64,000 bases of DNA from Candidatus Melainabacteria bacterium 17Bon1m. GTDB taxonomy: Bacteria; Cyanobacteriota; Vampirovibrionia; Obscuribacterales; Obscuribacteraceae. Numbering within the stretch: position 1 is the first letter of the stretch; each line of letters begins with the position of its first letter. The stretch is from the NCBI GenBank assembly GCA_032128875.1, contig JAVLKG010000016.1, positions 16,329 through 80,328 of the forward strand, written 5' to 3'. This document shows, piece by piece, positions 1 to 64,000 of this stretch. The translations under genes and the position numbers were made by a program. The notes below the pieces were generated by a model. That model worked only from the letters and a program-made list of their open reading frames with translations, was not told the origin of the DNA and made no database searches.

Positions 1-10022: not shown

Positions 10023-12377
10023 ATGCAAGCTGGGCAGCAAAGTACTAAGGCTATGGCATTGGCTGACGATGGCATTGCGCTATACAAAGCTGGACGTTTC
10101 TCCGAGGCACAGAGGACATTCCAAACTGCTGTGCGCTACGGACGCGAAGAATCTCTCGGGCGACAGCAGATGTGCCAGTTGCTCAATAATCTCGCAGTCG
10201 TCCATATTAGTCTTTCAAAATATCTTGATGCGGAAAGCAACTTAAAAGAGGCTTTCTCACTGCTAGATCATGCGGATGCAAAGTCCGAACCCGGCATTAA
10301 ACTCACCCGTGCCCTTCTGCTCAACACTTTCGTCAATCTTTGGTATGTGCACAATCAATACGCCAAGATGGAAGATGGGCTCAATGAGGCGCTTGAGCTT
10401 CTGAAGGAAGAGAACAAACTGCTTTATGCGGGCGAGATGCTCTGGCAAATCGCAGTGCTCAGGCATGAGAGAGCGCTCCTGGAAGAAGGAAGCGAGGCGG
10501 TAAACCGCCTGGAGAGCCTCTATAAGGAATATGCCGAGAATAAGGCTCAGCAGAATACGCGCGCATACCGTGATGAGGCTTGCTGCGGCTGGCCGCGATT
10601 TGGGTTTGGGTGGGACGAGAAGGTCTATTTTGATGATGTCGAGAAAGAGTCTGCGGTAAAGATTTCGATGTTGCGTGCAGGCTTCTCGCAAGCTTTGGCT
10701 GAGGCGAAGGAGCATTGCCAGAACGGGCTCGATCTTTGCGCGGAGTTAGACTCAGAGCCCGCGTTCTATCTGGCGCGGCTTTTAGCGATTAAGAGTGACC
10801 TGTCTCGTGATTCCGACGAGCGAACAAAGGCTCATGAACTGGCTCGCGAGGCTCTGGAAGTTGCCGAAAAATTGTATGGACGCGAGCATCCTGCCGTGGC
10901 TGGGTATTTGCTGAAGACAGTCGCTGCGCGCGTTTTCCTGGAAGACCGCTCACAGTATGAGCCCATGGTGGCGCGAGCCATGGAAATCATGCTCAATGGA
11001 TTTGGCGAGCGGCATTACAGCACAGCACGTGCGCTCATTATGTCGTCTGATTTCATGGCATTGCAGGGAATGAGCCAAAACATTCTCTTGGAGCGAGAAC
11101 AGCTCATAAAGCGCGGTATCGATACTCTGGGCGACTTGCTGGAGCCGACTCACCCAGATCTTGTGAAAGCTGAAGTCTCTCTGGCTGAGGTTTATCGTGC
11201 CACCGGACGCCTCGAAGAAGCCGAATCGATTCTGAAGGCTGCCATCGAAAAGCTAGATGGACAAGCGGAGTCGATTCAGTTGCTTTTGAACATCCGACGT
11301 ACGCTGATCAATTTTTATATGCGTCTTGGTCGCGACGATGAGCTGGTGAAGTGTCTTCACAAGCAGAAAGAGCAAATCAGTGAATTGAGTATGACCAAGC
11401 CGCAACGCGTCGGCCGCATGATGGAGCTAGCGCATGACTTTAGCTCAATCGGTAAATTCGATGATGCAGAAGATCTGTTGAAGCGTGGGCTGTGTCTGAG
11501 TTCTGATGGTGATGACTGGTACAAAGCTTTCGTTATGAAACTCGCCCAACTCTATGCGGATTCAGGTAGAGAAGACGAGGCGCGCTCAATTCTCGCCACC
11601 ATCAAGATCGCGGAAGGCAACTCATCCAATGCGCTTCAGGAACGTTTCAAGATCGCGAGCATTTTGTGTGTGTTCGATCCCGCTGAAGCAATGAAGCGAG
11701 CGCAGGAGGTGTTTGACACCGCTTGCGAAAACTTGCCTGAATGCGCGCAACCCTTTGGCTTTGCCGCAGCGCTGCTAATCGAAGAATACCTGCGTACCGA
11801 GCGGCTTGATGATGCGCATAGAATCAGTAACGTCCTTATGACGCACAAAAACTCAATGGGATTGATGGGCATCACTTCGATTCCTGTGTTCTTGCGCGGG
11901 ATTGCCTCTGCCTTCTCGGAGAAGCGGGACAAGCGTGCCGAGGCGATGTATGAAAAGGCAGTGGCGGCGGCGGAGGATGTTTCCGGTTTTCAGCCAGAAG
12001 TGCTGGAATACACGCTTGGCGATTGTGCCGAGTTTTACGTCAATATCAATCAGGCTGAGAAAGCTGAGAAGGTCTTGCGCCGGCTATCGGCTCTCAGACT
12101 CGACCTTTACGGTGAGAAAAACCTTGAATATGCCGGAACCTTATTAGGATTGTCAGCGATTCAGCACGAACTCAGAAAGAGCAAAGAAGCGGACGCAATG
12201 AGCGAGAAGGCGGTTGCAATTTTGGAGGAGCTAGACGCGGAAGCTGAACTTCTTATAAAGGCTCTCGAATTGCGAGTTGCCATTTTGCGCCAGCAGAATC
12301 GGCATCTGGATGCCAGTGCCGCAGAGGATCGCAAGAAGGCTTTGCTTAAGAGCCAGCGCCAGAAGCCTGCCAAGTAG
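10023..12377 (+). CDS. Tetratricopeptide repeat protein
   Basis: LNNLAVVH, YGREHPAVA, THPDLV...LAEVYRATGRLEEAE: kinesin-light-chain-type TPRs. Confidence 0.85.
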   Translation: MQAGQQSTKAMALADDGIALYKAGRFSEAQRTFQTAVRYGREESLGRQQMCQLLNNLAVVHISLSKYLDAESNLKEAFSLLDHADAKSEPGIKLTRALLLNTFVNLWYVHNQYAKMEDGLNEALELLKEENKLLYAGEMLWQIAVLRHERALLEEGSEAVNRLESLYKEYAENKAQQNTRAYRDEACCGWPRFGFGWDEKVYFDDVEKESAVKISMLRAGFSQALAEAKEHCQNGLDLCAELDSEPAFYLARLLAIKSDLSRDSDERTKAHELAREALEVAEKLYGREHPAVAGYLLKTVAARVFLEDRSQYEPMVARAMEIMLNGFGERHYSTARALIMSSDFMALQGMSQNILLEREQLIKRGIDTLGDLLEPTHPDLVKAEVSLAEVYRATGRLEEAESILKAAIEKLDGQAESIQLLLNIRRTLINFYMRLGRDDELVKCLHKQKEQISELSMTKPQRVGRMMELAHDFSSIGKFDDAEDLLKRGLCLSSDGDDWYKAFVMKLAQLYADSGREDEARSILATIKIAEGNSSNALQERFKIASILCVFDPAEAMKRAQEVFDTACENLPECAQPFGFAAALLIEEYLRTERLDDAHRISNVLMTHKNSMGLMGITSIPVFLRGIASAFSEKRDKRAEAMYEKAVAAAEDVSGFQPEVLEYTLGDCAEFYVNINQAEKAEKVLRRLSALRLDLYGEKNLEYAGTLLGLSAIQHELRKSKEADAMSEKAVAILEELDAEAELLIKALELRVAILRQQNRHLDASAAEDRKKALLKSQRQKPAK

Positions 12378-12459
12378 TGCTTCTTTCGCGAGCGTTCAAA
12401 ACTAAAACGCATCCCGCTGCGATCGCGGAATGCATTGTCAGTACTGAGGTTTAAAAATA

Positions 12460-12533
12460 TGGGCCATCCTGGACTCGAACCAGGGACCTCACCCTTATCA
12501 GGGGTGCGCTCTAGCCACCTGAGCTAATAGCCC
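12460..12533 (-). tRNA. tRNA-Ile (GAT)
   Basis: GGGCTATTAGCTCAGGTGGCTAGAGCGCACCCCTGATAAGGGTGAGGTCCCTGGTTCGAGTCCAGGATGGCCCA; full cloverleaf, no encoded CCA tail after the discriminator. Confidence 0.97.
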
Positions 12534-12782
12534 TCAGCTGTTGACCATACTAACACCCGAGGCATTGATAAGCCAAGCCTGGGCGCACAGTCACGTAAAC
12601 GAAGCCTTTTTAAGAAATGCCAGCGGGTGCCGGAAAGCTAAGCAGGTTGGGGCTTTTGAAGTTTATCGGTCGCTGCGGCGATTGCGGACCGTTACGGTCT
12701 GTCTGAAACCCCCGATGTCAAGCAGGGGGTCGTTTGAGTCCAAAGTGTAACGGGAGTGCAGGGTCTTGGAGAGTTCGTTCGG

Positions 12783-12872
12783 TTTGTCTGGAATTACATA
12801 TTTGCTTGGATAGACAAATTTGGCTGGAACGACATATTCGGCTGGAAAGACATTTTTGGCTGGAACAACATA
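12783..12872. repeat. Five tandem 18-bp units (consensus TTTGGCTGGAACGACATA)
   Basis: Units start at 12783, 12801, 12819, 12837 and 12855. Confidence 0.85.
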
Positions 12873-12966
12873 AATGTATGGGTCCATACTCGGGCGGACC
12901 CACGAACTGTCTCGACTCGTTCGTTTGCCACCATATGCGGTGCGGATTTATTGAGTTTTGAAAAAT

Positions 12967-13039
12967 TGGAGATATGGGGATTCGAACCCCAGGCCTCACG
13001 GGTGCGATCCGTGCGCTCTACCAACTGAGCTATATCCCC
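12967..13039 (-). tRNA. tRNA-Ala (CGC)
   Basis: GGGGATATAGCTCAGTTGGTAGAGCGCACGGATCGCACCCGTGAGGCCTGGGGTTCGAATCCCCATATCTCCA; G3:U70 identity pair, anticodon CGC. Confidence 0.95.
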
Positions 13040-13133
13040 ACGTTCTTTGCCAATTATAACCCGGGCTCCCGGATGGATAGCAGTCAAGAACCAAAATCCC
13101 ACTTTGCGTCCATTTTCGTGTCTAATTAGACAG

Positions 13134-15002
13134 ATGCATGCGACCAATCTACTACTTTGGCGATTTTTCTCTTTTGCTGCGGCGGTAATTCTCTTCGCCG
13201 CCAGTTTGTTGTTCTTTGTCAACTTTGCGGTGGGCGGGTTCTTTGCAAGCAAAATGGGAGCCGAGCAGAATGATGTGCTCTTCTACGCCATTTACCCAGC
13301 GATTCTCAGCGCTATCGTCCTCCTCTTTTCGGCTTGGTCTTTACCGGGAAAGCTCTTCGAATTGATTGGCTATTTCTCCATTTTGGAGAAGATGGCGCGC
13401 TTCGAGCTTTCCTGGCGTGAAAAGCTGTCTGGTCCAAAATGGCTGACTGTAATGGGACCAACAGGCAAGCTTGCCGATGCGCTCCTGTGGCAAGGAAAAA
13501 CGGAAGAAGCCGAGAAGACTTACTACGAAGTGGCGGAATACTCGAAAGCGGCTGGTCTTTGGGCTTCTTTCATTGTCGGTCCAAGTCTTGAGAATTATGC
13601 GGAAAGGCTGGCCGCGACCGGTCGTTTGCTGGATTATGCGGACTGGAAAGGACGTTTTCGCGGCGCCACGGTTTCACGTCGCATCATTATTGTTCTTTGG
13701 CTCGCCATGTGCGTTTTGGCTGGTCAACAAGCACTTCGATACACAGCTCAGTCCGTCCCGACAATTGCCTCGTACTTGAGCTACCTGGGACGCTACGAAT
13801 TGGCTGACAGTGTACTTTCGTCCGGTAGTGAAATTCTGCATAAGTTTGCTCCGAACGCGCGCACCGAGGAAAACGGATTCAAAATCAAGATGGCGCAAAA
13901 CAACGTACGTTGGGGGCGCTTGGCAGATGCTGAAGTGCTTTATTACCAAGTAATGCCCGTCAAAGATGTTTTGGCGGGTAAGCATGATGCGGAAATTCGA
14001 GATGATGTAGAAGCCATCGGGATGTTGCAGGAGCTAGCATCGCTGAAAATGCGACGTGGTAGACCTGAAGAAGCTCGCCAGATTTTGAATAAGCTCTATA
14101 AACTTTATCCTTCTGCCAGTTTGCTTATTTCGCTTGCCGACCTGTATCTCGAAGAGGGGCAGCTGAAGCAGGCGGAAGAACAGATTGATAAAGCAGAAAA
14201 GTCAATTGCAAAAATTCCAGACGAGGACAATAAGAATTTCATTCGCCTCTCGACGCAACTTAGAAAAGGGCGGCTGCGCTTGATGGAAAAGAATGGAGCT
14301 GCGGCGGAAACGGAATTTAACACAGGGCTATTGAAAGTCGATGAAACAAAAGGCAAGCTTGAAAGTTTTCGTTTGCCTTGTCTGATTGGGCTAATGGAAG
14401 CGGCTCACATGCAGTCTGACGTGACGAAAGAGGAGAATTATCGAAAGGCTGTTCTTGCAGAAACGTTGAAATTGCAGGGCAGCAAAACACCGCTGGATGC
14501 GTCTGTTAGCTGCCATCAGTCAGCCGAAGCGATGGAGCGGTGCGGGCAGTATGAGATTGCAGACCAGCTACTTACTGACGGAATGAACAATATTCTCAAA
14601 GCTACGTCTGCGGATAATCCTGCAATAGCATCTTATTATGTGAAACGCGGCGAGGTTGCTTTGGCGCAAGGACATCTCGATGCAGCAGCGCATTTATGCC
14701 AAAAAGCAGTGAAGTTGATCAATGAAAAGGCGCTTAGTTCTGAGCATCCCGCGGTACTTGATGCAAATATTCTTGCGGGAATGACCTCGTTGAAACTAAA
14801 GATGCCGGATGAGGCTGCGTCATTTTTGTGGGAAGTGAAGCGCATTGTTGAAAAGAACGGACTGCAACGAATTGAACCTAAAGTCTCCGAAGCCTTGACT
14901 CAGTACAAAAACTTGCTGATTGAGCATGGCAACGATGCGCGCGCTGATGAAGTGCAGGGTTTACTTGATGCAACAAAGGTCAAGCAAAACAGTTACAATT
15001 AG
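13134..15002 (+). CDS. Membrane-anchored TPR protein
   Basis: N-terminal hydrophobic helices followed by TPR-like repeats; start uncertain (ATG 13134 chosen). Confidence 0.75.
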   Translation: MHATNLLLWRFFSFAAAVILFAASLLFFVNFAVGGFFASKMGAEQNDVLFYAIYPAILSAIVLLFSAWSLPGKLFELIGYFSILEKMARFELSWREKLSGPKWLTVMGPTGKLADALLWQGKTEEAEKTYYEVAEYSKAAGLWASFIVGPSLENYAERLAATGRLLDYADWKGRFRGATVSRRIIIVLWLAMCVLAGQQALRYTAQSVPTIASYLSYLGRYELADSVLSSGSEILHKFAPNARTEENGFKIKMAQNNVRWGRLADAEVLYYQVMPVKDVLAGKHDAEIRDDVEAIGMLQELASLKMRRGRPEEARQILNKLYKLYPSASLLISLADLYLEEGQLKQAEEQIDKAEKSIAKIPDEDNKNFIRLSTQLRKGRLRLMEKNGAAAETEFNTGLLKVDETKGKLESFRLPCLIGLMEAAHMQSDVTKEENYRKAVLAETLKLQGSKTPLDASVSCHQSAEAMERCGQYEIADQLLTDGMNNILKATSADNPAIASYYVKRGEVALAQGHLDAAAHLCQKAVKLINEKALSSEHPAVLDANILAGMTSLKLKMPDEAASFLWEVKRIVEKNGLQRIEPKVSEALTQYKNLLIEHGNDARADEVQGLLDATKVKQNSYN

Positions 15003-15036
15003 CCGCATCGTAAACCAGGCAATAAAGGAATTTGGA

Positions 15037-15720
15037 ATGCGTAACAACTTCCGTTCAAATTTGCTGCACTCATTTGCAGCACTTCTCGTAATAACTGCTC
15101 CAGTATTCACACAAGCTGCCAACGCTCAAGCAGCAGCACCCAGTGCTCCCGCTGCGGCACCAGCCGCTGACGCTGGTCCCACAATCGGCAAAGCCGCTCC
15201 CGCTTTCAGTCTGAAAGACTGCGACGGCAAAACCCGCAAGCTATCTGATTTTAAAGGCAAAATTGTTGTGCTTGAGTGGTTTAATCATGGATGTCCGTTT
15301 GTCAAAAAGCATTATGATTCAAACAACATGCAAGACTTGCAAAAGACATATACAGGCAAGGGCATAGTCTGGCTTTCCATCTGCTCTTCTGCAGAAGGCA
15401 AGCAAGGATTTGGAACTCCTGAAGAACATAAGAAAGCCTTCAAAGATAGAGGTGCGGCACCAACTGCGGTGCTAATCGACTCCGAAGGAACCGTTGGCCA
15501 CGCATACGGCGCGAAGACAACTCCCGCGATGTACGTTATCGATGGAAAGGGCACTCTCGTGTACTCCGGAGCAATCGACGACAACCGCACTCCAGACAAA
15601 GAAGCTGCGAAGACTGCGAAGAATTTCGTAGCTGCTGCTCTTAACGAAACACTTGCGAAGAAAGCTGTTGCGATTTCCTCGACGAAGTCCTATGGCTGCT
15701 CAATCAAATACAAGCAGTAA
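15037..15720 (+). CDS. Exported thioredoxin-fold (redoxin/AhpC-TSA-like) protein
   Basis: Signal peptide; GKIVVLEWFNHGCPFV, YGAKTTP, YSGAIDD, YGCSIKY. Confidence 0.9.
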   Translation: MRNNFRSNLLHSFAALLVITAPVFTQAANAQAAAPSAPAAAPAADAGPTIGKAAPAFSLKDCDGKTRKLSDFKGKIVVLEWFNHGCPFVKKHYDSNNMQDLQKTYTGKGIVWLSICSSAEGKQGFGTPEEHKKAFKDRGAAPTAVLIDSEGTVGHAYGAKTTPAMYVIDGKGTLVYSGAIDDNRTPDKEAAKTAKNFVAAALNETLAKKAVAISSTKSYGCSIKYKQ

Positions 15721-15726
15721 TTACTG

Positions 15727-15849
15727 TCGGGGCGACGCCATGCGTCGCCCGCTTTAATCCTGGGAGCGCCGGCGGCTCGCCGGCTTCGGGCGGCATTTAT
15801 GCCGCCCCTACAGCTACGAGATCGTAGGGGCGGCATTCATGCCGCCCGG
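15727..15849. repeat. REP-like palindrome cluster
   Basis: GGGCGACGCCATGCGTCGCCC, GGGCGGCATTTATGCCGCCCCTAC and inverted GTAGGGGCGGCATTCATGCCGCCC. Confidence 0.85.
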
Positions 15850-15916
15850 TGTCAAAAGAAACTGACACAGGTGTCACGGAATCTCTCTTCTTTTCCTCAT
15901 ATAACGGGAGAGCTTT

Positions 15917-16843
15917 ATGCATCCGCTGCTTAATCCCATGATGGTCGTGACCAACGTCGATCAAGTTTCGAAGTTCAAATTAACGGACTTCGAGACCCAC
16001 TTGGACCCAACAAAAGTTTTGATGTGTCCTCCAACATATTTCACTGTGGAATCAGTGGACAACCCATTTATGCAAGGTAATGTTGGAGCGGTTGATAAAG
16101 AGCTCGCCCAGAAGCAGTGGAATGATCTTAAAGCCGTGTACGAGTCTCTCGGCGTTGAAGTCAAAATTATCGAACCTGTAGAAGATCTCGAAGACATGGT
16201 TTTCGCGGCAAATCAGGTGCTTCCCGGCGCCTATCCGAATGGAAGACCATTCGTAATTCTCGGGGAAATGCGCAATGAGAAGAGAAACCAGGAAGTTCCG
16301 TGGTATCGCAAATGGTTCCAAGAAAACAACTATCACATAATCGATATATTTGATTCTAAGGACAATAAAAAGCACAGCCCCTGCTTTGAAGGACAGGGCG
16401 ATGCGATTTGGCATCCGGGCCGGAAGCTTCTCTATTGCGCGTTTGGACCTCGCACTGACGTAGAATCTGCGACGCTTTTGAACATGACACTAGTAAGTCC
16501 GGTCGTTCAATTGAAACTCGCAGATCCGCGCTTCTACCACCTCGACACTTGCTTTTTCGCGATCAATGAATGGACAGTAGCGATTTACGAAGGCGCCTTT
16601 GATGAACGAGGTCTAGCGCTAATCAGGCACTTCTTCAAGAACGTCATCTCGGTCAGCGAAAAGGAAGCATTGAACTTCGCTTTGAACGCAGTTGCGATCA
16701 AGGACGACATCATTTTGCAAAAAGGCTCTCCCGAGTTTGTCGCCGCGTTGAAGAAATACGGCTTCAACGCAATCGAAGTTGACACCAGCGAATTCATGAA
16801 ATCTGGCGGCAGCGTCTTCTGCATGAAGATGATGGTGTATTAG
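15917..16843 (+). CDS. Amidinotransferase/dimethylargininase (arginine deiminase superfamily) protein
   Basis: VLMCPP, DMVFAAN, FEGQGD, FYHLDTCF, GGSVFCM catalytic motifs. Confidence 0.92.
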   Translation: MHPLLNPMMVVTNVDQVSKFKLTDFETHLDPTKVLMCPPTYFTVESVDNPFMQGNVGAVDKELAQKQWNDLKAVYESLGVEVKIIEPVEDLEDMVFAANQVLPGAYPNGRPFVILGEMRNEKRNQEVPWYRKWFQENNYHIIDIFDSKDNKKHSPCFEGQGDAIWHPGRKLLYCAFGPRTDVESATLLNMTLVSPVVQLKLADPRFYHLDTCFFAINEWTVAIYEGAFDERGLALIRHFFKNVISVSEKEALNFALNAVAIKDDIILQKGSPEFVAALKKYGFNAIEVDTSEFMKSGGSVFCMKMMVY

Positions 16844-16852
16844 ACTAGATAT

Positions 16853-17395
16853 GTGAGTACGCGATACATCAATGCATTTGCAATAGGAGTCGTTGTCGGC
16901 GTCTTCCTGTTGGTATGCGCAGCATTTGCCCCCTACATCGATAATTTTTACACTGACCCGTATAGCCATGTACTCGGTTGTGTTCTGTTGCGATTTCGCG
17001 AGCTTTTCCTGGAGCATGGGCAATATTTTTTGCTGATCCCGGTGTGCCTTGTGTGTGGATTAGCAAAACTAGAGAGTATGAGTGAGTCTAACCTCGCTGG
17101 AGTGGCTTGTCGCAGAGCGCTCAAACTTACTGGTCTAATATTACTGGGTGTGTTTGCTGTAACCTTGGCACCACTGTCATTACTTGGATTTGAGTTCTCA
17201 CAAACTACCTTGTTGTTCGATGTTCTTGCGGTAACTCGCAACCTCGTTCAATTGCTCTGTGTTGGTCTTTTTCTCGCCGTGTGCGGTCCGGCTGAGGTGC
17301 TCTTACTTGTTACGTTTGTCTACCATCTAGACCGAGCTCATAAGCACACTGAGGAGGCAAATTCGATTCAGTTGAGTATAACGCCGAATGATTAA
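16853..17395 (+). CDS. Integral membrane protein, paralog 1 of 3
   Basis: RYINAFAIG...LLRF...RRALKLTG motifs shared with the two neighbours; hydrophobic helices. Confidence 0.75.
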   Translation: MSTRYINAFAIGVVVGVFLLVCAAFAPYIDNFYTDPYSHVLGCVLLRFRELFLEHGQYFLLIPVCLVCGLAKLESMSESNLAGVACRRALKLTGLILLGVFAVTLAPLSLLGFEFSQTTLLFDVLAVTRNLVQLLCVGLFLAVCGPAEVLLLVTFVYHLDRAHKHTEEANSIQLSITPND

Positions 17396-17451
17396 TGAAA
17401 TCCGGCGGCAGCGTCTTTTGCATGTAGATGATGGTGTATTAGACTAGATTT

Positions 17452-18042
17452 GTGAATAAGCGATACATCAGAGCTATCTTAATCGGTGCTGCTATCGGCC
17501 TTTATTTCTTGGGTAGCAATGCTTGCTTTCCGGAGGGGCTGTTTCAGTTCATTCCCTATCACCTCGTGAGGCACGTCCCCTTTTGGGATTTCAATCAAGG
17601 AGTGGATGCAAGCAATGTGTCCATAACGCTTCAGTACAGGGCTATTTTTTTGCGGTTCTGTCTATTGTTTCTTGAGTATGGCTTTTACTTTTTGGCAATT
17701 CCTATTGCCTTTTCCTGCTCAATGGTGAGGCTAAATGAAGGCGATGAACAGTTCAGTAGTTGGATCCTTTTGAGAAGATCACTAAAGTTAACGGGAGCCA
17801 TAATGCTCTCGCTCTATCTAATCGGTTGCTCGTTTGGACTTCTTGGCGGAGGTTGGTATTCCACGTTCGCAGATCCGAAGTTTCCAGTCATTGCTTTTTT
17901 CAGCCTATGTGAAGCATTTAAATATGCGGTCTTCTACGGAGCTGCAGAAGTAATTCTGTTCTTAGCGTTTTGCTGGGAGCTAAACTACTCCGCTTACACA
18001 GAACCAATTAACACAGTGAAACCTCTGCAAACGATTGATTAA
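17452..18042 (+). CDS. Integral membrane protein, paralog 2 of 3
   Basis: MNKRYIRAILIG...PFWD...LRF...RRSLKLTG. Confidence 0.75.
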   Translation: MNKRYIRAILIGAAIGLYFLGSNACFPEGLFQFIPYHLVRHVPFWDFNQGVDASNVSITLQYRAIFLRFCLLFLEYGFYFLAIPIAFSCSMVRLNEGDEQFSSWILLRRSLKLTGAIMLSLYLIGCSFGLLGGGWYSTFADPKFPVIAFFSLCEAFKYAVFYGAAEVILFLAFCWELNYSAYTEPINTVKPLQTID

Positions 18043-18045
18043 CTC

Positions 18046-18672
18046 GTGAACAAGCGATACATCAAAGCAATTCTAATCGGTGCGGCTTTAGGCCTCGCAA
18101 CGCTTTTGAGTTGGGCGACTTGCCATAGCCTGACTGCATTCACTTTTGCGGGTGTTCCGATGTCCTACATTCCGTTTTGGGATACCCACTCTTCCGCATA
18201 TAGACATGTTAGACCCGACCTACAGGCTGCGGCGGTACTGTTGCGATTTTGCATGCTGCTATTCCATAACGGCTACAATTTTCTTCCTCCAATTCTTGTC
18301 TGTTGTCTAATTGCTAAATTGGAGGATTTGAAAGATTCCAACATCGCTGGAGTAGCTTTTCGACGGGCGCTCAAGGCTACAGGATTGGTATTGCTTGGTT
18401 TATGGCTCTTGGGTTTGATTGCGTTCGCCATAATTGCCCGTGATGGCTTATCACCCTATTTGAGTTGGGATATCATACCTCTAGCTGCGCTCGAGTTTAT
18501 CGGATTCATTCCTGTTTCAATAGCCGAAGGATTATCGCTCAGCGTTTATGTAGGCATATCTCCGGTAATCTTTGCTGCGTCCCTTATTTGCCATTACTGT
18601 GCTGCAAAACAAGAATGGTCCAAGAGAATCGCACAAGTTCAAAGCGAATGCGCTGATGTTCACCAGAAATGA
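18046..18672 (+). CDS. Integral membrane protein, paralog 3 of 3
   Basis: MNKRYIKAILIG...PFWD...LLRF...SNIAGVAFRRALKATG. Confidence 0.75.
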   Translation: MNKRYIKAILIGAALGLATLLSWATCHSLTAFTFAGVPMSYIPFWDTHSSAYRHVRPDLQAAAVLLRFCMLLFHNGYNFLPPILVCCLIAKLEDLKDSNIAGVAFRRALKATGLVLLGLWLLGLIAFAIIARDGLSPYLSWDIIPLAALEFIGFIPVSIAEGLSLSVYVGISPVIFAASLICHYCAAKQEWSKRIAQVQSECADVHQK

Positions 18673-19886
18673 TGTACGAAGGTTTTAAGTTGAAACATCG
18701 CGATATGCTGTGTCACTGTACGTCATCGGTTTTCCTTGCTGCAGCATGCACCTTGTTTATTTCTGTGCCACGAGTGAGCGCGGACACTTCGTTTGATTCT
18801 GGCGTGAAGCAGTTTGCGCAGGGGAAGTATCAAGAAGCGCTGACGTCGTTTCAGGCTTCGGAATCCGGCGGAATGAAAGAGGCGAAGCTCTATTACTACG
18901 AGGCACTCTGCAATCAGCAGTTGAAGAACTACGACAAAGCGCGATTGCTATTTCAGTACGTGGTGAATAAGTTTCCCCAATCCGATGCGGCTATTTTGGC
19001 AAACCAGGCGCTAGGTGTTCGAAGCGCGCAGCCCGCTGCGCCGGCGCCCGCTCCGCAAGCTGCTACACAACCGGAAGAGGCTACTGTTCCATTTGCCAGC
19101 AGTCCTTTTGCCAGCCACATTTATGTGAATGTCCTGGTCAATGGACAACCAATAACGATGATGCTCGACACTGGAGCATCGTACACGACTTTTGCTCAGT
19201 CGGTTTTGACCAATAACAACATCAAAATTCCGACAGTGAAAAACGCAATGCGCGTTACGGGAGTCGGCGGGGAATCTAGCGTTTCGGTAGGGCGAGTGAT
19301 AATTCAATTTGGCGAGGTTAGTCAGCTCGTTCCGATTTGCATTCAGGACGATACTATTCCTGGCACGGCGAGTTCAGTGCCGTTGCTTGGTCAGTCGTTT
19401 CTCTCGGCGTTCAACTACGAAATTGATTATCGCGCGCGAACTGTCAAAGTCATGCGCGTAAAATCGGAAGCTGTGCAGAAGCCGAAGCGTGGCGCATCAT
19501 CTTACTCTCGTGATCCTAACGCTGTTCCATTTCGAAGAGAAGGCAATCTAATTGAAGTGACCGCAAAAATCAACGGTCGCGAGTGCGACATGATTTTGGA
19601 CACCGGTGCAGAGTCGGTCGCGTTTTCAGACAAAGCGTTAGCTGCACTAGGTCTCAACGTGCCCACCAACTCTCGACGCCTTATCGCGAGTGGCGTTGGC
19701 GGACACAGAGAAGGGTATTCATTTACATTGAACGAAGTCCAACTAGGTCCGATTGTCAAAAAGTACGTGCGTGCAGGTTCGGCGAACTACATGGCTATTT
19801 CGAAGCCACTTCTAGGACATTCGTTTTTTGAAGGAACAGCATTCACTGTGGACAATGAAGCGCACGTGCTGAGGTTTACACCTTGA
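18669..19886 (+). CDS. Exported TPR + tandem retropepsin-like aspartyl protease
   Basis: Two LDTGA motifs, each followed by GVGG and LLG(Q/H)SF; N-terminal signal and TPR. Confidence 0.9.
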   Translation: MMYEGFKLKHRDMLCHCTSSVFLAAACTLFISVPRVSADTSFDSGVKQFAQGKYQEALTSFQASESGGMKEAKLYYYEALCNQQLKNYDKARLLFQYVVNKFPQSDAAILANQALGVRSAQPAAPAPAPQAATQPEEATVPFASSPFASHIYVNVLVNGQPITMMLDTGASYTTFAQSVLTNNNIKIPTVKNAMRVTGVGGESSVSVGRVIIQFGEVSQLVPICIQDDTIPGTASSVPLLGQSFLSAFNYEIDYRARTVKVMRVKSEAVQKPKRGASSYSRDPNAVPFRREGNLIEVTAKINGRECDMILDTGAESVAFSDKALAALGLNVPTNSRRLIASGVGGHREGYSFTLNEVQLGPIVKKYVRAGSANYMAISKPLLGHSFFEGTAFTVDNEAHVLRFTP

Positions 19887-19887
19887 A

Positions 19888-19915
19888 AATAGGTCGACGC
19901 ATGGCGTCGACCCTA
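19888..19915. repeat. REP-like palindrome between convergent genes
   Basis: TAGGTCGACGCATGGCGTCGACCCTA. Confidence 0.7.
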
Positions 19916-21196
19916 TTAACCGGAGACGAGTTTTACAAACTTGCGACGGCCAACTTGTAGAACCAATTCAGCACCATTGTCGACGGTGACTTGGTGCATT
20001 GGATCTTTCACTTGTTCTCCGTTGATGCGGACGCCGCCTTCTTGCACGAGGCGCTTCGCTTCGCCAGAGCCGCCGGAGAGTTTTGAATCAACCATCACAC
20101 GGAAAAGTGGTGTTGGTTCTGACACCGTATGCGATGGCATGTCGTCGGGAATCTGCTTTTCGCTGTGTACTTTTGTCCAGTTGGCGAGGGCAGCATCAGC
20201 TGCGGCCTGTCCGTGATATTGAAGAACAAGCTGGTGACCAAGTTTTTCTTTTGCGTCCTTCGGGTTTCCGCCTTTTTCAAGCATCTCTTTCACTTCATCA
20301 ATTTCCTTGCCGGAGAAAGCGGAAGTGAGATCGAAATACTTGATAATGAGCTCATCCGGAATGCGCATGCACTTGCCGAACATGTCATCTGGTTCGTCTT
20401 TCAGTGCGATGTAATTGTTGTACGATTTGGACATTTTCTTGACGCCGTCCGTACCTTCAAGCAGCGGAAGCAGCATTGCCATCTGTGCTTCTTGCTTGTA
20501 ATGCGGCTGCAGCTCACGTCCTTGAAGGATGTTGAAGCGCTGGTCAGTCCCGCCGAGTTCGATGTCTGCGCGAATCGCGACCGAATCGTAAGCTTGAAGA
20601 AGCGGATAGAAAAGTTCGTGGAACGATACTGGTTGTTGCTTGTCGAGTCTGTCGCCGAACGCTTCTTTGGCGATAAGTTGGTTGGCCGTGCACGTGCTGG
20701 CCAGCTTGATTACGTCTTTCAAGCTGAGCGGATCTAGCCAATCGGCATTGTTTGTCATCTCGACCTTGTTGAGGTCGAGTATAAGTTCGATCTGATTCAA
20801 ATATGTTTCTGCATTTTTCGCGACGTCTTCGGCTGACAGTGGTGGACGCGTGGCGTTGCGACCAGTGGGATCGCCGATGCGAGCAGTGAATCCGCCAATG
20901 ATAAGAACAACTTGATGACCGAAATCTTGAAACTTCTTGAGTTTGCGAAGAAGAACTGCGTGTCCGACGTGCAAGTCAGCGGCGGTCGGGTCGACGCCGA
21001 GCTTAGCTCTCAATGGGCGTCCTTCTTTCTTTGCCTTATAGATCCGGCGGGCAAGTCCCATTGCGCCATCCGGCAAGACTTCCGCTCCACGACAAAGCTC
21101 TTGCGCTTGGTCGATGATTTCTTGCGGAATCTGTTCTTGGGCGTCTTTGTCGTCTGCCACGGTCTGCTGTTTCACCATCTCGCTGTTCTGAGACAT
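19916..21196 (-). CDS. tyrS: Tyrosine--tRNA ligase
   Basis: KLGVDPTAADLHVGH, GGTDQRFN, KMSKS, C-terminal S4 domain; AAGGA before ATG 21196. Confidence 0.97.
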   Translation of the reverse strand: MSQNSEMVKQQTVADDKDAQEQIPQEIIDQAQELCRGAEVLPDGAMGLARRIYKAKKEGRPLRAKLGVDPTAADLHVGHAVLLRKLKKFQDFGHQVVLIIGGFTARIGDPTGRNATRPPLSAEDVAKNAETYLNQIELILDLNKVEMTNNADWLDPLSLKDVIKLASTCTANQLIAKEAFGDRLDKQQPVSFHELFYPLLQAYDSVAIRADIELGGTDQRFNILQGRELQPHYKQEAQMAMLLPLLEGTDGVKKMSKSYNNYIALKDEPDDMFGKCMRIPDELIIKYFDLTSAFSGKEIDEVKEMLEKGGNPKDAKEKLGHQLVLQYHGQAAADAALANWTKVHSEKQIPDDMPSHTVSEPTPLFRVMVDSKLSGGSGEAKRLVQEGGVRINGEQVKDPMHQVTVDNGAELVLQVGRRKFVKLVSG

Positions 21197-21224
21197 AGCG
21201 GTTTCCTTCGTCATTTTGAGAACC

Positions 21225-21250
21225 GGGCGACGCATGGCGTCGCCCCTACA
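21225..21250. repeat. REP-like palindrome
   Basis: GGGCGACGCATGGCGTCGCCCCTAC. Confidence 0.8.
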
Positions 21251-21449
21251 AAATGCTGGCAGCCGGTTCAGGGTCGCAAGCATTTTAAGTAGCTAAGAAT
21301 CTTAGCATGGACCTCTTCTTTGCTTGTTCCAAAGTACCTACTGAGATAAGATGACTGTTCCGGGGCTCGGAAGAGCACCGGGCTAGGTGTGCTCTGAAAA
21401 GAGCGCCAGGGAGGCTTTCGAGCTTTTCGTATGCGTCCTCAAACTTGGG

Positions 21450-21585
21450 GCGGGCGATGCATCGTATCGCCTCTTTACAGAAAAACAAAATGGGCGCGTG
21501 CAACGCGCCCCCACGCAAAGCAAAAACGGTGCAAGCATCGCGCCGGTACAGAAAAACAAAACGGGCGCGTGCAAGCGCCTCCACG
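21450..21585. repeat. REP cluster upstream of leuS
   Basis: Two copies of ACAGAAAAACAAAA(T/C)GGGCGCGTGCAA..CGCC.CCAC plus degenerate palindromes. Confidence 0.8.
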
Positions 21586-21597
21586 GAGAAAACAGAA

Positions 21598-24144
21598 ATG
21601 GCTAGCCAGTATGTCCCGCAGGATATTGAAGAAAAATGGCAGGTTGAGTGGGAAAAATTAGGCATCTATCAGGCTCACGACCTTGATAAGAAGCCGAAAT
21701 ACTACTCGCTGGTTATGTTTCCGTACCCGTCGGGCGACTTGCACATGGGGCACATGCGCGTTTACACAATCTCTGATGTGATTTCGCGCCAGAGACGCAT
21801 GCTTGGCTACAACGTTCTCAATCCCATGGGTTGGGATGCTTTCGGTTTGCCTGCTGAAAACGCGGCAATGTCGCGCAAGAAACACCCGGAAGAATGGACC
21901 ACCAGCAATATCAAGTTCATGCGTGACGAGCAATTGAAAAAGCTCGGAACTAGCTATGACTGGCGGCGCGAGGTGACGACTTGCAACAAAGATTATTATC
22001 ACTGGACTCAATGGATTATCCTCAAGTTTTTTGAAAACGGGCTCGCCGTGCGTAAAGAAGCACCAGTAAATTGGTGCCCGGACTGCCACACCGTGCTCGC
22101 GAACGAGCAGGTTGTCGACGGCAATTGCTGGCGCCATTTGGAAACCCGCGTCGAGCAAAAGATGATGAGCCAATGGTTCCTCAAAATCACGAAGTATGCA
22201 GATCCGCTTCTCGAAGACCTCGACAAGTTGGTTGGTTGGCCGGAACGCGTTCGCGTTATGCAGCAAAATTGGATCGGAAGATCGGAAGGCGCCGAGCTTG
22301 TTTTCACTGTTGAGAACAAGCCCAATGTTCAAATACCGGTTTTCACAACCAGACCTGACACTGTATTTGGTGTGGCTTGCATGGTGCTCGCACCTGAACA
22401 TGCGCTTGTAAAAGAGCTCACGACGCCTGAGTGCAAGGAAGCCGTCGAGAAGTATGTTGATGAAGCGGCGCACAAGACCGAACTCGACAGGTTGTCGACT
22501 GAAAAGAGCAAAACCGGCGTCCCGATTGGCTCTCATGTAATCAACCCATTTAACGGCGACATCGTTCCGATCTGGGTTGCCGACTATGCGCTCGTGAATT
22601 ATGGAACTGGCGCTGTGATGAACGTACCAGCTCATGATGAGCGCGACTTCGAGTTTGCCAAGAAATTCAACTTGCCGATTAAACAAGTAGTTTCGGAAGA
22701 CGGCACCAAGGTCGACGAAATGAAAGAGGCTTACACCGGCGAAGGCACCATGGTCAATTCCGGCGGTTTCGATGGATTGACCAACGCTGAAGCCAAAAAG
22801 AAAATGACTGAGTGGGCCTCCAACAACAACTGTGGAAAGCCCCGCACACAGTATCGCTTGCGCGATTGGTTGATCAGCCGTCAGCGTTATTGGGGTTGTC
22901 CGATTCCTGTAATCCACTGCGAAAAATGCGGAGTGGTGACAGAGAAGGAAGAGAATCTTCCTGTCATTTTGCCGACTGAAGGTGTTGAGATTACAGGTGA
23001 AGGCGGCTCACCGCTTAAGCGCATGGATGATTGGATCAATGTCACTTGCCATAAGTGCGGCGGTCCGGCTAAGCGCGAAACCGACACCATGGACACGTTT
23101 ATCTGTTCCAGTTGGTATTTCTTGCGTTATCCGGATGCGCTCAACGATAAAGAAGCGTTCGCCAAAGAGAAGGTCAATTACTGGATGCCGGTCGATCAGT
23201 ACATCGGCGGTATCGAGCACGCAATTTTGCACTTGCTCTATGCGCGTTTCTTCACCAAGGCCTTGCGCGATTTGGGCTATGTCAACTGTGACGAGCCTTT
23301 CACCAACTTGCTTTCGCAGGGCATGGTAACTAAGTTTTCGCCCACTTCCGGACGCATCGAGAAGATGTCCAAGTCGCGCGGCAACGTTGTCGGGACGACC
23401 GATTTCTTCAAGAAATACGGCGCGGACTCGGCTCGTTTGTTCACGCTTTTCGCGGCACCACCAGAGCAAGAGCTCGAATGGAATGAGGACGGTGCCGTTG
23501 GACAGTATCGCTTCCTTGGTCGTGTCTGGAGATTGGTCACCGACCTCATCGACGCCGGCGCAATTTCCCAGAATGATGCGGCTCCTGCCTTTGACTCACT
23601 GCCGGATTCTGGCAAAGTGGCGCTCAAATTGGTTCACAAAACTATCAAAGCCGTCACCAAAGATTTGCAGCCAGAAAGATATGTTTTCAACACTGCCATC
23701 GCCCGTTTGATGGAGTTGGTCAACGGTTTGAATGACTATCTCCGCGCCGTGAAAGCGGTTGAAAATCCCCAAAGTCTTTCTGATGGCGAAAAGGCGTTGC
23801 TTGGTTTTGCCAGCCGCCACTTGCTCTTGTTGCTCGCACCGATGGCGCCGCACATTTCGGAAGAGCTTTTCCAGATGTTGCCAGCCCGCAAAGGTAAGAC
23901 TGGTTCGATTCACACCGAGTCCTGGCCCGGTTACGAAGAAGCGTTGACAGTGGACGACGAGATCGAACTGGTCATCCAGGTCAATGGCAAAATCGTTAAC
24001 AAAATTGCCGCCCGCCGGGGGCTCGACAAGCAACAGGCCGAAGAGATTGCATTAACTGACGACAAGGTTAAAGACAAGCTCAATGGAAGCTCAGTGAAAA
24101 AAGTGATTGTCGTGCCCGACAAGCTAGTTAACGTGGTAATTTGA
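21598..24144 (+). CDS. leuS: Leucine--tRNA ligase
   Basis: [37 protein letters not shown] before ATG 21598. Confidence 0.98.
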
Positions 24145-24367
24145 GAGAAGGTAAGGCACCGCTTTACTGACAATAACCTCGTTGCAACTTTCTGCTTCCT
24201 CGGAAGTGCGCAATCAGGCGGAAGGCGAGACAGGGGCTGATAAATCCTCAGAGTCTCTCATGAACCCCCGGAACCGAGTTAATCCGTCGGCCCGATTGGC
24301 TCAAGCCGCTTTGAGGTAATTAGTTTTATGAGAGTCCTTCTTCAGCTAGATTCTTTAGGAAGAGCGT

Positions 24368-25270
24368 ATGAATCAACCCACCCCCCAAGGTAGAGCTCAA
24401 ATTGAGTCGGCTTCAGGTTTTCCACTAATCACCGTCTCGCTCTTGATGGGCTTGATGTTGGTGTACTACATGAGCTCGACCACAGCCAATGACCGTTTTT
24501 TCGAGATGACTGGTCACGGCTTCAGACCTGATGATGCAGTCCTTGCGTTCCAATCAAGCAACTGGGGCAAGCTTTTCAACATGATGTACGCGAATTTCGC
24601 AAGTTTGCATTATGTGCAGCTCTTCTTCAGTGCTTATTTCATCTGGGTCTTCGGTGGTCACATCGAAGGTAAGATGGGTCCTGCCCGGCTCGGGCTGCTT
24701 GTCTTGCTTGGTTTGACTGTACCGTGGGTCGCAGTCGCCTTGCTCCATTCCGGCAAAGGCAGCGACACGATTTTCGTTGGACCGGTTTTTGTAATTTCGT
24801 CTCTGGTGGGCGCTTACCTGGTGCTCCCTCCTGAAAAGCAGAGACTGAAGAGCTGGATGCCCAAAAACCGCCACCAGATCTTCGACACTGAAGAGAAGAA
24901 GGACGTTCGCGACCACTACATCAAAAACCCGATGATATTCGTCGGAGTGTTTGTGGTCGTGGAATTGGCTTTCCACTTCGCTTGCTCAATGCTGTTTCCC
25001 GGTTATGACACTCTGGATTTCGTCGGCGCAGCAATTGCATTCGGTATGGGATACGGCATGGCTTACGCCTTGCTCTCGTCGGCAACCGGCAATGTCCAGG
25101 ATGCACCGATGAAACTGGGCGTACTGCACCACTATCGCAAGCTCATCGCCATCGACGTTCCTCACGAGCAGGCTCTCATGGGTACCTCCAAGGCTCTGGG
25201 TCTGCCTTACGAGCAAGTTCGCGACTGGGTCAACAAGGACAAGGGCAAGATGAAGATTCGAAATCTATAA
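24368..25270 (+). CDS. Rhomboid-family membrane protein, catalytic residues apparently absent
   Basis: IWVFGGHIEGKMGPAR and LVGAYLVL are rhomboid-like, but GxSG reads VGPVF. Confidence 0.7.
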   Translation: MNQPTPQGRAQIESASGFPLITVSLLMGLMLVYYMSSTTANDRFFEMTGHGFRPDDAVLAFQSSNWGKLFNMMYANFASLHYVQLFFSAYFIWVFGGHIEGKMGPARLGLLVLLGLTVPWVAVALLHSGKGSDTIFVGPVFVISSLVGAYLVLPPEKQRLKSWMPKNRHQIFDTEEKKDVRDHYIKNPMIFVGVFVVVELAFHFACSMLFPGYDTLDFVGAAIAFGMGYGMAYALLSSATGNVQDAPMKLGVLHHYRKLIAIDVPHEQALMGTSKALGLPYEQVRDWVNKDKGKMKIRNL

Positions 25271-25616
25271 GTCAATGGACTACAAGGATTTCGGTCTGTA
25301 ACCCGATTAACACAAACTAAATTAAAAGCGCCTTTCGAGCCACTGGATGACTTCCAAAAACCGAAATGGCGCTTTTTACATGGTGTCATCCTCGTGCCAT
25401 CCTATGAAGGAAGGCGGCGAGCCTGCCACGATTAAGCGGAACTTATCCTTTTCCTTCTAAGTGAGCTTCTAATAACGCGCGCGCGGGGTTGTCGAGGTAA
25501 ACTATCACCTTGGTCTTGGCGTCCGTTAATGCATTGAAGTCAAAGTCCGTTTGTATACAGAACTTTGTCTGACCCGAAGTCCGTAATGCCTGACAGGTGC
25601 TGATCTAGAGGTTTAT

Positions 25617-27596
25617 TTGGTGGTCCAGTCACAAATCGAGCGTGATGTTACCCAGGAAGCTCAAGACAAGGTCGTGCAGCCTATGAGTCCACCGACCGAA
25701 TCGAGCACGCCAGTCAATCCTACTGTCGTTTCCGAGATTTTGGAGATGATCAGATGGAAGCGTCTCATGCAGATCTTCTTCGACGGCATGTTGGCATTCT
25801 TGGCGTTTGCGGGTGCTTTCTTAATCCGCTTCGATGGGCACCTCAACAGCCATTTCTTCCACCAGCTGCTTATCTTCGCGCCTGCGATCGTTTCATTGCG
25901 CCTCTTATCCAACTGGGGATTCGGCACCTACAGGCGCTTGTGGCGCTACACCGGTTTGACCGAAGTGATGGAACTGGGCTGCTCAGTTCTCACTGTAACT
26001 ACGATTTTGACCATCGCACGCGCCCTCGGCTTTATGTCCGTTGAAGGCAGCCAGCTCTCCTACGGCATTATCGCCATCGATGCCGGACTATGCTTTCTGC
26101 TTCTGTGCGCCAGTCGCGTTTTGCGCCGCCTGCAAACAGAGCACAACCAAAGACGTCACTGGCGGCAGCCGGTTCGCAAGCGCGCACTGGTCGTTGGTGC
26201 TGGTGATGCCGGGCAGATGGTGCTGAAAGAACTCGCACAGCGTGCTGACCTCGGCGTTGACGTGGTCGGTATGGTTGATGACGATCCAATGAAGCTCAAG
26301 AAGCGCATCGGCAGTATCACCGTATTCGGTACCACAAAGGAATTGCGCAACTTGGCTGAAAACCTTTGCGTAGATCAAGTTATCATCGCGATGCCTTCCG
26401 CACCGCCGCACGAAATCCGCCGCATTGTGGACATTTGCCGCGAAGCAGAAGTCGAACCGCGCATTTTACCTGGCTTGTTCGAACTTATTGATGGACGCGT
26501 TTCGGTCAGCCAGTTGCGCGAAGTTTCGCTGGAAGATCTGCTCGGGCGCGAACCCGTGCACATGGACTCTGCTGCGATTACTTCCTATCTAGAAGGGCGT
26601 TGCGTGCTCGTCACCGGAGCCGGTGGTTCGATTGGCAGCGAACTGTGCCGCCAAATTCTCAAGTTTCAACCAGCCAAGATTTTGCTCTTGGGTCGCGGCG
26701 AAAATTCTATTTTTGCGATTCACCAGGAATTGAAAAAACGACCTGAGCCGGTCGAGATCATCCCCATCATTGCTGATGTTCGTGACCACGAGCGCATGCA
26801 AGCTGTTTTTGATCGCCACAAGCCTGCTGTTGTTTTCCATGCTGCCGCCCACAAGCATGTTCCTCTCATGGAAGAAAACGTATCCGAAGCGATCACTAAC
26901 AACGTTAGAGGCACGCAAATTCTGGCAGAACTCGCTCATCGCACACACGTAGAAACTTTCGTGCTTGTGTCGTCCGACAAAGCGGTCAACCCCTCGTCTG
27001 TGATGGGCGCCACCAAGCGTATGGCCGAGATGATAGTCCAGAGTCTGGATACGAGATCCCAGACTCGTTTTGCTTCTGTCAGATTTGGCAATGTGCTTGC
27101 CAGCCGCGGTTCTGTGATTCCGCTTTGGAAGCAGCAAATCGCACAGGGCGGTCCAGTCACTGTCACGCATGCTGACGCCACTCGCTATTTCATGCTGATC
27201 CCTGAATCAGTACAGCTCATCTTGCAAGCCGGAGCACTCGCATCCGGTGGTGAAATCTACGTGCTAGACATGGGCAAGCCTGTTCGAATCATCGATCTCG
27301 CATACGACCTGATTCGCTTCTCCGGACTGCGACCGAATCAAGACGTCAAAGTCGAAGTCGTTGGTTTGCGCCCCGGCGAGAAATTGCACGAAGAGCTTCT
27401 CACTGCAGAAGAGGGTCTGACCAAGACCACTTACGAAAAAATCTTTGTCGGGCAGCCGGCCAAAATCGATCACCAGTTGCTCTACAACCAAATCGACAGC
27501 CTGGTGACGGCAGCGCGCGCTGATGATGAAGCGTCCGTCCGCAATCAATTGGATACCGTTCTTGGCGGCACATTGAGCGCACAGAGCTTGGTCTAG
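25617..27596 (+). CDS. Membrane-anchored NDP-sugar 4,6-dehydratase (CapD/PglF/WbpM family)
   Basis: N-terminal TMs, VGAGDAG, VTGAGGSIGSELCRQ, HAAAHKHVP, GLRPGEKLHEEL. Confidence 0.95.
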   Translation: MVVQSQIERDVTQEAQDKVVQPMSPPTESSTPVNPTVVSEILEMIRWKRLMQIFFDGMLAFLAFAGAFLIRFDGHLNSHFFHQLLIFAPAIVSLRLLSNWGFGTYRRLWRYTGLTEVMELGCSVLTVTTILTIARALGFMSVEGSQLSYGIIAIDAGLCFLLLCASRVLRRLQTEHNQRRHWRQPVRKRALVVGAGDAGQMVLKELAQRADLGVDVVGMVDDDPMKLKKRIGSITVFGTTKELRNLAENLCVDQVIIAMPSAPPHEIRRIVDICREAEVEPRILPGLFELIDGRVSVSQLREVSLEDLLGREPVHMDSAAITSYLEGRCVLVTGAGGSIGSELCRQILKFQPAKILLLGRGENSIFAIHQELKKRPEPVEIIPIIADVRDHERMQAVFDRHKPAVVFHAAAHKHVPLMEENVSEAITNNVRGTQILAELAHRTHVETFVLVSSDKAVNPSSVMGATKRMAEMIVQSLDTRSQTRFASVRFGNVLASRGSVIPLWKQQIAQGGPVTVTHADATRYFMLIPESVQLILQAGALASGGEIYVLDMGKPVRIIDLAYDLIRFSGLRPNQDVKVEVVGLRPGEKLHEELLTAEEGLTKTTYEKIFVGQPAKIDHQLLYNQIDSLVTAARADDEASVRNQLDTVLGGTLSAQSLV

Positions 27597-27602
27597 ACAG
27601 TC

Positions 27603-28532
27603 ATGAGTGCAACAACCGAGAGTCCTTTAGCGCAACGCGAAGCGAAGCTTATCGCCGCACTTTCGCGTCTTGAAAGCGTTGTTGTCGCGTACTCCGGTGG
27701 TGTGGATAGCTCGCTGCTTGCATTTTACGCACGCAAGGTTTTGGGTGATAGAGCTCGCATCGTCATTGCTGTTTCACCGAGCTTAGCTTCTGATGAATTG
27801 GACGAGGCGCGTGCGCAGGCTAAACAATTCGGCTGGCAACTCATGGAAGTGACTACCCATGAGGTAGACAATCCTGATTACAGAAAGAATGACGGGCAGC
27901 GCTGCTATTTTTGCAAAGGTGCACTGTTCGCTGCAATGGACGCGCTTGCGAAGCGAGAAGGATACGTCAACCTCGCTTATGGTGCCAACATCGCCGACTT
28001 GGGAGATATCAGACCGGGACAGCGTGCAGCGCAAGAATACAATGTGGTTAGCCCACTGCAAGAGGCACAACTCACGAAAGATGAGATCCGCGAATTGGCT
28101 CGAATAGCGGGTTTGGCGGCCTGGGACAAGCCTCAGTCAGCTTGTTTGTCATCACGGTTTCCCACTTTCGAAACTGTGACGCCTCAACGTTTGAAGGTCG
28201 TCGAGTCCGCGGAAATCGCGCTTCGGAAGCTGGGGTTCAAAGGTTTTCGCGTGCGCTTTCACAGTTTGTCTGCAAGCAAAAAACCTTCCGGTGACGAACT
28301 TTCACTGGCTCGCATCGAATTGACTGACGAAGATTTGAGAAAAATTTCTCTGGATGAAACCTTGCGCGGGCAAATAGCTTCTGCTGTTAAGGACGCGGGC
28401 TTTGCGTTTGTGACTATCGATATTGAAGGTTATAGGCAGGGTTCGTCTAATATCGGACTGGGTTCTCCCTCCGCTGATGAAGTACAGCGGAATTCAGAAT
28501 TCGTACCAGTGGAGTTGACTCGTCGTGGATAA
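27603..28532 (+). CDS. larE: ATP-dependent sacrificial sulfur transferase
   Basis: AYSGGVDS PP-loop, RCYFCK, DIRPG, ACLSSRFP. Confidence 0.92.
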   Translation: MSATTESPLAQREAKLIAALSRLESVVVAYSGGVDSSLLAFYARKVLGDRARIVIAVSPSLASDELDEARAQAKQFGWQLMEVTTHEVDNPDYRKNDGQRCYFCKGALFAAMDALAKREGYVNLAYGANIADLGDIRPGQRAAQEYNVVSPLQEAQLTKDEIRELARIAGLAAWDKPQSACLSSRFPTFETVTPQRLKVVESAEIALRKLGFKGFRVRFHSLSASKKPSGDELSLARIELTDEDLRKISLDETLRGQIASAVKDAGFAFVTIDIEGYRQGSSNIGLGSPSADEVQRNSEFVPVELTRRG

Positions 28533-29337
28533 AGAGAAGCTTCTTACCCTGCTGCAATCCGTCGCTACTCGTACAGTCGAGCCCGAAGCTGCGCTCGAAC
28601 AGCTAAAAGACTTACCTTATGCTGACTTGGGTTTTGCGCGCCTTGATTTGCACAGAAGTTTGCGCCACGGCTATGCGGAAGTGATTTTCTCTCCAGGCAA
28701 AACGCCTGATCAGATCGTTTCGATTGTTCGCAAACTGCGAGAGAACAACGAACTGGTCATAGCAACCAGGGCGGACGCGACTCAGGCTGAAGAAGTTCTT
28801 CGGCAGATACCGGAAGGACGGTATGAAACACTGTCGCGCGCTTTGGTATTTGGCGAAATGCCTGATACCAAATCCGGTGCATTGTCCGTGAATGTCATCA
28901 CCGCCGGAACCGCAGACATCCCTGTCGCAGAGGAGTGCGCGCTGATCTTGCAGACCGCAGGCGTACCGATTCAGAAGCTTTACGATGTCGGAGTGGCTGG
29001 CATTCATCGCTTGCTCTCTAATGTAGAACTCCTCCGCCGTGGCGCTCTGACTGTGGTGTGCGCTGGAATGGATGGCGCCTTGCCGAGTGTAGTCGGCGGA
29101 ATTCTCGATGGACCAGTAATTGCGGTCCCTACGTCAGTTGGTTATGGTGCTGCGTTTGATGGCTTGGCGCCCTTGCTTTCAATGTTGAATAGCTGCGCTG
29201 CCGGCATCACTGTAGTCAATATCGACAACGGCTTCGGCGCTGCATATGCAGCTTTGCGAATGTACAACTCACTAACCAGTAGGGGAGACGCATGCGCCTC
29301 TCTGGGCAGGGCGCCGCATGCGGCGCCCCTACGTTAG
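28525..29337 (+). CDS. larB: Nickel pincer cofactor biosynthesis protein
   Basis: TAGTADIPVAEE, DVGVAGIHRL, AVPTSVGYGA, VVNIDNGFGA. Confidence 0.95.
   Translation: MDKEKLLTLLQSVATRTVEPEAALEQLKDLPYADLGFARLDLHRSLRHGYAEVIFSPGKTPDQIVSIVRKLRENNELVIATRADATQAEEVLRQIPEGRYETLSRALVFGEMPDTKSGALSVNVITAGTADIPVAEECALILQTAGVPIQKLYDVGVAGIHRLLSNVELLRRGALTVVCAGMDGALPSVVGGILDGPVIAVPTSVGYGAAFDGLAPLLSMLNSCAAGITVVNIDNGFGAAYAALRMYNSLTSRGDACASLGRAPHAAPLR
29279..29332. repeat. Inverted REP doublet inside the larB 3' end
   Basis: GTAGGGGAGACGCATGCGCCTCTC ... GGGCGCCGCATGCGGCGCCCCTAC. Confidence 0.75.
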
Positions 29338-29346
29338 TAGGAGTTC

Positions 29347-32034
29347 CTAACGGCTGGCATTCAGTGTCGGAACCTGATCGATTCGGTACTTTTGCATTTC
29401 GCGAATGAGGTTGCCTGCGCGTTGCATGGCGTCTTGCGGTGTGTTCGCGCTGCCGCGTTTCCAGGAATTAGATGGTCGCAATTGCTGAATAAAAGTCTCC
29501 CAGTTCCAGAGACTCTCTTGTGGCTGCAATGCCATGCACGTAAGCACGCTGTCGATAACTAGCGCTGAGAAGTTGTCCAGGTATGGTCCGAAGTGATTCA
29601 TAGTCCTGGAAGGATGCTGAAATAGTGGATGCCCAACTTCTGCACTCTGCATGTGCGCAATTGCAGGCACATACATGTTGTCGTAATCTACCAAACGCAG
29701 ATTGCCTCGACCATCAACAAGAATGTTTGACGGCTCCAAATCACCGTGCGCGATACCTGCCGCATTGAGCGCCATCACCATCTCGCGAAACTGATTTACG
29801 ATGCGTTGCAGCTCATGCTTGTTTTCGTTGCGCAATTGAAAACGTATATAGTCGTCGATTCTCTTGCCGTCAATGTAGCCCATACGCAAGATGGGCAGCC
29901 ACTGTTCGCCGACTCTTAGCCCCCGCGACTGGTATTGAAAGCTGACCAAATATTTGCCGGCGTCTTTCATGTTGTGTCGCGCAATTGCTTCGTATCGTTG
30001 TTTGCGATCTGCACTGTCGCGTAGAAAACACTTCACTGCGTAATGTTTGTTTTGCCCTGCAATGCGCAGCACAAGCCCGTTTTTTCCCTCCCACTGGTCA
30101 AAACTCAGTACGCGGCCCATTCGTAATTCAGGGTCAGAAAATGCGTCATCATCCAACACGACGGCATCTTTTATTACTGATACGCGTGGGAAGCGTTGGG
30201 GCACATGGACTTCGCTGGTAGCGCGAGGCGGTGCTGCCGGCGGCGCGCTTGCTTTCGGTGCTTGGGGCGCAGGCGTTGGCGGGGGCAAGTCCTGAAAGAG
30301 CGGATTATTCGTATGCTGCTGCGAAGGGCGCTTTGGAATCATCAGGTCATCACCCTCATAATCCTTGAGCGCCTTGCTGTAGTTTTCCGCCGCTTTCAGA
30401 ACGCTACCAGGTCCGCCGCTGCGGTCAGGGGGTTTGCTCGAAGCTTGTTTTGAATTTGCTGCACCCGCTCCAGCACCCCCGGCTCCTGCGGGTTTCCCAC
30501 CTGTACCTGCGTTCGGCGCGCCGCCTGTGGCTTCTGCGTACCATGGAATTTCTCCGGTGGGAGAACTGTTTGAAGAACTTGCTTTAGAACCCGAACCGCC
30601 ACTTGCACCCGCAGCGGCTCCAGCTCCCGAACTACCAGGGCGAGCTGTTCCTTGACCTTGTCCTCTTCCCTGACTCTGCCCGCTAGCACCTGGTCGCGCA
30701 CCGCTTTGTCCGGTACTCGAATTTGAGCCAGGAGACGCACCATATCCGTAGTCGCTGTCATCCCCGTATCCGTATCCATATCCATAAGCGTCAGAGCTGC
30801 TGCCTGCCACACCCTGCCCAGAATTCGAAGTCGTGTTTGTGTTGGTTTGCGCGTTTGAATAGTTGGAAGTGTTAGATGTGTTGGATGCGTTGGACGCGTT
30901 TGCACTGCTCGACGTGTTTTGTGGATGTGCAAACGAGCCAGCCGCAGGTCCTGGCGGTGTTTGGAATGAGCCCGGTATCGAATTGAACGTGCCGGTGGCA
31001 AAACTCGGGCCGCTCTGAATTGTTGAGCCTGATTGCTGGTTGAAACTTCCAGAGCTAGACGAGTTCGCTCCTTTTGCTTGCGCTTGTTGCTTTTCGTTGT
31101 GCTGTTGCGCAGGCGGACTTTGCACTTCCACCGGCTTGTCTACTCTGCGATCGTGTCCAGCCGGACGAAACTCCGGTATCTCATGCAACTGCATGGTAAG
31201 AAGTTTTTTGATTTCGTGCGCGCGTTTGTTGATGTCTGGAACTGGATGCCTGAGGAGTTCGTTGAGCAGACGAGATCCTTCTGGGTTTTTGTAATCCGCG
31301 GCGCCAAAGATCAAGCGTTCATCTCCGCCCGCGTGACGTTGCCACAGTGTCGGATCGAGCTTCAATACTTGCATCGAGTGATAAATTATCCACGCGGAAA
31401 ATCTGTCGATGGTTTCATCAAAAACTTCTGCATTACGTTGCGGGTGTTGATAATTGATGTGACCTAACTCGTTAGCCTTTTCCCCAGCCATCGCTGGAAC
31501 ATAGATACCGTCGTAATCTACCAGCATCAAGTCTTTGTTGCGTACAATTATGTTGCCGTGCTGCAGGTCACCGTGGGCGATACCATTGCGCTCGAGTTCG
31601 AAAACAAGGTCGACAAACTGATTGATGAAACGGTCCATCTGCTGCTTGCTGTGCATGTTTTTACGGATAAACTGATCGAGCGTCAAACCCTCAACCCAGG
31701 GCATTTTGACAATCGGAAACCAATTCCCGTTGACCAGTATTCCTTTCAGCAAATACTCGAATTCAAGCAAAGTCGAGACGTGATTGAAAGCGGTAAACGT
31801 ACTCAGATGCCCGTATCGCTGGTGCTGATTGTAGACATTGCGCAGGAAGCATTTGACTGCGACGTTTCGATTGGCGCATTGAAATTGATAGACGCTGGCG
31901 AAATTTCCGCAAATTGGTTTCGGCAGTCCCATAGCGTTGGTTTCCGGCGCGCCTTGCTGCAACTCTTGGTTGTCAAAGCAGATTTCCGGAGATTGAACTG
32001 TCTCGTTATAGTCCTGCGGTGTCGGCCACTGCAT
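29347..32034 (-). CDS. Protein with two protein-kinase-like domains and a long low-complexity linker
   Basis: Domain 1 AVKCF/HGDLQHGN/LVDYDG; domain 2 AVKCF/HGDLEPSN/LVDYDN; Gly/Ser/Asn/Pro-rich linker. Confidence 0.9.
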   Translation of the reverse strand: MQWPTPQDYNETVQSPEICFDNQELQQGAPETNAMGLPKPICGNFASVYQFQCANRNVAVKCFLRNVYNQHQRYGHLSTFTAFNHVSTLLEFEYLLKGILVNGNWFPIVKMPWVEGLTLDQFIRKNMHSKQQMDRFINQFVDLVFELERNGIAHGDLQHGNIIVRNKDLMLVDYDGIYVPAMAGEKANELGHINYQHPQRNAEVFDETIDRFSAWIIYHSMQVLKLDPTLWQRHAGGDERLIFGAADYKNPEGSRLLNELLRHPVPDINKRAHEIKKLLTMQLHEIPEFRPAGHDRRVDKPVEVQSPPAQQHNEKQQAQAKGANSSSSGSFNQQSGSTIQSGPSFATGTFNSIPGSFQTPPGPAAGSFAHPQNTSSSANASNASNTSNTSNYSNAQTNTNTTSNSGQGVAGSSSDAYGYGYGYGDDSDYGYGASPGSNSSTGQSGARPGASGQSQGRGQGQGTARPGSSGAGAAAGASGGSGSKASSSNSSPTGEIPWYAEATGGAPNAGTGGKPAGAGGAGAGAANSKQASSKPPDRSGGPGSVLKAAENYSKALKDYEGDDLMIPKRPSQQHTNNPLFQDLPPPTPAPQAPKASAPPAAPPRATSEVHVPQRFPRVSVIKDAVVLDDDAFSDPELRMGRVLSFDQWEGKNGLVLRIAGQNKHYAVKCFLRDSADRKQRYEAIARHNMKDAGKYLVSFQYQSRGLRVGEQWLPILRMGYIDGKRIDDYIRFQLRNENKHELQRIVNQFREMVMALNAAGIAHGDLEPSNILVDGRGNLRLVDYDNMYVPAIAHMQSAEVGHPLFQHPSRTMNHFGPYLDNFSALVIDSVLTCMALQPQESLWNWETFIQQLRPSNSWKRGSANTPQDAMQRAGNLIREMQKYRIDQVPTLNASR

Positions 32035-32139
32035 GGCATTACCTGAACGCGCTCTCTAATGGTTTATTACCACAGCTGGACAGGGCTGTATCCGCTAGAT
32101 TGATTCTTATGAAAGAGAGCATCATTCTCTCATTTGACC

Positions 32140-32164
32140 GGGCGACTCATGGCGTCGCCTCTAC
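32140..32164. repeat. REP-like palindrome
   Basis: GGGCGACTCATGGCGTCGCCTCTAC. Confidence 0.7.
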
Positions 32165-32272
32165 GGAACGGCTCCCTTGGCAAGAGTTCTGTTCTTATGG
32201 GCGTTTCTGCAATATGATCATGAGCCTGTCTCGCGACCGTACTTAATGTTTCCGGCGCCAAAGGATCGATAA

Positions 32273-33115
32273 ATGCCGTATCAAGCCGAAATTAGTCGCT
32301 CCAACCCGTCTTGCTTTCTCTTTCTGGTCGACCAGTCGTCTTCCATGAAAGACCAATTCGCAGGTGGTACCAATGGCGGCACAAAGGCGCAGGGAGTCGC
32401 AGATGCCGTCAACAGCTTGCTGCAAAATCTGGTTTCGAAGTGTACAAAGTCCGATGGAATCAGAGATTACTACAATGTTGGCGTGATTGGATATGGCGGT
32501 GGCGGCGTGGCGCCTGCTTTTGGTGGTCCGCTCGCAAGAAAAGAGCTTGTCCCAATCAGCCTGGTCGGCAACAATCCGGTTCGTGTAGAGCAACGCACGC
32601 GTCAGGTGAGTGACGGGCGCGGCGGCGTGGTCGACAAGAAATTCAATGCTCCTATCTGGTTCGAACCGACTTGCGGCGGCGGAACTCCAATGTGCGCAGC
32701 GCTTGCCAAAGCCGGAGCGGTTTTGAAACCATTCATCGCCCAGTACCCATACTGTTTTCCGCCCATAGTCATCAATATTTCCGACGGTGAGTCGTCGGAC
32801 GGCATCCCCGACAACGCAGCCAAAGAACTCACATCAATGAAAAGTAGCGACGGTAACGTCATGCTCTTCAATCTCCATGTCTCGTCTTATGGCAATAAAG
32901 CCATCGAATACCCGGATCGCGACGACATGCTGGAAGATGAGTACGCAAAAGACCTGTTCAGAATTTCCAGTCCGCTGACGAGCTACATGCGAAAAGTTCT
33001 TTCAGACGAAGGCTATGCGATCACCGAGAAGTCCCGCGGATTCGCTTTCAATGCCGACTTCGTGACATTGATCAAATTCCTGGACATCGGAACTCGCCCG
33101 AGTAACTTGCGTTAA
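32273..33115 (+). CDS. vWA domain protein (TerY/YegL-like)
   Basis: MIDAS DQSSSM, GGTPMCAAL, INISDGE. Confidence 0.88.
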   Translation: MPYQAEISRSNPSCFLFLVDQSSSMKDQFAGGTNGGTKAQGVADAVNSLLQNLVSKCTKSDGIRDYYNVGVIGYGGGGVAPAFGGPLARKELVPISLVGNNPVRVEQRTRQVSDGRGGVVDKKFNAPIWFEPTCGGGTPMCAALAKAGAVLKPFIAQYPYCFPPIVINISDGESSDGIPDNAAKELTSMKSSDGNVMLFNLHVSSYGNKAIEYPDRDDMLEDEYAKDLFRISSPLTSYMRKVLSDEGYAITEKSRGFAFNADFVTLIKFLDIGTRPSNLR

Positions 33116-34827
33116 GCGTATCTTGTATCGCGATTATTGCGGTTGCCAACGAATTTGAAGTGAACGAGGTCGTTAGCTATCGGTCCACGTCCGTCACCAT
33201 GTACGAAGCCGTATTTCTGCAAGAATGGCTTGGCTTGCGCGTAGTTTTGGACGTCGATTGCGTCGCCGTGTTCGTGATTGGATGTACCCGGACGCGCAAC
33301 AGTTCTGGAAATGCCGCGTGTGCCTCTATTTGCGTACAGATATTGTTGTTCTTCGAATGTTCTTCCGGCAGAGTTGATCTTGATCTCGACACCGTGGGCG
33401 CGAGCGTCTGCTTGTGCTGCTTTGAAGGCTTGACCAGCATCACCGGATAGCCATTTCCCGTCGCCGATACTGACTTTGCCGTCCGCCGACCACTTCATCG
33501 TGTCGTTTTCGTGGGTCGACTCTTGTCGTACTTTGGCGATGTCGTAAAGCTTTTGACCGGCTTCTACCAATTGTTTGCCGGTAGGTGAAGTAAGGTCTTC
33601 TTGCGTCAACTCACCTGCAGTCTTACCGCTCATCATGCCGGCTGCAATTGCGCCCGGGTTGTCGCCAACGCGGTCTTTGAACTGATTGACCATGTCCGTG
33701 GCCATCGACTCCTGCATCTCTTTCGGCAGAAGTTTCATATCTTCGGCGCCCGGCGCTTCGCCTTTGCCCATCTTGTCGGCCATCGCTTGCAGCTTCTTCA
33801 GCGACTCGGCGTTGAAGCCCTTCGGCAATTTACCTTGCTTGATCAATTCTTCGATTTTGGCCGGGTCTGGCGGATCGCCCAGGTCTAGCCCAGCCAGCCA
33901 GTTGCTGATTTGTCTGCCGCTAAAACCATAACGACCGGCGCGATAATCACCTTGCGGGCTCTTGCGCACTGTTTCATATGGCTTGGCGTGGTCTGCGTTG
34001 AACAAACCGGCGACAGCTTCTTTGACCGCAGCTTGTTGGTCGCTTTCATTCGCCTGACGTGGCACGCTGCGTTCCGGATAATAGTCGTTGGTGTTGCGCA
34101 CCGGCATTTCACCGCCGTTGCTTCCGCGGAATCGATTCATGTTGCCGACGTTTTGCTGAGTCTCGGGCGACATGCCGGAATTTTCTTGCGGTTGGCGCAT
34201 ACCCTGGCTTTGACGGGCTTCGGGTGAAACAACTGCAGCGTTGTCGTTGAGCTCTACGCCGTTTTTCGCTAGCTCCGGATTTTGGCTCTTCAACCGCTGA
34301 GACAGATAAGTCACCAATTGGTCGGCGGCTTGCTTCTGCTCTTCGGTCGGGTAAAGCTGACCTTCCGATCGTTCAATCTGAACCTTAATGTCCTTTGTAT
34401 TTAGTGTCTCAGGGTCACCATGCATTTCGATGGTGCCGTCTTTTTTCACTACAAAGTTGGCTTTCTCCGGCGGCTGCTGAGCTACGTCTTGCATGGCGAC
34501 GGAAATCTTAGGCGGCGTTTTGTCGGTGATATCAGGCATCTCTAAGGATGCTTCCGCCGAACTTGCCGATCTATCTACAATTTTTCCTGCTTTAACTTGC
34601 TCTCTGGGCGACTTCTTCGGGTCCAGTGTGGAGACATTCTCGGCGCTGGGTCCAGTACCGGTATTGTTGTCGCCGACAGTGCTGACGTCTCTAGAAGGAC
34701 CAGAAAGTTGAGTGGCGATCGACGCATGCAACTTTTCAGTGGGCTGGCGATGATGCTCATGACCGTGGTTGTCACCACCATCATTATTTACTGGAGCTAC
34801 AATTTCTTTGCCGCGAGTCATAGTCAC
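33112..34827 (-). CDS. Large protein with C-terminal M15B/VanY-like D,D-peptidase domain
   Basis: INSAGRTFEEQQYLY...ARPGTSNHEHGDAIDV...VHF; no signal peptide. Confidence 0.8.
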   Translation of the reverse strand: MTMTRGKEIVAPVNNDGGDNHGHEHHRQPTEKLHASIATQLSGPSRDVSTVGDNNTGTGPSAENVSTLDPKKSPREQVKAGKIVDRSASSAEASLEMPDITDKTPPKISVAMQDVAQQPPEKANFVVKKDGTIEMHGDPETLNTKDIKVQIERSEGQLYPTEEQKQAADQLVTYLSQRLKSQNPELAKNGVELNDNAAVVSPEARQSQGMRQPQENSGMSPETQQNVGNMNRFRGSNGGEMPVRNTNDYYPERSVPRQANESDQQAAVKEAVAGLFNADHAKPYETVRKSPQGDYRAGRYGFSGRQISNWLAGLDLGDPPDPAKIEELIKQGKLPKGFNAESLKKLQAMADKMGKGEAPGAEDMKLLPKEMQESMATDMVNQFKDRVGDNPGAIAAGMMSGKTAGELTQEDLTSPTGKQLVEAGQKLYDIAKVRQESTHENDTMKWSADGKVSIGDGKWLSGDAGQAFKAAQADARAHGVEIKINSAGRTFEEQQYLYANRGTRGISRTVARPGTSNHEHGDAIDVQNYAQAKPFLQKYGFVHGDGRGPIANDLVHFKFVGNRNNRDTRYA

Positions 34828-35127
34828 CGTTTGAGTAGTAATGCCGATTGTCTACCAACGCAGTCGCGTACTGATGCGGGCGTATTGCCTCGACTTGCTG
34901 CTGGATTGAAAGGGAATTAGCAACCGTGAGCTCGGCACTACACAACTTGCTCCCCTTATCTTATGCGCGCCCTGTGGGGCTGGCAAGCGCGGTTTCGTAT
35001 TTACACCATGCTTGAAAGGTAGTTTTAACCTAATCAAACGCCGATGGCCAATCCTGAGAAGGCTTGCGACCCTTTCGATTGACTCAACTCTAGTCTTTAT
35101 TTGGGAAGTTTTGCGGAAGCGAAAAGG

Positions 35128-35994
35128 TTATTGAGCCGGCGCACTAGCCTGGGCGGGCGCCCCTTGAAGCCCTTTCAACTTTTCCTCAACCGCCGCCGCT
35201 TCGTCCATTTTGCACGCTTTTTTGAGCACGTCGGCATACTCTCCAAGCAGCTTCACTGTTTTCGGTGCACTACCGCGCCCCTGGCTTTCTTCGAAGTCTA
35301 TGCGCTGTTTGAGAATATATTGTGCTTCGTCATAATTGCCGCCTTTAATGTTCAAGGCGAGAATTTTCTTGCTGTAGTCCTGCGCATCCGGGTCGTCAGG
35401 TCCATACTTTCTTTCCGCGATCGCAAGCAGTTTTTTGTAGTAGTAGATTGCGTCCTGATACTTATTGGTCTTCTCGTAGCATTCAGCCAAATTGAGCTCG
35501 CACTCTTTCACTTCGTATGCGTCCGGACCAATGCCCTGGCTGGCCATAGAAAGCGCCTGCCTGTAATACTTCTCAGCCTCGTCCCACTTATTGCGCTTAC
35601 GCAAGACCTGACCCAAAAGTTTGACGCCTGCTACATATTCCTTCGCTTCCCTAACCTTACCTAGTTTGTCTCGGCACTCAATTGATTTCTTCAAATACGA
35701 CTCGGCGAATTCCATGTCGTTTTTGTAAAATGCCTTTTGTCCGGCTTCGAAATAAGCGTTCGCCTGATAAACCAAGTTTGGCATGTTGGGGATGGGCTTG
35801 CCGTTGGCGTCGTATTCTAGCGCCGGCGGCGTGTAATACATGAGGTTTTCGCCCATCGAGGCGTCGCGCGCAGCTGGTGGCTTAATCGGTTTTTTCGCGG
35901 GCGCGGCTGATGCCGGAGCGTGTAACGCCGATAGAGACAGTGAGGCTGAAACCGCCAACAGGCACGGCAACAACGACTTGTTTGAGCGAAACAT
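35128..35994 (-). CDS. Exported TPR protein
   Basis: Signal peptide; WDEAEKYYRQAL, YGPDDPD TPR repeats. Confidence 0.85.
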   Translation of the reverse strand: MFRSNKSLLPCLLAVSASLSLSALHAPASAAPAKKPIKPPAARDASMGENLMYYTPPALEYDANGKPIPNMPNLVYQANAYFEAGQKAFYKNDMEFAESYLKKSIECRDKLGKVREAKEYVAGVKLLGQVLRKRNKWDEAEKYYRQALSMASQGIGPDAYEVKECELNLAECYEKTNKYQDAIYYYKKLLAIAERKYGPDDPDAQDYSKKILALNIKGGNYDEAQYILKQRIDFEESQGRGSAPKTVKLLGEYADVLKKACKMDEAAAVEEKLKGLQGAPAQASAPAQ

Positions 35995-36092
35995 TAAAGT
36001 ACCTCCGTCTCAGATGTTCCAAGACAATGCCCGGCTACTCCAATGAAAACATTCCCCGCCGCGTAGCGAGAGAATCAGGTTTAATCTACAAC

Positions 36093-39000
36093 TTAAGCTG
36101 CGTCTTGCTTCGACTTCTTCTCGCCACGTTTTGCTTTCTCGTCTTCGGAATGAGCGTTCGCATCTATGGCATGTTCTTCCTGATTATTCGCATTTTCGGC
36201 ATCATTATTCGCATCCTTAGCATCAAGTTCCGCATCTTCAGCGTCATGGTTTGCGCCTTCAAGCTTCGCTCGTTCTTTCTCAAGCTCGGCGTGTTTTCTT
36301 GCTTCCTCCAACAATTCTTTTGAAGACTTCGACTGCGATTTGTCGCCTTTCGCTTTTTTCTCAAGCTCAAGAACGTGGTCGCGCAGGGCATTCGCCAGGC
36401 GCTCTTGAGGCGTATCGCCTACACCTTCTTTGATAAGTTGTGATGGCTGAACGGGTTGTCCATACCATACGCGGATTTTTACGGGCGTTGGAAAATATGC
36501 TCCTGGACCCAGCGCTTCGCGCGTGCCATCGAGGTATACAGGGACGAGCGGTATGGTTTTATCCTTCATCAATATGCCGATACCTTGTTTGAATGGCAGA
36601 AGATTACCGTCAAGCGTGCGTTTCGCTTCGGGAAACCAGACCAAACTGCGCCCTTGCTTCAAAACGGCAGCACCTAATGCCAGACTCGTCAGCATCGATT
36701 TCTCTGCGTCAATTGGTATAACCTGCGCCAGACGGCTCAGGTACGCGAACACTGGATTACCAAAGGCAATGCCAACCCAGCCTGCCCACTGAGTTTTACG
36801 CATTCGCTCTTCCGGCAGCGATGCCGTCAAAGCGAACGCATCCATAAAGCTGGCATGATTTGGGATGAAGACGACTTGCTCATCTGGGACATTCTCGTAG
36901 CCGATAGTCTCCAGCTTGAACGGCTTCATCAAGAACATCACCAATGCAAGATATGCTTTGGCCTGCGCTTCTTGCTCCTTGGTAAGCGGTTCGACGAACA
37001 CTCTGCTCTTCTCATCAAGGAAACGCTCAGGGTGTTTGATTGGAGAGTCCGCAGTGTTGCCTTGTTGAGAACTGCTTTGTACTTCCTTTAGCAAATCGCG
37101 CACTGTGTTGACTCGTGCCAGCGCCTCTTGGTTAATTTCCACCCCCGAATTTTCCACCATCTCCAGAGTGAGATTCATCCATTCCAGAGAGTCGATGTTG
37201 AGTTCCAACTCTGGGCTGGTGTCTAAAGTCAAATCGTGATCTGGAAAGCGTTTTTTCAACCATTCCCACACAGCGCCGGCCGCTGGATCATTGATGAGTG
37301 CGCGATCTTCAGGCGAGAAATCTGACTCTGAAATGGCGCCAGTTCTTTTGCCTGCCTTCTCCTCCGCTTTTGCTTTGTCAAATTTTTCTTCCAACTCGTG
37401 ACGCTTTAGTTTTCCTAAATTCGTACGCGGCAATGGTTCTCTGGTGATAGCAAAGTCCGTAATGTGCAGGTATGATGCCATTCCCGAGGCTGCCGATTTT
37501 AGAGCATTAGAGACCGATTCCTTTGCGCCACCATCACCTGCGGACTTCAATTCAGGCACCACTAGTGCCACCAGCTTGTTGTCCTTCTTGAGCAAGGCTA
37601 TTTCGCGAATTGCTTCTTGCTTTGCCAGTTTTTCTTCCACATCGTCCGGCTGAAACTTCTTTCCGCCTTCCATAACCATCGTCGAAGATGCGCGACCTGT
37701 AATATGCAAGTTGCCATTTTTGATAAAACCTAGATCGCCGGTGCGGAACCAGCCATCCTCTGTGAATGCCTCTTTGGTCTTGTCCTTCAGATTGAGATAA
37801 CCGCTGAAGACGTTCGGCCCGCGCGCAACTACTTCACCTTCATTTTCATTATGTTCTGGCTCTTTGACAGGAGCCTTTTCTTCCTTGTCTGGTGGTTCTT
37901 TAACGGGCTTTTGCTGCTGGTCTGCAGGCGGTTCCTTTATCTTTTCAGCATCATCGAGTTTTTCGTCGTCTTCTTGTTGAATCGGAATGATCTTCAGCTC
38001 AACATTTGGAATAGGTTTGCCTGTGCCCTCGATATCAGGATTTTCAGGCATGCGCATTGCCAGCAAGGGAGACGTTTCTGTTAATCCGTACCCGATTGCG
38101 ATGTCCCATCCGAGCGCTTTGAACTTACGAGTAAGCGCAGGCTCCAACGGTGCGCCTCCAGATGTGAAGACGCGCAGTGTTGGACCGAGCTTTTCGCGAA
38201 CACCTTTGAAGAGCAGCTTTCCGATACGGATTCCGCAGCGGTCTCCAGTCTGCGCGATTGCCATCATGGTGTCGAATATTTTGCCGGTCACTTTGCTCGC
38301 ATGCGCTTTTTTATCCATTGCCTCAAACAAAGAGCGCAAGATACGAGGCACAGACACAAGGATGGTGGCTTGTCCTTCGTTAATCGCCCGCATTAGTTCT
38401 GGTCCTGTGAGGGACTGAGGCATAATAATCGGTAAGCCGAGTTTGAGCGGACCCAGCAATCCAATGTTTAGTGGATAAACGTGGAAGAGTGGCAGCGGCA
38501 GCAGAATGCGGTCTGTCGGACCGATGAAAGTCATTTGCGCGAACGCCGCATCCAGTTGTGAGCGGATATTTTTGTGCGTAAGTGGCACACCTTTAGGCAT
38601 GCCTGTGGTGCCGGATGTATAAAACAGAATGGCGGTGTCATCTTCTGGGACTTCTTGTGTTTCAAGAAAGTCCTCGAAATCATTGCGTTTGCACTCTAAT
38701 TTGGTCCAACTGTCTGCACCTTGTTCTTTATCAATTCGATATAGCCTCAAAATGCCTTTGAGCAACGGTTGTGCGTGCGGTAATTCTGTTTTGATTTTTG
38801 CTTCTTCCAACTTTTTGACGCCGTTTTCATCAGTGAAAATCAGCACGGCTTTGCTGTCTTTGACTATGTGTTCGAGAACCTCTGCTGATTGTTGTGGGTC
38901 CACCGGTACTACGACCAATCCACTATAAACCGCTGCCAGTGCACATATCACCCAGGCTGGTGAGTTTGCGGCGAAGACAATTACGGTGTTGCCATTCTTG

Positions 39001-39212
39001 ATTCCGAGGCGCTCAAAACCTGCAGCAACCCTTCGAATGCGCTCTGCAAGCGCCGTGTATGTAATGGAATTTGAGCCTGCGCGGGTAAACTGAATCAACG
39101 CCGGGTGGGCATCGTATTTGTCGAAATCATCAATTAGCGAGCGCAGCGTTGGAGCAGGACCGGTTCGCCGCTCCAGCTCGATCCTCTCGCCTTCTGCTGT
39201 TTGACCGTCCAT
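36093..39212 (-). CDS. AMP-dependent acyl ligase - carrier domain - PlsC-like acyltransferase fusion
   Basis: YTSGTTGMPKG, GYGLTET, WFRTGDLG; IDSL phosphopantetheine site; NHASFMD and FPEAKRT. Confidence 0.92.
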   Translation of the reverse strand: MDGQTAEGERIELERRTGPAPTLRSLIDDFDKYDAHPALIQFTRAGSNSITYTALAERIRRVAAGFERLGIKNGNTVIVFAANSPAWVICALAAVYSGLVVVPVDPQQSAEVLEHIVKDSKAVLIFTDENGVKKLEEAKIKTELPHAQPLLKGILRLYRIDKEQGADSWTKLECKRNDFEDFLETQEVPEDDTAILFYTSGTTGMPKGVPLTHKNIRSQLDAAFAQMTFIGPTDRILLPLPLFHVYPLNIGLLGPLKLGLPIIMPQSLTGPELMRAINEGQATILVSVPRILRSLFEAMDKKAHASKVTGKIFDTMMAIAQTGDRCGIRIGKLLFKGVREKLGPTLRVFTSGGAPLEPALTRKFKALGWDIAIGYGLTETSPLLAMRMPENPDIEGTGKPIPNVELKIIPIQQEDDEKLDDAEKIKEPPADQQQKPVKEPPDKEEKAPVKEPEHNENEGEVVARGPNVFSGYLNLKDKTKEAFTEDGWFRTGDLGFIKNGNLHITGRASSTMVMEGGKKFQPDDVEEKLAKQEAIREIALLKKDNKLVALVVPELKSAGDGGAKESVSNALKSAASGMASYLHITDFAITREPLPRTNLGKLKRHELEEKFDKAKAEEKAGKRTGAISESDFSPEDRALINDPAAGAVWEWLKKRFPDHDLTLDTSPELELNIDSLEWMNLTLEMVENSGVEINQEALARVNTVRDLLKEVQSSSQQGNTADSPIKHPERFLDEKSRVFVEPLTKEQEAQAKAYLALVMFLMKPFKLETIGYENVPDEQVVFIPNHASFMDAFALTASLPEERMRKTQWAGWVGIAFGNPVFAYLSRLAQVIPIDAEKSMLTSLALGAAVLKQGRSLVWFPEAKRTLDGNLLPFKQGIGILMKDKTIPLVPVYLDGTREALGPGAYFPTPVKIRVWYGQPVQPSQLIKEGVGDTPQERLANALRDHVLELEKKAKGDKSQSKSSKELLEEARKHAELEKERAKLEGANHDAEDAELDAKDANNDAENANNQEEHAIDANAHSEDEKAKRGEKKSKQDAA

Positions 39213-39225
39213 AATTTACCTCGAT

Positions 39226-40317
39226 CTATCTGACTTCGGCTTCTTCTTTGGTTGCTGTTTGCTTTGTCTGCCGATTTTCAAGAGCGACAAGTTCTGCTCT
39301 GATTTGTGGCAAGACTTGTTTTGTTGCAGTATAACCCGCTGCAATCGCCCTGCGGATTATGTCTTCATCCTTGGTCAGTGGCGGGACGAAGTCTACGTCC
39401 GGGAAAATGAGGACGTCGGATGCTTCCGCTTTGGGATGGTCCGCCGCCGCCATCATAATATCTGCGACGCGCAGCACGACTGAGCGCATTGATTTGAAGG
39501 TTTTGTTGTCGACTGGTTTGATCGCCTTGTCGCACAGGACAGATACAGTCAAATCGGCGCCGAGTTTTTGGGCGATGTTGTTAGGTAAGTTTGCTCGTAA
39601 ACCACCGTCTACATAAAGCTTCCCATCGATTTCGACTGGGCGAAAAACTGTCGGCACAGTGTTGCTGGCAAGAACGGAAAGTGGCAAATCGCCTTCGGAC
39701 AGGACGCAGGTTTGCCCATCAGTAATATTCGTAACGACAGCAGCGAATGGCTTCTTCAGCGACTTGAAGTCTTCAGGCAATTCTTTGCGCAGAAGTTTTA
39801 AATATCCTTTTCCAGTAGACATGCCTGCGAACGGTTTGCCGAGAACAAGGTGTTTTACAGGCGCGAGAGGTTTTAAGATCTGGCGCACAATCACACCTTT
39901 CAGCATTGCGTCTTGAACTGTTTCATCAACAAACAGTTTTTCAATCTCGGCAGGTTTCATTCCTGCGCAATATAACGCGCCGATTGTTGAGCCGAGGCTC
40001 GTGCCTACAATGCCGTCTATCTCAATGCCGTTGTCTTCCAAGCATTTGAGAACGCCTATCTCTGCGACCGATTTAAATGCGCCGCCCCCTAGCGCCAACA
40101 CTAGTCGAGGACGGTGCTGTGGGCTCTTTTCTTCGAAAGTTTCTTTTGCTGCAGGACTGACTTCAGTAGGTGGAACCAGCACATCAGGGTCGCGGTTCGC
40201 AGCTACGTGCATGGGGCTGAAGTCTGCCGTCTTCATTTTCGCTGCGTCTGAGGCCGGTGCGGGTCCGGTCGATACAGTGACCGCTAATAATAGTAAAAGA
40301 CCTATTAACTTGTTCAT
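39226..40317 (-). CDS. Exported patatin-like phospholipase
   Basis: LALGGGA, GTSLG, VDGG; signal peptide. Confidence 0.92.
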   Translation of the reverse strand: MNKLIGLLLLLAVTVSTGPAPASDAAKMKTADFSPMHVAANRDPDVLVPPTEVSPAAKETFEEKSPQHRPRLVLALGGGAFKSVAEIGVLKCLEDNGIEIDGIVGTSLGSTIGALYCAGMKPAEIEKLFVDETVQDAMLKGVIVRQILKPLAPVKHLVLGKPFAGMSTGKGYLKLLRKELPEDFKSLKKPFAAVVTNITDGQTCVLSEGDLPLSVLASNTVPTVFRPVEIDGKLYVDGGLRANLPNNIAQKLGADLTVSVLCDKAIKPVDNKTFKSMRSVVLRVADIMMAAADHPKAEASDVLIFPDVDFVPPLTKDEDIIRRAIAAGYTATKQVLPQIRAELVALENRQTKQTATKEEAEVR

Positions 40318-40468
40318 CGAATTTGCCCCTGCATGTCTGAAACTCGCGATCGCCGACCCGAGGCGACAACGGAGAGACGGGACATTGTTCGATTAGTTCC
40401 GGTCTTTGTTGTTTGTTATTTGATATTCTAGAAAATAGAACGCTTGTTTCTCTTTGCGTTTGTTGTGG

Positions 40469-40494
40469 TATTCTATATTCTAGAATTTAGAATA
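40469..40494. promoter_or_regulatory. 26-bp near-perfect palindrome, probable autoregulatory operator
   Basis: TATTCTATATTCT|AGAATTTAGAATA (1 mismatch), 9 bp before ATG 40504; related ATATTCTAGAAAATAGAA at 40423-40440. Confidence 0.7.
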
Positions 40495-40503
40495 GTGTTC
40501 CGT

Positions 40504-41019
40504 ATGCTACTTGCTCAAGACCTCTATATATTGCTCAAATTGGCAGTGCTTCGAAGTGAGCACTGGACATTTAGCCAGCTATCCAAAGGTTTGGGCATCA
40601 GCACTTCTCAATTACACCTCGGTTTGTCGCGCGCGGAGGTTTCTCGCCTTTATCTCTCAGCAGAAAGGCGTGTAGTGAGACAAGCTCTGGGCGAGTTCAT
40701 TTTGCATGGCGTGAAATACTCATTTCCTGCCGTTCCCGGAAAGATTGTGCGAGGAATGCCGACTTCGTTCGCTGCTTTTCCTCTCCGCGAACAGCTCCAG
40801 GTCGAGCCAGGCACACATCTTCCTGTCTGGCCTGATTACGAAGGAGAGACTCTTGGCTATGCTATTGAACCACTGCACTCTGGCGCACCAATTGCGGCAA
40901 AACGAGATCAAGAATTCTACGAGCTTTTGGCTTTGGTCGATGTGATGAGAGAAGGTCGCGCTCGAGAGAAAAACATGGCAAGAAATCTGATCGCGGACAG
41001 GTTCGACTTTTGGGAATGA
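40504..41019 (+). CDS. HTH protein, putative antitoxin/regulator
   Basis: WTFSQLSKGLGISTSQLHLGLSR HTH; EFILHGVKYSFP, RGMPT, LLALVDVMREGRARE. Confidence 0.7.
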   Translation: MLLAQDLYILLKLAVLRSEHWTFSQLSKGLGISTSQLHLGLSRAEVSRLYLSAERRVVRQALGEFILHGVKYSFPAVPGKIVRGMPTSFAAFPLREQLQVEPGTHLPVWPDYEGETLGYAIEPLHSGAPIAAKRDQEFYELLALVDVMREGRAREKNMARNLIADRFDFWE

Positions 41020-41026
41020 CTCAAAA

Positions 41027-42013
41027 ATGGACAGGCTGAAAAGTCATATTTCTTTTCTCTCAAACGTTGCCGATGAACTTGGTGACTTGAAAGACGAGGT
41101 TGTTTTTGTAGGCGGTTCAATTTGTGGCTTGCTCATAACAGACTTAGCCGGTGGCGATGTGAGACCGACTGACGACGTTGATTTCATCGTGAAAGTAACA
41201 ACATACTCACAGTACACAAGCATTCAAGAAAAGCTGCGCAAAAAAGGCTTCAAAGATGTCGTGAAAGAAGATGGTCCTATTTGCCGGATGAAAATCGGTT
41301 CGATCCTAGTAGATGTGTTGCCGGTCAATGGAGACTTTCTAGGATTTAACAACAAATGGTATGAGCGCGCAATTGAAACAGCGGAAGAGCGCGCTGTTAA
41401 AGTGGGTGACGAGCCCAAAACCATTCGTGTAGTGAATGCTCCTCTCTTTATTTGTACTAAGTTGGACGCTTTTAAAGATCGAGGAAATGGAGATTTCATG
41501 GCGAGTCATGATATCGAAGACATCGTTGCTGTTCTAAATGGCAGAAAAGAATTGTGGGATGAGTGTTGGCTGATGCCTGCGGATGTCCGGAGCTATCTCA
41601 AAAAATCATTTAGTGAGCTTCTACATAAGAATGCATTTTTAGATGCTGTGCCTGGCATGTTGCCCTACGGCTCGCAAGGGCGAGAACGCATTATTCGAAG
41701 ACGCATGTCGTTAATTGCAAATTCTTTGCTTGAGGAGAATTTCTCAGGTCAAATAGAATTTGCATTTGACGCTGGTCTTGGAAATGCTGTTGAAGTCGCG
41801 GTGATCTCGTCAGATGCATTCGACGACGAAGTCAACTTTCCTACTCGAGTGTTAAATGACAAGCATGAGGTGATACAACTTCTATCTGAATTGAATATTG
41901 ATGACTACAACCAGCCATGGTCTCGTCAAATGCGCCGACTTTATTCTCTAGAAAATACTGACACGCAAACTCTTGCGCGGTGGAAACTTTTGCCACCTTA
42001 TCTTGCTTACTAG
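41027..42013 (+). CDS. Pol-beta-like nucleotidyltransferase (AbiEii-like), putative toxin
   Basis: VFVGG..., RPTDDVDF, KLDAFKDRG, SHDIEDI. Confidence 0.7.
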   Translation: MDRLKSHISFLSNVADELGDLKDEVVFVGGSICGLLITDLAGGDVRPTDDVDFIVKVTTYSQYTSIQEKLRKKGFKDVVKEDGPICRMKIGSILVDVLPVNGDFLGFNNKWYERAIETAEERAVKVGDEPKTIRVVNAPLFICTKLDAFKDRGNGDFMASHDIEDIVAVLNGRKELWDECWLMPADVRSYLKKSFSELLHKNAFLDAVPGMLPYGSQGRERIIRRRMSLIANSLLEENFSGQIEFAFDAGLGNAVEVAVISSDAFDDEVNFPTRVLNDKHEVIQLLSELNIDDYNQPWSRQMRRLYSLENTDTQTLARWKLLPPYLAY

Positions 42014-42067
42014 GAATACGCTTCGAACAAAACTGATTTGCCAAGACAGCAACACTGCGCTCTCTAC

Positions 42068-43351
42068 CTACTCGTCGTCGCCTCCTCTTGGGCTAGAAGG
42101 AGGGGCCTCAGCCGTCGGATTTTTAGGATCTGACGGGTAATTGCCGATTGTCACGGTGACGGCTTTCACTGCCTTGTTGCGCAAGATCATAAAGCTCAGG
42201 GTCTCGCCGACTCTTCTGGCTCTGACTGCATCTTGCAGTTGCTGCGCGGTCGCAATGTCCTTGCCGTCGATTTTTTGTACGACGTCCATCCGTTCTAGAC
42301 CGGACTTAGCCGCTGAACCGTTGGCGTATACCTGCGAGATAAATACTCCAGGTGTACCGTTCGGCAGTCCAAGCCCTTTGAGGGTTGCTTCGTCTAGCGC
42401 GCCAACCATCAGTCCTAAGAATGGACGTTCGATTTTCTTCTCAGCGATGAGATCGGTTACAGTCGGTTTGGCAATATCGATTGGAATTGAAAAGCCGATG
42501 TTCTGTGCTCTTGCGGCGATCGCAGTGTTTACTCCAACAACTTGCCCGGTCATATTGAGTAGCGGTCCGCCGGAGTTGCCCGGGTTGATCGCTGCGTCTG
42601 TTTGAATGAAATTGATATTGCCGTTGACGTCGGTTACTGTTCGTCCAACAGCAGACACGATTCCCAGTGTCACTGAGTGGTCATAACCCATTGGCGAGCC
42701 GATCGCAATGACGAATTCGCCGGGACGCAAGCCGGTGGAGGTGCCCATCTCAGCCGTTGGCAAACCCTTAGCATTAACTTTCACAACTGCGAGATCGGAG
42801 AAAGTATCGACACCAATGGCGGTGGCTTCCATCTGACGTTTGTCATTGAGAGTGACCATAATTTTGCTTGCGCCTTTGACGACGTGAGCGTTGGTCACAA
42901 TGTATCCGTCTTCGCGAACTATGAAGCCGGTGCCCGTATTGTGGCGCTCAGGACGAGGTCCTGCACCGCCGCCGTTGCCACCACGCGGCATGCGCTGTCC
43001 ATTGAAGAAGAAATCAAAGCCCTCAGGCAAATTACCAAATGGATAACTCAATCCTTGCACTGGCTGGTTGACTTCGATGTTGACGATTGCCGGTGCAACA
43101 CGCTCAGCGATATCGGCGATTGTGGTTGATGTCAGCGGTATGCCTTGCTGATCATTAACCGACTGTGCCAGGGTTTGAGCAAGAAAGCTGCTTGCCTTAG
43201 ACCTCTTTTCTTGCATAGGTTTGTCATCGCTTGCACCATTAATGGTGGCAGCATGTGCCTGCTGCCAGGTGCGAGTGGTTTCCTCGACAACTGCCAACCC
43301 GACCAAAACCGACGCCGCAATCAAGAGAGTGAAGCTCAGTGATTTTTTCAT
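42068..43351 (-). CDS. HtrA/DegP-family serine protease with PDZ domain
   Basis: TNAHVV, DLAVVK, QTDAAINPGNSGGPL, C-terminal PDZ. Confidence 0.96.
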   Translation of the reverse strand: MKKSLSFTLLIAASVLVGLAVVEETTRTWQQAHAATINGASDDKPMQEKRSKASSFLAQTLAQSVNDQQGIPLTSTTIADIAERVAPAIVNIEVNQPVQGLSYPFGNLPEGFDFFFNGQRMPRGGNGGGAGPRPERHNTGTGFIVREDGYIVTNAHVVKGASKIMVTLNDKRQMEATAIGVDTFSDLAVVKVNAKGLPTAEMGTSTGLRPGEFVIAIGSPMGYDHSVTLGIVSAVGRTVTDVNGNINFIQTDAAINPGNSGGPLLNMTGQVVGVNTAIAARAQNIGFSIPIDIAKPTVTDLIAEKKIERPFLGLMVGALDEATLKGLGLPNGTPGVFISQVYANGSAAKSGLERMDVVQKIDGKDIATAQQLQDAVRARRVGETLSFMILRNKAVKAVTVTIGNYPSDPKNPTAEAPPSSPRGGDDE

Positions 43352-43362
43352 ATGTCCTCGAA

Positions 43363-44571
43363 TTATCTGCCCATGCCTAATTGTTGAGCGGTCTGGAACA
43401 CTTTTCCTTCAGTCAGGATGGACGGTGCGATGATCACCTCAACCTGCTGCATCTCTGCCAAATTAGTGGCGCCCAGTGTCCCCATACTGGTCTTCAGTGC
43501 TCCGACAAGATTCTGTGAGCCGTCGTCGGTGCGTGCCGGCCCGGTCAAAATCTCCGCAAGACTTGCTGACGTGCCCACCTTGATTCTTGTTCCGCGCGGC
43601 AAGACCGGGCTGGGCGTTGCCATTCCCCAGTGGAAGCCGCGTCCTGGCGCTTCTTTGGCTCTGGAGAAAGGTGAGCCAATCATAGTGATGTCCGCGCCGC
43701 AGGCGATAGCTTTGCAGATATCTCCGCCCACGCCCATGCCGCCGTCGGCAATGATTATCGGCGCTACGCCGTGCTTTTCAGCGTAGGTTTGTTTGGCGGC
43801 AGAGCAGTCCGCAATCGCTGTAGCCATGGGCACACCGATGCCGAGCACTCCACGCGATGTGCATGCTGCGCCTGGTCCGACACCCACCAGCACGCCTGCT
43901 ACGCCGGTCTCCATCAGTTCCAAGCATGTCTGATAAGTGACGCAATTGCCCACTATGACGGGGCATCCAATCTTTTTGGTGAACTTGTTGAGGTTCAGGC
44001 TTGGCTGACCCATTGCCGATTTGTGTTCTATACCTGTGACTGTCGATTGAACGAAAAGCACGCCTAGTCCAGCTTCCACTGCGATCGGACCATATTTTTC
44101 AGCCCAGTTGGGAGTGACGGAAGCGGCAACCAGTACACCACTTTGCTTGATTTCGGCGATTCGTTTTGCGATCAAACTTTCTTGCACTGGCGCTGTGTAC
44201 AGCTTTTGCATCAGTTGCACGAAGCTGTCTTTATCGCTCTTCGCAATCTCATCGTACGCTTCTTCAGTATCTTCGTATCGTGTCTGCAACCCCTGAAGAT
44301 TCAAAACGCCCAGCGAGCCAAGCTTGCCGAGCGCTATCGCCATTTTTACGTCAACGCAGCTGTCCATGGCGCTTGCGATGATTGGGATTTCCAGCTTGTG
44401 ATAACCAAGTTTGACGGATATATCGCAAACTTCAGGGTCAGCCGTAAGAGAACCAGGCACCAGAGCGATTTCATCGAACCCGTAAGCGCGTCTAGTGCGC
44501 TTCCCTAACCCGATCATCATTCCGCCTTGCGCGAGCCTATCCTGGTATTCAAGCGACTTGCTGGTCGTCAT
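43363..44571 (-). CDS. GuaB3-family IMP dehydrogenase-related protein
   Basis: RAYGFDEIALVP, GVGPGAACTSRGVLG, WGMATPSPVLPRGTRI; true start may be ~44520. Confidence 0.93.
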   Translation of the reverse strand: MTTSKSLEYQDRLAQGGMMIGLGKRTRRAYGFDEIALVPGSLTADPEVCDISVKLGYHKLEIPIIASAMDSCVDVKMAIALGKLGSLGVLNLQGLQTRYEDTEEAYDEIAKSDKDSFVQLMQKLYTAPVQESLIAKRIAEIKQSGVLVAASVTPNWAEKYGPIAVEAGLGVLFVQSTVTGIEHKSAMGQPSLNLNKFTKKIGCPVIVGNCVTYQTCLELMETGVAGVLVGVGPGAACTSRGVLGIGVPMATAIADCSAAKQTYAEKHGVAPIIIADGGMGVGGDICKAIACGADITMIGSPFSRAKEAPGRGFHWGMATPSPVLPRGTRIKVGTSASLAEILTGPARTDDGSQNLVGALKTSMGTLGATNLAEMQQVEVIIAPSILTEGKVFQTAQQLGMGR

Positions 44572-44708
44572 TTTGTAACCGCCTTTGGGACTTGGTTAGT
44601 GGTTTCCGAATATATGAAGTAGGTGTATTCTCTTCACTTGCATTTGATTGACCTTAGCTTACCAGTCAAGTAGTCCTTTCTTCCCACTTTGAGAGCGAAC
44701 CTTCACAG

Positions 44709-45902
44709 ATGAAACCACTTACAGTCATTGGGCTCAATTCCGGTACGTCCATGGACGGCATTGATGCAGCGGTTTTTCGGATAGAACCAGTAGGTAGCGG
44801 TCATGTAAACGGTTCTGCAGATTCCACACCGGCTCTTAAATTCACAATGTTGGGCAGCATTCTTTATCCGTTTCAAAATAGATTTCGCGACCGGCTCATG
44901 CGCCTTGTCGGCTCAGGCACCGCCACTCTCGAGGAGGTTTGTCTGCTCAATACTTCTCTTGGCGAGATTTTTGCCGAGGCTGTTTTGCGACTTTTGAAAG
45001 TGAGCGGCTTGTCGAAAAACGATGTCGATTTGATTGGCTCGCACGGTCAAACCATCTGGCATTGCCCGGATGCTAAGTCGCTTTGGGGAACAAACTCTGC
45101 CGGGACATTGCAACTTGGCGAACCTTCCGTCATCGCTTTACGCACTGGCATTCCTGTCGTTGCTGACTTCAGAACCGCCGATCTGGCAGTTGGAGGGCAA
45201 GGCGCGCCGCTTGTTTCCTTCGCTGATGCTGTGCTGTTTGGGCAAGATCATCGAGCTACCGGTGTGCTTAATATTGGTGGCATCGCCAATCTTACGGCGA
45301 TTAATGACCACGGAAAGGCTGTCGCAGCTTTCGATACAGGTCCTGGTAACATGCTTATCGACCGCGCTTGTCAATTATATTTCGATTGCGAATTTGACGA
45401 TGACGGAAAGATTGCCGCCGGTGGGCAGGTCATAGAACCGTGGTTGCAACAAATGAAAGCGCATCCGTATTTCAAACGGCAACCACCAAAAACCACTGGA
45501 CGTGAGCTTTTCGGATTTAACTATTTCGACCAACATGTTGTTCCGTATGTGGAGAAAGAAAAAATCGGAAAGGCTGATGTTGTGAAAACGCTCACCGCAT
45601 TCACCTCGTCTTCAATTGCCGATGGATACAACGATTTCATCAAACCGAAAACAAAAATCGAAAGACTGGTTTTGGGTGGTGGTGGAACATTCAACAGCGA
45701 GTTGGTTCGGCTGTTGAAAAGCTATTGGCCTAACGAAGTCTCTGTCGCTCGCCATGAGGATTTTGGCATCTCGACAAAGTACAAGGAAGCATTGCTTTTT
45801 GCATTGTTGGCGTACACAAATTACTTCGGAATTCACAACAACGTGCCAGTTTGCACCGGCGCATCGCGCCCCGTCTGCCTCGGAAAACTCGTTAGGGCGT
45901 GA
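44709..45902 (+). CDS. anmK: Anhydro-N-acetylmuramic acid kinase
   Basis: GLNSGTSMDGIDAA, GSHGQT, GGQGAPL, NIGGIAN, FDTGPGN, PKTTGRE. Confidence 0.96.
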   Translation: MKPLTVIGLNSGTSMDGIDAAVFRIEPVGSGHVNGSADSTPALKFTMLGSILYPFQNRFRDRLMRLVGSGTATLEEVCLLNTSLGEIFAEAVLRLLKVSGLSKNDVDLIGSHGQTIWHCPDAKSLWGTNSAGTLQLGEPSVIALRTGIPVVADFRTADLAVGGQGAPLVSFADAVLFGQDHRATGVLNIGGIANLTAINDHGKAVAAFDTGPGNMLIDRACQLYFDCEFDDDGKIAAGGQVIEPWLQQMKAHPYFKRQPPKTTGRELFGFNYFDQHVVPYVEKEKIGKADVVKTLTAFTSSSIADGYNDFIKPKTKIERLVLGGGGTFNSELVRLLKSYWPNEVSVARHEDFGISTKYKEALLFALLAYTNYFGIHNNVPVCTGASRPVCLGKLVRA

Positions 45903-46030
45903 TGTAGGGACTACGAAAGCTTCGTTGTGCGAGCTTTTCTTGGTTGAGAACCATTCAAATCTGGTATGGTTCATTCGTAAGACGAACGCACCGAGCGCTC
46001 AACATAATCAATCGCCGTTGGGGAAAAGCA

Positions 46031-47242
46031 ATGCCTACAACTGACACGGATCTCGTGCTTCATTTGCCGGATGACATCAACTACGAATGCACTGGCTGCG
46101 GCAAGTGCTGCGGTGGGTGGTCCGTGCCAATGACGCAAGACGATTACGAGCGCATTTCAGCTGTCGATTGGAGTGAGTACGATAGTCGCTATCAAATGCA
46201 GGATTTGTTTCGTGAACTCAAGCCCTACGAATCAAGCGGTACTCCGTATGGCTACGCGATCAAAGAAGGTGGCGACGGACATTGCCCTTTCCTCAAAGAC
46301 AATCTTTGTTTCATTCACTCCAAGCACGGTTCAACATTCAAGCCTTCGATTTGCCAGTTGTTTCCTTACTGCTTCAACGAGACACCGAGCGGCATTTATG
46401 CGACCGTTAGTTTCGTAAGCATGGGTGTCGTCAACAATTCCGGCAAGCCATTGACCGAACAACGTGACTATCTGGAGAGCAAACTCAAAGAATTCAAAAC
46501 GCTTTTCCCCGATCACCATCCTAACTGGTCCAATCTGAAACTGGCTGTGGATAAGCCTCTTACCTGGGATGAGTATCTCGAAATCGAAAAGGAAATGCTT
46601 GCGATTTGGTCTGAGCGTGACAAGTCGCTCGATCTTCGCTTCCTCGCAATCTCGGACATGCTGCTCGAAAAATTCAAAGGAGTGCCCGTGGCACCGCCTT
46701 CCAGCGTGGGCCCTATGAAGAATGTAGATAAGCAATTACTAGTTGCTCTATATAAGATCTACTTCCCGCACAAAAAGCTAGGAAGAGGTGAAGGTGATTT
46801 CAATGCAGGTAGGTTCACCTATCAGATGATGTTCGAGGGTATCTTCCCCGGGCTGCGCCTGCGTTCGCCAACGAGGTCGTACAGTTTCGAAGAGCTCGAG
46901 AAAATCGATTTCCCCGAAGACAAGGACGTAGAGGACCTCATCTACCGCTACTTTCGCTCGCGCATCTTCGGCAAACTCTATTTCGGCGCCGGTTTTGGCC
47001 AATTGAGTCTGATCACCGGCTTTCACCATCTGCTTCTTACATATGTACTTCTAAAAGAGAATTCAAAGATAGTAGCCCTGTCGCGCGGAGCCAGTGTGCC
47101 TAGCTACTTAGACGTAGTTGTTGCCGTGCGCACTTTGGAAAAACGCCTGGGAGAAACATCCTTAGGCGGCTATGCAGCGGCGATTTTGGAACTGCTGCTC
47201 TTTAGTCCTGGACGAATGCGGCGGATTCTCACACATACCTAG
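46031..47242 (+). CDS. YkgJ/FliB-like cysteine-cluster protein
   Basis: CTGCGKCC, CPFLKDNLCFIH, KPSICQLFP; long helical C-terminus as in flagellin lysine methylase-like proteins. Confidence 0.8.
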   Translation: MPTTDTDLVLHLPDDINYECTGCGKCCGGWSVPMTQDDYERISAVDWSEYDSRYQMQDLFRELKPYESSGTPYGYAIKEGGDGHCPFLKDNLCFIHSKHGSTFKPSICQLFPYCFNETPSGIYATVSFVSMGVVNNSGKPLTEQRDYLESKLKEFKTLFPDHHPNWSNLKLAVDKPLTWDEYLEIEKEMLAIWSERDKSLDLRFLAISDMLLEKFKGVPVAPPSSVGPMKNVDKQLLVALYKIYFPHKKLGRGEGDFNAGRFTYQMMFEGIFPGLRLRSPTRSYSFEELEKIDFPEDKDVEDLIYRYFRSRIFGKLYFGAGFGQLSLITGFHHLLLTYVLLKENSKIVALSRGASVPSYLDVVVAVRTLEKRLGETSLGGYAAAILELLLFSPGRMRRILTHT

Positions 47243-47249
47243 AGCGGAG

Positions 47250-47340
47250 CGTGGGGGCGCGTTGCACGCGCCCGTTTGTGTCTTTGGTCGCATGCAATGC
47301 GACCCCACGATTGCCCGTTTGTGTCTTTGGACCCCACGAA
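47250..47340. repeat. REP cluster
   Basis: GTGGGGGCGCGTTGCACGCGCCC, GGTCGCATGCAATGCGACCCCAC and duplicated GCCCGTTTGTGTCTTTGG. Confidence 0.75.
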
Positions 47341-47481
47341 CGTCTCCGGAGTCTTAAACCCACGACCCATACAGAGGTTCCCGGGTTGTCAAATTTTGTG
47401 AAAGGTCCGCTATCGTTTTACTAGTCAGCATTATGGGGCTCGGCTCTGGGTTGATGTGTATTCCACACAACAATTTCCCCG

Positions 47482-47573
47482 TTGACTTGCTTTGGTCTTT
47501 CTTGTAATCTACCCGCACTGATTCCAAGTGGTCGCGCTTTCTGCGACCAGTTTTTAAATTCACTTACTAAATT
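47482..47573 (+). promoter_or_regulatory. Pilin copy 1 promoter + 5'-UTR motif
   Basis: TTGACT-17-TAATCT (47482-47510); hairpin TGGTCGC-gctttct-GCGACCA; CTTACTAAATT at 47563. Confidence 0.75.
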
Positions 47574-47601
47574 TTGAATATAACTGGCAGGAGGTTCTCT
47601 A

Positions 47602-48114
47602 ATGATCCGTAAACTTACTATGTCTGCTCTCGTCGTCGTCGCCCTCGCAATGAACGTTCCAGCATTTGCGCAAGCCCAAGGCGATCAATTTCAATCCTCT
47701 GGAGATCAAGGTCAGATGGGCGATCAAGGGCTAGGTGGTAACACCGGTTCTCAAACCCGTCAAGAAATGGACAGCCAAGCACCGACATTGCAAGGTGCCA
47801 CCAACGGTACAATCGGACCACAAGGCTCTGATGCTACCTACATTACCGGCGTCAACACTGCAGGTACTGTACGTGTAAACAACTTGGCTAACTTGGAAGC
47901 CTTGCTCAACATCATCGCAAACGGTATGGAAATCCTCGGCATTGCATGGGGCGGACCTACAATGATCATGGGCTTCATGCACATGGCAGCCGGCACACAA
48001 GACGCAATGAAGAAAGTACTCTTCGGAGCCGCTGGTGTGACAGGCGGATTGGCAACACCCGGTTGCATCAACTGGCTCGTTGCTTCCGCAAGAGACGCCA
48101 ACTTGTTCAGCTAA
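47602..48114 (+). CDS. VirB2/TrbC-like pilin, copy 1
   Basis: Signal peptide ending AFA|Q, polar G/Q/T segment, two hydrophobic helices split by GTQDAMKK; GGAGG RBS. Confidence 0.7.
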   Translation: MIRKLTMSALVVVALAMNVPAFAQAQGDQFQSSGDQGQMGDQGLGGNTGSQTRQEMDSQAPTLQGATNGTIGPQGSDATYITGVNTAGTVRVNNLANLEALLNIIANGMEILGIAWGGPTMIMGFMHMAAGTQDAMKKVLFGAAGVTGGLATPGCINWLVASARDANLFS

Positions 48115-48150
48115 GACAAAGAATAACTGCCACGCAATCAGGCAATCAGT

Positions 48151-48178
48151 GGAAGGAGCCGCAAGGCTCCTTCCTTTT
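48151..48178 (+). terminator. Terminator of pilin copy 1
   Basis: GGAAGGAGCC-GCAA-GGCTCCTTCC-TTTT. Confidence 0.88.
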
Positions 48179-48226
48179 GCTATGTGAATGAGAACATGCC
48201 TTCGTTCCTTGAGGCATAATTGAGAA

Positions 48227-48670
48227 ATGAACTTTCAGAAGGCAGCTTTCTATTCATCCGTCGCTTTCACCGCAATGTCCAAAGGGTTGGGACTTGTGTT
48301 TTTTTCTGCAATTTCGTTTTTTGTGGCTCTGTGGGTAGTTTCGCTGATATTCTTTTCGAGCCCCGAGCGCCTTACCATTTTTGAGACTGTCTATTCACCT
48401 GATCGTAAGCTGAAAGCCGTTGTGTTTGGATATCAGTTTCGTCCTGATTTGAAGAATGTCTCCGTGCTGAGCGCTGCGGCAAGTCCTGAAATCAACAGAG
48501 ATGGAAATGTCTTCTCTGCGGCATGCAAACGCGCCAATGCTAAATGGAGAGACAATCAGAACCTTGTGATTCTTACCGACGGGGTGGTTGGTACAGCCAT
48601 CAAGTCGAAGAATTTCATTGCGTTCGATCGCGGAGTTGAAATTGATATTCGAGAACTAAAGGGAAAGTGA
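48227..48670 (+). CDS. Membrane-anchored beta-rich protein, paralog A
   Basis: N-terminal TM; SPDRKLKAVVF, NVSVL, GNVF, FIAFDR. Confidence 0.75.
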   Translation: MNFQKAAFYSSVAFTAMSKGLGLVFFSAISFFVALWVVSLIFFSSPERLTIFETVYSPDRKLKAVVFGYQFRPDLKNVSVLSAAASPEINRDGNVFSAACKRANAKWRDNQNLVILTDGVVGTAIKSKNFIAFDRGVEIDIRELKGK

Positions 48671-48671
48671 G

Positions 48672-49112
48672 ATGCATTCAACTTTGCCTGTAAGACCATC
48701 ACCAATCAAATTATTCATTGGATTCTTCATCGGACTTTCAGTTTTTTGGTCCTGGACATGGTTTTGGTCAGGTATTTTCAGCCTTAAGCCCGGGGAGATT
48801 CACCAAAGCATACAAAGGACTGTTATTTCCCCAGATCACAAGTTGAAGGCAGTAGTCTTTACCAACAAGCTCTCGCCAGAAGACGTCTCAATCAATGTGT
48901 CCATCCTCAAGGCGGACGCGAAAATGCGAGAGCAGAAATACGGAAATGTATTTTGCGATTGGGGTGCGCAATGGGCTGATGTGAGCTGGACTAGCAACAA
49001 CTCTATTTGCATTGCTCACACAAAAGGAACGAGCATAAGTTCTCGTAATCACTTCCGAGCATTCGATCGCGATATAGCTATTTCCGAGTTTGTGCCAAAA
49101 CCCTCTAAATAG
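48672..49112 (+). CDS. Membrane-anchored beta-rich protein, paralog B
   Basis: N-terminal TM; SPDHKLKAVVF, NVSIL, GNVF, FRAFDR. Confidence 0.75.
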   Translation: MHSTLPVRPSPIKLFIGFFIGLSVFWSWTWFWSGIFSLKPGEIHQSIQRTVISPDHKLKAVVFTNKLSPEDVSINVSILKADAKMREQKYGNVFCDWGAQWADVSWTSNNSICIAHTKGTSISSRNHFRAFDRDIAISEFVPKPSK

Positions 49113-49164
49113 TTTTCCGGAAAGCTGCCCCGCTTGTGTCACAGTTGAGATCTACTGTAATGAA

Positions 49165-49200
49165 GCTCACTTACGAGCAGCTGTAACCCTCTTACTAAAT
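49165..49200 (+). promoter_or_regulatory. Pilin copy 2 5'-UTR motif
   Basis: GCTC-acttac-GAGC then CTTACTAAAT at 49191; no clear -35/-10. Confidence 0.65.
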
Positions 49201-49230
49201 AGTTCTACAAATACTGAGTGAGGTAGAAAT

Positions 49231-49761
49231 ATGACTCGCCAACTTTTGCATCGCGCTTTTTCTTTTGCTGCAACTTCCGCAGTTTTGCTTGCACTTACCA
49301 CCGGCTCCCCCGTATTCGCCCAAGCGCAAGGTGACCAATTCGCATCTTCTGGTGACGCCGGCATGATGAGTTCTGATGCGCAAGGAAACACCGGTACGCA
49401 AACACGCCATGAGCAAGACTCCGGCTCCGTAATGCTGCAAGGCGCAACAAACGGAACAATCGGACCGCAAGGCTCGGACGCCACTTACATTACTGGAGTC
49501 AACACCGCAGGTACCGTGCGTGTGAACAACTTGGCCAACTTGGAAGCCTTGCTCAACATCGTCGCCAACGGTATGGAAATTCTCGGTATCGCGTGGGGCG
49601 GACCGACAATGATCTTCGGCTTCATGCACATGGCTGCCGGATCGCAGGATGCGATGAAGAAGGTGATGTTCGGCTGTGCGGGTGTGACCGGTGGATTAGC
49701 CACACCAGGTTGTATCAACTGGCTCGTCGCTTCTGCTCGCGATGCGAATCTGTTTAGCTAA
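49231..49761 (+). CDS. VirB2/TrbC-like pilin, copy 2
   Basis: Same core with a divergent N-terminal mature segment and an extra Cys (FGCAG). Confidence 0.7.
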   Translation: MTRQLLHRAFSFAATSAVLLALTTGSPVFAQAQGDQFASSGDAGMMSSDAQGNTGTQTRHEQDSGSVMLQGATNGTIGPQGSDATYITGVNTAGTVRVNNLANLEALLNIVANGMEILGIAWGGPTMIFGFMHMAAGSQDAMKKVMFGCAGVTGGLATPGCINWLVASARDANLFS

Positions 49762-49800
49762 TTGCCGGCTCACAACGAAACGAAAAAATGTAAAACAGCA

Positions 49801-49828
49801 GAAAGGAGCCGAAAGGCTCCTTTCAATT
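49801..49828 (+). terminator. Terminator of pilin copy 2
   Basis: GAAAGGAGCC-GAAA-GGCTCCTTTC. Confidence 0.8.
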
Positions 49829-49908
49829 ACTCGACTTTAGAGTGTTAACTAGTACCGGCTGATTCTGTTTCGTGCTGTAAGCGGAATGCAATCCTTTTCC
49901 ATACGCGC

Positions 49909-52275
49909 TCAGTCCCGGGCATGGAGCGCTGCTTCATGCTCTATCGTCGAAATAGCGGATGTCCAGGCGGACTCTGTGCCAGGCGCAACATCATTTCGCT
50001 GCAGTGCTGTTCTGATTTTGTTTGCGAAATTCGGATCGCCGAATTCATCGAAAGCCCAATCTTTTGCAAAGCTTGTGATTTCGTTTGGGTCCGTAAGATT
50101 TGCAAGCGCCGACTCGTCTGGCTTCAACAAGCCGAAAGTGGATGATCTGAACTTCCTCAAATCTCCGTTGTACGTGGTTGGTGAGGGATACACCGCGCGT
50201 TCGGATGGTGGCATCTCATTCAAAACCGTGCGCCAAACGTTGGCTGTTTCTTCGGGAATATTGTTGAAACTAATTACGCGTTCAATTTGATCTTGGAAGA
50301 TTGGACCTCTCCAATCATTTGCTATCAGGAAAGCCTCAATCTCATCAGGTTTCGTTAGGCTGACTGCTTTGCTGTAATCTCCAAAGGCAGCTTCGCTCAA
50401 TCTTGAATATTCATCATAGAGTTCTGCTGTTGGCTTACCAGCCTTCAGCTGCTCAAGAAGTTTGGGCAATATGAATTGGTCGATCTTGGTCAAGGCAGGA
50501 TTCGATATAGCTGTTTCGAGGCGAGTTGGTATTTGCGTTTCGAATTCGTCTGCAAGTGCGGCCCAAACTTCTTTTGTTTTCGGGTTAATGACGCCTTTGG
50601 TGATGTAATCTCTAATTTTTTCCGCCATGCGCAGTGGATTGTTTATTTGCTGGTTTGCGTACCGCGCGTATGCCGCGATCTCCGAAGGATCAGACAATGT
50701 TGTGTAAATGAATTCACGTGGGGTCACAAAGGCATTGTCTGCCAAAGATTGAATGCGCGGAAGTGCCTCAAGTCCGGCTTGCCTGATTGCCTCTGGGTCT
50801 GTCGAGAGAAGTGGTGGAAGTCCGTTCTCCGGCATCGAGTTGAGAGCTGTTCGCCAGGCATCCGCGGTTTCTGCCGGAATTTGATTGTTTGCAATTGCTG
50901 TCTCGATTTCATTGCGGAAGTTTGGAGCGGTTTCGCTATTACGAGCGACGAACGCTTTGATTTCGTCAGCTTGCGTGAATCCAAATGCCTTCTCTCTGGT
51001 AGCGTTAGAGGCACTGGCCATACGATCGAAATATGTTGTGATTTCTTCGGCGGTTTTGCCTGCTTTCAGATCGTCGAGCATTTTGGGGAGCACTGTCCGC
51101 TCAAAGTTTGGAAGCGTTCCATCTTGCAGTGAAGACTGCATGGTTTTCAAAGCCTTAGTTTCAAACTCTTTGGCGAGTTCAAGCCAAAGCCCCTTCTGAT
51201 TTGGATTTAAAACATTTCTTTCAGCCATAGACTGAATTTCGAAAACCATCCCCAGCGGATGGCTGCTCTTGTTGTTCATGTCGCGGGCGATTGCGACGAT
51301 GTCTTCCGGATTGTCGAGTGCCGAGTAGAGATACTCATATGCATTCATGTTCGCTTTGTCAGCCATCACCGCAGCGCGTGCCGTTGCTTCCTTTGCCGCT
51401 GCCTCGACGGCGTCAGTGGACATATCGGCTGCGAGGGCCGCCGCACCGTCGGCTGATACTGTTGTTGCACCTTCAGATGCGGTTGCCGCAGTTTTTGCTG
51501 CTACTGTTGCACCTTCCCCTGCGACTGTCGCGCTTTCCGCAGCAGCGGTTTTTGCTGCGATGTTTGCGGATGCTGTGTCGAATGCTTGTTTTACCGCACC
51601 GCCCATCTTGCCGTAGACAAAACCTCCACCAACTACGTCTGCAAAAAGGTTTACACCTCCGGCTCCAACTCCTCTTAGACCCTCATGCGCTTTTGCTACT
51701 TCTTCTGCAGAGTATTTAGATGCATTCCAGACTACTTCGCCATCCTTGATCCATTGAGGCATGTGTTCGGCAAGCGACCAACCTGTAAGACCGATTGCTC
51801 CGGCTGCAAGTCCAACCATTCCTGCGACTGGAAGCCATGCTGGAGCTGTTGCAATAATAGGCGCTGCTGCAATGCCTGCAATGCAAATACCAGCAGTTAT
51901 TGCCGCTCCTACTAGTAAGTGGGTTCCCCAGTCGAGCGGATTGGTGAGCTGCTGAATGCCACCACCTATGATGTCACCAGCAACTCCGAAAAATCCACCG
52001 TCTTGCTGTGGTGTTACTTGCGCTGCTTCTTTTGGCGCAGTGAGGTTGACGCTGCCTGGCTCGGAGCCAAGCGCCATCGCTAATTCTGCAACTTTCTTAT
52101 CTCTGGTTGAATCAACGAATTCTATATTATGTAGATCGGCAGTGTTCTCAGTGCTTGTGTATTTGCCTGCTTCCGATAGCGTTTGCAGGTAATCTTCATG
52201 AAGCTTGTGAGTAGTGCTTGTATCGTCTGTCTGTGCATAATTTGGAGCGAAGCTCTCAACGGGTTGGTAAGCCAT
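49909..52275 (-). CDS. Large hypothetical protein: hydrophobic hairpin, Ala/Thr linker, tandemly duplicated helical domain
   Basis: AAGGAG before ATG 52275; Gly/Ala-rich hydrophobic helices; ~200-aa internal duplication. Confidence 0.8.
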   Translation of the reverse strand: MAYQPVESFAPNYAQTDDTSTTHKLHEDYLQTLSEAGKYTSTENTADLHNIEFVDSTRDKKVAELAMALGSEPGSVNLTAPKEAAQVTPQQDGGFFGVAGDIIGGGIQQLTNPLDWGTHLLVGAAITAGICIAGIAAAPIIATAPAWLPVAGMVGLAAGAIGLTGWSLAEHMPQWIKDGEVVWNASKYSAEEVAKAHEGLRGVGAGGVNLFADVVGGGFVYGKMGGAVKQAFDTASANIAAKTAAAESATVAGEGATVAAKTAATASEGATTVSADGAAALAADMSTDAVEAAAKEATARAAVMADKANMNAYEYLYSALDNPEDIVAIARDMNNKSSHPLGMVFEIQSMAERNVLNPNQKGLWLELAKEFETKALKTMQSSLQDGTLPNFERTVLPKMLDDLKAGKTAEEITTYFDRMASASNATREKAFGFTQADEIKAFVARNSETAPNFRNEIETAIANNQIPAETADAWRTALNSMPENGLPPLLSTDPEAIRQAGLEALPRIQSLADNAFVTPREFIYTTLSDPSEIAAYARYANQQINNPLRMAEKIRDYITKGVINPKTKEVWAALADEFETQIPTRLETAISNPALTKIDQFILPKLLEQLKAGKPTAELYDEYSRLSEAAFGDYSKAVSLTKPDEIEAFLIANDWRGPIFQDQIERVISFNNIPEETANVWRTVLNEMPPSERAVYPSPTTYNGDLRKFRSSTFGLLKPDESALANLTDPNEITSFAKDWAFDEFGDPNFANKIRTALQRNDVAPGTESAWTSAISTIEHEAALHARD

Positions 52276-52745
52276 ACTTCTCCTTAGTAGCCGAAAGCCC
52301 GCCTTCAAGAGGCGTAGTTTGGCTTAGAATCGCAAAGGGGTGGGGCGGGCGCCGATAGCCATTAAAAGGGCTAACGAAGTGAATACTAACTGAGCTGCAT
52401 GACAATCGTTTGACGACGAAAGGTTGTCGGCAGAATTTGAATTTCTCGTCATTTCGACCAAAAATGAACTACGTGATCTACCTAATGAAGGTGATCAAAA
52501 ATGCGCAAAGATCGCTGTGATTTAGAGATTTTTGCGGGGTGGAAACATTGAATTTCGACGGGCTCGCAAGGAAGGCGAAAGGTACCTTTCGCGTGTTTGT
52601 AAAAGGATGCCGCGTGATATGCGGTTGAGAATCCGCATGAATACTGGATGTGATTAGAGCGTGAACAAAACCTTTCAACATTCAACCTTTCGCGAGAGTG
52701 TCAAAACCCGCATGAATAAAGATTTTGTAGGGCTGTCACAATCGC

Positions 52746-52821
52746 TTGACATTGGTTCTGCTTAGGAATACATTGCTAGCACGCTCACTTGGAGCGCCTT
52801 CACATTCAACCTTTACTAATT
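52746..52821 (+). promoter_or_regulatory. Pilin copy 3 promoter + 5'-UTR motif
   Basis: TTGACA-17-TACATT; CGCTC-acttg-GAGCG; TTTACTAATT at 52812. Confidence 0.75.
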
Positions 52822-52846
52822 AGGAATATTACTTGAGGAGGTAACT

Positions 52847-53380
52847 ATGCTTCGCTCCGCATCTCGTCGTCTGGCTACTTTGTGCCTTACTACCGCTTTT
52901 GTTGCAGGTCTCGCCCTCAACCTACCAGCTTTTGCGCAAGCGCAAGGTGATCAATTCCAATCCGCTGGAGATCAAGGTCAGCTGGGCGATCAAGGGCTAG
53001 GTGGTAACACTGGTGCCCAAACGCGTCACGAAATGGACAGCATGTCGCCGACCTTGCAAGGCGCGACAAACGGTACCATCGGACCGCAAGGCTCTGATGC
53101 GACATACATCACCGGCGTTAACACCGCAGGTACAGTGCGCGTAAACAACTTAGCTAACTTAGAAGCACTCCTCAACATCATTGCCAACGGGATGGAAATC
53201 CTCGGCATAGCATGGGGCGGACCTACCATGATCATGGGCTTCATGCACATGGCTGCCGGCACACAACAAGCGATGAAGAAAGTACTCTTCGGCGCTGCCG
53301 GTGTGACAGGCGGTCTCGCAACGCCTGGTTGCATCAACTGGCTCGTTGCATCCGCTCGCGATGCCAACTTGTTCAGCTAG
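52847..53380 (+). CDS. VirB2/TrbC-like pilin, copy 3
   Basis: Same architecture; GAGGAGG RBS. Confidence 0.7.
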   Translation: MLRSASRRLATLCLTTAFVAGLALNLPAFAQAQGDQFQSAGDQGQLGDQGLGGNTGAQTRHEMDSMSPTLQGATNGTIGPQGSDATYITGVNTAGTVRVNNLANLEALLNIIANGMEILGIAWGGPTMIMGFMHMAAGTQQAMKKVLFGAAGVTGGLATPGCINWLVASARDANLFS

Positions 53381-53481
53381 AACAAACTGCAGGGGAGGCA
53401 TATATGCCTCCTGTCAGGGAGCCGCATTCAGCTTCCTTACTTAGAAAGTACAACTCCACGCCAACCATAGTGAATCAGTTA

Positions 53482-53513
53482 GAAGGAGCCGGCCCCCGGC
53501 TCCTTTTATTTTT
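53482..53513 (+). terminator. Terminator of pilin copy 3
   Basis: AAGGAGCCGG-CCC-CCGGCTCCTT-TTATTTTT. Confidence 0.85.
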
Positions 53514-53626
53514 GTCTGCATTTTTTTGTATTGCCGCATTGTATGCGGCGTTTCGTTTTGCCTAGCTAATTCTGATTGTCGTTGTTTCGCTTTTTTGTGG
53601 AAACATCGACCTAGGGTTTTCGCTAA

Positions 53627-53700
53627 TTGACTTTGGGTGGCTCTGAGAATAATCTGCACACAAGCTCACTTTTAGAGCTTTTCGGAAACACTTACTAATT
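53627..53700 (+). promoter_or_regulatory. Pilin copy 4 promoter + 5'-UTR motif
   Basis: TTGACT-17-TAATCT; AAGCTC-actttta-GAGCTT; CTTACTAATT at 53691. Confidence 0.78.
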
Positions 53701-53730
53701 CTTTGAATTCACTCGGAAGGAGGTATTCTC

Positions 53731-54249
53731 ATGTTCCGCAAGCTAACCATGTCCGCCCTCGGACTATCAGTTCTTGCCGCATTCGCGCTCAACGCGCCAG
53801 CTTTCGCACAGGCTTACGGTGATCAATTCTCTTCATCTGGTAGCGAAGGTCAGTATTCATCTCAATATGAAGGAAACACGGGCACTCAAAGTTTGCACTA
53901 CAACGACAGTAACGCACCGACATTGCAAGGCGCTGCGCTTGGCACCATCGGACCACAAGGTGGCGATGCGACTTACATAACCGGCATCAACACTGCTGGT
54001 ACGGTACGTGTAAATAACTTAGCCAACTTAGAGGCACTGCTCAACATCATCGCCAACGGTATGGAGATCCTCGGCATTGCCTGGGGCGGACCAACCATGA
54101 TCATGGGCTTCATGCACATGGCGGCCGGAACACAAGACGCAATGAAGAAAGTTCTCTTCGGTTGCGCCGGTGTCACCGGTGGTCTCGCGACACCCGGTTG
54201 CATCAACTGGCTAGTTGCGTCCGCGCGTGATGCCAACCTGTTCAGCTAG
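53731..54249 (+). CDS. VirB2/TrbC-like pilin, copy 4
   Basis: Most divergent N-terminal segment (Tyr/Ser-rich), extra Cys; AAGGAGGT RBS. Confidence 0.7.
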   Translation: MFRKLTMSALGLSVLAAFALNAPAFAQAYGDQFSSSGSEGQYSSQYEGNTGTQSLHYNDSNAPTLQGAALGTIGPQGGDATYITGINTAGTVRVNNLANLEALLNIIANGMEILGIAWGGPTMIMGFMHMAAGTQDAMKKVLFGCAGVTGGLATPGCINWLVASARDANLFS

Positions 54250-54346
54250 AACGTAATGTAGGGACGACATTTATGCCGCCCACCATGTCGCCTCATGCGA
54301 CCAATAAGTTAGAAAACACATATCAGCCAGCCATAGTGAATCAGTC

Positions 54347-54379
54347 GGAAGGAGCAGAGATGCTCCTTCTGTTTTTATT
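54347..54379 (+). terminator. Terminator of pilin copy 4
   Basis: GGAAGGAGCA-GAGA-TGCTCCTTCT-GTTTTT. Confidence 0.88.
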
Positions 54380-54421
54380 CGTGAGTTAAATCGCATTTGA
54401 GTCGATTGTTTTTGCAATGAC

Positions 54422-55090
54422 CTACATGGTCTTCGTGGTCTTCTTCGCAACGAGATGCCGCGGAAGATTTACCAGTGCATACTTCGACTTCGGCCTCACT
54501 TTGCCTGCGACGAGCTTTGCAGCTTGCTTGTTTGCTTTTTGAGCTGCTCGAATATAATCGTTCGCAATCTTGAACTTTCCGTCATTCGCCGCTTCTACCG
54601 CCTTCTCAAGCCAGTTTCCAGAGCGCTTCATATTCTCCAGAGCCAGCGGCAATTCCGGGTGAACCTGATAGCCTGTCGCGCCCAACAGGAACCAACAGCT
54701 ATCGATACGCGCTGAGTTTTTGATGTTCCAAACTCGCGCTTCATCTTTCCACAGAGCTGTTCTTGTTTCGGACTTTCGTTGTTCTGCATCAGCATCATTT
54801 TGGATAGCCATCACCAATTTCTGCGTGCTATTGATGAAGGTTTGACACGACGCGATCGCGTCTGATACGCCCTCTTTTGTTGGACAACCTTCCCACTCAA
54901 TGCGACTGCATTCTGCTACCTTCTCGACCTCTGTTTTCGGCTTAATTGTGATGGTCCTGATGGGAGTGATTTCCTGCTTCTTGGGTTGCAGCAAATGTGC
55001 ATTAATTGACGCTTCCACGCAACCGATTAGGACGCAGAGAAAACAGTATTGATAGATAAAGCTCTCGGGTTTCCGGAAGTTGATTTTCAT
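54422..55090 (-). CDS. Hypothetical membrane-anchored helical protein
   Basis: ORF with one N-terminal hydrophobic segment; start ATG 55090 chosen. Confidence 0.55.
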   Translation of the reverse strand: MKINFRKPESFIYQYCFLCVLIGCVEASINAHLLQPKKQEITPIRTITIKPKTEVEKVAECSRIEWEGCPTKEGVSDAIASCQTFINSTQKLVMAIQNDADAEQRKSETRTALWKDEARVWNIKNSARIDSCWFLLGATGYQVHPELPLALENMKRSGNWLEKAVEAANDGKFKIANDYIRAAQKANKQAAKLVAGKVRPKSKYALVNLPRHLVAKKTTKTM

Positions 55091-55281
55091 GGATGCACCA
55101 AACCCTCGCCCTCGGAGTTGCCGAAAGGCACTCCTGAAGGCAGCAGACGCACGCACCGCGCCCGGCGATCTGTTGTTGATCGCTCTGCGCGTTGCTATAC
55201 CTTCAATCTAGCATTGCAATGTTTTGTGCTTGTAAAGAGAAGCGCAAGCAGCTATGAAATCAGTGCAAAAAAGTCGGACAA

Positions 55282-55455
55282 CTATTTCTTTGGAAACGCA
55301 AAAACCTTTGGTTTTGTGTCCTTTTGGGACGAGTGTTTATTTACGCACCTGATGCAAATTGCGATTTGGCTTCCTTCCTGTTTCTCGATTACAGGAAATG
55401 GTTTACTTCCAGGGATTGCTAAAACAGGTGAGCAGAAGTAGCATTCGGTTTTCAT
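55282..55455 (-). CDS. Small C4 zinc-finger protein (ClpX zinc-binding-domain-like)
   Basis: MKTECYFC...IAICIRCV, two CxxC pairs. Confidence 0.55.
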   Translation of the reverse strand: MKTECYFCSPVLAIPGSKPFPVIEKQEGSQIAICIRCVNKHSSQKDTKPKVFAFPKK

Positions 55456-55578
55456 AACAATATTGTTGGAACTGGCAAAGCGCATTTTGAACGCTTCAAT
55501 GTGCGTTTCGCAGATAACGGAGGAAACCTTCGGCTGTTTCGCAAAAGACGCACAGATTACTGTTGCTTTTCATGCGCG

Positions 55579-55890
55579 TCATCCTCCGGAAACTTCAGAA
55601 TCAATGACTTCGTAATCGAGACGTATCGCAGCTTGCTTTGCATATTCAAGCTCAACAATTTGATGAACAGTGCGCATATGACCCATCATAAAGAGTTCTT
55701 TGATTATCCGAACATCCGTAAGTTCGAGTTTTCCCGCAAGTTCTTTCACTGTGAGATTTTTTGTGAGCACGATTTTGCGCGGTTCTCCGTCTGGCGCCGC
55801 TCTACCAACGCGAGTTTTTCCACTGGGGCCATTTCCTCCGGAATCAGCCTGCGATGATTGCTTAAAGTGTTTTCGATTTGGCTTGTGCAC
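55579..55890 (-). CDS. Stand-alone translation initiation factor IF-2 N-terminal-like domain protein
   Basis: LTVKELAGKLELTDVRIIKELFMMGHMRTVHQIVELEYAKQAAIRLDYEV matches the IF2_N pattern; AAGGA upstream. Confidence 0.7.
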   Translation of the reverse strand: MHKPNRKHFKQSSQADSGGNGPSGKTRVGRAAPDGEPRKIVLTKNLTVKELAGKLELTDVRIIKELFMMGHMRTVHQIVELEYAKQAAIRLDYEVIDSEVSGG

Positions 55891-56039
55891 CTTAAACCAG
55901 CCTTTTCCTTTTGACGCCTCTAATATCAGTGTCTCATAAGAGGCGAAACATTGGACACTGGAAGGAAACTTGGACTGGAATGGGCATAAAAGCTCTCGTC
56001 GCAGGCACGCCTACAGGCTGATAACGTAAAGCGACGCGG

Positions 56040-57140
56040 ATGGTGTCAATGCCAGAGAAAAATCTGCAAGTATTGCTTTCCTCAATTAAGCCTAGACTGC
56101 GCGACGAGCAGTTTGTATTTTGCAGTGTCCTTGAGCGTGAGTTCAAAAAGCTGACCGTCAGCCCAATTTGTATCTTTCGAGAGGCTGAGGGTGTTTCCCT
56201 CATCGTCGAGAAATCCGATGCTGATTCGGCTTCTTTGAGGTACGACGGCACTTGGTCTTTGATCACTTGTGAGGTAAACTCTGACCTGAATGCCGTCGGC
56301 TTTATTGCGGCAATGTCTAAGATGATTTCTGATGCCGGGATTTCAGTAAACACTGTTTCAGCATTTCACCACGATCATTTATTTGTTCCATCTGATCGTG
56401 TCGAGGAGGTTATGCTCTTGCTTCAGGAACCACCAAAGAAACCCGTTCCAAAACGCGATCCGATCGAAAATATTCGCGAATTGATTCCCCTGATTTTTAG
56501 CGAACATCGTGCGCACAAAGCGTTGGGCTCACTGCTTTCGCAGGGACATGCATTGATCACGTCCAAGTTTGGCGAACCACTTCCGCCGGACATGCGAATC
56601 TTTTACGAACGCTGTTCTGACGTAAAAATCTTCGACCGCTATTCGATCTTGTCTTTGCAGAAAGCAATTGATGTTGATCGGTCGCAACTCCCTAAGAGTT
56701 GGTTTCCGTTTTGTGAATTGCCTTCTGGTAGCTTGATTGCAATTGATCTCAGCGAGCCTAACGGTGTTTATCCCATTATTGATCTCGATTGCGGTGACTT
56801 TGATTACATTGTGATCGCGCTGAGTTTTACTGAGTTTATCGACAAGATACTCGCAAATGGTCAAGATTCAAACTATTGGGTTGATCACAACGAGCAATAT
56901 GGCACAGCGAAAGTTCATTTGAAAAACTCTCAAGTTCGCAAAAAATATGAAGAATATTGGGATTCTCTCGGTCCGGAAAACGGCTCGCAGCGCTGCATGG
57001 CTGATGACTGTGAAAACAAGAACGTGAAACTAAGTGTCTTCTGCCGCCAGCATCAATTTGAACAAGTGCACAAGGTGACCTGCCCTTTCACCAGCGATGC
57101 ACCCGCAGATACGCTTGCTGAGTACGAGTTGAAGGAATAG
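56040..57140 (+). CDS. ACT-domain (DUF2241-like) / SMI1-KNR4 fusion protein
   Basis: FREAEGVSLI...SDLNAVGFIAAMS...SAFHHDHLFVP, then PLPPDMRIFYERC...IALSFTEFIDK. Confidence 0.75.
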   Translation: MVSMPEKNLQVLLSSIKPRLRDEQFVFCSVLEREFKKLTVSPICIFREAEGVSLIVEKSDADSASLRYDGTWSLITCEVNSDLNAVGFIAAMSKMISDAGISVNTVSAFHHDHLFVPSDRVEEVMLLLQEPPKKPVPKRDPIENIRELIPLIFSEHRAHKALGSLLSQGHALITSKFGEPLPPDMRIFYERCSDVKIFDRYSILSLQKAIDVDRSQLPKSWFPFCELPSGSLIAIDLSEPNGVYPIIDLDCGDFDYIVIALSFTEFIDKILANGQDSNYWVDHNEQYGTAKVHLKNSQVRKKYEEYWDSLGPENGSQRCMADDCENKNVKLSVFCRQHQFEQVHKVTCPFTSDAPADTLAEYELKE

Positions 57141-57172
57141 GAAATATTTCTTGTCTGTGTGCAGTCTGTCGC

Positions 57173-57352
57173 CTACTTTTCACGAGCTCTTTCTGCCATT
57201 TCATCAGCCTTGAACTTGAAATACAGCTGCTCTGCGTCAACCTGCTCTTGTCGCGTCGTTATCCAAACTGGAACTGTTAGAAAAAAGCCAATAACTGCAA
57301 GCAGAGCCAAAATCGTGAGTAGCAGTGCGATTCGAATCAGTTTTTCGCGCAT
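57173..57352 (-). CDS. Small single-TM protein (59 aa)
   Basis: Not in the ORF track; MREKLIRIALLLTILALLAVIGFFLTVPVW...AREK*. Confidence 0.5.
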   Translation of the reverse strand: MREKLIRIALLLTILALLAVIGFFLTVPVWITTRQEQVDAEQLYFKFKADEMAERAREK

Positions 57353-57402
57353 ATAGAGATTCCATAACCAACGTCGTTGCTTCTCTTCCAGTGCTATAGC
57401 TA

Positions 57403-57945
57403 TTATGCACTTGCGAACAATTTGCGTCTAAAAGCAAACACAGTCAGTACTATTAAGAGTGGAAAAGCAATCGCTTGAGGAGTTGCATCGTGTGAACTTG
57501 TATGTGCTTTGGGTTTGCTTGCAGGAACTGGTTCCATGCGCAGATTCCTTCCTTGCACTGACATTTCAGAGCTTGAAATTGTATAGAGCATGAAAGCGCC
57601 TGGTTGAATTAACGGATTCAATGGGGGACCGTACAGAGAGCGCGCGCACATTGTATTGTTGCCTTGCGTGAGTTTATCCGAACCCCCCTTTTCTGAGGGG
57701 GTCTCTATGCATTTGTCATCAACTTTAGGTGACTTAATAACTATTGCTGCGAGTCCCTCAGCAAATGAAATTTCATGCGTGCAACCTCGCGACGGATCAG
57801 GTTGCAGTACGAGAACGCTACAGAAAAAGCCCAGTGTGCACGATCGTACAGACGATGAATATTTGGGACAAGTAATGCTTTTTCGAGGCATATTTCTGAT
57901 GTGTTTTTCTGGAAGGTTTGGCTGTAATGCCGAATTTTTAAGCAC
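57403..57945 (-). CDS. Hypothetical protein with C-terminal TM anchor
   Basis: ORF overlapping the upstream gene; ends IAFPLLIVLTVFAFRRK; start uncertain. Confidence 0.5.
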   Translation of the reverse strand: MLKNSALQPNLPEKHIRNMPRKSITCPKYSSSVRSCTLGFFCSVLVLQPDPSRGCTHEISFAEGLAAIVIKSPKVDDKCIETPSEKGGSDKLTQGNNTMCARSLYGPPLNPLIQPGAFMLYTISSSEMSVQGRNLRMEPVPASKPKAHTSSHDATPQAIAFPLLIVLTVFAFRRKLFASA

Positions 57946-58285
57946 ACTTTTGATAGTGTCTTAGTCTTACAAAGAAGAATGGAATCAACCAGATCGTCGC
58001 AAAGAGGATAGCGAAAGTAGACGCATCAATAAAACCATGGCAGGGACGATGTCCAAGATGGACGCGTTTGCGTCCAGTTCCTCTGATTCCCTCCATTCTG
58101 AGGTCACCATCTCTCAGAACGATTAAGACGGTTTCGATTTTTTGCGGCGTTATTGACCGATTGTACTGTTCAACGTATTCCGGGTGCGAGAACCCGGACG
58201 CCAAGCCAAGTCCGAATGAGACAATGGTTGCCACTAAAGTTCCTTGGGACCAGTTATTCATCGGTTGTTTCACAAAATCTTTCAA
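57938..58285 (-). CDS. Small two-TM membrane protein
   Basis: Two hydrophobic segments; 4-bp overlap with the upstream gene. Confidence 0.55.
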   Translation of the reverse strand: MKDFVKQPMNNWSQGTLVATIVSFGLGLASGFSHPEYVEQYNRSITPQKIETVLIVLRDGDLRMEGIRGTGRKRVHLGHRPCHGFIDASTFAILFATIWLIPFFFVRLRHYQKCA

Positions 58286-58629
58286 AGCTGTTCGTGCGTT
58301 TGTGCGATGCCTGGCTGCGTGTGCGGCGCGAGCATCGCATCAGCAACTTGAATCGCCGCGAAGCCGACTGCACACACACCTAATAAGGTAAAAGCTGCGC
58401 GCTTGATGTTGCCTTTTGAGATAACTGTTCTTACTAAGAAGAAAATTGCGGCGAGCACTGTTGTGTAGACCATCGCCTGCAAGCCCATGACTGGGTTGTT
58501 TGGATTATGACCAACCGACTTTAGTACGTCGTACACGGCACTCGACACACCGCAGAAAATCGCGCAAGCAACCCATATCCGAATCCAATCCGGACTTTCC
58601 TTGGTGGTGGCATTGCGTGTGTGCGTCAT
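58282..58629 (-). CDS. Small three-TM membrane protein
   Basis: Three hydrophobic segments. Confidence 0.6.
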   Translation of the reverse strand: MTHTRNATTKESPDWIRIWVACAIFCGVSSAVYDVLKSVGHNPNNPVMGLQAMVYTTVLAAIFFLVRTVISKGNIKRAAFTLLGVCAVGFAAIQVADAMLAPHTQPGIAQTHEQL

Positions 58630-58757
58630 GTGAAGGTTCTCGCATTATCGATCGGAGTGTCGCATATAAAGGAAAGACTGTAATCAGTAGAAATCCCACG
58701 CAAAGCCAAACAGGTTGAGCGATTTGCGAAAATGTAGTCTGGACAACAATTCAGCTC

Positions 58758-58835
58758 TTGACTTCGTGCTGAGTTGCACTTAATCTGTAGACCGGTTCGC
58801 TTTTAGAGCCGATTTTGACCAAACCTTACTAAATT
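58758..58835 (+). promoter_or_regulatory. Pilin copy 5 promoter + 5'-UTR motif
   Basis: TTGACT-17-TAATCT; CGGTTC-gctttta-GAGCCG; CTTACTAAATT at 58825. Confidence 0.78.
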
Positions 58836-58867
58836 TCAAATCAAGCCTTCGTTGGAGGAGTTTGTAT

Positions 58868-59386
58868 ATGCGTAAAGCCAAAGCATTGGGTCTCGTCGCT
58901 GCTGTAGCCCTCGGCCTCGCCCTCAACGTACCTGCATTTGCACAAGCACAAGGCGATCAATTTCAATCCTCTGGAGATCAAGGTCAGATGGGCGATCAAG
59001 GGCTAGGTGGTAACACCGGTTCTCAAACCCGTCAAGAAATGGACAGCCAAGCACCGACATTGCAAGGTGCCACCAACGGTACAATCGGACCACAAGGCTC
59101 TGATGCTACCTACATTACCGGCGTCAACACTGCAGGTACTGTACGTGTAAACAACTTGGCTAACTTGGAAGCCTTGCTCAACATCATCGCAAACGGTATG
59201 GAAATCCTCGGCATTGCATGGGGCGGACCTACAATGATCATGGGCTTCATGCACATGGCAGCCGGCACACAAGACGCAATGAAGAAAGTACTCTTCGGAG
59301 CCGCTGGTGTGACAGGCGGATTGGCAACACCCGGTTGCATCAACTGGCTCGTTGCTTCCGCAAGAGACGCCAACCTGTTCAGCTAA
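58868..59386 (+). CDS. VirB2/TrbC-like pilin, copy 5
   Basis: Mature protein identical to copy 1, different signal peptide; GGAGGAG before ATG 58868. Confidence 0.7.
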   Translation: MRKAKALGLVAAVALGLALNVPAFAQAQGDQFQSSGDQGQMGDQGLGGNTGSQTRQEMDSQAPTLQGATNGTIGPQGSDATYITGVNTAGTVRVNNLANLEALLNIIANGMEILGIAWGGPTMIMGFMHMAAGTQDAMKKVLFGAAGVTGGLATPGCINWLVASARDANLFS

Positions 59387-59414
59387 CAAAGTTTTCCCCC
59401 GCCAACGCCAGCCA

Positions 59415-59439
59415 GAGACCTCCCGTAAGGGGGGTTTTT
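59415..59439 (+). terminator. Terminator of pilin copy 5
   Basis: GACCTCCC-GTAA-GGGGGGTT-TTT. Confidence 0.7.
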
Positions 59440-59523
59440 GGTATTGTGGGCAAAGTTTGTGAAGCCAGTTGTGCTGCCAATATGCGAAGATGTGTCCATC
59501 GGAATTTGTAGAGGGCGCAAACT

Positions 59524-60234
59524 ATTTCGCTGACAGACGATCAAAGGAAGAAGTACCGCAAGCAGCTCGCGATGCCGGGAATGACCGAGGAGTGCCAGGA
59601 GCGTTTGATGAACGCGCGCATTCTGATTTTGGGCACTACGGAAATTGCTTTTGTTTGTGCGGAACAGTTGATGCGTGTTGGCGCTGGACACTTAGAACTC
59701 GCAGGGGCGAGTGTCTATGATTTGCATTTGTTGGCAGAACGGCTTGAGGCTGCTGGCGCGAAGCACTGCACGCAAGTTGGCGTTGCGGAGCGGACTTTCG
59801 ATGCGCATGATTCGGAAGATTTGATTCGGAGTTTTGATGTTGTTGTCGATGCGATGATCGACTGGCAGCTAAAATTGGTGGCAAGTGACGCATGCATGCG
59901 GTTGGCAAAACCGTTGGTGCATGTAGGTGGCGAAGGTTTTCGGTATCAGTTGTATACGATGCGCCCCGGTAGATCGGCGTGTCTAAGGTGTGTGTTTCCG
60001 AGAATCGGCATCGATGATTTTCCTAAGGCGCAAGATGAGGATGCATCGTTTCCTCCCGTCGCGAGTGTGCTGGGTTCTTTGCAGGCTATTGAGGCTGCGA
60101 AACTAGCTTCACGCTTTGGTGCGAGCCAGGGCAACGAACTATTCAAGTTTGATTTTTTGAGCGGCGAGATGGAGATGATCACAGGACTGGATGCAGTTAG
60201 TGATTGTCCTGATTGCGGTAATAGGCGGAGATAG
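59524..60234 (+). CDS. Degenerate ThiF/MoeB-family protein
   Basis: LTDDQRKKYRKQLAMPGMTEECQERL, FDVVVDAM, ACLRCVFP, LGSLQAIEAAK, CPDC; homology extends upstream of ATG 59572 to ATT 59524. Confidence 0.8.
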   Translation: MSLTDDQRKKYRKQLAMPGMTEECQERLMNARILILGTTEIAFVCAEQLMRVGAGHLELAGASVYDLHLLAERLEAAGAKHCTQVGVAERTFDAHDSEDLIRSFDVVVDAMIDWQLKLVASDACMRLAKPLVHVGGEGFRYQLYTMRPGRSACLRCVFPRIGIDDFPKAQDEDASFPPVASVLGSLQAIEAAKLASRFGASQGNELFKFDFLSGEMEMITGLDAVSDCPDCGNRRR

Positions 60235-60288
60235 ACGACCTATTTTCTGCCGGCGGGATGCCGGCGGGCGCAGTGAAAAAACGGACGA

Positions 60289-60522
60289 CGGGTGGCGTCG
60301 CCCCTACAGAAAGAGGGCGCCTGCAACGCGCCCCCACGCCGAGCTGTGTCGTCCGACCTAAAAGGGGCGCGTGCAACGCGCCCCCACGCCGAGCTGTGTC
60401 GCCCGACCTAAAAGGGGCGCGTGCAACGCGTCCCCACGCAGGGCTGTGTCGGCCGACCTAAAAAGGGCGCGCGCAACGCGACACCACGCTGTTAGGCTGG
60501 GCGATGCTTGGCATCTCGCCTA
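60289..60522. repeat. Tandem 50-bp REP-containing units (3 full + 1 partial), flanked by REPs
   Basis: AAAGGGGCGCGTGCAACGCGCCCCCACGCCGAGCTGTGTCGCCCGACCTA at 60311, 60361, 60411, partial at 60461. Confidence 0.9.
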
Positions 60523-61293
60523 TAGATCGGGGACCAGGTCTGGTTTTTCGTCGTTCAGTATCTCGTTGGCGACTTTGACAGAACACGGGGCGCTGGTAAT
60601 TGCAGTGATTACTTCATTGGCGCGCTTTTCTGTTTTGTTGCGGATGAGAGTTTCCATCAAATTCCATTGCCGCTGGGTTTCTCTCAAAGCAAGCTCCCGC
60701 GCCACTTTGTAATAAGTCGTGCCAGAAATCGTTTTTTTGCCTTCCGGTGAAGTTGGCGTGCTTTTGTCGAATCCCTCGAACTTGAGCAGCGTCCCAATCT
60801 TTGATTCTGTCCGCTGCATATCAGTCCAGTCAGCGAGGTCCATAGAGAACAAGTCATCTTTGAATTGATGCTCGCGAAGTTCAATGTAATTGGAGCGACT
60901 GTAAAAATCTTGCAGTGTATGTAATGCCTGTCCGAAGACGAAGAGCGCTCGGGCTCGAGTCTTTTCATCGGTATCTGCTGTGTGCGCAAAATTGAGCACT
61001 TTCTTCTTTTCTCTATCGGCAACGGCAATGCATTTTGTAATTTCGCCAGTTTTGAAATGGCGTCTCGGGTCGTTGGCTCCCTCTCCACCCGCAGAATCTG
61101 CAGCACTCACGCCTTTCAATATCAATTTCAGGTTGGCATCACAGATGGTGCCTTTGAGCGCTTCCATCGTCAACTGCTCGTGGATGTTGCCGGTTTCGTC
61201 GCTACCGAACGAATATGCGGCGGTCGCACATATTTGAGAAACGCCAGCCAAAACCAGAGAAATGGCGATGTTCTTCCTGAGCGCAAATTTCAT
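60520..61293 (-). CDS. Exported Het-C/zinc phospholipase C-like protein
   Basis: Signal peptide; IHEQLT, RRHF, GQALHTLQDFYSRSNY. Confidence 0.65.
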   Translation of the reverse strand: MKFALRKNIAISLVLAGVSQICATAAYSFGSDETGNIHEQLTMEALKGTICDANLKLILKGVSAADSAGGEGANDPRRHFKTGEITKCIAVADREKKKVLNFAHTADTDEKTRARALFVFGQALHTLQDFYSRSNYIELREHQFKDDLFSMDLADWTDMQRTESKIGTLLKFEGFDKSTPTSPEGKKTISGTTYYKVARELALRETQRQWNLMETLIRNKTEKRANEVITAITSAPCSVKVANEILNDEKPDLVPDL

Positions 61294-61536
61294 GCGTGCG
61301 AGTTTCCTTTTGCGGATACCACTTCAACTATTTTCATCTTATCCAGTTTCACGCAGCGGCGAGTGTCAAGGCTAAAAGACATTGTATCTGTCGTATATGC
61401 TTTTGGCTGCTTGTTGTGGGTCTAGTGGGATTTTTTGCAGGAATTAATGGCGCCATTCAGAGATTTAAAATGCCCTGCGCGATTTTCAGTGCGACAATCG
61501 AGACCTTATATATTGTTTTTGCCGGGGTAATCCTAA

Positions 61537-62430
61537 GTGGTCGACTCGCTTACAAAGATCCATGCGCCAGAAAAACCGCAGGAAAGCACTTGCCTACAGC
61601 TTTGCGATCTGGATTTCATCGCATTCGACGTTGAAACCACCGGTCTCTCCGCAATTGCCTGCAAGCTGGTGGAGCTTTCTGCAGTGCGCTTTCGGCTGTC
61701 TGGCGGCGAGATGGAAATCTTTTCCGAGCTGATTAATCCGGAGTGCGAGATTCCATATGAAGTGACCCGAATTCACGGCATCACTGATGAGATGGTGAAG
61801 GACGCACCGACCAACAAAGAGGTAATCCCGAAGTTTCTCGAGTTTATCGGTACCAAACCTTGCGTGCTGGTTGCACACAATGCACCGTTTGACGTGGGTT
61901 TTCTCAAAGTTGCTGTAGCGCGCCTGGGCATTGACGTGCCTGCGCTTACCGTACTGGACACTCTCAGTCTCTCGCGTGCGCTAGTTGAAGGCGTAGCCGA
62001 CTACAAGCTGAAGACGCTGGCGCAGCACTATGAAATCGTTGATGGCGACTACCACAGAGCTCTCGCCGACAGTCATCACGTTCGCCACATCTTCGGCAAG
62101 ATTTTGGCTGCGAATCCGGACTTCACCACGCTGGACCATCTGCGTGAGCTCAATTGTCTGATTACGCTCAATGAGCAAGAGAGTGCTGTGGAGCCGACCG
62201 GTGAGGTTCTATTCCATGTTAATGTCATCAGAGCTGCAATTGACGGAAAGCAGCAGCTGAAAATGATTTATCTCGGAAATGGCATGCCGCCCCGCTCAGG
62301 TCGTCTAATCACGCCGATTGCGGTGCTTGAAAACCGTGGAAATCATTACCTTACTGCCTTCTGCCATCAGGTAGATGCGGAAAGAACGTTTAGAATAGAC
62401 AGGATTAAGAGCCTTACAGTCTCATCCTGA
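61537..62430 (+). CDS. DnaQ-like DEDDh 3'-5' exonuclease with C-terminal WYL domain
   Basis: FDVETTG, VAHNAPFD, HRALAD; RLITP...YLTAFCH...RTFRIDRI. Confidence 0.9.
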   Translation: MVDSLTKIHAPEKPQESTCLQLCDLDFIAFDVETTGLSAIACKLVELSAVRFRLSGGEMEIFSELINPECEIPYEVTRIHGITDEMVKDAPTNKEVIPKFLEFIGTKPCVLVAHNAPFDVGFLKVAVARLGIDVPALTVLDTLSLSRALVEGVADYKLKTLAQHYEIVDGDYHRALADSHHVRHIFGKILAANPDFTTLDHLRELNCLITLNEQESAVEPTGEVLFHVNVIRAAIDGKQQLKMIYLGNGMPPRSGRLITPIAVLENRGNHYLTAFCHQVDAERTFRIDRIKSLTVSS

Positions 62431-63851
62431 TGCATCTGCAAAAGAATCGAAAGAACACTACTGCTTCTATCTGCTCTCGCAAAGCGATTTCGCTGGCGCT
62501 GACGCTGCCGGTTGTGGCTGCTTTGGTTTGCGCTCAGGCGCCGCAACCGGCTCAGGCTTTTCGTTTTCTCAAATTCGGAGAGTACCTCAACGGCACTCCC
62601 AAAGAGAAGAAGGATGATTCGGACGTATTCGGCGCAGAGCCTGCTGATCCCGAAGACACTGAAGCGCCGGACGATTCAAGGTCTGCGAATTCCAAGTCTG
62701 GTGGAAAGAAAACTCCCGTTAAGGGTGCGACAGGTTCGGGCGAAACAGCCAAGAATGCAGCGGCCAAGCCGGAAGCTCGCAAGGAGGTTGTAGCAAATCC
62801 GCTTGAGGAGGTTCTGAATGACCTCACGCAGGAATCCGGTCAAATCAAGGAAGAAGACACTTCTTTGCCGATCAACAAAGCGCGAAAGGTCGACAAACAT
62901 ATGAGATATGGTGATGCGTTTTTCGCGCGTCGCGATCTCACAAATGCGCTGCTGGAGTACGAAACGGTCATAAAAGCTGATTCGGACAACTACAAAGCGC
63001 ACTTCATGGCGGGCAAAGTGCTCATGGCTATGTCTGATTTTGAGGAGGCTCTCAAGGAGTTTCAGAAAGCTGAAGCCCTCCGACCTAACGCAGGCGACGT
63101 GCATTTCATTAAGGGCGAAACCCTGCGTATGCTTGGGCGCCACGAAGCGGCTTCAATAGAGTACAAGCGAACGCTGAAAGCGAACCCTGGAAACGCTCTT
63201 GCATATGCTTATTTGGGCGAGTGCTATCGAATGAAGCACATGTATCGCTCTGCGATTGACGAGTGTCGGCGCGCCATCGCACTCGATCCGAAGTCGGTGA
63301 TTCCGCATTTGATCATGGCTCAGTGCTACGCCTCTTCCAGGCAGCCGGAGCAATCGCTGGAAGAGTACAAAATTGCGCTCAAGATGAATGACAAAGACCC
63401 GGTCGTCCACGCCCGTTGTGGTTTGGCGCTCGGTAACTTGGGCAAATGGGACCTGGCGGTCAATCAGTTTATCCGCGCAACTGATCTGGACCCGCGCTAT
63501 TCAGAGGGGCACGCTGGGCTCGCCTATGCGCTCGCGCACCTCAAACGCTTGAAAGAAGCACTGGCTGAGGCGCGCATTGCGGTTTCTTTGGCGCCAAACG
63601 ACCCAGACACCCATTCAAACCTGGCTTGGGTTTACGCCAAGAAAGGCGATTACCTCTCGGCTGCTGTTGAGTACAGGCTGGCGCTGAAAATAGACCCCAA
63701 GAATGCCGAGAGGCATAAAGCACTTGGCATGGCGCTCAAGGACGCTGGTGATGTAGACGGCGCAATTGCAGAACTGCTGACGGTTACGCAGACCTCGAAG
63801 GACTTCGAGGCGGAGCTGGCTTTACAGTCCTTGATGCAAGGCCGGCGGTAA
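62430..63851 (+). CDS. Exported TPR protein
   Basis: Signal peptide and about nine canonical TPRs. Confidence 0.9.
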   Translation: MHLQKNRKNTTASICSRKAISLALTLPVVAALVCAQAPQPAQAFRFLKFGEYLNGTPKEKKDDSDVFGAEPADPEDTEAPDDSRSANSKSGGKKTPVKGATGSGETAKNAAAKPEARKEVVANPLEEVLNDLTQESGQIKEEDTSLPINKARKVDKHMRYGDAFFARRDLTNALLEYETVIKADSDNYKAHFMAGKVLMAMSDFEEALKEFQKAEALRPNAGDVHFIKGETLRMLGRHEAASIEYKRTLKANPGNALAYAYLGECYRMKHMYRSAIDECRRAIALDPKSVIPHLIMAQCYASSRQPEQSLEEYKIALKMNDKDPVVHARCGLALGNLGKWDLAVNQFIRATDLDPRYSEGHAGLAYALAHLKRLKEALAEARIAVSLAPNDPDTHSNLAWVYAKKGDYLSAAVEYRLALKIDPKNAERHKALGMALKDAGDVDGAIAELLTVTQTSKDFEAELALQSLMQGRR

Positions 63852-64000
63852 GTTTCGCACAGATGATGCACCGTGCCTAACTTTTGTAGATTTCCTGTCG
63901 GACGTCAATTAGCCCGCAGCCTAGCAACGGCTACGGCTCCGCTGCGGCAGCAGACAGCAGAGCTGTCAGCCGCCGCAGCGGCTGAGGATAGACGCGAAAT

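Follow-up and report, generated by a model that had tools for sequence, protein, structure and literature searches.

A predicted two-helix C-terminal domain common to small arrayed proteins and large VIT/VWA proteins of Candidatus Obscuribacterales

The C-terminal unit of ~110 aa in which five small paralogous proteins end is a modular domain, common to these proteins and to large membrane proteins with VIT and VWA domains. By sequence it defines an unannotated family that, among the matches retrieved, appears only in Candidatus Obscuribacterales (Melainabacteria/Vampirovibrionia). The reading which we tentatively favor, though with rather more doubt than conviction, is that the unit is a new lineage-specific hairpin module for anchoring and assembly, that the small proteins are abundant subunits of an envelope assembly, and that the VIT/VWA proteins join this assembly via the same module.

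The five paralogs and their conserved core

The window, i.e., the 64-kb stretch of DNA that was analysed, comes from an uncultured member of Candidatus Obscuribacterales, related to cyanobacteria, and carries five co-oriented paralogous ORFs of 170-177 aa on the + strand, where a sequence-only reading had located them:

47602..48114, + strand: gene 1, 170 aa (ORF list, alignment, AlphaFold2)
49231..49761, + strand: gene 2, 176 aa, the most divergent of the five paralogs (ORF list, alignment)
52847..53380, + strand: gene 3, 177 aa (ORF list, alignment)
53731..54249, + strand: gene 4, 172 aa (ORF list, alignment)
58868..59386, + strand: gene 5, 172 aa, recently duplicated from gene 1 (ORF list, alignment, codon comparison)

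In the alignment of the five, the paralogs are 79-94% identical to gene 1. The earlier description of signal peptides ending FA|QA, followed by a variable polar segment and a near-invariant core, holds throughout: the signal peptide ends (A/V)FA|QA in all five, the polar linker varies among the paralogs, and the core comprises the last ~106 residues, with the C-terminal end TPGCINWLVASARDANLFS. In gene 1 these parts correspond to residues 1-23, residues 24-62 (47671-47787) and residues 63-170 (47788-48111), respectively. Gene 5 additionally has an alternative TTG start at 58862. AlphaFold2, with an alignment of 129 sequences, predicts a helical hairpin formed by residues 87-130 and 135-165 (pLDDT 95-98), while residues 18-86 are modeled at low confidence. 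The loop between the helices is short and basic and is followed by KK, and a conserved tail of 12 residues extends past the second helix. Thus, both the sequence and the model bear out the layout previously recognized, namely a signal, a polar segment and two hydrophobic helices with a basic loop.

Purifying selection on the core is extreme. Its codon differences between paralogs comprise 35-52 synonymous as against 1-8 non-synonymous changes, except between genes 1 and 5, which differ by 1 nt across the 318-nt core; with that exception, the many synonymous and few non-synonymous differences indicate that the array is not a recent repeat. Between orthologs the dN/dS of the core is ~0.006-0.03, and the linkers of genes 2 and 4 are constrained too (dN 0.01-0.05). 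Across the family, conservation sits in the extracytoplasmic segments and not in the membrane helices: in 129 representatives the commonest-residue frequency is 0.74-0.82 in the former, whereas the helices and loop, at 0.31-0.51, are the least conserved. This pattern would be explained by recognition through a shared partner or enzyme no less well than by tight helix packing within a polymer. Near-invariance across 106 residues (dN/dS ~0.01), as well as extracytoplasmic motifs common to small and large proteins, would be superfluous for a plain membrane anchor. It is hence quite improbable that these are ordinary abundant inner-membrane proteins, such as periplasmic spacers, tethers or stress proteins with no higher-order structure, even though the hairpin is a generic fold for which Foldseek gives only weak matches to unrelated hairpins, and machinery genes are absent nearby.

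Expression signals and genomic setting

Inspection of the intergenic regions reveals the following promoters (pattern search), terminators (hairpin with T-run) and a further hairpin:

47482..47510, + strand: sigma-70-like promoter of gene 1, TTGACT-17-TAATCT
52746..52774, + strand: promoter of gene 3, TTGACA-17-TACATT
53627..53655, + strand: promoter of gene 4, TTGACT-17-TAATCT
58758..58786, + strand: promoter of gene 5, TTGACT-17-TAATCT
48151..48174, + strand: intrinsic terminator of gene 1
53480..53508, + strand: intrinsic terminator of gene 3
54346..54371, + strand: intrinsic terminator of gene 4
59419..59434, + strand: intrinsic terminator of gene 5
49801..49824, no strand assigned: hairpin between gene 2 and a convergent 799-aa gene, with a T-run on the minus strand only

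The pattern TTGACN-17-TANNNT has four matches on the two strands of the window, all of them upstream of genes 1, 3, 4 and 5. The proposal that each gene forms its own transcription unit is accordingly upheld for these four, each with its own promoter, but not for gene 2, upstream of which the same search found no such consensus; the pattern is absent from its 1:1 orthologs in two related loci (L001 and L002) too. Gene 2 has a TTACTAA box at 49192. In the related loci, TTGACN-16..18-TANNNT occurs at -93..-143 in 84 of 110 family copies. A strong ribosome site and a terminator had likewise been ascribed to every gene. The former is present in all five, as AGGAG/GGAGG 8-14 nt upstream of the start in four and as GAGGT in gene 2, but the latter in four only: the T-run of the hairpin at 49801-49824 lies opposite gene 2, and this element is therefore the terminator of the 799-aa gene, which leaves gene 2 with a bare hairpin. 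Further, the leaders of the family are more stable than shuffled sequences (mean MFE -7.2 vs -4.7 kcal/mol). The promoter, ribosome-site and terminator signals suggest that the small proteins are very abundant. They lend no support to the variant switching that had been envisaged, as no inverted repeats were found around the promoters and four genes have one promoter each.

The family comprises 1022 clusters at 90% identity, every one labelled 'hypothetical', and the cluster names given are all Obscuribacterales, Melainabacteria or probably mislabelled cyanobacterial MAGs. At 50% identity, 548 representatives match at E <= 0.001, and GTDB species genomes yield 376 confirmed matches, the best 80 of which define 56 loci with titles that are nearly all Obscuribacterales/Melainabacteria. 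Comparison of copy number in these relatives, as had been suggested, reveals co-oriented arrays of 2-5 copies in many loci, at one syntenic chromosomal site across the order, in agreement with the chromosomal location first assigned to the genes. The array sits at a vertically inherited chromosomal housekeeping locus. In deeper lineages, copies from one genome group together; therefore, copy number has been kept while the copies themselves have been renewed. A conserved neighbor at this site is the following:

45944..47242, + strand: upstream CxxCxxCC (PF03692) protein (profile match)

It shows a sub-threshold match to the flagellin lysine-N-methylase FliB, and of the 40 loci that could be evaluated, 23 have the PF03692 gene in the same orientation no more than 2.5 kb upstream.

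Downstream of gene 1 are two small membrane-protein paralogs, which could in principle be immunity factors if the five products were secreted membrane-active peptides, comparable to bacteriocins, holins or pore-formers; the weak top Foldseek matches indeed include insertion hairpins of alpha-pore-forming toxins (E 1.4-3.4). However, these matches are non-significant, searches of PHROGs, Pfam and NCBIfam were empty, and just 7 of 57 sources have such small neighbors. Moreover, toxins that diversify would hardly be expected to show extreme order-wide conservation or fusion to VIT/VWA proteins, and a toxin function is accordingly the least credible of the explanations considered, with very little probability attached to it.

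The absence of secretion machinery nearby, remarked upon in the sequence-only reading, is confirmed at a larger scale. A Pfam scan of the 45 window ORFs recovered no T4SS family or secretion machinery, and blastp with nine Ti-plasmid proteins (VirB1-6, TraG, TraF and TraB) against the ORFs of the window and 56 related loci (866,654 nt) gave no match below E 0.1. The conserved neighbors at the related loci include nothing resembling an assembly machine and no sortase, exosortase or rhombosortase gene.

Comparison with VirB2/TrbC-type pilins

The five proteins were originally interpreted as VirB2/TrbC-like pilins. Like VirB2/TrbC (PF04956), they combine a cleavable signal peptide with two hydrophobic helices and a short basic loop, their termini are predicted to lie outside, and the hairpin is predicted to be helical. 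Unlike members of that family, however, they lack a significant profile, profile-profile or fold match to it. The profile comparison that had been recommended gave 8.7-13.5 bits (E 0.085-2.8) for Pfam TrbC, below the cut-off of 27.9, and the best stretch covers residues 3-40, i.e., the signal peptide and not the mature two-helix region; at E <= 1 the model matches 4 of 38 family members. The hhalign probability was 0.4% against VirB2 and 0.2% against a 25-sequence VirB2 alignment, which represents the Agrobacterium-type clade only. Profile searches of the PDB returned nothing or chance matches, and none of 163 Foldseek matches to the PDB reached E <= 0.001, a bare hairpin being a weak query that may miss true similarity; the best 50 of the 163 include no pilin. 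These results do not support membership in VirB2/TrbC, and the original interpretation is upheld only in part.

Two language-model searches nonetheless place T4SS pilin-like proteins as the nearest named clusters, at 0.80-0.85, under the tool's threshold of 0.9. The neighbors (DUF2976, DUF4134, DUF3852, TrbC, T4SS_pilin, DUF6750 and Maff2) are all small conjugation-associated two-helix proteins, of which DUF2976, DUF4134, DUF3852 and T4SS_pilin PF18895 are functionally analogous to VirB2/TrbC. This proximity is weak and is treated as a lead only. Additional differences from VirB2/TrbC are an N-terminal extension of ~70 residues, conservation concentrated outside the membrane, presence of the domain at the end of large VIT/VWA proteins, and organization of the genes as arrays of several chromosomal copies at a housekeeping locus, as opposed to a single gene in a T4SS operon.

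These proteins could still be true but very divergent VirB2/TrbC-type pilins, polymerised by a T4SS or conjugation machine encoded elsewhere and bearing the N-terminal tail on the pilus surface. The layout, the predicted topology and the conjugation-associated neighbors in language-model space agree with this, and Vampirovibrio chlorellavorus, a member of a sister order, has been reported to carry T-type T4SSs (PMC4451040). Against this stand the TrbC scores confined to the signal peptide of a few members, the hhalign probabilities, the lack of a pilin among the PDB sequence and Foldseek matches, language-model values below the tool's own threshold, the absence of T4SS proteins from the 866,654 nt around 57 loci (the window plus 56), and the vertically inherited housekeeping locus. 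Further, polytopic membrane proteins of 900-1200 aa end in the same domain, and the mature small protein is about twice the size of a pilin. On balance, such a divergent pilin is unlikely.

The C-terminal module of large proteins and its possible roles

The domain lies <=5 aa from the C-terminus in 143 of the 150 best representatives, and 67 of these run to more than 500 aa, most of them with 3-7 hydrophobic segments in the N-terminal region. Overall, several hundred VIT/VWA membrane proteins of 600-1200 aa have the core as their very C-terminal end, and 218 long clusters contain proteins named Obscuribacterales/Melainabacteria. Among 13 long proteins Pfam detects VIT in nine and VWA in two, and the VIT region of 25 of 50 long proteins matches NCBIfam models of sortase/exosortase target proteins. 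Neither the modular C-terminal domain nor the extracytoplasmic conservation formed part of the sequence-only reading.

The VIT/VWA relatives in other lineages end in sortase or exosortase signals, and the bodies of the large proteins are homologous to the cargo of TIGR03788 (LPXTG marine sortase target), TIGR04477 (XrtN-system VIT) and TIGR04286 (MSEP-CTERM). In homologs of the marine sortase targets (P0135, E 8e-136; P0215, E 2e-122) the core stands in place of the sorting signal, as it does in those of the XrtN-system and MSEP-CTERM VIT proteins. As with LPXTG/PEP-CTERM-type sorting domains, its place is the extreme C-terminal end of proteins with a signal peptide or with VIT/VWA domains, on bodies that range from a 40-aa linker to VIT/VWA proteins of 1000 aa. 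Additionally, the order of motif, helix and basic residues and the Ser/Thr/Asn-rich cargo echo the tripartite PEP-CTERM plan (PMC1569441). Together with the extracytoplasmic conservation, these features would accommodate a C-terminal domain for sorting or processing, of unusual size (cf. LPXTG, PEP-CTERM, MSEP-CTERM), at which a putative membrane enzyme reading the periplasmic motifs would cleave or transfer the cargo; the small proteins would in that case serve to bring short peptides of low complexity, which may be glycosylated, to the envelope or matrix. However, the tripartite plan of known signals consists of a short motif, a single TM helix and a basic cluster within ~25 aa, whereas the core is four times longer (~110 aa), with a second helix and the conserved 12-residue tail. 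No sorting-domain model of NCBIfam matches any of the five proteins even at E <= 10, and a candidate enzyme is absent among the conserved neighbors. Moreover, conservation in the small proteins is far higher in the putative signal than in the putative cargo, the opposite of known sorted proteins. A sorting role is therefore somewhat unlikely, if a more serious contender than a divergent pilin.

The favored alternative remains a self-associating module for anchoring and assembly. Sec would export each protein, and cleavage after AFA would leave a ~145-aa product with three parts: a disordered Q/G/S/D/N/T-rich periplasmic tail; a conserved extracytoplasmic segment running into an Asn/Leu-rich amphipathic helix; and a membrane hairpin of two helices, whose short basic loop would face the cytoplasm and which is followed by the conserved C-terminal tail in the periplasm. 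The small proteins, as the very abundant 'major subunit' form encoded by several genes, each transcribed independently and strongly, might then assemble in the envelope as homo- or hetero-oligomers, in the shape of an array embedded in the membrane or of an extruded fibre, and the VIT/VWA proteins would enter this assembly through the shared module. Points against such an assembly are that conservation is lowest in the helices and loop, that assembly-machine neighbors are absent and that the large forms are polytopic; the polytopic N-terminal regions specifically argue against extraction of the large forms into a fibre.

Modular or minor pilins and tip adhesins with a von Willebrand A module are a feature of Gram-positive and type IV pili. 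The logic proposed here may parallel that of a major pilin and an adhesin-bearing minor pilin, albeit without demonstrable VirB2/TrbC homology or an adjacent assembly machine, in that one assembly module would serve an abundant short subunit as well as a large protein resembling an adhesin. Unlike those systems, the present proteins have no type IV pilin homology and no sortase motif, and their large forms carry polytopic N-terminal regions. A class III signal peptide (G|F/M-x-x-x-E) is lacking in the paralogs, which have the Sec-type signal AFA|QA, and, by direct reading, their hydrophobic helices are C-terminal, in contrast to the N-terminal helix of type IV pilins.

The small-protein array and its expression signals

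The five paralogous genes of the window lie on the + strand, with starts exactly where a sequence-only reading had placed them. They are listed here with their neighbours and, for four of them, the predicted 5' leaders; "sources" are the window and 56 related genome loci (L001-L056).

45944-47242, +: CxxCxxCC (PF03692) protein, adjoining the array upstream and co-oriented with it
47602-48114, +: gene 1; leader 47511-47601
48227-48670 and 48672-49112, +: tandem paralogs of 147 and 146 aa with an N-terminal hydrophobic helix
49231-49761, +: gene 2
49909-52308, -: 799-aa protein, convergent on gene 2; relatives in 4 sources
52847-53380, +: gene 3; leader 52775-52846
53731-54249, +: gene 4; leader 53656-53730
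56040-57140, +: two ACT domains fused to a SUKH/SMI1-KNR4 domain, an unusual fusion, between array copies; 6 sources
58868-59386, +: gene 5; leader 58787-58867
60520-61293, -: Het-C/VWA7_N-like protein (E 4.5e-8), just downstream of the array and conserved in 17 sources

The encoded proteins (170-177 aa) are 79-94% identical to the gene 1 product in an alignment of the five (A1), and consist of a signal peptide ending in (A/V)FA↓QA in every case, a variable polar stretch of ~38 residues and a nearly invariant final ~106 residues. Coordinates and alignment thus agree with the co-oriented paralogs, FA↓QA cleavage end, variable segment and near-invariant core first described, as does the strong ribosome site assigned to each gene, a GGAGG-type site preceding all five starts. 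The claim that each gene forms its own transcription unit stands for genes 1, 3, 4 and 5, which have a TTGACN-17-TANNNT promoter 101-120 nt upstream, these being the only four matches on both strands of the whole 64-kb window, and canonical terminators downstream. It does not stand for gene 2, upstream of which this promoter was looked for and not found; the hairpin 3' of gene 2 has its T-run on the opposite strand and hence belongs to the convergent 799-aa gene.

In 110 of 118 strong family copies a start could be assigned and 230 nt were available ahead of it; the promoter pattern occurs at -93 to -143 in 84 of these 110 and is missing in 26, gene 2 and its orthologs among them. The hexamers are kept and the spacers differ between copies. 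The predicted leaders of the window and their homologs in the related loci (~65-100 nt, median 79 nt) mostly start with a short hairpin, and their first 40 nt are more stable than dinucleotide shuffles (mean MFE -7.2 versus -4.7 kcal/mol; 66% versus 33% at -6 or lower). The stem sequence varies from copy to copy, 21 of 79 distinct leaders have a T-rich run after the hairpin, and a TTACTAA box lies ~37-45 nt before the start in 63 of 110 copies. Judging by sequence, the hairpin and TTACTAA region may serve as an mRNA-stabilising or attenuating leader; we likewise infer the expression and processing of the small proteins from sequence. The stretch from the CxxCxxCC gene to the gene 1 promoter holds a perfect 18-nt direct repeat (47270-47287 and 47313-47330, 43 nt start to start). 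Long minus-strand ORFs (e.g., 49195-49629 and 53026-53367) cover every core copy, and such ORFs are seen again in 37-38 sources; most likely they are not genes but a shadow cast by the extreme conservation of the sense strand.

Relationship to type IV secretion pilins

The small proteins were rightly described as having a VirB2/TrbC-like layout. Membership of the VirB2/TrbC family, also proposed, found no support in Pfam, profile-profile, PDB, Foldseek or neighbourhood searches. Pfam returned TrbC alone for the five proteins, scoring 8.7-13.5 bits where the cut-off is 27.9 and aligned to the signal peptide, and TrbC matched at E <= 1 in only 4 of 38 family members. NCBIfam gave no match to the five proteins at E <= 10, nor did PHROGs to three paralogs and four neighbours. 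In profile-profile comparison, the 38-sequence family alignment reached a probability of 0.4% against Agrobacterium VirB2 and of 0.2% against a 25-sequence VirB2 alignment representing one clade of that broad family. A PDB search with the profile of family alignment A2 yielded no match at E <= 10; the sole match with that of alignment A4, claudin-19 at E 1.9, was set aside as chance.

Structure prediction with AlphaFold2 used 129 diverse sequences (128 of the 150 listed representatives were used, 22 fragments or partial matches being dropped); an earlier model from 13 near-identical sequences (pLDDT 46) was set aside in its favour. The model has a mean pLDDT of 72, with 95-98 over residues ~95-165 and low confidence over residues 18-86, and predicts two long helices, 87-130 and 135-165, with a four-residue join. 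The hairpin loop of the core carries two invariant lysines. Foldseek gave 163 PDB matches at E <= 10, of which none reached E <= 0.001; the best 50 of the 163 were generic hairpins, with no T4SS pilin among them, and matches to chemoreceptor, AhlB/SmhB/MakA and GldL/PorL hairpins, all at E >= 1.1, were rejected as generic likeness. In language-model searches the nearest named clusters were DUF2976, DUF4134, DUF3852, TrbC, T4SS_pilin, DUF6750 and Maff2, at 0.80-0.85, where any score below 0.9 is a lead only. All are small conjugation-associated proteins, pilin-like parts of different conjugation systems.

Pfam searches of 45 window ORFs and blastp with nine T4SS/Tra proteins of the Ti plasmid pTiC58 found no T4SS gene in the window or in the 866,654 nt around the 57 loci, in keeping with the original remark that no secretion machinery lies nearby. 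The small proteins could still be true, very divergent T4SS pilins, as their layout and the language-model lead would have it, and T-type T4SSs are reported in Vampirovibrio chlorellavorus, which belongs to the sister order (PMC4451040); set against the failed family tests and the lack of T4SS genes around these loci, this explanation is unlikely.

The core as a modular C-terminal domain

The core ends at most five residues from the C-terminus in 143 of the 150 best representatives; 67 of the 150 exceed 500 aa, and the core is C-terminal in 66 of these. The long proteins mostly have 3-7 hydrophobic segments near the N-terminus (Kyte-Doolittle scan), and Pfam applied to 13 of them found VIT in nine, VWA in two and nothing in three. 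An NCBIfam scan of 50 of the 67, in which all matches lay below the curated cut-offs and within the VIT region, returned the XrtN-system VIT protein in 24, three of them also matching MSEP-CTERM, and no match in 25; the marine proteobacterial sortase target protein was matched by the long proteins P0135 (E 8e-136) and P0215 (E 2e-122). When the C-terminus of a long member served as query in a region search, 218 clusters of 601-1913 aa were retrieved, the few named ones being Obscuribacterales, Melainabacteria or cyanobacterial MAGs. Where related proteins elsewhere end in LPXTG or PEP-CTERM-type signals, the present lineage thus has the ~110-aa hairpin domain in that place.

Commonest-residue frequency by region over the 129-sequence alignment
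Residues 25-62, linker: 0.45
Residues 63-86, extracytoplasmic pre-helix: 0.74
Residues 87-109, amphipathic helix: 0.80
Residues 110-130, first membrane helix: 0.40
Residues 131-138, loop: 0.31
Residues 139-158, second membrane helix: 0.51
Residues 159-170, C-terminal tail: 0.82

In the small proteins of Obscuribacteraceae, the membrane helices too are invariant. An elaborate C-terminal sorting domain would best account for the place of the core at the C-terminus, its substitution for known sorting signals and the conservation, throughout the family, of the extracytoplasmic motifs; however, the hairpin architecture departs from the tripartite plan of PEP-CTERM, as laid out in PMC1569441, and we regard a sorting function as rather unlikely. 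A self-associating anchoring or assembly module is the reading that we tentatively prefer, because the hairpin is near-invariant in the small proteins, the arrays are dosage-like and the domain is more conserved than its "cargo". The small proteins would then supply its major subunits in abundance, with the VIT/VWA proteins entering the assembly through the shared hairpin. That the core is a plain anchor appears improbable, and that the small proteins are membrane-active toxins very improbable. In the VWA-fused metagenomic protein P0140 (488 aa), the core-opening motif LQGATNG occurs twice, about 30 residues apart, which hints that the motif can stand as a unit of its own, perhaps one for recognition or processing.

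Obscuribacterales form a widespread, uncultured order related to cyanobacteria, and to our knowledge almost nothing is known of their cell surface. The family stands out in that its genes are apparently built for very high expression and are maintained in several copies per genome, its conservation equals that of the most constrained structural proteins, its core is common to adhesin-like VIT/VWA proteins, and it is undescribed in protein family databases (no significant match in Pfam, NCBIfam or PHROGs). A text search found no published description, which, being made without sequence, is weak evidence of absence. What the small proteins build might be a major envelope component of the lineage, a pilin-like polymer or a C-terminal anchoring system, new in either case. 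That the hairpin domain constitutes a new envelope polymer or sorting system limited to this one non-photosynthetic lineage related to cyanobacteria is a somewhat doubtful proposal: a machine unrelated to T4SS, or diverged from it beyond recognition, would assemble a fibre or lattice with the small proteins as its major subunits and VIT/VWA adhesins plugged in by the same module. If true, it would add a new kind of surface appendage, or of protein anchoring, to those of bacteria, which might be used in attachment or predation. The hairpin domain is a clean candidate for a new Pfam or NCBIfam model.

Copy history, distribution and genomic neighbourhood

Over their 106 codons the paralog cores show 35-52 codons with synonymous differences and no more than 1-8 with non-synonymous ones, with genes 1 and 5 (one nucleotide apart in the core) as the sole recent pair. 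This high synonymous divergence rules out fresh duplication or gene conversion as the source of the invariant core, that pair excepted. Between the window and L001/L002, ortholog cores have dN 0.004-0.021 and dS 0.38-1.30 (dN/dS roughly 0.006-0.03); the linkers of genes 2 and 4 are constrained too (dN 0.01-0.05), and those of genes 1 and 3 less so (dN ~0.2). The sequence-only reading had also envisaged a variant-switching filament; suitable inverted repeats were looked for and are absent, and switching by invertible promoter or silent cassette was therefore rejected. A quick DNA tree was built from 58 copies of 18 of the 57 sources (multi-copy and some single-copy loci, the remainder being left out). 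In it genes 2, 3 and 4 have clear 1:1 orthologs in L001/L002 (SH-aLRT 99-100), and copies in the deeper lineages L046, L031, L017 and L036 cluster genome by genome; copy number is therefore kept while copies duplicate or homogenise per lineage.

A word-indexed search retrieved 1022 clusters at 90% identity, all "hypothetical" and none with a precomputed Pfam domain; those with organism names are Candidatus Obscuribacterales or Melainabacteria, save for a few cyanobacterial MAG labels that seem mistaken. Exhaustive phmmer over 1.84 billion representatives gave 548 matches at E <= 0.001, 341 of them reaching E <= 1e-10. In GTDB species genomes 376 matches were confirmed, the best 80 of which led to the 56 loci, and the titles of nearly all of these name Obscuribacterales or Melainabacteria. 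The family HMM has 127 domain matches in the window and these loci, and copy number, compared across related genomes as had been suggested, comes to arrays of 2-5 co-oriented copies in many of them (five in L001, L002 and L008, four in ten others).

The arrays share a single syntenic site, in the order HtrA, IMPDH-like, AnmK, CxxCxxCC protein, array, ThiF-like, Het-C-like, RNase T/WYL and TPR. In L031 and L046 four copies stand directly in tight tandem with no intervening genes, so the unrelated genes between the window copies are insertions. Of 40 evaluable loci, 23 have the CxxCxxCC gene on the strand of the array and no more than 2.5 kb upstream, and ThiF lies downstream in 17 of 43; loci lacking these flanks are secondary sites. 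The CxxCxxCC protein has a sub-threshold match to the flagellin lysine-N-methylase FliB (49 bits, where the cut-off is 85; E 4.6e-13), and that it modifies the small proteins, the whole region being syntenic, is pure speculation.

Relatives of the 147/146-aa paralogs occur within the array in 7 of the 57 sources, and Pfam, NCBIfam and PHROGs assigned them to no family. The 799-aa protein, likewise lacking a family match, combines two long internal repeats with an Ala-rich stretch and a hydrophobic region rich in Gly and Ala. SUKH, found in the ACT fusion, is an immunity-protein family. The VWA7_N domain takes its name from preceding VWA, on the N-terminal side, in VWA7 proteins, a curious neighbour for a core with VWA-fused relatives. 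Far upstream in the window lies one further feature:

3080-4153, +: ORF in which a short stretch (residues 283-318 only) matches the anthrax lethal factor (ATLF) domain family of Pfam at E 1.9e-6

This match probably marks merely a zinc-metalloprotease motif. Finally, records titled Planktothrix sp., Actinobacteria bacterium or "bacterium" (L013, L021 and L003/L007/L010/L027) carry an Obscuribacterales-type locus, which suggests mislabelled or mis-binned assemblies; in L013 the flanking synteny is the same as that of the array locus.

Follow-up and report, generated by a model that had tools for sequence, protein, structure and literature searches.

A hairpin and a UUACUAA box conserved in the leaders of a small secreted protein family of Obscuribacterales

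The 64,000-nt stretch of DNA analysed here (the window) comes from an uncultured bacterium related to the cyanobacteria and contains five paralogous gene copies encoding a small secreted protein, and the start codon of each is preceded by a short hairpin and an exact TTACTAA box. The question is at which level such a shared leader could act: it could be an RNA element that determines the fate of the message, a regulator-free enhancer of expression, a DNA site for a transcription factor, a cleavage site, a leader terminator, or a mere remnant of the duplication of the genes.

The box is present on the forward strand in all five paralog leaders (Table 1), with 34-42 nt between its start and the ATG. 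The sequence-only reading had placed it at 47563, 49191, 52812, 53691 and 58825, which are the same sites together with the preceding C or T; these positions were borne out, as was the distance of 35-43 nt from this C/T to the ATG, given that copy 5 starts at ATG 58868, located 9 nt past GGAGG (TTG 58862 of the list of open reading frames was not used). The window contains five more TTACTAA sites (5741, 9296 and 58431 on the forward strand; 6474 and 9417 on the reverse strand), none of them in a comparable leader context. In the minimum free energy (MFE) folds the box is unpaired in four of the five leaders, and it lies in a G-poor region, predicted to be single-stranded, 20-25 nt upstream of the Shine-Dalgarno (SD) sequence. 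In a forced global alignment the five leaders are 61-72% identical, compared to a mean of 59% and a maximum of 65% in shuffles, and hence their earlier description as otherwise unalignable was nearly right.

Table 1. Promoters, hairpins and boxes of the five gene copies. Coordinates refer to the window; hairpin p values compare each segment with 1000 dinucleotide shuffles.
Copy	Feature	Sequence	Coordinates	Strand	Remarks
1	promoter	TTGACT (47482-47487), 17 nt, TAATCT (47505-47510)	47482..47510	+	consensus
1	conserved 5' segment before the stem	GATTCCAAG	47520..47528	+	class A leaders
1	hairpin	TGGTCGCG-CTTTC-TGCGACCA, then GTTTTTAAAT	47529..47549	+	8 bp, p = 0.011, dG -11.2
1	UTR box	TTACTAA	47564..47570	+	38 nt to ATG at 47602
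1	second box, in CDS	TTACTAT	47615..47621	+	K-L-T-M = AAA CTT ACT ATG
2	hairpin	GCTC-ACTTAC-GAGC	49165..49178	+	4 bp, p = 0.25, weak
2	UTR box	TTACTAA	49192..49198	+	39 nt to ATG at 49231
3	promoter	TTGACA, 17 nt, TACATT	52746..52774	+	
3	hairpin	CGCTC-ACTTG-GAGCG	52782..52796	+	5 bp, p = 0.043; begins 7 nt past -10
3	UTR box	TTACTAA	52813..52819	+	34 nt to ATG at 52847
4	promoter	TTGACT, 17 nt, TAATCT	53627..53655	+	
4	hairpin	AAGCTC-ACTTTTA-GAGCTT	53662..53680	+	6 bp, p = 0.014; begins 6 nt past -10
4	UTR box	TTACTAA	53692..53698	+	39 nt to ATG at 53731
5	promoter	TTGACT, 17 nt, TAATCT	58758..58786	+	
5	hairpin	CGGTTC-GCTTTTA-GAGCCG	58793..58811	+	6 bp, one G-U, p = 0.072; begins 6 nt past -10
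5	UTR box	TTACTAA	58826..58832	+	42 nt to ATG at 58868

All five hairpins described earlier are present, with short stems (4-8 bp, dG -4 to -11) ending 11-16 nt before the box. Taken together, they exceed the dinucleotide shuffles (Fisher, 4e-4); for the window leaders as a whole, folding is on a par with that of shuffled sequences (z from -0.9 to +0.5). The claim that the element lies downstream of the -10 hexamer is clear for four copies out of five, but for copy 2 (gene at 49231) no convincing promoter was found. Among the related leaders described below, 36 of 43 clusters have an upstream promoter of the form TTGACT-17-TAnnnT with a score of 9 or more out of 12. Judging by its consensus (TTGACT-17-TAATCT), the conserved promoter is of the sigma-70 type, and the element is in the predicted transcribed region that follows it.

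To place the five copies in a broader context, we used related leaders of 47 loci in Obscuribacterales/Melainabacteria, 68 in number and forming 43 clusters. The commonest 6-mer between positions -110 and -19 is TTACTA (31/43 clusters), and the commonest 7-mer, TTACTAA (23/43). With at most one mismatch allowed, the box is found between -95 and -25 in 35 clusters and is lacking in the remaining 8/43; in 200 shuffles it was found in 8.7 clusters on average and in no more than 16. Five of its seven positions are invariant in 35/35 sites and a sixth is kept in 34/35; the flanks are G-poor, with an asymmetric consensus (A-Y before the box, a-t after it). The reverse complement, TTAGTAA, is absent from the box position in all 68 leaders. 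In 308,211 nt, [CT]TTACTAA occurs 38 times in leaders of the family and 10 times in its N-terminal codons; elsewhere we observed 12 occurrences on the forward and four on the reverse strand, approximately 10.8 being expected per strand. The box is retained even between genomes in which protein identity has fallen to 63-75%. The distances around it differ in their constancy: from box to ATG it ranges from 31 to 77 nt, from the -10 hexamer to the hairpin from 4 to 74 nt, and from the promoter to the box from some 8 nt to over 50 nt, whereas 15 of the 21 hairpin-bearing clusters keep a spacing of 11-17 nt between the end of the hairpin and the box. A covariance model of the element (R1), run on 308 kb, matches 16 sites at E < 0.01, and every one of these is a leader of the family. 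By this comparison, the hairpin with UUACUAA is a strand-specific element conserved across the order, well beyond the window.

Hairpins are enriched over the 29 testable clusters (Fisher, 2.1e-6 for the stem score and 2.5e-7 for the MFE; mean z -1.3), eight of which have p < 0.05 and 21 of which are not individually significant. In class A (13 leaders), 89% of cells are paired and five of seven pairs have changed on both sides; sliding the partner by 1-3 columns reduces the pairing to 23-50%, and RNAalifold recovers the same 6-bp helix, with compensatory changes in four of its six pairs. In class B (15 leaders, 13 distinct), each outer pair has changed on both sides in 5/13. The covariation scores of both classes were matched by 0/500 shuffles, a control that overstates the significance, because the rows were picked for having a stem and the leaders are related by descent. 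The ratio of G-U to A-C pairs on the sense strand is 15 to 4. In the orthologs, too, the stem pairs change by compensation, as proposed from the window alone.

The two parts are, however, separable: at least six of the 68 leaders (L008_3001, L009_322, L011, L014, L015 and L031) have the box 8-18 nt past the -10 hexamer and no hairpin. The interpretation of the sequence-only reading is thus supported in part: the element, a putative cis-regulatory RNA motif, is real, undescribed, conserved and covarying, but is not a single unit. The position of the stem relative to the promoter also varies, with 4-10 nt from the -10 hexamer to the stem start in 12/21 clusters and 14-20 nt in 6/21, the latter group including copy 1 and its orthologs; the transcription start used here is predicted, the transcript 5' end following from the promoter consensus only. 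A part missed by the earlier reading is a conserved GATTYCAAGRGG upstream of the stem in copy 1 orthologs, similar sequence preceding the stem in class A leaders of distant genomes.

Another part missed earlier is a second TTACTA in the early coding region. Of the 43 clusters, 24 have it among codons 2-9, within 60 nt of the CDS start, and 24 of its 25 occurrences share one reading frame. At the sites of this box threonine is encoded by ACT in 26/31 cases, compared to 16/43 other N-terminal threonine codons (p = 1.3e-7) and 121/580 in the gene body, and leucine by CTT in 14/15 cases, compared to 32/113 (p = 2.4e-7). Codon usage thus indicates that the CDS box is kept by a strong synonymous bias. 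The UTR and CDS boxes are 42-99 nt apart, and their spacing does not follow the helical repeat. In the window only one copy of five has the second box, and it is dispensable, since copy 4 encodes the identical K-L-T-M using CTA ACC and has no such box.

Regulation at the DNA level could also contribute. In window copies 1 and 5 a TGTA-N8-TACA palindrome precedes the -35 hexamer by 9 nt, and with at most one mismatch it occupies exactly this position in seven of 36 clusters, compared to 0.7 in shuffles. TGTA-N8-TACA is the consensus of operators of the NtcA/CRP type, usually centred at -41.5, and the dyad observed here is further upstream. The coordination of the copies may be in part transcriptional, via this palindrome.

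The genes had been called pilin genes, an identity that found no support in Pfam, NCBIfam, PDB sequences or a fold search. At E <= 0.01 the five proteins, whose C-terminal half is invariant among the paralogs, match no Pfam family, including the T4SS pilins PF04956/PF18895 (TrbC/VirB2), and the family proteins have no matches in NCBIfam or in a profile search of PDB sequences. Weak leads come only from Atlas clusters (T4SS_pilin/TrbC, DUF4134 and DUF3852, at 0.83-0.85, below the 0.9 asked). A poor predicted model (pLDDT 55) has a signal peptide, a disordered linker and a helical hairpin (residues 86-129 and 134-167), a topology that would fit TrbC/VirB2, where a signal peptide is followed by two hydrophobic helices; the fold search with this model was empty. 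Type IV pilins were rejected, the N-termini being ordinary Sec-type signal peptides ending in PAFAQA rather than class III ones (G/FTLIE-type). A scan of 50 window ORFs revealed no pilus machinery, of a T4SS or any other kind. The syntenic neighbours (anmK, a CxxCxxCC protein and ThiF) offer no RNA-binding candidate, nor did we see a conserved sequence complementary to the box. In three genomes family genes are adjoined by promoter-box-terminator units that contain no CDS.

The leader element probably tunes RNA stability or translation. The particular scheme that we tentatively prefer, giving it somewhat less than an even chance, comprises two coupled mRNA-level modules: a stabilising 5' stem-loop and a single-stranded docking box for a trans factor. 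The first module would be the short stem-loop with its U-rich loop near the transcript 5' end; in copies 3-5 and most relatives it starts 4-10 nt past the -10 hexamer, that is, at approximately +1 to +3 of the predicted RNA, where, by analogy with other abundant envelope-protein mRNAs, it could shield the RNA from 5'-end-dependent decay. In E. coli a single-stranded 5' tail weakens such protection, and the stem of copy 1 and its orthologs, situated 14-20 nt past the -10 hexamer, would leave such a tail, which counts against 5'-end protection. The second module, A-Y-UUACUAA in a G-poor stretch predicted to be unpaired, 11-17 nt further on, would be a sequence-specific dock for the seed of a small RNA or for an RNA-binding protein. 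In many members the UTR box and the box in codons 2-9 bracket the Shine-Dalgarno sequence and the start codon, and a factor bound at both could set translation initiation, and hence decay, of all family mRNAs together. What the sequences show is the element's presence and conservation, its strand specificity, covariation and spacing, and the synonymous constraint; the transcription start, the stabilisation, the factor with its nature and the direction of its effect are what we infer. That the box defines a lineage-wide post-transcriptional regulon, in which a putative RNA-binding protein or small RNA reads the bipartite leader and the CDS box, we hold to be fairly unlikely. If it does, the factor would clamp the ribosome-binding site from both sides in each mRNA of the family, codon choice would have been sacrificed to place the second UUACUA in the early codons, and the CDS-less units would be decoy RNAs titrating the factor.

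Alternatively, the leader could be a constitutive booster that needs no regulator, the stem stabilising the message and the box serving as a ribosome standby site or enhancer through ribosomal protein S1 or pairing with 16S rRNA, so that more initiation takes place on mRNAs expressed at a very high level. A strong GGAGG, a strong consensus promoter and an own terminator were reported for each gene, as in highly expressed genes (with the reservation that the copy 2 promoter is unconvincing), the box is G-poor, predicted to be single-stranded and 20-25 nt upstream of the SD, and both boxes are near the edges of the region covered by the 30S subunit, whose footprint is approximately -35 to +19. 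However, the near invariance of the box exceeds what A/U-richness would need, its distance to the ATG is variable (31-77 nt), and any 6-nt match to a 1.5-kb rRNA would be near chance, leaving this explanation rather unlikely. We also consider it unlikely, to a slightly greater degree, that TTACTAA, both in its place past the transcription start and in the first part of the CDS, is bound as DNA by a transcription factor acting by roadblock or looping repression. TTA-C-TAA is indeed a 7-bp near-palindrome, two copies flank the gene start in many members, and the family has the upstream palindrome of DNA-level control in 7/36 clusters. On the other hand, only the C-form occurs on the sense strand, TTAGTAA never being seen in 68 leaders, the flank consensus is asymmetric, and neither the promoter distance (some 8 nt to over 50 nt) nor the box spacing (42-99 nt, lacking a 10.5-nt phase) is constrained; what is fixed instead is the distance to a covarying hairpin of the RNA type.

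Cleavage or processing at the box, by RNase E/J beside the stem-loop or by a MazF-type toxin with a 7-nt site, would allow all mRNAs of the family to be matured or shut off jointly and rapidly. It would agree with the constant distance of an A/U-rich, predicted single-stranded site from the preceding stem-loop, with the second copy close to the start codon, and with the existence of MazF enzymes recognizing 5-7 nt, one site being UUACUCA in a haloarchaeon. We nevertheless find it improbable: the window has no linked nuclease gene, a DEDDh exonuclease-WYL gene (61537-62430) being outside the synteny test, and in L011, L014, L015 and L031 the box is at the very 5' end, so that cleavage would remove almost nothing. 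Still less probable, and very much so, is termination within the leader (attenuation), by which transcription would stop short of the gene unless overridden. The copy 1 hairpin, followed by GTTTTTAAAT, was flagged as terminator-like, and TTTT follows the stem in several relatives, but only 2/21 hairpin-bearing clusters have five or more T among the 8 nt that follow the stem, copies 2 and 3 have no T-run, the stems are short, the MFE folds of the five leaders contain no antiterminator pairing, and the conserved box is located after the supposed terminator, not before it. As an intrinsic terminator (a G+C-rich stem plus a U-run) the hairpin was rejected, copy 1 having both features and most of the 21 clusters lacking the T-run. 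Equally improbable is a functionless remnant of paralog duplication or gene conversion. Paralogs with an invariant C-terminal half are expected to share some upstream sequence; yet outside the element the identity of the window leaders is at chance level, the box is still there between genomes with 63-75% identical proteins, the stems change by compensation, and the CDS box shows constraint at synonymous sites.

Returning to the two-module scheme, we searched for its relatives among known systems. None of the 4227 models of Rfam 15, a check proposed earlier, matches the leaders: the whole window at the gathering threshold gave two tRNAs only, the region 47000-59500 at E <= 10 gave eight weak matches, none within a leader, and four related loci at E <= 1 gave three weak, unrelated ones. 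A literature search found no bacterial description of a hairpin + UUACUAA leader, and the element is thus undescribed. It resembles the orphan leader motifs of Rfam in being a small hairpin with a box, found by comparison in one gene family of one lineage, and differs from them in having no leader match at E <= 10.

The E. coli ompA 5' UTR carries a stabiliser stem-loop at the 5' end of an abundant envelope-protein mRNA. The leaders considered here share with it a short stem-loop, predicted to be 5'-proximal, a long leader, a presumably highly expressed secreted-protein message, an A/U-rich single strand and a strong SD, but there is no sequence relation, an invariant UUACUAA follows the stem by 11-17 nt, the stem is not terminal in copy 1 orthologs, and an effect on half-life would be by inference. 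In enterobacteria, the C/A-rich, G-poor leader elements of GcvB targets enhance translation and are at the same time the sites by which one sRNA controls a whole regulon. The likeness lies in a short G-poor single-stranded motif present in many mRNAs at a variable distance, either ahead of the SD or within the early codons; the motif itself is different, a small RNA whose seed would pair with it was not found here, and the regulon would be one paralogous family. CsrA-FliW controls the flagellin (hag) mRNA via two leader sites, CsrA sites being GGA in loops and at the SD. Again there are mRNAs of secreted structural subunits and two motif copies around the ribosome-binding site, one of them linked to a hairpin, whereas here the motif is UUACUAA and the loops are U-rich; a CsrA-type leader was rejected, as CTTTC, ACTTAC, ACTTG, ACTTTTA and GCTTTTA all lack GGA. 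Finally, the core letters UACUAA/TTACTAA recur in the eukaryotic response elements of STAR/KH proteins (the UACUAAC branch-point box, ACUAAY) and in the yeast Yap DNA site TTACTAA, in another domain of life and with other machinery. A KH-type reader of UACUAA would suit the letters of the box, and this resemblance, being one of letters only, is at most a hint of such a reader.

Copies 1-5, the five paralogous small secreted-protein genes in the window (here, the family), encode proteins of 170-177 aa that all share one layout: behind a Sec-type signal peptide come a G/Q-rich linker and then the C-terminal half, which spans about 100 aa and is almost invariant among the copies. A terminator-like hairpin lies 3' of every one of the five genes. 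For copy 5, the ATG at 58868 is the more likely start than the TTG at 58862 from the ORF list, as it is preceded by GGAGG at a distance of 9 nt and is also favoured by the orthologs. In four copies a promoter (TTGACT/TTGACA-17 nt-TAATCT/TACATT) is situated just 5' of the leader hairpin; hence the claim of the sequence-only reading that the leader element lies downstream of the -10 box stands for these four, and fails to extend to copy 2, where we found no convincing promoter upstream. Copies 1 and 2 are separated by two neighbouring paralogous ORFs of small membrane proteins, with no family match; no terminator was detected ahead of copy 2, and its transcription may be due to read-through from these ORFs.

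Among the related loci listed, anmK and a CxxCxxCC-domain gene are found upstream of the array in 10-15 loci, and downstream there are a ThiF-family gene (in 12) and a VWA7_N-like gene (in 8). Thus, with synteny on both flanks, the chromosomal position of the array is constant throughout the order. A search for a trans-acting factor by linkage (syntenic genes in 8-15 loci) yielded only these four genes. A 103-aa ORF with an IF2_N domain (Pfam E = 5e-8) lies within the array; a relative was seen in just one other of these loci (L044), so that its link to the element lacks support. Elsewhere in the window, the ATLF domain of Pfam matches a 357-aa ORF weakly and over a short stretch (28.2 bits vs the cut-off of 27.4, residues 283-318); this is probably just a zinc-metalloprotease motif region.

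Features in the window and in the related Obscuribacterales/Melainabacteria loci (L-numbers)
Feature	Sequence	Position	Strand	Basis
Copy 1 CDS	window	47602-48114	+	ORF list
Copy 2 CDS	window	49231-49761	+	ORF list
Copy 3 CDS	window	52847-53380	+	ORF list
Copy 4 CDS	window	53731-54249	+	ORF list
Copy 5 CDS	window	58868-59386	+	start set by SD spacing
Exact TTACTAA in leaders of copies 1-5	window	47564, 49192, 52813, 53692, 58826		
Second (coding-region) box, copy 1	window	47615-47621		
Other TTACTAA sites	window	5741, 9296, 58431, 6474, 9417		
GATTYCAAGRGG	window	47520-47528		
Dyad TGTATTCCACACAACA, copy 1	window	47457-47472		
Dyad TGTAGTCTGGACAACA, copy 5	window	58733-58748		
CCGCCAACGCCAGCC with terminator hairpin and tail	window	59399-59434		
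Small membrane-protein ORFs	window	48227-48670, 48672-49112	+	
ORF with IF2_N domain	window	55579-55890	-	
ORF with ATLF match	window	3080-4153	+	
anmK and CxxCxxCC-domain gene	window	44709-47242		
ThiF-family and VWA7_N-like genes	window	59572-61293		
Units without CDS	L007; L030; L034	3830-3995; 3722-3925; 3863-4060		
CCGCCAACGCCAGCC sites	L006; L007; L010; L016; L018; L020; L021	1719; 3951; 3525; 1041 and 2316; 3332; 2786; 3557		
CCGCCAACGCCAGCC sites, continued	L030; L033; L034; L036; L041; L042	3886; 410; 4013; 309; 264; 231		

A pattern scan of genome contigs with two peptide patterns gave at least 47 loci, almost all labelled Candidatus Obscuribacterales, Obscuribacteraceae or Melainabacteria; in the listed loci the proteins are 63-92% identical to copy 1, and tblastn identified 76 gene copies. 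The 68 non-identical leaders taken, with start codons set by SD and frame, formed 43 clusters at 70% identity, a conservative clustering, as this threshold is near the chance level for the scoring used.

The exact box TTACTAA stands 34-42 nt 5' of the start codons of all five copies, as had been noticed from the sequence, and the description of the leaders as otherwise unalignable very nearly holds, the identity outside the shared blocks (61-72%) being at the chance level (59% in shuffles). The other five occurrences in the window were discarded, their surroundings not being leader-like. In an unbiased k-mer count over positions -110..-19, TTACTA and TTACTAA ranked first, being present in 31 and 23 of 43 clusters, respectively. 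With at most one mismatch, the box is present within -95..-25 in 35 of 43 clusters (shuffle mean 8.7, maximum 16), its median position being -41. T1, T2, A3 and A6 are conserved in all 35 sites, C4 in 34 and T5 in 31; A and then C/T are preferred immediately before the box, and the flanks are G-poor. The reverse complement never occurs at the leader position in the 68 leaders, and outside the family leaders and family N-terminal codons the motif is no commoner than expected over 308,211 nt. As a sigma-70-type promoter (score at least 9/12) is found 5' of the box in 36 of 43 clusters, the box lies inside the predicted transcript, with a distance from the -10 box that ranges from 8 nt to over 50 nt. 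Two other readings of the box were rejected. An upstream ORF stopping at its TAA does not fit 7 of 35 sites where base 7 is not A (C in 3, G in 1, T in 3) nor copy 1, where by eye there is no start codon in that frame; and the -10 box of a second promoter does not fit 28 of 35 sites, which have A where sigma-70 promoters need T.

The hairpin claimed for each leader is likewise present, 11-16 nt upstream of the box in each of the five copies. Compared with 1000 shuffles, the hairpins of copies 1-5 have p = 0.011, 0.25, 0.043, 0.014 and 0.072, respectively (Fisher 4e-4). Among 29 testable clusters, the hairpin between the -10 box and the TTACTAA box beats 95% of dinucleotide shuffles in eight, with overall enrichment (Fisher 2.1e-6; MFE Fisher 2.5e-7; mean z -1.3); the 14 clusters outside this test have no clear promoter or box (11) or too short a segment (3). 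No stem was found in L011, L014, L015 and L031, where the box is 8-9 nt after the -10 box, and in L008_3001 and L009_322, where it is 14-18 nt after it. A riboswitch-like fold was rejected, as the five whole leaders fold no better than shuffles.

Two stem classes allow an in-register alignment. In class A (copy 1 and its orthologs, found 3' of anmK and a CxxCxxCC gene in 10-15 loci; 13 rows, chosen for having the stem), GGTCGC/GCGACC is replaced by GGTTGC/GCAACC, GGCCGC/GCGGCT or GACTGC/GCGGTC; 89% of cells are paired, both sides are changed in five of seven pairs, pairing drops to 23-50% on sliding the partner, and RNAalifold recovers the helix. The covariation score exceeds all 500 shuffles, these controls being generous, since the rows were picked for the stem and are related by descent. 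Class B consists of copies 2-5 with their close relatives (13 distinct rows among 15, also picked for the stem). Its GCTC/GAGC core is invariant and hence uninformative for covariation; each of the outer pairs has both sides changed in 5 of 13 rows, and the loops are 5-7 nt long. In the MAFFT hairpin-to-box alignments (A3, A7) the 3' arms were out of register, and the counts come from the trimmed sets (A5, A8). On the sense strand G-U outnumbers A-C 15 to 4, an excess expected if the sense RNA folds. Of the 21 clusters with a hairpin, 15 have 11-17 nt between its end and the box, and other spacings vary widely. In 12 of the 21 the stem begins 4-10 nt past the -10 box, which places it at approximately +1 to +3 in the predicted RNA; class A stems begin 14-20 nt past the -10 box. 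Directly 5' of the class A stem there is a further conserved block, GATTYCAAGRGG, beyond the sequence-only reading, found in class A leaders of L001, L007, L018, L021, L023, L029, L030, L034, L037, L038, L045 and L046. The class A covariance model (R1), a check that the earlier reading had proposed, gave 16 matches with E < 0.01 over the window and all loci, every one a family leader.

A second peak of TTACTA is observed in the coding region, at +0 to +29, in 24 of 43 clusters. Of 25 occurrences, 24 are read as xTT ACT Axx, for the residues (L/I/F)-T-(K/M..), and the codon choice there is far from background. The two boxes are 42-99 nt apart and show no helical phasing. Of the five window copies, copy 1 alone carries the second box; copy 4 has K-L-T-M written with CTA ACC and thus no such box.

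Codon choice at the second box
Codon	At the box	Other N-terminal codons	Gene body
Thr ACT	26/31	16/43 (p = 1.3e-7)	121/580
Leu CTT	14/15	32/113 (p = 2.4e-7)	32/431
Ile ATT	7/7	18/48	90/338
Phe TTT	6/8	18/38	43/180

Our tentative reading of these patterns, the likeliest of those weighed though far from assured, is an RNA element in which the stem would act as a 5'-proximal stabiliser, the box would dock a factor (a small RNA or a protein), and the leader and coding-region boxes would bracket the ribosome-binding site; if the factor were a small RNA, it would bear a UUAGUAAG-like seed. Several features point to RNA: the box is strand-specific and within the predicted transcript, its distance to a covarying, G-U-tolerant stem is fixed, its context is G-poor and predicted to be unpaired, it is repeated near the start codon at a synonymous cost, and neither its distance to the promoter nor that to the other box is fixed. 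A DNA operator, in which the box would be bound in the double helix, is improbable; a translational enhancer operating with no factor at all retains a small but real chance.

It is highly improbable that the box is a nuclease site. For an attenuator, the copy 1 hairpin is terminator-like, but a T-run follows the stem in 2 of 21 clusters only, so that most members fail as terminators, and this explanation is scarcely credible; to a neutral remnant of duplication, in spite of the paralogous array, we likewise give hardly any weight.

The promoter-plus-box pattern matched 53 units, every one on the strand of the family. A CDS is lacking in three (in L007, L030 and L034), each just 3' of a family gene: the family promoter (TTGACTTC...TAATCTATAA) and the box are followed by 60-110 nt with no conserved ORF, a conserved 3' 15-mer and a terminator. 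The L007 unit also has a GCTC/GAGC hairpin, and the bodies are conserved between L030 and L034 only. These units may be small RNAs, possibly decoys, or deletion remnants. The 15-mer, CCGCCAACGCCAGCC, lies just 5' of a terminator hairpin with a TTTTTGG tail; in the window it follows copy 5 only, 13 nt past the stop codon. Its sequence is the same across 13 loci with proteins that share just 63-75% identity, and in L016 it occurs additionally 3' of an unrelated TPR gene. It has no Rfam match and may be a 3'-UTR or terminator-associated signal. Separately, copies 1 and 5 each have a TGTA-N8-(T/A)ACA dyad, TGTATTCCACACAACA and TGTAGTCTGGACAACA, respectively, exactly 9 nt 5' of the -35 box. Allowing one mismatch at most, 7 of 36 clusters carry the dyad at this position, compared with 0.7 in shuffles; allowing two, the number rises. 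The dyad resembles a CRP/NtcA-family operator; if it acts as one, part of the family would be transcriptionally co-regulated.

The name "pilins" given to these proteins earlier is a guess. The family has no match in Pfam, NCBIfam or a PDB sequence search; the best 120 of 1022 homologs are unnamed or "hypothetical". The AlphaFold2 model, in which a disordered linker joins a signal helix to a helical hairpin, is poor (pLDDT 55) and has no Foldseek match in PDB; Atlas leads to T4SS-pilin-like families scored only 0.83-0.85, and no pilus or secretion machinery was found among the 50 window ORFs scanned. As far as the evidence goes, the product would be secreted and have a helical hairpin that acts on membranes or polymerises. 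The family C-terminal domain (about 110 aa) also ends proteins of 470-1190 aa (P0127-P0270, from a profile search), of which 15 were scanned, with VIT in 10 and VWA in three. Possibly the small proteins are a short version of an anchoring or polymerising module common to both.

As an observation, the leader element is solid. The Rfam search that had been proposed, made for the window, the array region and four related loci, gave nothing relevant, and the listings and abstracts of the published literature contain no bacterial description of a hairpin-plus-UUACUAA element that we could find. Like other non-photosynthetic relatives of cyanobacteria, the Obscuribacterales are uncultured, and we know of no post-transcriptional control described in any of them. 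For these lineages the element is a well-defined, order-wide candidate RNA signal, built of a stem, a spacer of fixed length, a box and a second box whose synonymous sites are constrained, and it accompanies a secreted-protein family that seems to be among those they express most strongly. The element could be of use in RNA-family libraries, in finding the regulator of the family and in marking these genes in metagenomes. General principles would stay unchanged unless the CDS-less units do titrate a factor, or a factor does grip both sides of the ribosome-binding site.

Compared with known systems, the hairpins differ from CsrA targets in the absence of GGA loops. The leader element would work like the 5' stem-loop of the ompA type, like the shared G-poor boxes of small-RNA targets or enhancers, and like the two-site control of flagellin mRNA, yet it is a member of none of these.
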